Source: Macrostomum lignano (lineage: Eukaryota). From it: a stretch of DNA of 64,000 nucleotides. This document shows positions 1 through 64,000 of the stretch, piece after piece. Each line of letters opens with the position of its first letter. The first letter of the stretch is position 1. Location: NCBI GenBank assembly GCA_002269645.1, contig NIVC01000301.1:418460-482459 (forward strand), given 5' to 3'. The position numbers and the translations under genes are program-made. The notes under the pieces were generated by a model. That model was not told the DNA's origin. It saw only the letters and a program-made list of their open reading frames with translations, and made no database searches.

Positions 1-688
1 CTCTGTTCCCGGGTCGCGGGGTTTCTAGGAAGTTCTCATTATGAGAAGGCAAATTCACGATTTTTTGTCTCCCAACGACCTTCCAGTGCCACGCATGGGG
101 CGCCTAAGGTACTTAAGGCTTTCATTCACTCCACATCGCGAGTCTGAGCTAAAAGATTAACATGTAAAAGAGAACATGTAAGGAGCATATGGCTCACTGA
201 TGCAGCTCAGCTGACTTGCTTTAGTTAGCTCAAATTAAAAAACACTACCAGCTTAGACAAGATACTTTTGACATGATCGGGAAAAAGGCATTTCCAAATA
301 TTTTTCCAAGTGTCTTTGTGTCAGGTCCAAGCAAAAGAATATATATTTGGTCCAACAAGCTTCTGTTTATTGCTAGCGATTAGGTCAAAACTAAATATAA
401 ACTTTTGTTGCAGAGTCAAGCTCTAAAAGAAATTATATCCAACCAGAGGAATTCGTTTAAAACCAGAGGCAAATGATCAGAGAGGCAGCCTTTTACAAAC
501 TTTGATGTGCTGCTAAAAACAGAAATTTTTCTGTAAATTAAAAGCTAATTTTGCGTAGGTTGACAGATTAGTATAAGGACCGAATTTTCTTAAACTATAA
601 AGGCAGCTCTAATAGGATATTGAATATGAAACAAAGCTGTTTTTTTAGGCAGTTGCCGGGAGTTTTCGAGTAAGACCTCACGCTGGCC

Positions 689-3600
689 TCAAATCCAGCC
701 GTGCTGCGACCAGTAGGTGATGAGAGTCCATGTCCGGTTGAGCCCGTCGGTGCTCAGGTGGAGGCCCTGCATGTCAACACTGAAGGCGTGGCTGGAGTTG
801 AACGCCAACCCGTAGGTGCCGAACAGCGCGCTGGCGTTGCTGCTGCCGAAGTCCGACCACGGCACTTCCACGGCACGTAGGCCGGCGGCCAGGTAGGCGG
901 TGTACTCATCCTCCGACACGGTGCTCCACGTCCAGCCGCCGTCGTCCGAGCGGACCCGGCTGGCCTGGTCGAAAGAAGTGCCGTACAGCCGCGACGCGCC
1001 CGGCTCCACAAATCAAATCTGGCTAACCAGGTCGTCCAGCCTCTCCCAGGTGATGCCGAAGTCGGCGGTGCGCGAGCACCTGCTCTGCCCTCCTGGCCGG
1101 TTCAGCATACACACATAAAGGACACCGTCGGCCGGGTTCACCACGTAGCCGCGGCCCTGTGACGAGCCAGATGCGGTTGGCACAGGCTCATAGCAGGCCT
1201 CGGCCGCTGCCGTGTCCGCCATCAGGACGCAGCCGTAGAACTCGACGCGCAGCGACCGGCTGAAACTGCTCGGTCCGCCGGTCAGCGGCAGCAGGCGGAT
1301 GAAGCGGCAGGCTACCGGTCGGCTAAGCAGAACGTAGGCCGAACCGGCAGTGTAGCTGGCGTTAAACACCTACAAGGGCAAAACACAGGTGTTCAGATCC
1401 GGTTTGATAGAATCAATTAGCTGTAAGAGGATCTTGAGAGGTAATTTTGCCTTTTCCAAACTGAATAATGAAAATCCATTTATTGAGAACCTTTCCTCAA
1501 TAAATTCAAGGATATTTAAGCAAACATGATGAATATCCGATTACTGTTCGTATTCGGAGCAGTATTTTTATAAATCCAACTAAGTTTATTCTCTCAGTAC
1601 GAGCTATTCAGCGTTGCACAAGGCAACGATAAATTCTCGACCAGTAAACTCATTCGAGATCAACATAAATTTTTGGACTCTGGATTTAAATACACATAAA
1701 ATTATGACCTCCGATTCATCTACATCTGCAAAGCCTCGAGGCTCAGCCCTCACCTCCTTTGTACCGGAAACGCTCGAGGTGACTTCGAACCACAGGAGCC
1801 CCTCCTCACTGTGCTGCAGCCAGAAAGTGTCAACCCGATTGGACGAATCGCTGCTGTGACTTTGCAGGCGAACAGCGGTGACTTGAGTCCGGTTGCCGAG
1901 GCTAATATCCAGGTATTCGCTACCGTAGAATGGGGGGCACCGGTGTAGACTGGACCAGGCCCGGTCCGAGTTGTACCGGCCTTTTGTTGCCACGTCGCTT
2001 CCTAATTGTCCGCTGGCCGTGATCTGACAGTCGCAGATACTGCCAGACTCCATGCCGAGTGCCCTGAAGCACTCGAATGTAGATTTCTATGTTTTTGCGA
2101 TATGTCGGCGTGTAGGTGGACAGGTCAGCAATGGATGTGAGGCCGGCTGACTTGTTTCGAAAGGTGAAGAAGGCGTCGGCAAGAATGGTGACTGTGGTGA
2201 CGCCTCTCCCGGGCCTTAGCGCACCCTGAGGATCCACTGTGACGTTGATTGTCACTTGAAACTCCTGTGTGTACAAAATCGATGGGATGGAGATTACGAG
2301 ACCCTCGTTGATGTCCGTCTTGTTTATCAAGGTGACGGAGCCGGGGTTCGACTCAGCAAAAGCCGTGTAACCAAGGATGTGCGGCAGGTACCAACACAGC
2401 TTTACATTGTAGGCGTTGCCGTGAGAGTTCTCGGTGTGGTTGAGGCGGATGGACAGCTGAAGCTGCGTTCCAGGCGTTTTGTTGGCCACCGGGATAGCAA
2501 GAGCTTCGTCCTGGAAAAGTTGCAGTCACGGCTTGTCCTTTGGATTAGCGATCACCTGAACGGTAGCCATGGAAACTTTGCTTAGGCAACTGTAAGTCAG
2601 CTCACAGTAAAGATTCTGCACGCTTCCATGAATGTTCACGATGTGGTCCGTTAGTTGAGCCTTCACTTGTATCTGAATCACATCCTGATCTTTGTGGTAC
2701 TCGGCGTATTGGTAACGACGCCAGACGCCTGAATTAGCGATCATGCCGGACACTGTCATCCTGTCAATCTGAAAGTTGCCTAGGTTTGACTCGTTGCCAT
2801 AGACAAGCCTTATACGATCTTGGCAGCAATAATTTGGCCCGATGAAGGACACATTTAAGTCTCAGAGCAAGAATATCGCTTCGCCCGAGATTGTGTTTGA
2901 AAAGATGCTAATTGCCATGCTGGTGAGGGCTTCTCCAATTGATACGTTAAACGTAAAACTTTTTTCCTCGAAAATTCTCATGCCGACAGGCTGCAGATCG
3001 GCCGCAGTCACGGTCGGGTTGAGATCCTGCACAGACGGCAGACTGCTAACAACTGTGAGGGATTTAGATCCCACGAAAAAGACAGCATTGCTTAGGTTGA
3101 CAATCGCACCAATCCACAGGCTCTCACCAGGGTTCGTTAGGGAGCCATTGATAAAGATGTCTGCCTCAATTCGAATCTTATTGTCTACTTGCTCTATCGG
3201 ACCTGAGACAGCGATATTCTGCCCACACGCAGTGAGCAGATGTGCATCTTGCCGCGATCGGATGAGTTGAACGGCACCAGTAGTTCAACCGAGTAGTTGG
3301 CGATGGTGTCGACTGGCAGAAAGCCCTCCAGGACAAACGTATGGAATCCATCGGCAACAATCTGCTCCGAATCGTTTCTCAGACGAATACTGAATCTCGG
3401 ACTAAAGTTCAGTTCTGGCAGAGTAGCGTCGACTGTCAAGTTGGCCGCATCTGTCCACAATACACTTGAACCCAGGGACGATGAGGTCGAGCCATAGACA
3501 TTTGATCCCGTATCGCCGGACTTCAGTTGAAGAACAATGTCAAACAGTCCAGAGTTGTCGCTACCAGTGTATGGCTGATTAAGTTGACCAAAGTTAGCAA

Positions 3601-4730
3601 AGTTTAGCAAATCAGGGTGTAGTTACCAACAGATTGCGAGTTGGCGAAGGTAGTTGTGCTAGGACTTATCATGGAGCCTAGGCAAGGAATGTTCCGGCCC
3701 CTTTTAGCGAGTCCGATGCGGCAAATGCTAAGATTCTCACTTAGGGAAACTGCGTTTATGCTGTAGTGTCCGTAGGCCTGCGGCACGCTAGTCATGTTGA
3801 CAAGCATTGTGTAGGATCCTCCAACCCAGACAGTGGTGTTTGGCGTCTTCCTCACGGTAGCAAGAGTTGACTGATTTGACACTGCGACACTATTAAAAAT
3901 TGTGACGGGATTATAGCTGAGGTCGACTCGATTAGAAAATGCAACTACCAGATTGTTCAAGACTTTGCAGGAAATCCAATAGAGCGTGTTGTTGATCAAA
4001 TTCGACGCATTCACTATATAATGCGCCGTAATGAATGCGAACACGTGAAATCGTATGGTATTCTTCTCTGAGAGCCACGGATAGTCTATGCTACCAACGT
4101 TCGAAATAAATCCTCCAGGGAACTTGATAACTACCTTGTTGACCCGGCCATCGTCAGGTCATCAAGAGTCAGTTGTCGTGGTAGTATTTCCAGTAATATT
4201 CGACCAAGCGTAAGCGGCCTGGCCAACCCAAATCTTTGTGCTGTTGGCGAAGCGGGCTCTAAAGCTGACACGATAGGTCATGTTGCTCAACATTCTGGGA
4301 GAGTTAAGTACCTTCGTTGTGAATTCGCATGCAATCTGGTTGTCGGACAAAACTGCACTGGGCCCACTGCTGGTAAGGTTGACTATTGTGAGCGAGGCCC
4401 TATCGTTTCGATAGTCGTTACCTTTGGCTTCCAGGACCCATTGGTTGTTTAATTCCGTAGTATTGGATCCCTGTAGGTAGGGGTCAATCCAGGTTACCTG
4501 CGGGGAGCAGAGAGAGAACAGAGCCGACGTGTTGCTCGGGGTGTAGATCTCAGCTCGCAGTTCAGTCGCCATGCTGCCTGGCAGGGTGCCGGTAACGCGG
4601 AATTGTAGGTAACATAAGCCGGGTGGAAGCCGATCTTCTCCATTATCCAGGTGATGTTCTGGTCGCTTTGGCTCTGCCCCAGCTCTGGGAGAAAGACCAA
4701 GACGGAAAGCAATGTTATCAGCGATAGCAT
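689..4730 (-). pseudogene. Disabled gene for a large secreted protein: signal peptide, several Cys-containing beta-sandwich-like repeats, F5/8 type C (discoidin) domain, C-terminal Asp-box/BNR region
   Basis: Signal peptide MLSLITLLSVLVFLPELGQSQ at 4730. Discoidin signature ECFRALGMESGSICDCQITAS...AW...YLDISLG...VTAVRLQ is completed after a GT-AG intron (1370-1753) by VACRFIRLLPLT...SLRVEFYGC. Asp-box motifs RTADFGITW, RSDDGGWTW and STDGLNRTW. The reading frame can be rebuilt only through about 4 frameshifts (~4590, ~3615, ~3225, ~2075) and 5 in-frame TGA codons (4162, 4159, 2862, 2526, 1013). Confidence 0.7.
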
Positions 4731-5467
4731 TGAGCCTTGAGGTTGTCAGCTGGATTCTTTGGTTGGATATTGCGAATGACTATCCAAGCTGTTGCTTATT
4801 GTCTATGCCTGTCTTGTAATGAATCCTGATTTAGGGGGTTTTATATAACACCGTATGAGCCCGCGCTCCACAGTTTATTATTGTGGGTGCCTTGGCAACC
4901 GAGCTCCGAAAGCAATTCCGAGAAAAATAAGAAAAAAATTCGTTGCTATTGCCGATTGAGAGCCAGCTCCCTCCCAACTGGTTTATCAATGATTTGCAAG
5001 GATTCTCCCTACAGACCTGCTCTGCCCGCATGTTTTATCACTTGTGTCAAAGCATCTAAATTTTTCAAGCCTTGCATTCAGCTGAAATAAAACAGAATTT
5101 TTTTTAATCAGATTAAATTCCCAATCTGAATAATAAAGAATTGTAGAAGATTCGTTGCGTTGAAAAAATCTCTGCTGCAGTTGTTTGTGGGATTGCGACA
5201 ACATTGATGTCATGGAATCAATGCGATGCCTACCTCGCCCTTGCTTGCCTTTTAAGCCCTCGTTCCGACTACGAATTAGCATAATAAAGGGATACAGAAC
5301 AAAATACATGCACATGTTGATTCGCATGCAGTGTTGAATTCACGTAAATCTAACAGTTGCGATGATTGCTAGTGAACAAAAACTTTTAGCTGCATTTTCA
5401 CTGGGTGAAATACATGTAAATTTTCATACATAGCTGACACAATAACTATGTATGCGGTATACATAGG

Positions 5468-8400
5468 CTTGATTTACTTAGACTTAGCTGCAGGGGGCAT
5501 CCGGCGGATGCAGCGAGGAGGCGGAGGAGACCGCCCATTCCGCTAGCCCCTGGCGACCAATGGCTTCCAGTGGTGTCGCTCAGGGGGACCCGTCGGTCTC
5601 GCCTGCAGCGCGGTCCTCCTCACCGACGGTGGGGAAGAACTCAGCTCGTCCCGTGTCCCTCATGTACCGGGCGAGCAGCGGGATGCTCTCGGGCCTGCAA
5701 ACGTCGGAGAGATCCGGGTTTGGCCCGAGGTGAGTGAGCCTGGCCCTGGTGAAAACCGGGCAGTGGCAGATAAAATGCTCGGCGTTTTCACTGCCTGAGC
5801 GGCAGAAGGGGCACCGCTCCTCGGGAACTTGGCCCTAAAGGAAACAGTGGCAAGAGAAGCAGCCATGCCCGGAGAGGGCCATGCTGACTGCTCTGGGGTC
5901 TCTGCGGTTGAGCCTGAGGAGGGCTCTACGCAGGAGAGGAGAGGGGCAGAGGACGGCAGCACGGGATTGCCTACAATTCCCGGTGTCGTGCCACCTGCGG
6001 AGATGCTCGGAGTCAGTCCAGCGCTAACGCGGGAGTTGATCACCGAGGCGGGGATGGGGGCTCCCGGCTCGGCCCCAGCAGCACGCCGGCGGAGCCAGCC
6101 TTAGCCAGCATGTCGGCGCGCTCGTTGCCGAGGAAACCAGTGTGGCTCGGGATCCATCTGAGTTCAACATGGTTGCCTAGCGCAAGCCCGTTGAGCTGGG
6201 TGTTGCAGTCCAGGACGGACCTGGAGCTGGTGGTGCTGCGGCGGAGGGCCCGAAGGGCTGCTTGGCTGTCAGAGTGAAAAATAAATTTCCGACCGCTAAG
6301 CTGCCTTCGGCGCAGCTCTGCCGCGCAGAAGCTGATGGCAAGCACCTAGCTCTGAAAAACACTGGAGTTGAGCCCAGTGTGCTGGGAGTAGCTCCAAACC
6401 ACTTCTCCCTTGAAGAAGACGCAAGCTCCGAAGCCTGAAAGACCATGCCTCATAGAGCCGTCAGTGTAACAGTGGACTTCAGAATCGCTCCAGCTGTCAC
6501 TCGCCTCGTGTCGAGGCTGAATAATCACCTTATACCTTTGGCTCAGAAGAAGGGTGGCTGGGATCGAGTCCGTGAGTATGTTGAGCCCGCCACACTCCTC
6601 GAGAGCCTTGAGGCAGAGGTCAGAGTGCGGGATAAGCGACCGCTTCTTAAAGGCCCGCACTTTCTTGAAGGCCACCCCAGCATCCAGAAGACGCCGGGTG
6701 CTCTTCGCCGCCTCTCCTTTGATGTAAATATCCAGAGGAGGGGCACAGAGGAAGGCATTTATGCCTTCAAAAGGAGTAGAGGGTGGAGCGCCCATAGTCA
6801 TGCGGCAGGCTCTGCCCTGGATTTTGTAGGCTCAAGGTTGCTCTTGACGCTCAGGCCGCTGGCCCACACAAGGTTGGCGTAACTGATCGAGGGGCGGATG
6901 ATGGCAGTGTAAATCCATCACAGCTTCCTGGGGGTGAGCCCCCAGGTGGTGCCCACGGCGCGCCTGATCTGGGCCAGGACAGCCAGGGCTTTTTTGGCTT
7001 TAGTTTGAATGTGCGGAGTCCAGTTGAGCCTGTGGTCCAGAGTGAGGCCCAGACAGCGGACCTGCTTCTCCATGGAAATATTCTTTCCATAGAGGGTGAG
7101 GGGCTTAATGGTCCAGAGCAGTTTGTTGGTAAACATGACCGCTGTGGTTTTCGACTCTGAGAGTCTAAGGCCACATTGGTTTGCCCAACGCTCCGCTCGT
7201 CCCAGAAAGCCCTGCAGAAGGTCTCTGATGGTATCAACCGAGGGGCCCGCGCATATCGTGGTCACATCATCGGCATAGCCCACCTTGAGAATGGGGTCGT
7301 GGAGATCACTGCAAAGCAACTCATCCATGACCATGTTCCAGAGAACGGGCGTGAGAACTCCGCCCTGGGGGCCCCTTTATGGACAGGCACCGAAAGAGAG
7401 CTGCCGTTTAGGTGGGCCACAACAGTGCGGTTCCGGATCATGAACATGATCCACCAGACAAGATGAGGGTGCGTGGCCCTGGATTCCAGGGCTCTGCAAA
7501 AGGCCTCGAAGATGACGTTGTCGAAGGCCCCCTCAATGTCCAGGAAAAGCAAGAGGGCAAAGCCGCTGCCAAGAACGGCCCTCTCTAGGAAGTCAACAAT
7601 GACATGGAGGGCACTCTCGGTAGACCTGCCCGCGCGGAAGGCGTGCTGGTTCTGCGAGAGTGGGAAGCGCTTCAGCTCGACCGAAAGTAGGCGCCAAAGC
7701 GCCAGTCTCTCGAGGAGCTTAAGGCAGAAAGAGGTGAGGCTGATAGGCCTGAAGGCCTTCGCCGATTGGTAGTCGCTCTTTCCAGGCTTGGGGAAAAAGA
7801 CCACCCGGGCCTCTCTCCACGCAACTGGTACATAGATCAGCTTCACACAAGCTCGGAGGAGACGACAGAGCAGGTCCAGAAAGCGGTGGTTTTTCACCGC
7901 CTCGTGCAAGAACGCTGGGTAGATGCTATCGAGCCCAGGCGCCTTGAACGGGTTAAAGGACCTTGCCGCTCTAATAATGCGGTCTTTGGTGATCATAGAC
8001 TTTGCTAGGCCTTGCCCTCCCACTGTGTGGTCAGGTGGGCCCTGCTGAGTCGGAGATTTAGGGAAGAAACTGTTGAGCATTAGCTCTAAAGTCTCTTCAG
8101 AGCTCTCTGTGACCGAGCCATCAGGTCTCTTCACAACAGAGAGTTTAGAAAAACGGTCGTTAGTGAGTGCCTTAACCACGCGGGCTACGGGGCGAGAGCC
8201 CAAGCCCTTCGCAGTATTGGCACCACTTGGCCGTCTTGGCTCTTCTGACTTGGCCCTTAAACTCGTGGATCGCACGGGTATAGGCCTCTCTATCAGATTG
8301 GTCTTTGGTTTTGAGCGCTCGTCTTTGGAGGGTCCTGGCTCGGCGCCGAAGGGCCCCGAGCTCTGGGTTCCACCAGGGAGCAGATTTCTTGCCTTTGTAG

Positions 8401-8545
8401 GCTTTTAGAGGGCAGGCTGCTTCAAAGGCAGTGGTGATCGCCCCACCCAGGGAAGAGGCGAGATTATCCATCACCCGGCAGTCAGAGAGGTCGCTGGGGG
8501 GGGGGGTCAAGATCCCGAAGGCCGCGGCTCAGCTTCGAGCCAAAG
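5468..8545 (-). mobile_element. 5'-truncated non-LTR retrotransposon (RT + RNase H + C-terminal CCHC finger), Loa/Lian-like, frameshifted
   Basis: RT motifs KAPGLDSI, FRPISLTSFCLKLLE, FLDIEGAFDNV and GYADD. RNase H motifs YTDGS, HSDSQAAL and WIPSHTGFLGNERADMLAK. Zinc knuckle CPFC...EHFICHCP, rebuilt across frames near 5750-5830. Flanked by the 14-bp direct repeat GCGGTATACATAGG at 5454-5467 and 8546-8559. Clade assignment is by recalled similarity only. Confidence 0.88.
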
Positions 8546-9374
8546 GCGGTATACATAGGTCTTATTTTATGAAAAATATGAAGCACATACTTTTGCATGC
8601 ATACATATAGACCGGCACTAATTATTATTTCATTATTAATGTCATTCTTAGCTCAATTGCGAGAATGGTGATCTGTTGTCTTCTCGGTTTAATAATCTGT
8701 AATTTAGTCTAATACAGGTCGATGGCTCAGCGTTTTGCAGCTTGCCAATTAAATGTAGCTGACACCTTCAGCTGAAAATCAGTTCCACATCAGGCAATGT
8801 ACAGCTGAATGATGCATATGGATGTACATACATCTCGATAAAGCATGAGCAGACAGCTCATTCCGACATGTATTTCAGCAAACACTTGCAAAGACATGCA
8901 GAGTGACATCTAATATGACTTTTTATAGCGAATTGCCGATACAAGCTGTCGTAGATAGTTTTTGTCCCTCGTTTTTTCATTCTTAATTGACTTACATTTT
9001 TAAGCACTGCAAGTTAAGTTGGTCTCAATATGATAACTAACCTTATGACGTGAAAGAATTTTCCGGCATGCAAGTTCAAATTTTTTATATATTATAACAA
9101 AAAGCAAACTCAAATACAGATATCGCTTAATGTTAAGTTCATTAAAAATAACAGAAAGCCATTATTTGAATAGAAAAAAAGAAAATATTATTTGACTGAA
9201 AGGATTATTGAAAAATCATTTGACTAAGCTATGGGACGATTTTAATTTTTTAAACCGTCTCTAAATAAATCCAAAGAGCCTGGGAAAAATACGTCGACGT
9301 ATTTTGTGTTTGCGAAAAATTATACAAAAAACGTTAAATTGCTGATTGTGCTTGCTTGAAATTCCCAACATAAT

Positions 9375-12300
9375 ATGGCGAACGACTTCACAAAAATCTT
9401 TTCGAAGTGTATTCTATCCATAATTTTTATCTCGCTATGGGTAAGTGACCAAATAAAAGATTTGTCTATGAACATGATTGTCAATGACGAATGTATTTCT
9501 TTTTACTGTTTCTACTCTACTAGTGACTGTAAAAGTAGTTTTAGCAAACAAATAACAAAAAGTAATAAAATTATCAACAAAAAAATTAATCACTGTAAAT
9601 CATAGGAATCGGCCTAAGGCCTACCCATTTTATTTCTTTCTTTCACTGAAATTGTCAATGAGCCCTAGTCTACACAAGGCTTAGGAAAATTTTATTTAGA
9701 AAAACAAAACAATTAGAAATATTTGTGAACTAGGCTAATTGTCTTAAAAGCTTTTTAATCATTATTATCTATTTGAATCATAGACATAGTCATAGGCTCA
9801 AAGTTAGGCAATCTAGCAATCTCCTAATTTATTGCATTAAATAATTTTTCAGTTTTTTTTTCATATGGAGATGGTTGGAACAGCTGAAATACAAGTAGCA
9901 AGCATATTATAAATGTCAAGTAGAGGTCACAATCCTAGGATCCTAAAATTTAGGAATCTTAGGAAGCTTTTTTTAGGTCCTAGGATTTATAGGGTTGGGA
10001 TTCAATCTCTAAAAGTTAAAAAGTGGGCAGACAGAAGTTAGATAAAACAAATTAGATAAGCACAGTAGCGCAACCAGAAATTTTTTTGAGGGGGTAGATT
10101 TTCCATGCACATGCACAAAGTCCATGCACATTAATTTGCATTTTGAAAAAAGTGATGATTACACTTAAACAATGATTACTGCGATTAAATGTTTCTGCAA
10201 CTTTAGGTTGAATGCCTCAAAGGTTCCAATGTTAAGTGACTACTTATTAACAATTTTTAATAATATACGTTATTGCAAAACAGACAATTGTAAAAACGAG
10301 CAATATTACATTAAATTTTGCATTGATCATTTTTTAACTGACTTTCTTTTCAAAAAAGTTGTATTTCTTTTACGTTAGCATAATTTTGTTTTTGGTTGTT
10401 TGCTATTTTCATATTCAGAAGCACATTTGGATATTCGGAAAATAAAATTTCCGAATCCAAAACATTTGGATTTTTAAAAAAGTAAGACTTTTTTTTCGGA
10501 TTCGGAATCCGAATCCAAATATTTGGATCCATCACTATTAAAAAGTTGCAGATCAGCCATACAGATCAGCCATAATCTGTTACAAAAATATAGTTACAAA
10601 ATTGCCACTCCGATAATTTACTATACTGGAACCATAATGAAAGTGAAATGCTATTTTTATAATATCTAATATAATATCAATTAGCTAGATATTGTGTTTT
10701 GTAGCAGTTAGTTAATATATAAAGCAAACATGCATCTATGTCTATTCTCCGTTGCCCTCTTTGTAAAATCTTTAATGTTGTTTGAGTTAAGTCTTGTTTA
10801 AATAATTTATTATTGATTTTAAATTTGAACTCATTGTATATATTGTAATAACCTAACAATGTGAATGCCCATTGCCTAGGCAATAATAGATTATAATTAT
10901 GAATGTAATATATATTTATATTGCTTTGTATAATAATCAATCATGATAGCAATATATATTAGATTATCTAATATATATTATATATAATATATAATATATA
11001 TATACATAATATATATGCATGTATTACAATATTCATATTACAAGTAATATATAAATATATATTATATTATGCAGTTATACTTTACACTAATAGTTGCATT
11101 ACCCCTTTAGCTCTTACCATAATTGTATATATTATAAATATATAATTTATAGCATTATTATAACAAGTACAAGTTTCTAAAGACATTCCTAGAAAAAGGT
11201 AGCACTATAGGCTCCTATATATCTTCTAAACATATCTAAACCTGTGGCCTGTGGCTTTTAGTTAGAGCTAGGCTAGCTAAAGTAGTGCAACCAAAAAATT
11301 GTTAAAGAAGGATAGATTCTAGAGGGTAAAATCAAAGACCCAAGGATAGATACAGAAATAATATTACTTTTGGTGAAAATTTGCTTAGTCCCTCTTGATT
11401 TTTTTAGTCTCTACCTAAAAGAGGGACTTACCCCTTTGCCTCCTTCTCCTTAGTTGCACCATTGCCTAGCTATAGATGATACTATAGTATTGACAATAGA
11501 TATTATGGTGATTTCTCAATGAAAGACAGATTTTGCCACTTTTTAGTCCTTTGTATCTAAGAACCTCATTTAACTATATTTAATTGCTAAGAAACTTTGT
11601 AGAATTTAAGCCTGGGCCTAACATAAAAATTGCTTTAGAAAATAACAATTAAAATAGTTTGTGATCTTTTACTTTTATAAATTGAATTACTTACTTAGGA
11701 ATTTATAATTAAATTTGTCTCACAAAAACATAGCAAAAGTAATTAAGCATGCAAAAGTAAAAGATTGTTAAATAGTTTATTTTAGTAGCTTAATAGCTAA
11801 GGGATATTGTTTTTAAAAAACATAACAATTTTATAGCTTTAATAAAAGTAATTATATTCTTATTAGTTAGTATAAAACCACAAAAGGAAAGTGTACATTA
11901 TGACAAAAAATTCTGGCATATATCAACAAAAATATGCACAAAGTGGCATATACAGTATGCAACAAAAGCCTAGCAGAAATTTTAGCACAAAGTGGTGCAT
12001 AGCAAAAGTTGATAAAAATATTTAGCTCAAAATAGGTTGTCCAAAATGTATAATCTACATATGCAATGCATGAAATATGCTTTTAGATGCATTTTTCTAA
12101 GGCATAATTGATGCATGTCTATTAAATAATTGTTTTTTTTGGAAAATTAAACAAGTAATTAAAATTCAGGCTAGTACTATAATATAAAGTTTTTGTAGAT
12201 TTTTTGTCATTTTTTAATCCAAGCTCTTTGTGCTTTTAAAAGCTACAAAAATAGATCTAATATTTTCATTATTGATTTAATCTGAATTTTACCAAATTTT

Positions 12301-15300
12301 TTTGCTATTGCACACTGGTGCTCTAATTATACATATAGCAATAAATGAATGTAGGCTTCAGTACACAAATTTGAAGTTTAGCTTTGCACACATTGCACAC
12401 CAAGAATATGTTAAAATATAATAAATAAGTCCCATATTTGAGTTGGTAGCCATCTAGGAGATGTACGAATTAAACCTGGTTGCCTGGTCAACTGACTCAG
12501 CTAAATAGATATAAGATATACTACTATAGACATGTGACACCTTCCTAAGTGTGGGTAAAGACAAAAAAATTCTTCTTATTTTTAGCTAGTATAATAAGAA
12601 TATAACTTTTAATAAAGTTAATATAGGTTTAAATGATGTATCTTAATATAACAAATTTTCTTTTTTATTTTAAGGCTTATAGTACAAGCACAAAAAAATT
12701 ATTATGCTGAAGCCTATTAGAATACCATTTTAATAGATTCTTTTAAAGTATATAATTTTTTATTTAATATAATATTTTGTTTGGAGTCATAAAATCGTAA
12801 TCAAAGTTGTTATTAATTTTATTTATTAATTAACTATTTTAGGCTGCTTCTGCATGCCTAATTGTGGTTGGCGCCGTGGTCTGGCATGGGGCTGGCAGCA
12901 TTGACAGCATTGCCAAGAGCACTTATGCACTGGTACCCACTGTGATCATTCTCGGCTCTGGCATCTTCCTGTTCCTATTGGGCGTCATTGGCTGCTTTGC
13001 CTGCATTAATGAGAACCGCTGCCTGCTGAGCACCTTCTTCATCCTGCTGCTGCTCATCCTGCTGGGCGAGATCACCGCTGCTACCATGGGCATCGTGTAC
13101 CAGTGAGTCTGGCCCTGCTGTCAGCAACCTATTCACTGACACTTCTACTGTCAGCAACCCTTTCACTGACACTTGCACTGTCAGCAACCCTTTCACTGAC
13201 ACTTCTACTGTCAGCAACCCTTTCACTGACACTTGCACTGTCAGCAAACCTTTCACTGACACTTTTACTGTCAGCAACCCTTTCACTGACACTTGCACTG
13301 TCAGCAACCCTTTCACTGACACTTGCACTGTCAGCAAACCTTTCACTGACACTTTTACTGTCAGCAACCCTTTCACTGACACTTCTACTGTCAGCAACCC
13401 TTTCACTGACACTTCTACTGTCAACAACCCTTTCACTGACACCTACTGTCAGCAACACTTTCACTGACACTTCTACTGTCAGCAGCCCTTTCACTGACAC
13501 TTGTACCGTCAGCAACCCTTTCACTGACACTTGTACCGTCAGCAACCCTTTCACTGACACTTGCACTGTCAGCAAAACTTATCACTGACACTTGCACTAT
13601 CAGCAACCTTTTCACTGACACCTACTGTCAGCAACCCTTTCACTGACACCTACTGTCAGCAACCTTTTCACTGACACTTGTACTGTCAGCAACCCTTTCA
13701 CTGACACCTACTGTCAGCAACACTTTCAATGACACCTACTGTCAGCAACCCTTTCACTGACACTTGCACTGTCAGCAACCCTTTCACTGACACCTACTGT
13801 CAGCAACACTTTCACTGACACTTGTACTGTCAGCAACCCTTTCACTGACACCTACTGTCAGCAACACTTTCAATGACACCTACTGTCAGCAACCCTTTCA
13901 CTGACACTTGCACTGTCAGCAACCCTTTCACTGACACTTGCACTGTCAGCAAAACTTATCACTGACACTTGCACTATCAGCAACCTTTTCACTGACACCT
14001 ACTGTCAGCAACCCTTTCACTGACACCTACTGTCAGCAACCTTTTCACTGACACTTGTACTGTCAGCAACCCTTTCACTGACACCTACTGTCAGCAACAC
14101 TTTCAATGACACTTGCACTGTCAGCAACCCTTTCACTGACGCTTCTACTGTCAGCAACCCTTTCACTGATACTTCTACTGTCAGCAACCCTTTTACTGAT
14201 ACTTGTACTGTCAGCAACCCTTTCACTGACACTTCTACTGTCAGCAACCCTTTCACTGATACTTCTACTGTCAGCAACCCTTTCACTGATACTTGTACTG
14301 TCAGCAACCTTTTCACTGACACTTGTACTGTCAGCAACCCTTTCACTGACACTTCTACTGTCAGCAACCCTTTCACTGATACTTCTACTGTCAGCAACCC
14401 TTTCACTGATACTTGTACTGTCAGCAACCCTTTCACTGACACTTGTACTGTCAGCAACCCTTTCACTGACACTTGTACTGTCAGCAACACTTTCACTGAC
14501 ACTTCTACTGTCAGCAACCCTTTCACTGACACTTGCACTGTCAGCAACCCTTTCACTGACACTTCTACTGTCAGCAACCCTTTCACTGACGCTTCTACTG
14601 TCAGCAACTCTTTCACTGACACTTGCACTGTCAGCAACCCTTTCACTGACGCTTCTACTGTCAGCAACCCTTTCACTGATACTTCTACTGTCAGCAACCC
14701 TTTCACTGATACTTGTACTGTCAGCAACCCTTTCACTGACACTTCTACTGTCAGCAACCCTTTCACTGATACTTCTACTGTCAGCAACCCTTTCACTGAT
14801 ACTTGTACTGTCAGCAACCTTTTCACTGACACTTGTACTGTCAGCAACCCTTTCACTGACACTTCTACTGTCAGCAACCCTTTCACTGATACTTCTACTG
14901 TCAGCAACCCTTTCACTGATACTTGTACTGTCAGCAACCCTTTCACTGACACTTGTACTGTCAGCAACCCTTTCACTGACACTTGTACTGTCAGCAACAC
15001 TTTCACTGACACTTCTACTGTCAGCAACCCTTTCACTGACACTTGCACTGTCAGCAACCCTTTCACTGACACTTCTACTGTCAGCAACCCTTTCACTGAC
15101 GCTTCTACTGTCAGCAACTCTTTCACTGACACTTGCACTGTCAGCAACCCTTTCACTGACACTTCTACTGTCAGCAACCCTTTCACTGACACTTGTACTG
15201 TCAGCAACCCTTTCACTGACACTTCTACTATCAGCAACACTTTTAAGCTAGCATTAGTCATTTAGTTTGGCATTGAAGTGAAAGCTGGCAGTAGGTGTTC

Positions 15301-18300
15301 AAATCTTCAACCCCGTCAGTAGCGGGCGGAATGAAGCCAATGGGTAAGATTAAAAAGTTTATCAGTAGTTGGAGTGTACGCAGGGCAGTCTGCGCGGGCG
15401 ATATTTGAACCTTCTGTCGCCGCCTGTCGGAATAGAGATAGAAATTTCCAGCAATGTGCTGTCACGTTTGAGATAAGCTGCCTCGCTGCAGTTTGCCTGT
15501 GCAACCAGCTAATTATTATCATTGCAATATCAGGTCGAATGCGTCATACCTCTGCTATGCCAATTTATAGTCTGCACGTGCCCGAGTGTAAATATTTTCT
15601 CTTGGCTATTTTTGTACACTTTATACTTCTAAACATAACTGGGCGGTTGGTGCAAGTTATGCAGAAGTTGAACTGTTTGGCATAGAAAGTTTCAAGCGCT
15701 TAGAGGAGTCAGGACTGAAGGCGACATGCGAAAGAGTTTCGCTTTTCAGATCAAAGTTGCATCAGCTCCTCCCTCAGATTGGGATTCCTGCATCAGCTCC
15801 ACCCTCAGATTGGGATTCCTGCCCCAGCTCCTCTCTCAGATTGGGATTCCTGCCCCAGCTCCTCCCTCAGATTGGGATTCCTGCCCTGCCCCAGCTCCTC
15901 CCTCAGATTGGGATTCCTGCCCTGCCCCAGCTCCTTCCTCAGATTGGGATTCCTGCCTCAGCTCCTCCCTCAGATTGGGATTCCTGCCCCAGCTCCTCCC
16001 TCAGATTGGGATTCCTGCCCCAGCTCCTCCCTCAGATTGGGATTCCTGCCCCAGCTCCTCCCTCAGATTGGGATTCCTGCCCTGCCCCAGCTCCTTCCTC
16101 AGATTGGGATTCCTGCCCTGCCCCAGCTCCTCCCTCAGATTGGGATTCCTGCCCTGCCCCAGCTCCTTCCTCAGATTGGGATTCCTGCCTCAGCTCCTCC
16201 CTCAGATTGGGATTCCTGCCCCAGCTCCTCCCTCAGATTGGGATTCCTGCCCCAGCTCCTCCCTCAGATTGGGATTCCTGCCCTGCCCCAGCTCCTTCCT
16301 CAGATTGGGATTCCTGCCTCAGCTCCTCCCTCAGATTGGGATTCCTGCCCCAGCTCCTCCCTCAGATTGGGATTCCTGCCCCAGCTCCACCCTCAGATTG
16401 GGATTCCTGCCCCAGCTCCTCCCTCAGATTGGGATTCCTGCATCAGCTCCTCTCTCAGATTGGGATTCCTGCCCCAGCTCCTCCCTCAGATTGGGATTCC
16501 TGCATCAGCTCCTCTCTCAGATTGGGATTCCTGCCCCAGCTCCTCCCTCAGATTGGGATTCCTGCATCAGCTCCTCTCTCAGATTGGGATTCCTGCCTCA
16601 GCTCCTCCCTCAGATTGGGATTCCTGCATCAGCTCCTCTCTCAGATTGGGATTCCTGCCCCAGCTCCTCCCTCAGATTGGGATTCCTGCCCTGCCCCAGC
16701 TCCTTCCTCAGATTGGGATTCCTGCCCCAGCTCCTCCCTCAGATTGGGATTCCTGCCCCAGCTCCTCCCTCAGATTGGGATTCCTGCATCAGCTCCTCTC
16801 TCAGATTGGGATTCCTGCCTCAGCTCCTTCCTCAGATTGGGATTCCTGCCCCAGCTCCTCCCTCAGATTGGGATTCCTGCCCCAGCTCCTCCCTCAGATT
16901 GGGATTCCTGCATCAGCTCCTCTCTCAGATTGGGATTCCTGCCTCAGCTCCTCCCTCAGATTGGAATTCCTGCATCAGCTCCTCTCTCAGATTGGGATTC
17001 CTGCCCCAGCTCCTCCCTCAGATTGGGATTCCTGCCCTGCCCCAGCTCCACCCTCAGATTGGGATTCCTGCATCAGCTCCACCCTCAGATTGGGATTCCT
17101 GCCTCAGCTTCTCCCTCAGATTGGGATTCCTGCCCCAGCTCCACCCTCAGATTGGGATTCCTGCCCCAGCTCCTCCCTCAGATTGGGATTCCTGCCCCAG
17201 CTCCTCTCTCAGATTGGGATTCCTGCCCCAGCTCCTCCCTCAGATTGGGATTCCTGCCCTGCCCCAGCTCCTTCCTCAGATTGGGATTCCTGCCCCAGCT
17301 CCACCCTCAGATTGGGATTCCTGCCCCAGCTCCTCCCTCAGATTGGGATTCCTGCCCCAGCTCCTCCCTCAGATTGGGATTCCTGCCCCAGCTCCTCTCT
17401 CAGATTGGGATTCCTGCCCCAGCTCCACCCTCAGATTGGGATTCCTGCCCCAGCTCCTCTCTCAGATTGGGATTCCTGCCTCAGCTCCTCCCTCAGATTG
17501 GGATTCCTGCATCAGCTTCTCCCTCAGATTGGGATTCCTGCATCAGCTCCTCTCTCAGATTGGGATTCCTGCATCAGCTCCATCCTCAGATTGGGATTCC
17601 TGCATCAGCTCCACCCTCAGATTGGGATTCCTGCCCCAGCTCCTCCCTCAGATTGGGATTCCTGCCCCAGCTCCTCCCTCAGATTGGGATTCCTGCCCCA
17701 GCTTCTCTCTCAGATTGGGATTCCTGCCCCAGCTCCTCCCTCAGATTGGGATTCCTGCCCTGCCCCAGCTCCTTCCTCAGATTGGGATTCCTGCCCCAGC
17801 TCCTCCCTCAGATTGGGATTTCTGCATCAGCTCCTCCCTCAGATTGGGATTCCTGCATCAGCTCCACCCTCAGATTGGGATTCCTGCCTCAGCTTCTCCC
17901 TCAGATTGGGATTCCTGCATCAGCTCCACCCTCAGATTGGGATTCCTGCCTCAGCTTCTCCCTCAGATTGGGATTCCTGCATCAGCTCCACCCTCAGATT
18001 GCGATTCCTGCATCAGCTCCTCTCTCAGATTGGGATTCCTGCCCCAGCTCCTCCCTCAGATTGGGATTCCTGCCCCAGCTCCTCCCTCAGATTGGGATTC
18101 CTGCATCAGCTCCACCCTCAGATTGCGATTCCTGCATCAGCTCCTCTCTCAGATTGGGATTCCTGCATCAGCTCCATCCTAAGATTGGGATTCCTGCATC
18201 AGCTCCACCCTCAGATTGGGATTCCTGCCCCAGCTCCTCCCTCAGATTGGGATTCCTGCCCCAGCTCCTCCCTCAGATTGGGATTCCTGCCCCAGCTCCT

Positions 18301-18875
18301 CTCTCAGATTGGGATTCCTGCATCAGCTCCACCCTCAGATTGGGATTCCTGCCTCAGCTTCTCCCTCAGATTGGGATGCCTGCATCAGCTACTACTGCCA
18401 GTAAGCAGACACCTGAACCCTGCTCCCCCCCCCCTCCATCAGCGGGCAGGTGCGAAGCGCCATCGACACCGAGCTGAACAAGGAGCTGCAGAGCTACCAC
18501 AACGACTCGCTGCTGAAGTCTGAGGTCGACTTCATCCAGTCCACCTACCAGTGCTGCGGCGTGAACAACTTTACCGACTGGCTGGAGACGCCGTGGTCCC
18601 GGCAGCACAACCTGACGGTGCCGGACTCCTGCTGCCGCGACCACCGCTGCAACGACACGGACCCGACTGTTGATAGCCAAGTGTTCCACAGCGGCTGCCT
18701 GAGCAAGCTCAACTACGACTTCTCTCGATTCCTGGGCCTCATCGCCGCTTTCTCCTTGGTGGTGGCCATCCTGCAGGCCCTCGGTCTGCTGGCCTCCTGC
18801 GTGCTCATGTGCCGGGAGCGGCGCAGCCCGACCTACCAGCGCTTCGGCGAGCAGGAGGGCGGCCGGCACGTGTGA
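9375..18875 (+). CDS. Tetraspanin (TSPAN3-like), 3 coding exons, ~252 aa
   Basis: Exons 9375-9440 (MANDFTKIFSKCILSIIFISLW|gtaagt), 12843-13102 (TM1 end to TM3, GCFACINENRCLL) and 18443-18875 (EC2 with YQCCG, PDSCC and GCL, then TM4, TGA). All introns are GT-AG with consistent phases; total 759 nt. Confidence 0.88.
13118..15240. repeat. 30-bp minisatellite (ACTGTCAGCAACCCTTTCACTGACACTTCT variants), ~70 units, in tetraspanin intron 2
   Basis: Directly visible tandem array with 29-bp and 30-bp variant units. Confidence 0.97.
15760..18395. repeat. 31-bp minisatellite (GCTCCTCCCTCAGATTGGGATTCCTGCCCCA, with 36-bp variants), ~80 units, in tetraspanin intron 2
   Basis: Directly visible tandem array. 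The unit has no stop codon in any plus frame, which explains the three 800-900 aa ORFs. Confidence 0.97.
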
Positions 18876-18934
18876 ATTGCGCATGGAGCTGGCGCGGAGT
18901 GCGACTTGATGTGACGGGACAGCTCTGAGAGTGT

Positions 18935-19525
18935 TTTGGGATTTGAGTTTGTCATATTTGAGTTGGGAAGTTTTTGTAGGATTTGAGTTTGTCATATTTG
19001 AGTTGAGAAGTTTTTGTAGGATTTGAGTTTGTCATCTTTGAGTTGAGAAGTCTTTGTTAGGATTTGAGTTTGTCATCTTTGAGTTGAGAAGTTTTTGTAA
19101 GATTTGAGTTTGTCATATTTGAGTTGAGAAGTCTTTGTTAGGATTTGAGTTTAGAGAAGTCTTTGTTGGGATTTGAGTTTAGAGAAGTCTTTGTTAGGAT
19201 TTGAGTTTAGAGAAGTCTTTGTTGGGATTTGAGTTTAGAGAAGTCTAGGATTTGAGTTTAGATAAGTCTTTGTAGGATTTGAGTTTAGAGAAGTCTTTGT
19301 AGGATTTGAGTTTAGAGAAGTCTTTGTTGGGATTTGAGTTTAGAGAAGTCTTTGTAGGATTTGAGTTTAGAAAGTCTTTGTTGGGATTTGAGTTTAGAAA
19401 GTCTTTGTTGGGATTTGAGTTTAGAGAAGTCTTTGTTGGGATTTGAGTTTAGAGAAGTCTTTGTAGGATTTGAGTTTAGAGAAGTGTTTGTAGGATTTGA
19501 GTTTAGAGAAATCTTTGTTGGGATT
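18935..19525. repeat. GATTTGAGTTT-cored minisatellite (~27-43 bp variable units) downstream of the tetraspanin stop
   Basis: Tandem GATTTGAGTTTAGAGAAGTCTTTGT(T/A)G units. Confidence 0.9.
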
Positions 19526-20874
19526 TGAGTTTACTATCCTTTAATTGAGAAGAAGTATTTGTATATAGGAGCTACCATACTGAGTTGAAACAAAGACTCA
19601 TATAATTTAGGCTTGATGTGTTGTCTTGGTGTTAATTTTTCTCATTCTATCCTGACCTCTTGTACCGCTGTCTGTCTGTCCGCAGCCCAACCTACTCAGA
19701 TATTTAGCTTAGCTCGCAGTTTCCGATCATCCAATCGATTGATGCACCTCTCTGGCCCGGTCGCTTTAGCCACAGTCAAAGCAATCTTTATTTTTTAGAA
19801 CCCCAGCACTGCACAGATTGTTCAAGTTTGTCATACTTGGTGTCCCTGCTGTTGTTACTAATGTTAATATATTATCTATTAATATCTATATGTAATACAC
19901 AATATGTACCAGTCTTCTTATGTTCGAATCTTCTTTAAAAAGTCGTCTGTTATTGTAGCAGGATCTGTGTAAACTTGCTGTCAAATTCAGACATTTGAGC
20001 TGCCTGGGCGTGGCTTGCCTGATCTCCGATTGTGTTCTGCTTTGCGTATTTTTAGTCCCCCCAGCCCCGCCCTTATCCAGACTCTAGCTGGTTCCGCCAG
20101 ACAATACTGAAAACTGTTTTTTTGTTCATTAATGTTTTCCTTTGTTAATTTCTGTTTCAACTCTGCACTTCGATTTTAAAATAAGAAACCGAAATTTTCT
20201 TCATCATTTTTTTATTCGATGTTTGGAAAGTATATATTGTTTTTCGCGATTATTCAGCTACTATCCTATCTAAATTTAGACAGCAAAAATTGCAAATGTG
20301 AAAGTTCTTTTTTGTGGCTTTTTTCTTTTTGAACTGTGCACTGTAGCAGCTAACCCACAGTTGGGAAGTCTTGCTTTCATGTAGGGTTGTGCCATAGACA
20401 AACATTTATGCGGTGGGAACATGGGCTCTGTCAAGGTGAGAAGGCTTCAATATTTGAATTAAAATGGCATCCATCGAACAAAAGAAACTTTTTCTGTCCC
20501 TGACGGGAGCTCGCAAGTCAATACTGTTTGGAAGTTTTGCTGACGTTTCTGAGGCGAAAAGAGTAAGAAAAGAAAGGCATGGAAGGAGATTAGAGCTGCC
20601 ATGGAGTCCGATGGACTGCAGAGCAAGTCTGTTGATTATCTGCGAGGCACGCTGTGGAAAAACATTCGGCTTCCACTTCTCGCTCAACTGCGGGCCAATA
20701 CGATCCACCGGGATCGGGACTGGAATACAGCTAATTAAAGCGCATCAAATAGCGAAATCTCCATTCTTAGCCGCCTCTCGAGGATGCTAAACTTTAGTAG
20801 CACTTAAAGTTGTATCCTTTTAGCTGAACTGCTAAGCTCATGAACCGCAAACCAAGCCTTTTGACCATGGACAT

Positions 20875-21174
20875 CTAAGCTCGTGAAGCCGAAAGCTGCT
20901 GCCTAAGCAGCTTTGCTAAAAAAAACTTTGCTTTGCGAGTGAAATTGTTGTCTTGTGTTGACTCAACGAAGTCCTCAGATGTGAAATGCAGTGAGCAGAT
21001 GCGAGAGTACTTGGTGGGTTCAAAGTCCTTCCTCGGATTCGCCTTGTTCCATTTTTCCAGTAGACTCGGCTTGTTAAGTGGATAACAATGAAACGTCACA
21101 TGAATAGTCCTGTCTGGTGTCGAACTATTAGCGAAGCCACTCCTGCAGCTGAATGCCGAACACTTATTCACCAT
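20875..21174 (-). mobile_element. THAP zinc-finger coding fragment, probably a decayed THAP-bearing DNA transposon (P-element/THAP9 type)
   Basis: MVNKCSAFSC...TFHCYP...LEKW...RKDFEP...RICSLHFTSEDF matches the THAP C2CH pattern. No transposase catalytic domain is seen downstream. Confidence 0.7.
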
Positions 21175-22304
21175 AACGAAGGATATGCTTTCATTATGCA
21201 AAGTCAAATGAAGAAAGTGAGTTTAGTTGTTTTCGATATAAGCCGCAGCAGTTTTTGATAAATGCATATCTATGGAAACAATTGGCCTCATGTGGTAATT
21301 TTTTGCGAGAATTTTTTCGCTTCCAGTCCAGATGCTAAGTATAGAAGTCCATGCATAAATTTGAACAGGGGTTTGTTTCTATTGATTTTCCGTAAGCGTT
21401 TCCGCAGTCTGAATTGAATTTCCGCTAGTTTTTTAGAACTGGACTTTGATCAAAATTGAATGTGAAAAGGTGTAGTTAGCAGTGCTTCATGAAATCGGTC
21501 CCGGGTTCGAATCCGTGCGCGGCCACATTCATTTGGGACTTGTGTACACTTTGACGAGAGTGAATCGAAGTTTCAGTAAGTCTGGACCATAGACTGTTGA
21601 TATGAAGTGGACTTTGTCGAAAATGGAAGTGAAGTTTTTACAATTTTAGACATGTGCCTATCTATGTAGTGCAATTTCGTTTTCCAATTAACATTTCAGT
21701 TTGCTTTGGTGCGAAGCTATCCATACAGAATGGAGATTCTGATCGTACACTGCTTTAATGAACAACTGTATAAATTTGGTACAAATTTGACCACAGGGAA
21801 GCATTTTCTTGAGGTTAGAACTGACCTTCCCTTTCAGTTGTCGATGATGAAAGGGAGTTGGTCTGAAGTGGATGTAGTTTCAGAGATGCTAAACTTGAAG
21901 TGTCGAAGATGAAGTTCCCTTCGTCGAAAGAGGAACTGAGTTTGAATGAAAATGGAGGTAAAATTTAGTAGGAAGAGCAGTCTCAGAATTTTTGACGGGC
22001 GTCAGTCCGCTCATCTCACTCCAAAGCCTGTCTCAGCACCTGGTCCATTAATGCCCCAGACTCTCTGCTCACCTCATCTTTATGGCCTTCTCATTTCTCT
22101 TCGTGAAATTTGAAACTGTGTTTGCCTTGCGCGAACTTGTCGAGCCTCTCTGCATCCAGCTCAATTGAGTTGCTACACACCTCGCCGCCTCCACCATTTT
22201 GTTGTTGCTTTCGCTTCAGCCTTAGCCAGATGCTCAGTTTCTCTAGCCAGCAGCCTCATCACTCGCTAGTATGGGCCGTGAGCTCTGCGCCGGTCTCTAT
22301 TCTC

Positions 22305-22471
<167 letters not shown>

Positions 22472-22855
22472 ATCTGCATTTCAAGCCCGGCGCGGTTGCC
22501 AAGCCAGAAGTTTTTCTATCGGACCCCCTCAGCCTCAACAAGCAGCACTGGCACAGCGGGACTTTGAAAGCATTCTGAGATGGAGGAGAGAGGGGGTGGG
22601 GGTCGGCTTGAGTGCTCCTGAGCTCTGATTTGTGCGGCCACAGCTGGCTGTCAGTAGCCGAGTGCATTAATTATGGCAGCAGCTGCTCATCTGCCTGCGA
22701 TCTCTGCTCTCTATACTTCTTTCATTCTTCGCCCAAATCTGCTGCCGTTTCTTTTGCGTGTTTGCGCCGAAAATCCAGTTCAATTCTCTGCGCTCTGAAA
22801 GCCCCCCGGCCCGCCTCGTCTACAGTGACAGGTCCGCCCTCCTCCCCCCTCCAGC

Positions 22856-32920
<10,065 letters not shown>

Positions 32921-33080
32921 GTCTGGGGAGGAGGAGAACATTGTGCTTGATAGCCTGTACCCGGCTGTGATTTTGAAAGAAAGGGTTTTGGACTTTAACT
33001 GTGGGTTGGATAGTAGATTGGCTGGAACCCATGCTTGATTCTGATTGGCTGGTTTAGTTGACGATTTATTCGCCCGTTGG

Positions 33081-33292
33081 CACCCACTCCACGTCCTCAC
33101 GCAGCCAGCCGGGGTAAGAAGTGAGCGTACAGGATTGAATATCGACACCCACCCCACGCCCTCACGCAGCCAGCCGGGGTAAGAAGTGAGCGTACAGGAT
33201 TGAATATCGACAACCACCCCACGCCCTCGCTTAGCCAGGCTGGGGTATGAATTGAGGGTACAGTATTAATTATCAACAGCCACCCCACGCCT
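33081..33292. repeat. 65-bp tandem repeat, ~3.3 units, just 3' of the coiled-coil gene
   Basis: CACCCACCCCACGCCCTCACGCAGCCAGCCGGGGTAAGAAGTGAGCGTACAGGATTGAATATCGA-type units recur at 33081, 33146 and 33211. Confidence 0.85.
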
Positions 33293-35072
33293 TCAATAAG
33301 CCAATTTCAACTCAGTCCTAGAAGCCCTACCCAAGCTACTAGTTATAGTTTAATCACTGGAATGTGTTTTGAACGGTCAAAGCAGCACAATTGTTCCCTC
33401 GATTTTTGCGCAATTCCGTCCAGAGTCCTGAAAAAAAACTGTATTTTAAAGCGCGCAAAGGCGTACGAACGTATTGTGTGCGGATTACTAAGTACTATGT
33501 TAATTATCTTATTATTAATAAAGGTAGCGATTTTCAGCACTGATCGCACTGATGGCGGGGTCCAGAGACTTCAATGTACTGGTTTTATTTTTATTAAAAC
33601 AGATTAGCTTACCATGTGTGTTTCATTTATCCTCATGCCATGTAGCCTTGTAATTTCCCCGATTAACTGCGTGCTTTTGTGTTTTGTTTTGCTAGCACTA
33701 TGTCCGTTTTTATCAAAGTACAACACGCACTTTTGAAACCTCTCATCCGGGCGCATCTCAAGACCGGCCGAGAAGTGAGCTCGCAGGAGTTGACATCACC
33801 GGCTAAGTTTTTTGTAGCTTTGAAGCAGCGGCGATCGCTGGCTGTGCCTGATCGCGTCGGCGTTGTTAGACTTTATTAGCATTGCTGCTACTAATAGTAA
33901 TACTATTTGTTACATTAAATATATTTTTATACCCGGACTCAGTACCTGCTCCCATCCGATTGCATAGCTACAATTGCGCTACCATCAACTCGGTGCTGGC
34001 ATGCTGTGTCGGAATGATTCCTTTGAAGCTTAAACGGACAACTGAACTAGCAGGTCTCTGTATGTCGGTGCCATGCCAATGAGTATCTCAGACAGAAATG
34101 TATTTGGTTGAATATTTCTAGGGGCCAAAATCATTCGGTACCAAAAGCAAACAAGGCCCTCTTAAACTATCTGTGGGTAAAAGTGCCTGCTGTGAGCACT
34201 GACGCAATCATGTGGAGACTTCATGTGGAGTTTAATTTCATCAGACAATAACACATATTGTATATTAGCTCGTACGATGGTCACAGTGACTGGACAGTCC
34301 AGAGAATGCGACGAAGAATCAGAAGTTCTCAGAAGTGCATTCAGAAGAAACACAGACAAAAAAGGCGGCCCGGCTAAATACCCAATAGTTGCGGGCCAAC
34401 CGCGGCTAACCCTGCTTAACTTGGAGTTAGCTCGCTAAGCTGTGACCACTGAATATACGAGGCAATTAACAGATACCACAATAGGCATCACTCAGCAGTG
34501 CTTTGGTCATTGAGCAGAATGATTATTGGAGCACTATTAGTCATTGAAAACTAATTAGCATAGCAGTAGTATATTTCTAAGATAAAAATCCCTCACTTAT
34601 TAACGCAAAACCTTTCTAGGAAAAGTACGTTACAGTATTTAAACAACAATGAATCTCTAAGCGAGAGAAATTCAAGAACTATAAATATGAGTTTTAATCG
34701 TTAGAAGTGGGGAGAAGGTACGCTCGTAGCAGGCAGTTCAATAGCTGGCGTCTTGGAAGACCGATAGTTATTCGCAGAAAGTTTTAGTAAACAAAGGTAG
34801 GAAAAATTGATAAACAAAATACAAGTATTTGAGCTGAGGAGCTCAAGTCTGATACGTCAGCGGTCTGTAATGCAGAGCAGGTCGAAGGCTACAGCGGTAA
34901 CAATCGTACATGTGAGGCATCGCAATAGCAAGGCAACAGCATAGTGATAGTATACTACAGTAGCAACATCATAGCATAGCAACAGCATAGCAATAGTATA
35001 GAAACAGCATACTTTGGTAGCATCATCATAGGAACAGCTTATAAACATAGAAACATCGCAGCAGCATCACAG

Positions 35073-38050
35073 GGCTTCAGCGCCGCCACCGAGGAAGCCT
35101 TCCGCAACCTCCCTAAGTCCCGCCTGTCGGTTCACAAACGCATCCTTCGCTTCAATCAGATCATCCTGGAGCAGGCGCACAAACACATAGGCAAAATCCG
35201 GCTTAAGAGACAATCCAAGCCCTGGCTTACCCAAGAAGCTAAAGCTGCCATCAAGCGCCGCAACCGCCTCCGGCACGAAGTGCATCATAGGCGTCAAGAG
35301 TGGCTCGACGCTTGCATCGAAGCTTCCCGGCTCACCCGCGACGCCAAAGACTCTGCCTGGAAGGAATACCTCGCCGACCTGCACCACAGCCATGATTCGA
35401 GCCAGGCGTGGAAACTGATCAGGTCCCTCAGCGGCTCCCCGGGCTCCTCCGCGCCCAACGAGGCTCTGCTCGTGGGTGAACGCTCTCTCACTGACAACCG
35501 CAGCAAAGCCAACGCCTTCGCCAGCCACTATGCTTCTGTCTGTCGCCTCAAGATCGACAGTGACGACCGGGCGGTCGTCAGGCGCGCCAAAGCCATTCTG
35601 CGGAGCAACGCGCCGGCTACCGCGGAGACCCCACCCATCACCATGGAGGAGCTTCGCGGAGCGATTGCTCATCAGAAGACTAACGGCGCCGCCGGCCCGG
35701 ACGACATTTCCCCGCGCATGTTGCAACACCTGGGGGACGCAGCCCTCTTAGAGTTGCTGTTTATCTTCAACATGTCGCTGCACACCGGATCCCTGGGCCA
35801 CATCTGGCGTTGCGCCATTATCATCCCGCTTCTTAAAGCCGGCAAGTCGGCCAGAGAGATCTCCAGTTTCCGCCCAGTGAGCCTCACCTCCTGTGCCGTT
35901 AAACTTCTGGAGCGAATCATCGACACCAGACTGAGACACCTCGCCAACTCTTGTGGCTGGATCTCGCCGGCCCAGGCTGGCTTCCGTGCGATGTACTCGT
36001 GCGAGGACCTGTTACTCAGAGTTGTGCAGGACATTAGCGACGGCTTCCAACTCAAACCGGCCGAAAGGACCATTCTCGCCCTCCTGGACTACTCTAAGGC
36101 GTTCGACAAAGTGTGGCGCGAGAAGCTTATCACCATCCTCGCTGATAAAGGTGTCCCGCTTGCTTACATTCGCTGGATTTCGTCCTTCCTCAGCGACCGC
36201 CGCGCTCGGGTTTCCTTCAACGGGTCCCTCAGCAAGTCCAAGCCGATGCGCCAAGGCCTTCCGCAGGGATCCGTCTTGGGACCGCTGCTATTTACGCTTT
36301 TCATTGACCCTGTCGTCTCCGTTATCCCTGAGGATGTTGGCATCACGTTATACGCTGACGACATCTCTCTCAGATGCAGGCACCGCAACAAGCTCACGGC
36401 CGCCTCCCGCCTTCAGGCCGCCCTCAACGCTGTTACCGCCTGGAGCTCCTTCAACAAGATGGTGCTCAACGCTGACAAGAGTGAAATCGCCTTCTTTTCT
36501 ACCGACCCCAGCGAAGCGAGCTGGAGCCCCTCGCTCTTCATCGGGCATTCCCAAGTTCGGCACTGCAGCACTCCTAGACTCCTAGGCATTACCCTGGACC
36601 GTACGCTCAGCTTTAACGCGCACGTCAACGACATCTGCAGCAGAGTCCTGTTCCGCTGCCGCATGCTGTCCTGCCTCGCGGCTCGGGACTGGGGTTGGCG
36701 CAAGGAGCGCCTTCGCGGCGTCTACCTGGCTATGCAGCAGAGCCTTCTTAACTACGCGGCCCCGGCTTGGCAACCTTGGCTTTCCAGCACCTCCTTCGAG
36801 CGCCTTGAGCGCGCGCAAAACCAGGCCCTCAGAATCGTCACGGGCTTGCACCGCTCGGCGCCGCTTGACGCTGTGCACCTGGAGGCCGGCATCGGCAGCT
36901 ACAGGAACACCAGCGACCGCCTTTGCCTCATCGCCAGGGAACGCGCGCTCAGGCTGCCCAACGACCATCCTCGCGCCATCGCCCTCTCGGGCACCGTGCA
37001 ACACCGGCTCGCCCGCAGTAGCTGGAGACTCCGCTCGGCTCAGCTTGCCAATGGCCTTGGCATTGATCTCACGCCGCGTCTGCCGCTCACACCGGCCTTC
37101 CCATGCCCCTGGCTGGACCAATATCTTCCGGCGATCCTAGCTGACAATCCTTTGCCTCCGGCCACCACGCCCCCGTTGGAGCGCTGTCTTGCCGCTCTCG
37201 ACGTCATTCGGTCTCACCCGGCTGAGCTCGTCATTTACTGCGATGGTTCGGCGGCCGGCGGCTCCGAGGCTGGCGGGGCGGCCGCTGTGGTCACCATCGG
37301 AGACCCGGCAGTCCCGACGACCGTGGAAGCCCGCACGTCCGCTGGCAGCCGCTACACCAGCTCCTTTGAAGAGGAACTCCGCGCTCTGGTCCTAGCCCTC
37401 GACTACCTCCGCTCGCACCCACGCGCCCTGCCATCATCTGCTCTGACAGTCAGTCTCTTCTGCGCGCCCTTCAGCGTCCCTTCAGCCGCCTGGCCTCTTC
37501 CCTCCGCTTCCCGCACAACTGCCGCGCTCTCCTGTGGGTCCCGGGTCATGTCGGCATTCCGGGCAATGAACTCGCGGACCGCGCTGCTAACTCCGCTGCC
37601 GCCAACGCCGATGAAGCACCGCGCCCCAGCATCAGTTTTCCCACTGCCGCCTCGGTGATCCGCCGCACTCTGGTTGACAAGCCGGTCACCCACGCGAGAT
37701 CTCGTCTCACCTATGCCTCCGCCGACGCCGAAAAGAAACGTCGGCTTATTACTAACCGCAAAGACGCTGTCCTTCTTGCCCGGCTGCGCTCCGGCCACTC
37801 CAGCCTCTTCGGAGCCTTCCGCGCCCTCATGGACCCCACGGTGGATCCGACGTGCCAAAGGTGCTTCCTCGAACCAGACACCCTTGAGCACTGGACAGCG
37901 TGCCCTGCTCTCGAGGCCGCCCGCCGTCGCTTCATTGGAGCTCCGCTCTCCCTCAGCAACTTGTCCGATTACCCTGATGGTTTGGTCGCGCTGGCCAGGT
38001 TCTGCATGGATCCTGGGCGCGTTTGGGCCAACTAACAACAACAACAACAA
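35073..38050 (+). mobile_element. 5'-truncated non-LTR retrotransposon (RT + RNase H + CCHC finger), I-group/Ingi-like, nearly intact
   Basis: RT motifs GAAGPDDI, FRPVSLTSCAVKLLE, LLDYSKAFDKV, GLPQGSVLGP and YADD. RNase H motifs IYCDGS, CSDSQS and WVPGHVGIPGNELAD. Zinc finger CQRC...EHWTAC. One apparent 1-nt frameshift at ~37430. (AAC)n tail at 38036-38050. 14-bp TSD CAGCAGCATCACAG at 35059-35072 and 38051-38064. Confidence 0.92.
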
Positions 38051-38410
38051 CAGCAGCATCACAGCAATAGCATAGCATCAGCATAGTGCAGTAGCAACAG
38101 CATAGCAACAGCATACTCCAGTAGCAACAGCATAGCAACAGCATAATTCAGTCGCTATAGCAACAGCATAGCAACAGCATAGCAACAGCATAGCAACAGC
38201 ATAGCAACAACATAGCAACAGCATAGCAACAGCATAGCAACAGCATAGCAACAACATAGCAACAGCATAGCAACAGCATAGCAACAGCATAGCAACAGCA
38301 TAGCAACAGCATAGCAACAGCATAGCAACAGCATAGCAACAGCATAGCAACAGCATAGCAACAGCATAGCAACAGCATAGAAACAGCATAGCAACAGCAT
38401 AGCAACAACA
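38051..38410. repeat. 11-bp minisatellite (CATAGCAACAG); degenerate units also lie left of the LINE at ~34940-35072
   Basis: Directly visible on both sides of the LINE. Confidence 0.95.
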
Positions 38411-38551
38411 AAGCAAGCGGCATTGCAACAGAAATAAGCAGAATAGCTGGCAGTCTAGCGGAAATTCTGATCGGCGGAAGCTCCGAAATTTTTCTGCAGC
38501 GCTATGGAAGCAATTCGCAGGCAGGCCAACTGCGACAAGAAAATGTGCCGC

Positions 38552-40626
38552 TCAGGCGGACAAGTTCTTGTACACTTTGAAGCAGTGGTTGCCAGTGTCA
38601 ACAACTACCAGCTGATTGAATTCGGGCAGATATGCGACACCCTGCGGACCGTACAGCTGGTCCGCGTGGGTGCTCACGCTGGAGAGGAACCGGCCTTCGC
38701 TGTTGAATATCTGCGGGTTCGTTGCGGTCAGCATGGAAATTCTTCAGCAGAATCAATCAATTTGTTTGATATATTCAACCAACGTCAGCCAGAAGTGAAC
38801 TAAATATTTTTGCATCTTCAACCAGCAGAGTCTACTGGAAGTGGGATCGGGATTAGCGTTCTCACCTGAAGCGACGAGCTACCCCAGTCAGCCACGATGA
38901 TGTTGTCCCTGGTGTCTACCGCCACCCCGGTAGGCGCGTTGAAGCGTCCGGCCTCCCGGCCGGTGCAGCCGATGACGAACAGGAAGGCGCCCTGGCTGTC
39001 GAACACCTTCACGCAGTGGTTGTGAAAGTCGGTCACCACCAGCTCGTCCCGAGACGTGGTGGCGATGTAGTGCGGCCCTGCGAACTGGTGCTCGGCCACG
39101 CCGCGGCTGCCGAACCGGCGCTCCACCTTGCCGAGCGGCGTGAACAGCAGCACGCAGCAGGCGCGGTTGTCCACCACGGCCACCCGACCGTCCGACAGAA
39201 CCGTCAAGCCCTTCGGCCCGGCCAGCCGGTTGGCGCCGAAACGCTTCTTGTAGCGGCCCTCGGCGCTGAAGACGTGGACGCAGCGGCCGTCGTAGTCGCT
39301 GACGAGAATGTCGCCGGTCTCCGCGGACTCGGCCACGTCCACCGGCCGCTGCAGATGGCCGGGCTCACGACCGCGGATGCCGAACCGGCTGATGAAATCG
39401 CCGCCGGGGCCGAATGACTGCACGTTGGCGTTGTTGGCGTCCACCACCAGGATGCGCCCGGTGCGGCCCGAGACGCGGGCGCCCTGCGGGTTGCTGAACT
39501 CGCCGTGGCCGCGGCCGCGGGCGCCGACCCGCAGGACGAGGTCGTCGGGCTCGTGGTTGCCAAATGCGGCCGCCGAGGCGGCGGCTCGCCGGCTGACTCC
39601 TGTCCGGCTGACGGAGCGGCGGAGGGAAGCGGCGACGCCTCCACCGCTGCTGGCGCTGGTTAGCGAGCGCGTGGAGCCCCGAACGGCGCCGATGCTGCGG
39701 CTGGTGGCCGGCATGCGGCTCGAGCTGGCAGGCCGGGTGGGCCTAGCGGGCCGCCTGTGGACGCCGTCGCTGACGCCGCCGCCGCCGCTGCCGTTCTCTG
39801 GCGCCACGGCGTGCACGGCGAACGGGGATCCGCGAATGTGCTCGCCGAGCAGCTTGACGTTGAGGTCGTAGACCCCCGGCCGGTCCAACTGGAATTTCAC
39901 CCGCAGCTGGTCGTCCTCCTGCTGAACGGCCACCGAGTAGGAGTTCTCGAATGGCGAGCTGATGCTGGCGGCGCAGCTGACGCTGGCGAGGGCGGCCGGA
40001 TCAACCGGCCGGTTCTGCGAGTCTCGGGCCAGCACGGTGGCGACGCACTCGGTGGCCACAGGGCAGGCGCGCAGAAGATCGCCGCCGGCCTCCTGCAGGC
40101 GGCAGTTGGCTGCCTGGACTCCGCCAAGGACCACCAGGCCGACCAGGTGCAGCCGGCTGAGCAGCTGGTCCAGCTCGGCCGGGAAGAAGGACAACGAGTC
40201 CGACTCGCTCGGGTGGACGGAGGGCCGCTCGGCAGCCAGCTGGGCTGCGGCCGCTTCGATCTCGGCGGAGTCGGCTGGTTGATCCTCCAGCAGCTGCAGC
40301 AGGGCGGCGGCCGCGGCGTCGGCGGCTTCGGCGCGAGCCTCCTCGGCCTGCATGGCCTCGGAGCGGGCGGCGGCCAGCTCGTTGAGTGACTCGGCCAGCC
40401 GGGCCTTGCGGTTGCGCAGGAATCGCTCCACCATCTGGAAGCTGCGCTCCATCTGGTCGAGAACTTCGCGGCGTTCGGCTGGCTCGCGCTCACGAATCCG
40501 CGCCAGCTCGGCGCGCCGCTCCGACCAGGCCTGGCGCGACTCAGCGGCCACTCGGCGCCACTCGTCGGTTGCAGCGGCGGCCGCTGGCGCCGGGGCCTCG
40601 TCGTCGCCTCCTTCGTCGCCGCTCAT
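38552..40626 (-). CDS. TRIM2/TRIM3-like protein: coiled coil, filamin domain and six NHL repeats, ~639 aa, no RING or B-box visible
   Basis: Exons 40626-38866 and 38710-38552, with a GT-AG intron. Filamin motif GVYDLNVKLLGEHIRGSPF. NHL motifs DDLVLRVGARGRGHGEFSNPQG, RFGIRGREPGHLQRP, HQFAGPHYIA, FNAPTGVAVDTRDNIIVADWG and LYGPQG...DTGNHCFKVY closely parallel the TRIM2/3 C-terminus. Confidence 0.9.
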
Positions 40627-42846
40627 GGCCGCTGGCTGACGAGTTTTTCGGGGTGGTGGTGGGGGGGAGGGCAATTAGCTGCAGCAATTTTTTTCGGGAG
40701 TTTCTTCAGCTGCCGGTTACTCGGCTTTCGCAGCCCTCAGCTAAATTCCTGCCGCCACTTGCCAGTGCGGAGCGGAAGACGGGGGGCAGAGAGCTGCGGC
40801 TGTGCAAACTGCGGCCAAGCAGGCCAGGCGGTTGCGAGGCCGCTCGGAGTTCGCGGGGTGCCGAGTTGGCCACAAGCTGGAGCGCCCAGCAACGGTACAG
40901 CAACCGGCCGCCCCCCCCCCCTCCTACCCAACTCAGCACCACCTGCCCTGCCGAATACGAGGGCTCATTTCTAGATCGGCTGCAATCGAGCATGAAAGAA
41001 AAATGTGTGTGCAGAAATATTCTGGCCAGGCATTGGATTGCTGGGTTCAGCTGCATGGGAACTGCTCGCTTGGGGTTGCCGCCTGCCGTCTGGCTGTGGC
41101 TGGCAAAGTTTGGCTCAGCTGCAGACACAGGATGCGCAGACGAATGAGTCACAGCTCTGCTTTGGCGCGGTAGAAACTTCTACTAAGTAGAAATAAAGAA
41201 ACTGTGTTTTTCAGTTTCAGTACACTGTCCTAAAGGCTTCCACACGCCACCATCAAATGAGGCATCAAATCACACGTCTGACGTACAAAGCTACACGACA
41301 TGTGGCTTTGATAGCCTGTGTGAGTGACCGAGTCAAAAGTGCCGCAAGCAGGAGGTCCTCGGACTTTTTGGCGGACGCGATGGGAATAGTCATCAACCCT
41401 GTTTGTCCATTGGAGCGTTTGAAACTAAAACACACTAGTGATACACTAGACTCGGCAATGCTTACCTGCAGTTGCTTCAAAGGTCAGACAAGTAGAATTA
41501 TGGAATTACTGAAAGTCCGCTCAGACCTATAGCTGAAGTGCTTGGGTAAGGCGCTCAGACTGCATGGGTTTGAGGTGGACAAAAACTGGTTGACGCCCTC
41601 TCAGACGGAGAAGTTCTGTCCTTCTGCCAATTCCGTGCAGCCCTGCAGTGCTCCGAGTGTTTGAAGTTTTGCGTGAGCCTCGTTTTATAGCTGGCAGACG
41701 GAGCACTTCTGCCTTGGTCTGGCCGGGGCTGTACGGCCCCTGCGCAGAGAGAGCCCAGTGCTCTGGCCCGGACTGCAGGGGAAGGGAAAGGGAGGCGAGC
41801 GGAAGGGGAAGGAGATTTCAGTACAGCGGGAGACTCAAAATTCCCTGGCGCCCCTCTGCCCCCCAGCGCGATATCGATAGTGTTAAATCCCTAAGGCTGC
41901 AGCGATTGCCTCAGCTCAGCCAACCCCCCCCCACCCAGCCGGCCTCAGTGAATTAATTTTCTTTGCGTGTCGCCCTGGTTGGTCGCCCTGCGCGTGGCCT
42001 GTCGGCTCAAAAATAGTAGGCGGCGGCGGCAGTCCAGGGCAGAGTCTGCAGCAGCGGGGTCTCCTCATGTCCGGCGTACTTAGCATGCAGAGCACCCGGA
42101 CTGGTGGAGCCGGTCAGGGCACACAAAAAGGCCACCTGTGAGATTAATACGACCTGTCAGGCCCCTCCTGTCAATAAGAAACTTGATATGACTTGAGCGT
42201 CTGTGTACAGCTGTCGAGCTGTGTCGCTGTCGCTGAAGTGTCGCTGGGTGAGACAGGACCTGTACATTCGTATAAAATTCCTAAGGTGTCAGACAGGGGT
42301 GTAGAGTGTACCAGGCAGCCATTGAGAGATACATGTACCGGAGAAAGTCATCATGCTTACAGGTGCATCAATCCGAAATGAATAAAAATGATCGACTTGT
42401 CTAGGAATATTAGCAATCGGTTCCTAACCAAACCTAGTCCCACTTGAAATTGCCTAGGGGGCCCCTAGGGGCTACACTAGTGGCTAGCTAGGGGCTACCT
42501 AGGGGGTTGTCAATAGATTCCTTAGGGGTACCCTAGGGGCCATTAGAGGCCAGCCTGCTAATAACTTTAATATGTACTCGTAGTTGCTGGCCCTTAATGG
42601 CCCCTCAATATAAAACTGTTTACAATTTTGATATGCATGCACTCTGGACTTCTCGTGGGCCCTTTGGGCTTGCAATTAAGAAATCTTGCAAGATATTGCT
42701 AGATCTTGGACGATAAATCAATGATCTAAGAATCTTGGAAGAATTATCGAAGACCATTTGAATAGTCGACTTACTTCTTGAATTAATTCAGAAACTGAGG
42801 CATAGCGCATGCAGGATGAGTAGTTTAATTAGTGGTGAATCACACC

Positions 42847-43032
42847 AATTTTGGCGCCGCAGGCACTCATTTTGGCGCCGCAGGCACTCATTTTGGCGCC
42901 GCAGGCACTCATTTTGGCGCCGCAGGCACTCATTTTGGCGCCGCAGGCACTCATTTTGGCGCCGCAGGCACTCATTTTGGCGCCGCAGGCACTCATTTTG
43001 GCGCCGCAAGCACTAGCTCATTTTGGCGCCAC
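42847..43032. repeat. 21-bp tandem repeat (CATTTTGGCGCCGCAGGCACT), ~8 units, resembling DNA-transposon subterminal repeats
   Basis: Directly visible. The transposon interpretation is inference. Confidence 0.9.
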
Positions 43033-44639
43033 AGGCAGTTTTGTCGCCCTGCATTCATGCAAAGCAGCAAAAACCAGAAATAAGAGTTACAAAGTAAGCA
43101 AAAAGAGTCTAAATTTACCATTTAAAAAGTGGGGGGGCGTTCCTATGGATACGCCGATGAGTTACGCTGAATAGCAGACTCTGGGTTCAGTTTTGGAACT
43201 GTTTGCGCCACAGGTGAATGATGCCATGATGACGTCTGCCGCATTATTTGCTCAATTCGATTTTCGGATCCTTAATTACTTCCCTCCTTCTTCCTTCTTC
43301 TGTATGTCTCTACGTCATCTAGAATTGTCTTTTCTTCCGTAGATAATACCGTTTTTGTCTGGATCCCGGCTTCCAAAAGCCCCCTCCCGTGTTGCATATG
43401 TAAGCTCGTACTCGTAATGAGATATGCAATTAAGTATTTTTTCTCCAACTTATTTGTTTTTGACGGATTAATTGACTTGCAACTGATGGTCGATTTCACT
43501 TGACCAATTTATTTCTTTGTTCAGTTCATGGTAGTAAATCGAATTTGCTGAGCTCTTTCTACCTCTTTCTTCCCCTTTCTACCGAAGATTGGACTGTTGT
43601 TAAACTTATAGTCACCGTGACTCGATCATGCATGTACAAAGCTAGGGCGACTTAAGTAGACTAAGTAAGTATAATTACATGTAATATAAAATATAAGTAA
43701 GTAAAATCGAAAATTAAGGTCGTGCTTGCGATAATTTTTGGATCAAATTTTTGAATGAGTCGATTTCGTCTAAGCCTAGGCCATTGGGTGGACAAATAAT
43801 CTACTATTTGACGAGTCGTCCTTTATTTTTGACCACAATAGACTTTTATTCTAGAGATCTAAAGCGTTGGATTTTTGTGGGCCTATTTTTAGCTCAGTAA
43901 ACGTAAACTTTTGTTATAAATAATTTATTTTCATTAATTTCAATTTCACATGCACTGCTTAATGAAATTACGCACTCGATTCGATTCGGTTCGACTTTAT
44001 TAAGATTGTTAAAGTCATATATTCGTCTTTTTATTCCTTTTTTAAATTTTACTATATTCTACTTTATTATTAAGCCTATAATAGATCTAGGTCTATCATA
44101 AATTTTTGTAGGTCTAACCCTAAGCCTAGTCCTATATAATATAAAAAGCAATGGCAACAGCTCCAGCACCAGAACCTTTTTATGGCAGGCTCTATGGTTG
44201 TATGAATCTAGTAGTGCTAATAGTGCGAAATAGTAATTGAAAATTTTAATTGGTAAAAACTTATTAAAATTTAACTTTAACTAGAAACATTTTTTACTTT
44301 TATTTAAATTATAAGTCAGGCAAGATCTTGATGTTGCAATTTATATTTAAGATTTTGACTTTTCTCTTAATTGAATCTCAATCAAATCTTGATTTTAAAA
44401 TGCATCAAGAATCTTATAATAGGGATTTCAATGAGATAAATAGAAATATAACCAAATGAAAAATATGATAAAATAGAAAGTATTTTTCTAGCTTAAAAAA
44501 TAACCCAGATAACTAAAATAGAAATAATTAGTATAGAAAGAAATTTCTATAGGTAGAGACTCTATTGTCAATGAGATTTTGAAAGTTAAAAATATTCAAT
44601 ATCTTTTGATAAAATATATAATAAATAGAGCTTGATTAT

Positions 44640-46518
44640 GGCGAAATCCAAAAACGTGGGATAAAACGGTAAAACAAATCTGCGGACATTCGATGGAAAG
44701 TAATGTATCTAAAAAAGGTTTTTGAAAGATAGATATGTCTTTAGAAAATAGTTCTGGATAAAAACTATTGTTTTCATGCTTTGTATTGTTGAATAAATAA
44801 GAAAAAACCACAAAAAAGCATTTTAAAAGTCCGAGTTGACCGATTTGCAATTTTTTGTTTCACTTTTTTTCATTATTAAACAATTAATTTTAAGACTTGT
44901 AGGCCTTAGAGAAGGCTAATTTTTTTACTAATTACAAAAAAGAAAGTAATCTGTGTTTTACTTTTTATTCAATTCAAAAAGATGAAGTATTTCTAAGGAT
45001 TTCAAAGTTTTTCTAAAACCATATAAACTCGCAAAAATTCATACTAATATAAAGTGCAAAGTTTGCCAGCAAACATCTTTTTCTAAAAGTAAATATATCG
45101 CTAATTCCTTGTTGCAAAATAATCTTTAAGTTGTTTTCTTTCATTTAAATATCAACTTATTTGTAATAGTATTTGTAATATGCCTATATTTAGACTTAAA
45201 AATTTTGGGTAAAAAATGGTACCACAAGATGTGAACCCGGCATCCAAATCAGATGCTTACTGTATGCTCATTAAGCGACGAAGAACAATGAAATTACACT
45301 AAAACATGTATCATCGCGGCGTGTATGCAGGAAAAAAAGAATTTTCCAAATCGCTTCAGTAGAAGCTGAGTAAAATGCAATTTTCCAATCCTTATGGGAA
45401 TTCCAATGTGTTACCCGGCTTCCAAATCAGATGCTTACTGTATGCTTATTAAGCGACGAAGAACAATGAAATTACACTAAGACATGTATCATCGCGGCGT
45501 GTATGCAGGAAAAAAAGAATTTTCCAAATCGCTTCAGTAGAAGCTGAGTAAAATGCAATTTTCCAATCCTTATGGGAATTCCAATGTGTTACCCGGCTTC
45601 CAAATCAGATGCTTACTGTATGCTTATTAAGCGACGAAGAACAATGAAATTACACTAAAACATGTATCATCGCGGCGTGTATGCAGGAAAAAAGAATTTT
45701 CCAAATCACTTCAGTAGAAGCTGAGTAAAATGCAATTTTCCAATCCTTATGGGAATTCCAATGTGTTACCCGGCTTCCAAATCAGATGCTTACTGTATGC
45801 TTATTAAGCGACGAAGAACAATGAAATTACACTAAAACATGTATCATCGCGGCGTGTATGCAGGAAAAAAAGAATTTTCCAAATCACTTCAGTAGAAGCT
45901 GAGTAAAATGCAATTTTCCAATCCTTATGGGAATTCCAATGTGTTACCCGGCTTCCAAATCAGATGCTTACTGTATGCTTATTAAGCGACGAAGAACAAT
46001 GAAATTACACTAAAACATGTATCATCGCGGCGTGTATGCAGGAAAAAAAGAATTTTCCAAATCGCTTTAGTAGAAGCTGAGTAAAATGCAATTTTCCGAT
46101 CCTTACGGGAATTTGTATGTTTAAATAATAAACTTACGTTGAATACAATTTATTGCAAACGAACTCTACAAAATACACGTTGTCAAGAGTAACGAAAGTG
46201 ATAAACAAATAAAACCTTAAAATAATGTTAAATATGTTGTAGAATTATAAAGTGTAACATTATAAGATAGTTAAAGTTAATAAAATACATTATTATAGCT
46301 TTTTAATCATTTTCATTAGACTCATTTTAGGTCGTAATTAAACTTACCGTTTTAACAAATCATTTTATTAAAAATAAAGCTATACGAAAATAATTTGTGC
46401 TTTAATAGACTTTTTTACTTTTTAAAAACATGAATAAATTTATTTTATAGCTTTATTGCTTTCAAATTGCCAAAAAACGAATTTTCATAAAACTTGCCCC
46501 CGATTTTTGGATTTCCCC
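44640..46518. mobile_element. Non-autonomous DNA transposon, Kolobok-like
   Basis: Imperfect terminal inverted repeats: left GGCGAAATCCAAAAACGTGGG, right CCCCGATTTTTGGATTTCCCC. 4-bp direct repeat TTAT at 44636-44639 and 46519-46522. The 5'-RR...YY-3' termini with a TTAA-like TSD fit Kolobok rather than piggyBac. No coding capacity seen. Confidence 0.6.
45236..46112. repeat. 178-bp tandem repeat, ~4.9 near-identical units
   Basis: The CCGG marker of each unit recurs at 45237, 45415, 45593, 45770 and 45948. Confidence 0.97.
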
Positions 46519-46522
46519 TTAT

Positions 46523-47679
46523 ACTAGTAAAAAGGGCAACCAATCAAAAGGGTGACAGTTAAAAGGGCGACAGTCAAAAGGGTGACAGGGTATTAGACCA
46601 AGAACTACTTAAGTGGAAGGACGGGAAACCTCGTTTCTTAGAAAATCTTAGAATCTTAGCAATAACAATTTTTGTGCTGACAATTTGTACTTGTATGTTA
46701 GAATGGGGTTCTAATATTTAATGTACGCTCATGAATACATTGTACATTGAAACATAGATCAATGGGGTTTATTTATTTCATTCACTGAAATCACTATACT
46801 ATACCATATAAGTGCTGAGTGTGGTTGCCACGCCTGAATTTAAAATTCATTGCAATCTTGGAGAGAACTTGGAAAAGACAGTACACATGTGTACACAAGT
46901 GCACATATAGGAGTAAAAGTGCACATGGACGCAGAGTACTAATTAAGGTGCATGTTTATGCATATCATGGTGTACACGTATATGTACCTGAAAATGTGTA
47001 CTTTCCATAGAAAAAAAGAAAAAATCAAACGGGGTGCGCGCACCCTGTGTGCCCCCTTTAAATCCGCTACTGCTAAGCAGCCAGAAAAAATATTTTTTTC
47101 TTTATTTCAACAGGCGGTTAGGACCAACAACAACTTAGAGAGCTGGCATCGCGCTCTAAACTACAGAGCCCAGCGAGGAAACATCCAATTCTACCTGCTC
47201 ATCAAGCTCCTATTCAATGAAACGCAAATGATCCCTGTAGAAGTGCAGCTCCTCTCCCAAGGAGTAATGCGCCGCGTACAGCGCAACAGATACCGAAGTA
47301 TGCAGGCCCAGTACTTCAAATACTGGAGAGAATTCAGGCGTGGCAACCACTCGGCAGATGATCTACTGAAGGCGGTTAGTGAAATAAATGGACCTCACTG
47401 AACCACATTTTAACATTTAATAGTGTGTCCAATACGTGTCCAGCTTTTATACAACCCCATTTTAACTGCTCGTACAATTTTAACAATGCATTTTAACAAA
47501 TACAAGTATGATACATGTTTACTGCTTTTAACAAATACTTTTAATGTACGTGGAACTCGTATTTTGTGGAACACTGTAACTGTCGCCCTTTTGACTGTCG
47601 CCCTTTTGACTGTCGCCCTTTTGACTGTCGCCCTTTTAACTGTCGCCCTTTTGATCTGTCGCCCTTTTGACCTGTAGCC
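46523..47679 (+). mobile_element. MULE (Mutator-like) remnant with a C-terminal transposase fragment
   Basis: 15-bp subterminal repeats AAAAGGGCGACAGTC on the left (46528-46590) are inverted to GACTGTCGCCCTTTT on the right (47578-47670), ending GACCTGTAGCC. The fragment RTNNNLESWHRALN...IQFYLLIKLLFNE (47113-47401) is typical of MULE transposase C-termini. Confidence 0.7.
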
Positions 47680-49731
47680 GTAAAAAGACAGCTCACTTTT
47701 AACATTTGGCCTAGAATTAGAAAAGTTATACATTTTTGTAAATATATTTTTGCACAATTAAGATATTAGTAGTAACTATAGCTTAGAGCTGACTATGTCT
47801 ATAGTGTATAGACAATAGTATATAAAAACAAATAGTAAAACTAAGTTAAACTCATTTACTAATGGTTAGAATATATCTATTACTTTTATTTTCTCTTAGT
47901 TTAATATGATATAATCTCATTTTATAACTATTGCAAATACTTTTTATCCTAGAAACTTTGCCTAACTTACCTTTTCTAACCTGGCAAAGTTTAGTTTTTT
48001 TTACAAAAAAAACTAGAATTTAATTTGAAACTCAATGAGTTATGTACCTATCTATCCTTAGCTTTAGGAATAAGTAAGATAAGAATATCATATTTTTTTT
48101 ATAATTGGCATTGATTGCATTGCTAGATCCATAGCCATTAAAATAGGTTTGTATCCTATATAGGCCTACTGAAAATGAAATTCTTGCTTTCTTGCTTGTG
48201 CGCAATAGTGAAACTAGCCATTGTCAATATTGACAAATGGCTTGTATTAAATATTATATATTTTTGTAAAGTACTAAAAAGTTGAATTTGATGATTTCTA
48301 AATTTAGGAATTTTAATTATATGCAAGCATACTAATTGATCTATCAAGGATATTATCTATATATAGATCTCTTTCCATTATAGTTTTGGTATTTTGTTAT
48401 TATATATTATGCTAATTGATAGAAATCTTATGTCAACTATATAATAACCTAATATTACTAACAAATTTACATAATGTTTAGTACGTCTTAAATAAAGGCC
48501 TATATAAGGTCTATTTTTCTAGTGTAAAGCTTTATAATATAATATAAATTGGCTTTTTTTGTATATTTCAGCTAATTTATATATTGTATAGAATATATAC
48601 AAGAACAAAAAAGCAATAGTTTACTGACCTTATTCTAAGAAGCTGTATAAAAAATATGATTATATTTACAATAGACCTAGATATTTTGTGTCTTTAGGGT
48701 AAAATTAAATTGAAAATGCATAAAAAATATGTAATATAAAGTTGTAAAACTATTGTTAAAATTATTGTTTTTGTTACTATTTATGATATAATGCTATCAA
48801 AATCAATGTTTGTAAAAATAGTGTTTTATTGGCAAGATAAAGTTATTTATAACTTTGAACAATAAAGTTCAAAATGAATAGATGTTTTACAATTTTCTTT
48901 AAAGACAAAGACAATAATAAATATTGTGTACAAAAAGCATAAAATAATCTAATTAATAATATTAAAAAGTTGAAATATGTCAATAATTTGTCCTTATCTT
49001 TTAGTTTCAACCTTTTAACATAATTATCTAGTCTCTTATTGATGCATTTATTTTGAGTATTTTTAAACCAAAATTATTCTATATCTATATCTGTAGCTAA
49101 TAAATTCCCCTTAACTTCCCATAAATTTTGATGCAGTTAAATCCAATGGCAACAGTTCCACCATTCACTGTAATATAGTAATAAAGTAAATAAATATAAT
49201 CTAACCCATCACTCAATAGCAGACATTCATCTTAACTTTAGCCTCCATTATCCCAACCACAACTTGCATGTGGCATTGGAAATCTCTGTAGCTTGAGTCC
49301 CTCACCTCATAGACTTGAGAGTTGGAGATGTCCTGGGCCTCTTGCATTGAAAAAAAACATTCATCTTAACTTTAGCCTCACTATATCCCAACCCCAGAGA
49401 CTTGAGAGTTCCCCTCACGAAAGCTTAAGGTCGCAGTTATGAAGTGGCCAATATTCTAGATATAGGAAATGTGTTCACATAACCATATTTATATCCATAT
49501 GTTCTGTTTAATACCCTCCATATCTGCATCTTCTGTAGCTACAGTGGAACTGTGTATCTACTCATGCTATAGATATTTAAAGCCAGTCAGTTTTTTTTAC
49601 TTGCAGTGCCAATAGCAATAAGATTGAACAATGCTATGGCGTGGCTGAGTTCATATGGGCTGCAAAAACCATATGATTTCTCACAGCTCACCCTTTTCGC
49701 ATTGCAGCAACGGTAGCTAGCCAGCCTGCCA

Positions 49732-50088
49732 ATGTCTCTTAGCGTTCGTACCTTGAAGGTGTTTTCCAACCGCCTGCTTTATCGAAAGCAGATGATCGTT
49801 AGCGTCACCCACGGCGGCTCCGGCAAAAACGTCAGCAAGAGTGACGTCAAGACTAAGCTGGCTGAGAAGTTCCGCACCACGCCGGATCTCGTGGTCTGCT
49901 ACGGCTTCAGGACCAGCCTTGGCGGCGGCCAGTCCCGCGGATACGCGCTGGTGTACGACAGCCCCGACTACATGAAGAAGTTCCACCTGGTCAAGCGAGT
50001 CCGCGACGCGAGCCGGAAGCAGCGCAAGGAGCGCAAGAACAAGAAGAAGAGGCAGGGTCATAAGAAGGAGAAGAAGAAGGCCAAGTAG
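49732..50088 (+). CDS. RPS24: 40S ribosomal protein S24 (eS24), intronless and divergent
   Basis: NRLLYRKQM, KLAEKFRTTPDLV, GFRTSLGGGQSRGYALVYDS and SRKQRKERKN are eS24 signatures. 118 aa, single ORF. Confidence 0.9.
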   Translation: MSLSVRTLKVFSNRLLYRKQMIVSVTHGGSGKNVSKSDVKTKLAEKFRTTPDLVVCYGFRTSLGGGQSRGYALVYDSPDYMKKFHLVKRVRDASRKQRKERKNKKKRQGHKKEKKKAK

Positions 50089-52198
50089 GAAGTCATGAGA
50101 AGTTGAAGTCGTAAGGGCGAAGTTGTGTGCAGACTTTCTGGATTTAAAAATGTCTGCTTTTGCTCGCATTGCAGGCAAGAAATAAATATTGCTCCGTGTG
50201 AGAGCCGTGAATTGACTAGCTACTTACAGTCGATTGCTACAGAGGATCGCGCGTCTTGTGGATTGAAATGCTTGCTACTTTATTTTGAAGGCTTTGTTTC
50301 TTTACTCGGAAATATTTTTTTTCAGTTCAAGGCGTCAGTTAAGAGTGGTAATAAAACTGAAAAATTATTGTCTTACATGTAGGTCTGTAATGTGCACTAT
50401 GGACATCGTAGTCCACTTCGCAGTCCATAACCGGGATGTCTCAAGTCTCAAACACACTGCCATCTAATCAAGCCGCTGATGTGAATACAAGTCCGTAAAC
50501 GTGCAAAAACCATATGATTTCACTGTGCAATTTTTTACAACAATACGGACAACACTGGAGCTACTGCTTAGTACAGGAGAGATGCGGGAATCAGCCTTGA
50601 TGCGTAAAATCTCCCAACCTTTGAACCTCCCAATGTCCGGCTTCTGTTTATGATTAAAAATGTTGCTTGATTTTCTCATTTTTTCTCAGCTCGACTCGTT
50701 GGTTTTATGAATCTATTTTATCATCTCTGTCACACATACTGTTACACAGTCGGCTAAGAATGATAAAATCGATTTATTTAGTCTGCTTCCTATCGAAAGC
50801 AATAACAATTGTTCTGAAAAAAATGAAAACTTCCTATCTCCGTAGTGTATTTTCTCCGGAAAAAACGTGCCTCCTAAAATTTTTACATTCTTCTACTCGA
50901 GTAGTCCTTGCTACCTACTAGCAGTAGACGCTATGGGCAGTTCTATTGTAATTGACAAAATGAGAACTAAGGCTTGGAGTATGGAGGCAATCCTTGGTGA
51001 GCAGTAGGACGTACCTGTCTGTTAACATTTTCGAGTAATTTAGTGGCACCTTTGCTCCTGTATTGCCAGTAATAATTGCGACTAATAGGCACTGGAAGCT
51101 TTCAGCAACTCTGCAATTTGGCTGATAAAACTGGAGATGCGCCAAAATCTTGTGCTGCTTGAAGAGTTCTGGAGGCCAGATCGCTTCGCTTGATTGTCTG
51201 TTAGACCAGCTCTTGGACCACTTTGTCCCAGCTGAAGAGAAGAGAATTGCTTTCTAACTGTCTCACTGTCTTATGCCTTCATGTAGTCAAGGGTCCTGCG
51301 CTATAACTAATTAATTGTCTGTGTAGCCACGCGTTCGGGTGGCCTACTCGAACTCTTAAGGTATCTGCAGCGTCTGCCGTGAGAGCGAGTCGTCTCGAGC
51401 GCTGCTCAGAACCCACCTGACGGGTCTTGTTTCGCCATTGTTCAGCCCTCTGTAGCTCGGCTTGTCTGCTGAAAGAAACAAATTACTTTTATACATCTTC
51501 GCCCGGCCCCGTCTCGAAGCAGGCAGATGCAGCATCGCAGCAGCACTTCACTGCCGCACTCATTATTGTCATTTTGACATATACGCATGCCAGCTGGGGT
51601 ATTTCAATTTCTATCTCAGAATTGAGTTACAGTAAATATACTGAGCGAGGTTGAGCTAGCTGCTCACTGTAACAGATACGGGTGGGAGCCGTACTCTGGC
51701 AGACTATATATTTCCCTTTGCCTGGCAGAGAAGCATCTACATTACAATCGACGTAACAAGAGACCTCGCTCGGTTTGTCATCGAGGACTGCAGGGTAAGA
51801 GAGCTTGCATGCTGTTTAGTTTATCCTGTGTTGGTGTACAAAAATCCTCTAGTTTCATTGAGATGCAAACCCAATAGGAGCTGTGCGAAGCCAGGCTGAA
51901 ATTTCCGGAAGAATCAGTGTCTGGCATGCAATGCGCGTACGAGACACCACTTAGTCTCCGTCTGTATCTCGTACAGGGGTCGATGAATGCGCTGTAAATA
52001 AGAATGAGATTCTTAGTCCTAAAATATGGAAGAAGCTTCTGCATAAGCAGTCCAGCATTCGTTAGTTCTGTGCATCGGAAACAAAAAAGCTTGTCCTACT
52101 TTGTCCGTTGTACGTCGGAAGCTGAAGATTTCTTCATCAAGCAACATTCCAGTCTTAGCAGAGCACGCACCCTGCATGCAACTCCCCATAGCACCGCC

Positions 52199-53840
52199 AT
52201 GCCGTTGCGCCAGTTCAGCGCCGACGAAGTCGACGACTTCTACCTGGCCGCTGGGCGCGGTGACATCGACGCGATGCTTCGCCAGCTGGACACTGGCCTG
52301 GACGTCGACAGCGCTACGAGTCGGGAATTTCATCGCACCGCCTTGATGGCGGCCGCCATGACCGATCAGGCTGAGGCCGCCCGGCTACTCATGTCGCGGG
52401 GCGCAGCGCTGGATGTGCGCGACCGCGAGCTCGGCTGCACAGCGGCTCTGCTGGCGGCCCAACAGCAAAGCCGCGGCGTCCTCCGCTTGCTCACCGAGGC
52501 CGGAGCCCGACTCAACGCCTTCAATTCGGCGGGCTACTCGGCCTTGTTCTGGTGCATCGAGAACAACGACGAAGCTTCAGTGGCTCTTCTGCTAGAGGCC
52601 GGCGCCGATCCGAGCCGTCGAAACCCGAACGGTCTGGCGCCGCTGCACCTGTGCGCCGCCTTTGACCGAGTGGACATTGCCCATCGCCTGCTGGAGGCCG
52701 GAGCCGAGCCAGATCCGGTAAGCTGCGAGTTGCACGGAAGACACACGCCGCTGACGCTGGCGGTCTCAGCTGGCGGCCGGCCGCAGATGCTGGAGATGCT
52801 GGCATCCAGCGGTGCCGACCTGGAACACGCGTCCGAGGAGGGCACTGCGATGGCCCTGGCCAGGGGCCGCCCAAAGCTGCTCACCTGTCTCGAGTCACTG
52901 ATGCGAAGGTTTGAAGAAAATCTAGCTGAATTAGGCAGCTTTTTCGCTGGGTCTGGTTTTCCAAAATGTGAACATTTGGAATCGTGATTTCTCAAACTTA
53001 CATTTTAGTCGTCGAGCGTCCGAAAGGAGACGCTCCAGCACTGTAAATGCAGCCGCGGTAGCCAAGCAGGCATCAGCGGCGCGTCGACAGACAGCCCGGC
53101 GCGCTGCAGCGACAACGCCCCGCAGGCCGCGCTCTGCGCTACCCTCCGGAATTTACCCGTGTGCGGCGCGGCCCCGCGGCACTTGCCTGCTGGCCGGGTG
53201 CGCTCGGTTCTCGCACGAGTTCGATTTTCCCGCCATGCCGGGAAGCGAGGAGCGGCTCGCGCTGCTCACGGACACGTTTAGCGACCTTGGCCTGCTCATC
53301 AGGCCCGCAGTTGGGCTCGCCGGCGGCGACCTGCTCGCGAGAGCGCAGCGCCTTGCTGCCGCGGACCACTCGGCTGCCGACTTGCTTGTCTGCGCCTTTG
53401 TCGGCTACGGCCTCAGCGGCGGCATGGTTGGTTTCGACGGTAGGCCGACCGACATCGGCCAGCTGGTCGACTGCTTCTCGCCAGCTGAATGTCCAAGCCT
53501 GGCCGGCAAGCCGAAGCTCTTTCTCTTCCTGCTGTCTGCGGCCCCGCGCGCTCGCGGCCCAGGCCCGACCTTTCCGGAGCCCAGCCAGGCCGACTGCTTG
53601 CTGGCTTACGCCTGCGTTGCTGACGCCAGCAGCTGCGGCCGCCTCACCGACTTTCTGCACCGAATGCGACGGGCCTTGGACACCGAGGCCGAGCACGTCG
53701 ATTTCGGCCGGCTGTTCCTTGGCGCCAGCGAGCGGCTTCTTGCCGCGTCTGCCTCGACGGATGAGAAGAGCGGCTTCTCCCAGCCGGCGCTGCTGACGGA
53801 GGTGCGGCACAGCCTGGACAGACAGCTGCTCTTCCGTTAG
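52199..53840 (+). CDS. Ankyrin-repeat protein fused to a catalytically inactive caspase (peptidase C14-like) domain, 2 exons, ~513 aa
   Basis: Exon 52199-52908 has ~6 ankyrin repeats (RTALMAAA, GCTAALLAA, GYSALFWC, GLAPLHLCA, HTPLTLAV). A 100-nt GT-AG intron (52909-53008) joins in phase to exon 53009-53840, which carries PRGTCLL, DHSAADLLVCAFVGYG and CPSLAGKPKLF. Total 1542 nt. Confidence 0.85.
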
Positions 53841-54160
53841 CTGTAGCGGTGCCGGATGTTTACTAAAAATAGAATGAGCTACTAAATATCACAGGTGGCC
53901 TGACTGGACCTACTCTATATGTCTAGATTCTATAAATTTCCCCAAAAAGAACACCGTTTTGTGTTTAAAGTCTCAACTAAAATTTAAAATCAAAATGCTT
54001 TGTCTTTCCGCATGAGGTTTTTTCCACGAGAGTTTTCCCCGCCGAGGTTTTCCCGCAGGGTTTCCCCAGTCGGAATTTCAAGTCAAATATAGTCTATAGA
54101 CATTGCTAGACTAGATTAGATTTCAAATCGAAAACTTCCTGCGGGAAATTCTCATAGACC

Positions 54161-54330
54161 GAGTAAGCCTAGTGGTTAGAGTGGCGGACTCACGACTAAA
54201 AGGTCCTGGGTTCGATTCTCTCGACCCAATCGGAACAATTTGTCCTTGGGCAAGACACCCAACTCTACATTGCTTTAGTTCACCCAGCTATAAAATTGGT
54301 ACCAGCATTAGCTGGGGTATTGGGGGTGAA
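54161..54330 (+). mobile_element. tRNA-derived CORE-like SINE (copy B, 3'-truncated)
   Basis: AGCCTAGTGGTTAGAG...GGGTTCGATTC...GTCCTTGGGCAAGACACCCAACTC...TTTAGTTCACCCAGCTATAAAATTGG. Confidence 0.82.
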
Positions 54331-55543
54331 ATCAGAGACTAAAATACCTATATTTTGTAAATAGGATCTCCAACTATGGGGATCTATTCGTAGAATGACT
54401 GATCCCTGCATCTAAAACTATCGACTGTAATTTCGAAATTACGCCATTTCGTTATTTGACGTTCTGAAATCAATCAGTTTTTCATTTTTGTTCATCGAAT
54501 TTCTCAAGGACATCTATATTAGCTAGACTAGATTAGTTGATTTCCGAAGTGACTCCTGTGGTCCTTGAATCATCTGTCTTCTCTTTCTTGGATGTGTTTT
54601 ATCGTATCTCACCTGCCTCAGGTATGACTTTAGCATGGCTTCCCACAGCATCTTTCTTTTTGGGGCTCTGTCTGAGGGAGAAGTCTTGCTGGTCACCGAC
54701 TACAATCGATTAAGTACAATACATGCAGGGACTCCACTCAATAGCTTGAGTTAACACTTCCTCTTGCGCTTGTAAAGCGCCTCCCATCGAAAATGACCAA
54801 GTGAAGCTACTTACTGCATCAAATTAAGTAGTATATGCAGTACATATAGCATTGTTAGACATTGTTACGGTACATGTGTGGTTCTGAAAACAGACAATAA
54901 TTTCGACTCATGCCACAAAAGTGTCCAAGAAGCAATTATGTACGTCTGTGCCACGCGTCACGACTATAGATTATTTATTTATTGATCCGCTGCGCAGAAA
55001 CTGTGTCTCAGTCTTGGCTTTATTGAATTTCGTTGTTTCGTTTCGTACGACTGGCAGTGTACGAACGTACGTATTGAACTCAAAACAAGCCAGAATGGAA
55101 GGTAAATGAGAAACAGGAGCGACGCGTAAAGGGGGCAGGTGCGAAGGGAAATTCTGAGTAATAGTGACACAATAGAAAGCATTTACCCTGCTAACTAAAA
55201 CCCCTTTGTCAAGCAGACGGATTAACCCAAACAGTTAAGTCCCGCCCACCGAAGCAGAAGCACATCGCGAAGGAGAGATGACGTAGAGGCGACCCCACAC
55301 CGTTTGTTTGACACCATCTGATCCTAAGAGTAGTGCACATGAAAATACAAAAAATTACCGGAGCAAAAATTTTTTTCGGCTAAACGCCGTTTCAATATGC
55401 CGCTTTCATTTTCGGATTATGCAGGTAAATTGTACATTGCTGTGATAATCGAAAACCTGATCATTGAACAATTTTTGGTATCCACCGTTATAGAGAGTTC
55501 GTCTTGGCTCGTTGTCTCGTTTGATGGCGGTGTGAACGAGCCT

Positions 55544-57653
55544 TCAGTACACTCCGAGGCATTGTGTGTTTAGGCTTACAAAGAAAATAACAAATGGCAC
55601 GACCATCATTGCGACTCCGAAGATGACGAACACTTTGAAGAACACCCGATCAGCGGAAGATCCGACAGTCTTCCATTCGTTTCCCCCAAAACTGACGTTG
55701 GAAGCCTGCGACACCGATACTTCGCCATCCGCATCGGCTGTGGTGCATGTGACTGTCCGCTTAGAACTTTCTCCGACAACGAATCTGTTGAGGAAGAGTG
55801 CACGGACGACCCGACTGCTGACGCTGCTCTCTTGCCTGAAGTGACAGCTGAGAACGAATGCGTTGCAGAGCACATTTACAATTGTCATGATCACGGCCAA
55901 GCTGAAGTACCAGGCTGGAATGTGAGGCAAGTGTCAAATTCAGATAGACTGCTCACGCAATGGAAGCAATCGAGTGACTCACTGATAAACGGCACGGACT
56001 CGCTCTGCGTGGGCGTGTAGTTGCCAACCAGCTGCAGGAACACGCACATGGACAGCACGATGGTGATGCTGAAGGAGACTCGCTCGCCACACTCGGGAGG
56101 CAGGCAAAAGGCGAGCGCGGAGACTCCAAGGAGAAGGATGCAGGGCAGCATCAGGTTTATCATGTAGAAAGTCGGAAGTCGCTGCAATTACAAATCCTGA
56201 TCTACATGTAGAACTCCAAGTCTCAGAAACACTATCTCAAGAAATTTTATCAAGATCTGAACCAAAACTCACTTGAAATCCGACCCGGAGCTCGGCTGTG
56301 TCGTACAGGCCAAACGACCCGTTTTCTAACCGGACCCACAGAATGCAGAACTCGCTGCTCTTGATGACGTACCCCGACGGTGAATCATTCTCATTCAGAG
56401 ACTTGATGCGGACTCGAGTCGATCCCGTGGCTTGCTGCAGACTCGAGAGCCTGACAAGACAATTTTGCTCATCGAACGGAAACAGCTGCATTTGCATGCT
56501 GCACTTGGTGGACAGAATCATTCCTGTGCTCCACAGCACAATGCCTGAAGACATCACCATTAGAACTGCGTTGTCCTTCGTAGCATCCGAGAGCTCCACC
56601 CTAAAGTGAATTGTTTAAATGAAGGCACTGCGACCTAGCTTTTGGCAGTCCTTGCCATCTTTTTTTTCATACCCAGACAGTATGCTATGTTAGAATATCA
56701 TCCTACTCTATAATTAAATTTAAGGTATATGCTTAAACGACTCACACATCGTAAAAAGAAGCGTCAGGTTGCCACAGGTACGAAGCCGGAAGGCTGATTG
56801 CGCTGATGTTGTCCAGACTGGAGTTGAACTTTCCTTTCCAGGCCAGGCGACTGTCGTTCCAATGCTGCAATTAGATCGCATGTCAATCGTATATAGCTCG
56901 TACTAGGACGTAGATTGTCCTAATGTCAGATGTGCAACCGACAGCTCAGCCGCAGCTATTGCGCGGCGCCTCTGAAGGCTGCGTACGGCTGTTCAGTCCA
57001 AGGACTGGAGGGTCGCCACACACACCCTAAATTACCCCTAATAATACTGGCGCCCATTTTACATCTGGATAAACTGAAACAATAGAGAGTTAGGTGTCTT
57101 GCTCAAGGACACAAATTGTTCCGAGTGGATCGAGAATCGAACCCCCGACCTTTCAGTCGTCGGTCCGACGCTGTCACCAGTAGGCTAAACCCCTCCACTA
57201 GGCTACAACCCCCTAGATCGAACAGTTTAATATAAAAGCGCAACAGGCATAGTAGGGAAACTTACGCGGAAATTTTTGCGAGTTTTTACAAGTACAAACT
57301 CACCAAATTAAGCCACACCTTGAGTTGTATCTCCTGATTTGCGGAATCCTAAAACGAATTCGGAACAATTTTCGGATCCTAGAAATGGTTGTTCAAAAAC
57401 ATTAAATAGACTTAAGCAGCCCTCTAAGGCGCAGCATTCAAGCACAACTCACCACTTTAACGATGGAGTTCAGATAGATGAAGACATTGAGGGTGTTGGC
57501 AAATCCGCTGTCAGGTGGCGGTCGGATCGCTTTGTTATACTCGGTGAAGAGCTTCAGCGCTGCCGCGACGGCATCGTCTGGTGAGGCGGGCGATGCGGCC
57601 GCTGACACAGCAGCACCGAGCAAGGCCAGGCAGATGAGGAGTCGCGCTGACAT
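55544..57653 (-). CDS. Cys-loop ligand-gated ion channel, nAChR-like non-alpha subunit (copy 1), 6 exons, ~420 aa
   Basis: Exons 57653-57453 (signal peptide), 57348-57304 (45-nt exon DSANQEIQLKVWLNL), 56864-56746 (HWNDSRLAW...WQPD), 56600-56273 (Cys loop CSMQMQLFPFDEQNC), 56181-55983 (M1-M2, CGERVSFSITIVLS) and 55914-55544 (M3-M4). Total 1263 nt, phases consistent. No vicinal loop-C cysteines. Confidence 0.92.
56915..57213 (-). mobile_element. tRNA-derived CORE-like SINE (copy C) in intron 2 of channel copy 1
   Basis: Reverse-complement homolog of copies A and D, with a short duplicated 5' head (CTAGGCTACAACCCCC-like sequence twice). Confidence 0.85.
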
Positions 57654-58944
57654 TCCGGATATTGCAAGAGTCTGTCAGTCACAGAACAAAATGTAGTTGC
57701 AAATCTGGCTAAATATACGATTTCTGGAAAAGCGGACTTCAATCCCTCTGCCAATTATTTTAGAGCTGGCATGTGGCATGTTTCTGTTTGCTTAGTATCA
57801 GAGGGCGCGAGCTGTCCAGGCTTTCATCCTGAGTTTGCTCTCCGCGGTGTGGCACAGGAATTTCGCGTGGAAACCAGCCCGTTAGCCTTGCAAAAGCCAA
57901 TTTACTCAGCGAATTCATGCTCTAGAAGAGTGCAGTTGGTTTCTCCCTGCCCTGTGTTGTCACAGCAAACTTTTCTCTGTAAATTTTCAGCATTGTCCAG
58001 CCAGTCCAAGGAGAACTTTGAAAGTCATTTGTTGAAGTTCAGGTACAGTTACGAAGTGGTCCTGTGGAAATATCATTATGCCTACGCCAGTGCCGCTTGC
58101 ATATATACTACTTGCTAAGTAGCTTCAACTCCTTGCCTTTTATACATTCCACAGTAGTTTGGAGTTGAAAAACAACATCGGTCTCACAAATAGGAAGCAG
58201 AAAAATAGAGAAGAGTGACGAGCAAGAGAGACAGCTGGGACCAGATTTCCAGAAATAAAATAATGAAAAATAAGAAGCGAACAACAAAACGCCAAGTCAA
58301 ATGCCACTGATTTAGCGTTTCTTATCAAAGTATCGCAGAGGATCAAAGATGGATTTTGGAAGAATGGCTAAAATGGGTTAAATGTTAAGGCCTAAGAATT
58401 CTTTTGGGATGTGCCAGCTGCCCCGGCTCGATTCCAAGTGCAGTCACATTAAGTTCACATTATTTAGGGCTGCTGTACACTCCTGCGTGAGTGTGTGCCG
58501 TGACTGCGTACGTATTCGCGCGCCTGTGTGCCTGCTCAGAGGAGTCGGGGGGAACGGGCAGCAATGCCCCTCGCCGGTAGTGTGACAATTTAGCTTTAAG
58601 CGCGCCAGGATGCACACAACTCCTGCCTCTAAGTAACTAGAAATATCCTGGCATTGACTGATGGCAATTTGTATGCTTTGTCTTGATTGACGATGCTGGA
58701 TGGATGGATGAGGCTTTGGCGCTTGTTCAAACAGGTGGAAAAACAATTCCCAAACCTGTTACTCCAAAAGATTTTCTCAAGAAGTTTGATGAGATCGAGA
58801 ACTTTTGCTCAAGTGCTAAGCTTTTGAGGTGGGATATCTGGTGTCCAAGTGGGGAGTTGAAGTGGTTAGCAACTGATGAGTCTCTTTCATGCTTTATGTG
58901 AGGGCAATACCTGATTGGCCAAGGTACCAGCGTGCTAGACTAAT

Positions 58945-59257
58945 AATAATAATAATAATTGATGTATAAAACTTGCCCTAATGGGCAGATGTGCAACCGA
59001 CAGCTCAGCCGCAGCTATTACGCGGCGCATCTGAAGGCTGCGTACGGCTGTTCAGTTCAAGGACTGGGGGGTCGCCACACACACCCTCAATTACCCCAGC
59101 TAATGCTGGCATCATTTTACAGCTGGGTGAACTGAAGCAATGCAAAGTTAGGTGTCTTGCTCAAGGACACAAATTGTTCCAGTAGGATCGGGAATCGAAC
59201 CACCGACCTTCAAGTGGTGAGTCCGACGCTTTAACCACTAGGCTACAACCCCCCCCC
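58945..59257 (-). mobile_element. tRNA-derived CORE-like SINE (copy D, apparently full length, ~310 bp) with an (ATT)n tail
   Basis: A and B boxes, CORE-like block, shared 3' body, and (AAT)n on the plus strand at ~58941-58960. Confidence 0.88.
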
Positions 59258-59819
59258 GTTGTAGCCTCGTTTTGCTTGACTACTAAGAGTAATATGAATG
59301 AACATGTACTACCTATGGTTTCCGGCCTTCCAATGCTAACAGATCTCTTATAACCCACACTCACAGAGTCGCCCGGTGTAGGCTCACAGCTTTGTTGTTG
59401 TCTGAAGCTGACTTGATTGACAGCTTGATGGAGGACATGGCTTAATGGCCGCCTGCCTGACAGAGTATTCTAAGCAAGCAATTAGGATTCAAACGAGAAA
59501 TGTGAAAGAAATTATAGCTTTAATTAATTATTCAGGCAAAAAAGCAGCTTAAAGTAATTAATTCTGGGTTTAATAGGTTTCCTATTATATCCGGATACTG
59601 GTTATCGAGTTTGAGGCCTCCCTTTTCCTAAGGATAGGATCTGCCGACCGATTCCGATACCCATAGAGGATTATTGATTGATTTTTTTACCCTAGAGTAA
59701 CCGATAGGAGCACACGACTCCGATTCCGTTATTTCTAGAAGAAGACGCCCTTTCTGGAGGACATCGTTATTGCTATAGAGTTGACTTTGTTATTAGGCGC
59801 ATCTTTGATACTGATTTCA

Positions 59820-60108
59820 GCACTCGATGAACATTTTGATTGCTGCACTCGAGGAACATTTTGATTGCTGCACTCGAGGAACATTTTAATTGCTGCACTC
59901 GAGGAACATTTTGATTGCTGCACTCGAGGAACATTTTGATTGCTGCACTCGAGGAACATTTTGATTGCTGCACTCGAGGAACATTTTGATTGCTGCACAC
60001 GAGGAACATTTTGATTGCTGCACACGAGGAACATTTTGATTGCTGCACTCGAGGAACATTTTGATTGCTGCACTCGAGGAACATTTTAATTGCTGCACTC
60101 GAGGAATA
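59820..60108. repeat. 25-bp minisatellite (GCACTCGAGGAACATTTTGATTGCT), ~11 units
   Basis: Directly visible. Confidence 0.96.
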
Positions 60109-60400
60109 CTTCGACGTCGACTGATTAAATTGTTGCGCTCTCACTTTCGGCCGATTTTGGAATCCAAGCAGACTACTCCGGAGGAAGACGTGTTGAAGAA
60201 ACGAGCTCGGAGAACCTGCCCGACAAAGAAGAGGAGCCAGCACCAGTAAGTGATCAATGAATTTTGTTCGCAGGCTTGAGGTCTGGAAGTGGGAGTTTTC
60301 GGGTGACTGATCACCACCCGATCAAACTCTTTAACAATGGGACTAACAACCCTGTATGATTATAATTGAATTTATTGGATTGAATTATAGATTAAACTTC

Positions 60401-61968
60401 TGTGGAATCAGTGAGTGGGGCGGCAGGGCCTCGTATATTTATTTTCGTAAATTTATTAGGGTGGTTAGTTGGGTGCTGATACGAAAAGAGGGTTGGAGTA
60501 CGCGACTGAGGAAGAGGTAAGATTAATGGGCCAATCAGAAGACGGCGAAGGGAAGAGATAAGAATGACAAGGGTGAATCAGAAGGCCGCGAAGGGAAGAG
60601 ATAAGAATGACAACGGTGAATCAGAAGGCCGCGAAGGGAAGAGATAAGAATGACAAGGGTGAATCAGAAGGCCGCGAAGGGACGAGATAAGAATGACAAC
60701 GGTGAATCAGAAGGCCGCGAAGGGACGAGATAAGAATGACAAGGGTGAATCAGAAGGCCGCGAAGGGACGAGATAAGAATGACAAGGGTGAATCAGAAGG
60801 CCGCGAAGGGAAGAGATAAGAATGACAACGGTGAATCAGAAGGCCGCGAAGGGAAGAGATAAGAATGACAAGGGTGAATCAGAAGGCCGCGAAGGGACGA
60901 GATAAGAATGACAAGGGTGAATCAGAAGGCCGCGAAGGGAAGAGATAAGAATGACAAGGGTGAATCAGAAGGCCGCGAAGGGAAGAGATAAGAATGACAA
61001 GGGTGAATCAGAAGGCCGCGAAGGGACGAGATAAGAATGACAAGAGTGAATCAGAAGGCCGCGAAGGGACGAGATAAGAATGAAAAGGGTGAATCAGAAG
61101 GCCGCGAAGGGAAGAGATAAGAATGACAACGGTGAATCAGAAGGCCGCGAAGGGAAGAGATAAGAATGACAAGGGTGAATCAGAAGGCCGCGAAGGGAAG
61201 AGATAAGAATGACAAGGGTGAATCAGAAGGCCGCGAAGGGAAGAGATAAGAATGACAAGGGTGAATCAGAAGGCCGCGAAGGGACGAGATAAGAATGACA
61301 AGGGTGAATCAGAAGGCCGCGAAGGGAAGAGATAAGAATGACAAGGGTGAATCAGAAGGCCGCGAAGGGACGAGATAAGAATGACAAGGGTGAATCAGAA
61401 GGCCGCGAAGGGACGAGATAAGAATGACAAGGGTGAATCAGAAGGCCGCGAAGGGACGAGATAAGAATGACAACGGTCAATCAGAAGGCCGCGAAGGGAA
61501 GAGATAAGAATGACAAGGGTGAATCAGAAGGCCGCGAAGGGAAGAGATAAGAATGACAACGGTGAATCAGAAGGCCGCGAAGGGAAGAGATAAGAATGAC
61601 AAGGGTGAATCAGAAGGCCGCGAAGGGACGAGATAAGAATGACAACGGTGAATCAGAAGGCCGCGAAGGGAAGAGATAAGAATGACAAGGGTGAATCAGA
61701 AGGCCGCGAAGGGAAGAGATAAGAATGACAAGGGTGAACTACAAAACAGAGTAAACAGGCAGATATCTGAAGAATAGATTAACAAATTTGCGACACAGGT
61801 GCTCGTAGCTAATGGCGTCACTTAAGCAGTGTGGTAGACAAGGTTCGAGAACAATAGGAAGTAAGTAAAACAAGAGCTATGGGACAATGAGGGAACAATA
61901 AATTGCGGAAGATGAGGAAATAAATTCGGGTGTTTGGGTTAGTGATCACGGGATTTGGGCGTGCGACA
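60401..61968 (-). mobile_element. Putative solo LTR inflated by an internal 43-bp array
   Basis: The minus strand starts TGTCGCA and ends TTCCACA, with AATAAA ~35 nt before the end. Flanks CTTC and CTGC match at 3 of 4 positions. No gag/pol sequence nearby. Confidence 0.4.
60531..61738. repeat. 43-bp minisatellite (GAATCAGAAGGCCGCGAAGGGAAGAGATAAGAATGACAAGGGT), ~28 units
   Basis: Directly visible purine-rich tandem array. Confidence 0.97.
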
Positions 61969-62467
61969 CTGCCACACCGTCTTTCTTGGGCGCTCTTGGG
62001 TTTGCGGGGATTTCAGAATTCGATGTACGTTCATGCGTACTCACAGTAACAATAAGAGTATAGTATGAAAAGGCAGTCAGTTTCTGGTCTAGTAGTACTT
62101 TTCCACTCACTAGCGACCGAAACTGCTGCTTTGACCGCGCTTCAATACGATGCGAAACCAATATTCCCGTGTAGAAAACAAAAATTTGAGTATGTTGAGA
62201 CTTTGTAGAGTCATTAAAAGTCCCACGCATCTTGTCCGTGAGAATAGAGAAAAAGGAATTTGTCAACTTAAACCTCTAGTTCGGATGCCTCCGCTATGGC
62301 TGCGCTAAACTAAAGAGACTAAAGAAAGAGATGGGAATATCAACTGTCATCACCCTCCGCCGTTGATACACACAACAGATGTACGAGTAAAAAGCGACTG
62401 AAAACTATGCAACAGTCATGCGATTGCTCAATTTTGCCTTTCGTTTGATGACGCTGTGAACGAGCCT

Positions 62468-63532
62468 TTAGTACTCTCCTAGGCATTGCGTGTTCAGGTT
62501 TGCAAATAAAAAAGAAAATGGCACCGCCATCATTGCGACTCCGAAGATGACGAACGCTTTAAAGAACACCCGATCAGCGGAAGATCCGACAGTCTTCCAT
62601 TCGTTTTCGACAAAACTGGCGTTGGAAGTCTGTGATGCCGATACGTCGCCATCCGCATCGGCTGTGGTGCGTGTGACTGTCCGCTTAGAACTTTCTCCGA
62701 CAACGAATCTGTTGAGGAAGAGTGCACGGACGACCCGGCTGCTGACGCTGCTCTCCTGTCTGAAGTGACAGCTGAGAACGAATGCGTTGCAGAGCACATT
62801 CAGGATTGTCATGACCACGGCCAAGCTGAAGTACCAGGCTGGAATGTGAGGCAAGTGTCAAATTCAGATAGACTGCTCACGCAATGGAAGCAATCGAGAG
62901 ACTCACTGATGAACGGCACGGACTCGCTCTGCGTAGGCGTGTAGTTGCCAACCAGCTGCAGGAACACGCACATGGACAGCACGATGGTGATGCTGAAGGA
63001 GACTCGCTCGCCACACTCTGGAGGCAGGCAAAAGGCGAGCGCGGAGACTCCAAGGAGAAGAATGCAGGGCAGCATCAGGTTTATCATGTAGAAAATCGGA
63101 AGTCGCTGCAATTACGAGCGTAGAATTCCTAATCTAGTATTTCATGTTTCTACGAGTAAAGCATGATTTCAAGAAATTGTACCAAGATCTGGACAACAAC
63201 TCACTTGAAATCCGACCCGGAGCTCGGCTGTGTCGTACAGGCCAAACGATCCGTTTTCTAGCCGGGCCCACAGAATGCAGAACTCGCTGCTCTTGATGAC
63301 GAGCACATCAGGCGCATCATTCTGGTACAGGGACTTGATGCGGACTCGAGTCGATCCCGTGACTTGCTGCAGACTCGAGAGCCTGACGAGACAGTTTTGC
63401 TCATCGAACGGAAACAGCTGCATTTGCATGCTGCACTTGGTGGACAGAATCATTCCTGTGCTCCACAGCACAATGCCTGAGGACATCACCGAAAGAATCG
63501 CGCGGCCCTCTGTAGCGTCCGAGATTTCCACC
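62468..63532 (-). CDS. Cys-loop ligand-gated ion channel, nAChR-like non-alpha subunit (copy 2, last three exons; 5' exons not found, presumably beyond the window)
   Basis: Exons 63532-63205 (328 nt), 63105-62907 (199 nt) and 62838-62468 (371 nt) are the same sizes as in copy 1, with high sequence identity and the same Cys loop. Confidence 0.9.
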
Positions 63533-64000
63533 CTAGAGTGAATTGTTTAAATGAAGGCACTCATTGAGAGCAGTTTCAATTCGTCAGTCGTCAGAACGTC
63601 AGAACTTAATTTCTTCAGTAGTCTCTGCAGTGCATGCATCAAGCAGGATATCTTTTTTAGTTTGATTGAGTAGCTTTTTATTTAATCCATTTGCTTGTAG
63701 AGCGTATGTCCGAGACACAAAAATTTTGTTGCACTGGGATACCTGCAAAGGTTTTCCTAATTGGGTTATTTTATACCTAAGTTCGAAATTTTCCCTTTAT
63801 CAGTTTGCGTTGCCTTAAGAAGTCCAAGGTTATGGCCTCTTCTTTCAATGCGTCGATCCAACGCTGAGCGGAAGAATTAAAATTAAACAGAATTAAATGG
63901 CGCTGAATGGAGTTGCAACCGCGAGCACGACAACAGCTCGAGTTTAACATTGAGCTGCTCCTTTTTCAGTATTAGTATTAATCAGTATAATAATAATAAT

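What the first reader, a model, noticed from the sequence alone, without database searches (positions are those of the whole stretch)
52199..53840. Ankyrin-repeat / pseudocaspase fusion: a cFLIP-like decoy with ankyrins in place of death-fold domains
Seen: a clean in-phase 100-nt intron joins ~6 ankyrin repeats, through a basic R/A/S-rich linker, to a complete caspase-fold domain. Established: caspase-8 has PRGYCLI, DHS..DCFICCILSHG and CPSLAGKPKVFFIQACQG. Here these read PRGTCLL, DHSAADLLVCAFVGYG and CPSLAGKPKLFLFLLSAA, so the catalytic His is replaced by Tyr and the catalytic Cys by Ser, and the inter-subunit linker is very short. Initiator caspases and cFLIP normally carry DED or CARD prodomains, not ankyrins. 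The ORF has no lesions, which argues for a maintained gene. Inference: a catalytically dead caspase partner that uses ankyrin repeats to recruit or sense targets, possibly an undescribed regulator of apoptosis or innate immunity. I cannot confirm novelty without a database search.
Basis: partly seen in the sequence, partly recalled or inferred. Interest (0 to 1): 0.75.

Follow-up and report, generated by a model that had tools for sequence, protein, structure and literature searches.

The report
Dead ankyrin-caspase gene in a flatworm
A free-living flatworm (Macrostomum lignano) carries an expressed, conserved gene that joins ankyrin repeats to a complete caspase fold with no working active site. 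It is probably a cFLIP-style regulator of the flatworm "ankyrin caspases", a family described in 2024; no catalytically dead member of it has been reported in the papers I could search.

Summary
Window 52199-53840 (+) is a two-exon gene with a 100-nt GT..AG intron at 52909-53008. It encodes 513 aa: six ankyrin repeats plus a C-terminal cap, an Ala/Arg/Ser linker, and a full caspase fold.

- **Fold evidence:** Pfam Peptidase_C14 5e-15. The AlphaFold caspase domain is mostly above pLDDT 90. Foldseek TM reaches 0.91 against caspases.
- **Active site:** catalytic His is Tyr370, catalytic Cys is Ser413, S1 Arg is Met313 and Gln is Leu411. The inter-subunit loop is 15 aa and has no Asp.
- **Identity:** the product is exactly GenBank PAA85922.1 (Macrostomum lignano Mlig024756g2, "hypothetical protein"). 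That gene model was built from transcripts.
- **Selection:** a second copy (g1) differs at 3 nonsynonymous and 6 synonymous sites (p=0.013).

Ankyrin-prodomain "ANK caspases" were already described in flatworms (GBE 2024). M. lignano also has apparently active ones (Mlig019067) and a kinase-pseudocaspase-ANK-caspase protein.

This gene is therefore best read as a lineage-specific dead paralogue of that family, acting like cFLIP-L or CSP-3. Descent from ANK caspases is suggested but not resolved, and the function is untested. I rate it a new variant of a known kind, of moderate interest.

The parts
52199..52908 (+). Exon 1 (ATG at 52199-52201), aa 1-236 plus two bases of codon 237
   Evidence: The product is identical to GenBank PAA85922.1.
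52232..52906 (+). Ankyrin-repeat domain: six repeats (aa 12-44, 45-79, 80-112, 113-145, 146-180, 181-215) and a C-terminal capping half-repeat (aa 216-236)
   Evidence: Pfam Ank_2 5e-30 and Ank 1e-21. Repeat boundaries were read from the sequence. The AF2 model is helical here, with pLDDT 50-88.
52909..53008 (+). Intron: 100 nt, GT..AG, phase 2, 36% GC
   Evidence: One substitution separates the two gene copies here.
53009..53840 (+). Exon 2: linker plus the entire caspase-like domain, with stop TAG at 53838-53840
53010..53141 (+). Basic Ala/Arg/Ser-rich linker (aa 238-281) with RRAS, RRRS and RRQT motifs
   Evidence: Composition, motifs. AF2 predicts one long helix over aa 225-273 at pLDDT 63-68.
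53142..53549 (+). p20-like half of the caspase fold (aa 282-417)
   Evidence: Pfam PF00656 5e-15, PDB caspase-6/-8 at 1e-13, 118 bits against a caspase HMM
53235..53237 (+). Met313 (ATG) at the position of the S1-pocket Arg (caspase-1 Arg179)
   Evidence: Alignment column table and alignment A1
53406..53408 (+). Tyr370 (TAC) at the position of the catalytic His (SHG becomes GYG)
53529..53537 (+). Leu411-Leu412-Ser413 at the position of Gln-Ala-Cys (QACxG becomes LLSAA). The Ser413 codon TCT is at 53535-53537
   Evidence: Gap-free register with KPKLFFIQACRG. In the AF2 model it sits at the end of strand beta4.
53550..53594 (+). Very short inter-subunit (L2) loop, aa 418-432, with no Asp before D432
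   Evidence: Asp positions. Paralogues and caspase-8 have about 40 aa here.
53595..53837 (+). p10-like half (aa 433-513): beta5, alpha4, alpha5, beta6
   Evidence: The sequence match is weak (9.7 bits, i-E 8e-4). The AF2 pLDDT is about 80-95, and Foldseek alignments of about 230 columns cover it.
53799..53816 (+). EVRHSL motif in strand beta6, the caspase dimer-interface strand
   Evidence: It matches PEV[RK][HE]TL of M. lignano, Schistosoma, Trichobilharzia and Sparganum ANK-clade caspases. Beta6 is aa 498-504 in the model.

Best explanation
This is a real, transcribed, two-exon gene of Macrostomum lignano (Mlig024756g2, PAA85922.1). It encodes ankyrin repeats, a basic helical linker and a complete but dead caspase fold.

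It is most likely a lineage-specific, catalytically inactive paralogue of the flatworm ankyrin-prodomain (ANK) caspases. I propose it works as a non-cleaving partner of active caspases. The retained caspase fold and its beta6 dimer strand would let it pair with an active ANK caspase such as Mlig019067. The ankyrin repeats would bind a recruiting partner or platform. In this way it would tune initiator-caspase activation, as cFLIP-L does for caspase-8 and CSP-2/CSP-3 do for CED-3 (the CSP comparison is from my own knowledge). Damping seems more likely than activating, because its inter-subunit loop is too short and Asp-free to be processed.

**Shown here:** the gene model, the fold, the loss of the dyad and the S1 pocket, the uncleavable loop, two intact copies with nonsynonymous changes rarer than synonymous ones, and active ANK caspases in the same genome.

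**Inferred:** descent from ANK caspases, heterodimerisation, and the direction of the effect.
For: - **Gene and transcript:** the spliced product is identical to PAA85922.1. Mlig_3_7 GenBank models come only from RNA-seq-based transcript assemblies.
- **Fold:** PF00656 5e-15. The AF2 caspase domain is mostly above pLDDT 90 with canonical strand and helix order. Foldseek matches caspase-6/-7/-3/-9/-8 at E about 1e-14, TMt up to 0.91.
- **Dead site:** R179 is Met, His is Tyr, Gln is Leu and Cys is Ser. L2 is 15 aa with no Asp.
- **Constraint:** g1 against g2 shows 0.61% substitutions in the gene and 2.09% in the flanks (p=9e-6). Nonsynonymous changes are 3/1131 and synonymous 6/408 (p=0.013).
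- **Family context:**
  - M. lignano encodes ANK + intact C14 proteins (P0104, four copies) and a Pkinase-pseudocaspase-ANK-caspase protein (P0207).
  - The closest single sequence to the p20 half is an ANK caspase, P0117 (36% over 129 aa).
  - After long-branch taxa were removed, 93% of NJ bootstrap replicates place the gene next to P0117 or the P0207 pseudocaspase domain.
  - The beta6 motif EVRHSL is shared with ANK-clade caspases.
  - P0207 has the same layout as this gene: a phase-2 intron right after the ANK domain, then linker plus the whole caspase domain in one last exon.
- **Precedent:** the pseudocaspase cFLIP-L heterodimerises with caspase-8 (PMC11121540). ANK domains can bind active caspases, as in Caiap (PMC5662874).
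Against: - No interaction, expression-level or phenotype data exist.
- Phylogenetic placement is not resolved:
  - In the first NJ tree the gene joined long-branch crustacean domains at 49%.
  - Group HMMs score ANK 74.2, DED 73.1, effector 72.2 and CARD 60.1 bits, which does not discriminate.
  - The 50% pairing with the P0207 N-terminal domain may be long-branch attraction.
- The ANK domain resembles the P0104 ANK domain only generically (35% over 102 aa). It scores higher against unrelated ANK proteins, some of them bacterial. A shared docking platform is therefore doubtful.
- Intron positions are not shared with P0104.
- No orthologue was seen outside M. lignano, so long-term conservation is unproven.
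- The composition is strongly skewed: Ala, Leu, Arg and Gly make up 49% of residues and GC3 is 77%.
Confidence: 0.5

Rival explanations
1. Neofunctionalised scaffold. The dead caspase fold and the ankyrin repeats are both used simply as protein-binding modules in a pathway unrelated to caspase control, for example signalling or cytoskeletal anchoring, possibly regulated by phosphorylation of the basic linker.
For: - The ANK domain is not specifically similar to that of the active ANK caspases.
- The linker carries three RRxS/T basophilic-kinase motifs.
- A related M. lignano protein fuses a kinase to pseudocaspase-ANK-caspase modules.
- The S1 pocket is destroyed, so the protein cannot even trap substrates.
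Against: - The part of the degenerate p10 half that best keeps a family motif is the dimer strand beta6.
- The known pseudocaspases that I could check (cFLIP, and caspase-12 as proposed) act on caspases.
Confidence: 0.25
2. Young relic. This is a recently inactivated duplicate of an ANK caspase that is drifting. It is still transcribed and open only because it is young and GC-rich, and it has no function.
For: - No orthologue beyond M. lignano was found.
- The p10 half is almost unrecognisable by sequence (9.7 bits).
- Composition is skewed.
- Long ORFs also occur in other frames of this GC-rich stretch, for example 53139-53810 (-) at 223 aa. An open frame is therefore weak evidence here.
Against: - Nonsynonymous changes are about five-fold rarer than synonymous ones between the two copies (p=0.013, small counts).
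- The domain is about 28-36% identical to its nearest relatives, so it is old rather than young. Even so, AF2 folds all of it with high confidence.
- Both copies keep the start, the splice sites and the stop.
Confidence: 0.17
3. Still an enzyme. The protein hydrolyses some substrate using Ser413 or other residues in place of the Cys-His dyad.
For: Ser occupies the nucleophile position.
Against: - The general base His is Tyr.
- The Gln of the QACxG motif is Leu, and the P1-binding Arg is Met.
- I know of no precedent in clan CD (own knowledge).
Confidence: 0.03
4. Annotation or assembly artefact. The two exons would belong to separate genes or be a mis-joined chimera.
For: The authors of the lophotrochozoan caspase survey caution that unusual prodomains can be prediction chimeras.
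Against: - The same 513-aa model exists at two separate loci with conserved synteny: RPS24e lies 2.1-2.5 kb upstream at both.
- The models come from transcript assemblies.
- The intron has canonical GT..AG ends and restores the reading frame exactly.
- Pfam finds ANK and C14 together in five further proteins: P0104 and P0207 (M. lignano), P0193 (S. japonicum), P0117 (organism unknown) and P0068 (the jellyfish Sanderia).
Confidence: 0.03

Closest known systems
[quoted passage not shown]
   Same: - N-terminal ankyrin repeats, a long linker and a C-terminal caspase domain, in a flatworm.
- Caspase-8-like p20 motifs (PRGxC, DHS, CPSLAGKPKLF).
- The C-terminal EV[RK]H[TS]L beta6 motif.
   Different: - The catalytic His and Cys and the S1 residues are all replaced, whereas ANK caspases keep SHG and QACRG.
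- The L2 loop is 15 aa against about 40.
- The host is free-living, whereas the paper calls the clade restricted to parasitic flatworms.
- Clade membership is not resolved here.
- This gene has a single intron, against four in the M. lignano ANK caspase gene.
cFLIP-L (CFLAR), the vertebrate pseudocaspase partner of caspase-8
   Same: - Full caspase fold with both catalytic residues substituted.
- Carries the same class of prodomain as the active enzymes of its family.
- The logic of a dead paralogue that could pair with the live one.
   Different: - Its prodomain is ankyrin repeats, not tandem DEDs.
- Its origin appears independent. No cFLIP chain is among the 60 best PDB sequence matches or the 50 best fold matches.
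- The linker has no Asp, so it cannot be cleaved there.
- Heterodimerisation is not shown.
C. elegans CSP-2 and CSP-3 (inactive caspase homologues that restrain CED-3 autoactivation; own knowledge)
   Same: An invertebrate, lineage-specific, catalytically inactive caspase homologue that could act as an inhibitor by binding the zymogen.
   Different: As I recall it, CSP-3 is only small-subunit-like and neither protein has ankyrin repeats. This protein has the whole fold plus a large recruitment domain. I ran no comparison here.
Tandem pseudocaspase/caspase proteins: M. lignano Mlig030125 (Pkinase-pseudocaspase-ANK-caspase) and the crustacean and amphioxus multi-caspase proteins found here
   Same: - The P0207 N-terminal domain is also dead (IIGCG, QTHRD). 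It lacks the S1 Arg, has a short L2 and a degenerate p10.
- It is sister to the window gene in 50% of bootstrap replicates.
- The ANK-to-caspase exon layout and the intron phase are the same.
   Different: In those proteins the dead and live domains sit in one polypeptide. Here the dead domain is a separate gene with its own ANK domain. Identity to the P0207 N-terminal domain is only 28%.
Caiap (CARD + 16 ANK inflammasome adaptor of fish; PMC5662874)
   Same: It shows that ankyrin repeats can bind and stabilise an active caspase. This is a possible role for the ANK domain here.
   Different: Caiap has no caspase-like domain and has a CARD in its place. It is a vertebrate protein. No homology is implied beyond ANK repeats.

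Membership tests
Caspase fold (MEROPS C14A / Pfam PF00656) | Significant match to the Peptidase_C14 profile | tested here: met
   56.2 bits against a cut-off of 21.4, E 5e-15. PDB caspases match at 1e-13.
Caspase fold (MEROPS C14A / Pfam PF00656) | Complete p20+p10 alpha/beta fold (six-stranded sheet, five helices) | tested here: met
   AF2 gives beta1-alpha1-beta2-alpha2-beta3-beta4-L2-beta5-alpha4-alpha5-beta6 at mostly above pLDDT 90. Foldseek TMt is 0.85-0.91 over about 230 columns. This is a prediction, not an experiment.
Active caspases (C14A peptidases) | Catalytic His (SHG) and Cys (QACxG) | tested here: not met
   The motifs read GYG and LLSAA, so His is Tyr370 and Cys is Ser413.
Active caspases (C14A peptidases) | Asp-specific S1 pocket (Arg179, Gln283, Arg341 in caspase-1 numbering) | tested here: not met
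   Arg179 is Met313 and Gln283 is Leu411. The Arg341 column holds Gly447 with Arg448 next to it, so that position is ambiguous.
Active caspases (C14A peptidases) | Inter-subunit linker with Asp processing site(s) | tested here: not met
   The loop is 15 aa and there is no Asp between D391 and D432.
Platyhelminth ANK caspases | N-terminal ankyrin pro-domain followed by a caspase domain, in a platyhelminth | tested here: met
   Domains from Pfam. The organism is M. lignano.
Platyhelminth ANK caspases | Caspase domain falls inside the ANK-caspase clade | tested here: inconclusive
   - The nearest single sequence is an ANK caspase, P0117.
- 93% of replicates place the gene next to P0117 or the P0207 N-terminal domain.
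- Monophyly of the window gene with the ANK clade is recovered in only 16% of replicates.
- Group-HMM scores are tied.
- The first tree was dominated by long-branch attraction.
- NJ was the only tree method available.
Platyhelminth ANK caspases | Presumed active initiator (intact dyad), as in all members seen here | tested here: not met
   P0104, P0117 and P0234 keep SHG or AHG and QACRG, and the window gene does not. The other members (P0193, P0212, P0078) were not in that column table.
cFLIP (CFLAR) | Tandem death effector domains | tested here: not met
   There is no DED hit, only ANK families.
cFLIP (CFLAR) | Caspase-like domain with both catalytic residues replaced | tested here: met
   For the definition of cFLIP-L as a pseudocaspase.
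cFLIP (CFLAR) | Heterodimerises with the active paralogue and modulates it | not testable with these tools
   No multimer modelling or experiment was available.
Ankyrin-repeat proteins | Tandem 33-aa ANK repeats above profile thresholds | tested here: met
   Ank_2 at 104 bits and Ank at 76 bits. Six repeats plus a cap.

The most novel reading that the evidence does not exclude
Flatworms may have evolved their own cFLIP independently. On this reading the gene is a stand-alone pseudocaspase that carries the family's ankyrin recruitment domain, heterodimerises with active ANK caspases and sets the threshold for an ankyrin-based death or immune pathway. According to PMC11463336, platyhelminths have lost FADD and the parasitic ones have lost DED caspases, so such a pathway would stand in for the DED/FADD system.

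Taken together with the active ANK caspase Mlig019067, this would also move the origin of ANK caspases to before the split of Macrostomorpha from the other rhabditophoran flatworms, and so before parasitism. That contradicts the published "parasite-restricted" picture.
Probability: 0.35. Interest if true: 0.65.

Novelty: new variant of a known kind. Interest (0 to 1): 0.48.

Why it matters
- **Convergent regulation.** Regulated cell death in flatworms is only sketched. By the one survey of these genes, all platyhelminths lack FADD and the parasitic ones lack DED caspases. The ANK caspases proposed to take their place have no known activator, regulator or function. A dead ANK-caspase paralogue would be the first candidate regulator of that pathway. 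It would also be an example of the "dead paralogue controls live enzyme" solution arising a second time, independently of vertebrate cFLIP.
- **A tractable model.** The gene sits in M. lignano, where RNAi, transgenesis and regeneration assays exist. The idea can therefore be tested there rather than in parasites.
- **A correction to the literature.** M. lignano carries plain ANK caspases, which qualifies the published claim that the clade is restricted to parasitic flatworms.

Tried and rejected
- **Word-index search with the caspase domain alone:** it returned nothing, not even the protein itself. I replaced it with the exhaustive HMMER search.
- **Profile search with four flatworm caspase domains:** generic caspase-8 and caspase-3 hits swamped it. 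It added only one Schistosoma sequence.
- **First NJ tree:** the gene joined long-branch crustacean multi-caspase domains at 49% support. I treated this as long-branch attraction and repeated the tree without them.
- **Group-HMM classification:** ANK, DED and effector models scored 74, 73 and 72 bits, so it was uninformative.
- **Shared introns with the active ANK caspase gene P0104:** none are shared.
- **Specific ANK-domain similarity to P0104:** only generic repeat similarity was found.
- **HGT or contamination:** I considered this because the best ANK hits include bacterial proteins. I rejected it for three reasons:
  - the gene has a spliceosomal intron;
  - it lies next to RPS24e at two syntenic M. 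lignano loci;
  - its caspase domain is of the animal type.
- **Literature look-ups:**
  - The gene name "Mlig024756" appears in no paper.
  - The supplement of PMC11463336 is not held. I therefore could not see which M. lignano accessions the authors used.
- **Look-up of the spliced protein as letters:** I solved it through the exact cluster look-up and P0346.
- **Rfam scan of 49-56 kb:** it found nothing.
Full report
**What is in the sequence**

Window 52199-53840 (+) holds two GC-rich blocks (67-68% GC) separated by a 100-nt AT-rich stretch (36% GC) that begins GT and ends AG. Exon 1 (52199-52908) starts at an ATG and, if read on unspliced, stops at 52987. Joining 52908 to 53009 splits a Ser codon after its second base (phase 2). 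This restores the frame of the downstream ORF and gives a 1542-nt CDS of 513 aa that ends at TAG 53838-53840.

**Identity of the locus**

The spliced product is letter for letter GenBank PAA85922.1, "hypothetical protein BOX15_Mlig024756g2" of Macrostomum lignano, on contig NIVC01000301.1 of assembly GCA_002269645.1. A second copy, g1 (PAA68041.1, UniRef name "Caspase family p20 domain-containing protein"), lies on NIVC01001427.1. Both copies have an intronless RPS24e gene 2.1-2.5 kb upstream on the same strand; in the window it is at 49732-50088. The GenBank annotation of this assembly was made solely from a genome-guided RNA-seq transcriptome, the StringTie/TACO/TBONE "coregenes" set (PMC5730564). 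The two exons therefore come from one assembled transcript. This is indirect support for the junction. I could not inspect reads.

**Domains and fold**

- Pfam finds ankyrin families (Ank_2 5e-30) over aa 1-236 and Peptidase_C14 (5e-15, 56 bits against a cut-off of 21) over aa 293-445.
- By eye there are six repeats and a C-terminal capping half-repeat.
- The 45-aa linker is 29% Ala, 27% Arg and 13% Ser, and carries RRAS, RRRS and RRQT motifs.
- By sequence the p20 half matches caspase-6 and caspase-8 large subunits at about 1e-13. The p10 half is barely detectable (9.7 bits).
- An AlphaFold2 model, built on g1 with a 121-row alignment, has mean pLDDT 79.9. The caspase domain is mostly above 90 and has the canonical order beta1-alpha1-beta2-alpha2-beta3-beta4-loop-beta5-alpha4-alpha5-beta6.
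- Foldseek aligns about 230 columns to caspase-6, -7, -3, -9 and -8 chains at E about 1e-14, with target TM-scores of 0.85-0.91.

**Active site**

In gap-free register with KPKxFFIQACxG and CCILSHG of 30-odd caspases, the protein reads KPKLFLFLLSAA and CAFVGYG.

| Canonical residue | Residue here | Codon |
|---|---|---|
| Catalytic His | Tyr370 | TAC, 53406-53408 |
| Catalytic Cys | Ser413 | TCT, 53535-53537 |
| Gln of QACxG | Leu411 | |
| S1-pocket Arg179 | Met313 | ATG, 53235-53237 |
| S1-pocket Arg341 | Gly447, with Arg448 next to it (ambiguous) | |

The inter-subunit loop is 15 aa (418-432), against about 40 in paralogues and caspase-8. There is no Asp between D391 and D432, so there is no processing site. 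The protein can neither cleave after Asp nor be matured in the usual way.

**Is it maintained?**

The two copies differ at 10 of 1642 positions (0.61%), against 2.09% substitutions in 7.4 kb of aligned flank (Fisher p=9e-6). Within the CDS there are 3 nonsynonymous changes in 1131 sites and 6 synonymous changes in 408 sites (p=0.013, ratio about 0.2). The counts are small, but the direction is that of purifying selection. An open frame alone would be weak evidence here, because long ORFs also occur in other frames of this GC-rich stretch.

**What is already known**

[quoted passage not shown] It reports them as a maximally supported platyhelminth clade sister to DED caspases, first noticed in Schistosoma, and states that they are restricted to parasitic flatworms. 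[quoted passage not shown] That is the only paper in the library using the term. None mentions Mlig024756. The architecture is therefore not new, but no function is known and no dead member is described.

**What the same genome holds**

An exhaustive HMMER search of 1.84 billion cluster representatives with the caspase domain found only the gene's own cluster below 1e-30. The next hit is at 28% identity and 4e-19. With, this means no orthologue was visible outside M. lignano. Among the weaker hits:

- **P0104** (Mlig019067, four copies, 599 aa) has ANK repeats plus a full Peptidase_C14 domain with SHG and QACRG intact.
- **P0207** (Mlig030125, 1072 aa) reads Pkinase, then a dead caspase domain (IIGCG, QTHRD, short loop, degenerate p10), then ANK, then an active caspase domain.
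- **Parasitic flatworms:** P0193 (Schistosoma japonicum) carries ANK plus C14. P0212 (Trichobilharzia), P0234 (S. turkestanicum) and P0078 (Sparganum) are its close caspase-domain relatives, in which Pfam detects only C14.
- **P0117** (an unidentified organism, run SRR23782937) also carries ANK plus C14.
- **P0068** (the jellyfish Sanderia) has an ANK-caspase-ANK-caspase protein.

P0104 groups with the Neodermata sequences in the NJ tree and scores best against their HMM. M. lignano thus has a small radiation of ANK-linked caspase and pseudocaspase modules, and the window gene is its stand-alone dead member.

**Descent**

This is the weak point.

- *For descent from the ANK family:*
  - The closest single sequence to the p20 half is the ANK caspase P0117 (36% over 129 aa).
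  - After long-branch crustacean and amphioxus domains were removed, 93% of NJ bootstrap replicates put the gene next to P0117 (43%) or the P0207 dead domain (50%).
  - The beta6 motif EVRHSL matches PEV[RK][HE]TL of ANK-clade caspases.
  - Like the ANK-caspase module of P0207, the gene has a phase-2 intron directly after the last ankyrin helix and then encodes the linker plus the entire caspase domain in one final exon.
- *Against, or neutral:*
  - The first tree was dominated by long-branch attraction.
  - Group HMMs for ANK, DED and effector caspases tie at 72-74 bits.
  - The ANK domain is only generically similar to that of P0104.
  - None of P0104's four introns is shared.

I put descent from the flatworm ANK-caspase radiation at roughly two in three. 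The alternative is an independent ANK-caspase fusion. Such fusions appear to have arisen elsewhere, in an annelid according to the paper and in the jellyfish found here.

**Mechanism**

The shown facts are a complete caspase fold that cannot bind or cut substrate and cannot be processed, a large ankyrin module, constraint on the protein, and live ANK caspases in the same cells' genome.

The best-supported model is that of a pseudoenzyme partner. Caspases are activated by dimerisation across beta6 (own knowledge). cFLIP-L, a dead caspase-8 paralogue with the same prodomain type as caspase-8, heterodimerises with it and changes its output (PMC11121540). C. elegans CSP-2 and CSP-3 are a further precedent (own knowledge). 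Here the p10 half is degenerate except that the dimer strand keeps the family motif. This fits retention of a dimer face, but it is an inference.

Because the L2 loop is short and Asp-free, the protein could not contribute a cleaved L2' segment to a partner's active-site loop bundle. I therefore lean towards a damping rather than an activating role; that too is an inference. The ankyrin domain may dock to a platform or directly to a caspase, as Caiap's ANK domain does (PMC5662874). Its lack of specific similarity to the P0104 ANK domain argues against simple competition for one platform.

The rivals are a scaffold unrelated to caspases (0.25), a drifting relic (0.17), residual enzymatic activity (0.03) and an annotation chimera (0.03).

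**Verdict**

The gene is a new variant (catalytically dead, stand-alone, in a free-living species) of a known kind (flatworm ANK caspases, and pseudocaspases in general). Interest is moderate. The gene is testable in a tractable model. Together with Mlig019067 it also qualifies the published view that ANK caspases are parasite-specific.

Noticed in passing
L002 3001-6919 (NIVC01000010.1); proteins P0104, P0230-P0232: M. lignano, a free-living flatworm, has an apparently active ANK caspase (Mlig019067, four copies; ANK + full Peptidase_C14 with SHG and QACRG). It groups with Schistosoma, Trichobilharzia and Sparganum sequences. The 2024 survey states that ANK caspases are restricted to parasitic platyhelminths.
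   Followed up: partly
L005 1001-6370 (NIVC01000166.1), protein P0207; neighbouring gene at L005 1-362 (-): The published "kinase pro-domain caspase" of M. lignano actually reads Pkinase, then a dead caspase domain (aa 315-529, IIGCG/QTHRD), then ANK, then an active caspase. The neighbouring gene, on the opposite strand just upstream, also encodes Pkinase + Peptidase_C14.
   Followed up: partly
window 53010-53141: The linker carries three basophilic-kinase consensus sites (RRAS at aa 238, RRRS at 243, RRQT at 262). AlphaFold models it as one long helix. Phosphoregulation or a nuclear-localisation role is possible.
   Followed up: no
window 49732-50088 (+): An intronless RPS24e gene (118 aa) lies 2.1 kb upstream on the same strand and is syntenic at both gene copies. 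Polycistronic, trans-spliced units exist in this species, so co-transcription is conceivable.
   Followed up: partly
window 13118-18390, 24018-24831, 26028-26410, 45235-46113, 59812-61738 and others: The window is dense in minisatellites. Examples are a 30-bp unit repeated 71 times, a 31-bp unit 83 times, a 43-bp unit 28 times and a 178-bp unit 5 times. Several create long spurious ORFs, for example 15726-18523.
   Followed up: no
window 35280-37655 (+) and 7265-8275 (-): These ORFs contain reverse transcriptase (RVT_1) domains and are probably non-LTR retrotransposon copies. The second is a fragment.
   Followed up: no
window 38821-40674 (-): A GC-rich 618-aa ORF (71% GC) has a Filamin repeat and NHL repeats. 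It is probably an exon of a TRIM-NHL-type gene.
   Followed up: no
window 23498-23570 (+), 54160-54240 (+), about 57132-57152 (-): There is a tRNA-Val(CAC) gene, plus two tRNA-like stretches that share its T-arm box and that ARAGORN does not call as tRNAs. They are probably tRNA-derived SINE copies. One lies 320 bp downstream of the gene's stop codon.
   Followed up: partly
proteins P0067, P0069 (Panulirus, Penaeus), P0066 (amphioxus), P0068 (Sanderia): The best outside hits to the dead domain are multi-caspase-domain proteins. In the crustacean ones an active first domain is followed by a dead second domain (FYGDG/NTCYY). The jellyfish protein repeats ANK-caspase twice. Dead caspase domains paired with live ones seem to recur across invertebrates.
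   Followed up: partly
L003 2106-3755 (Logan SRR23782937): The closest relative of the window's p20 half is an ANK caspase from an unidentified organism. It has a GC-rich CDS in AT-rich flanks and encodes ANK, linker and p20 in one exon. Identifying the sample could reveal another free-living flatworm with ANK caspases.
   Followed up: partly
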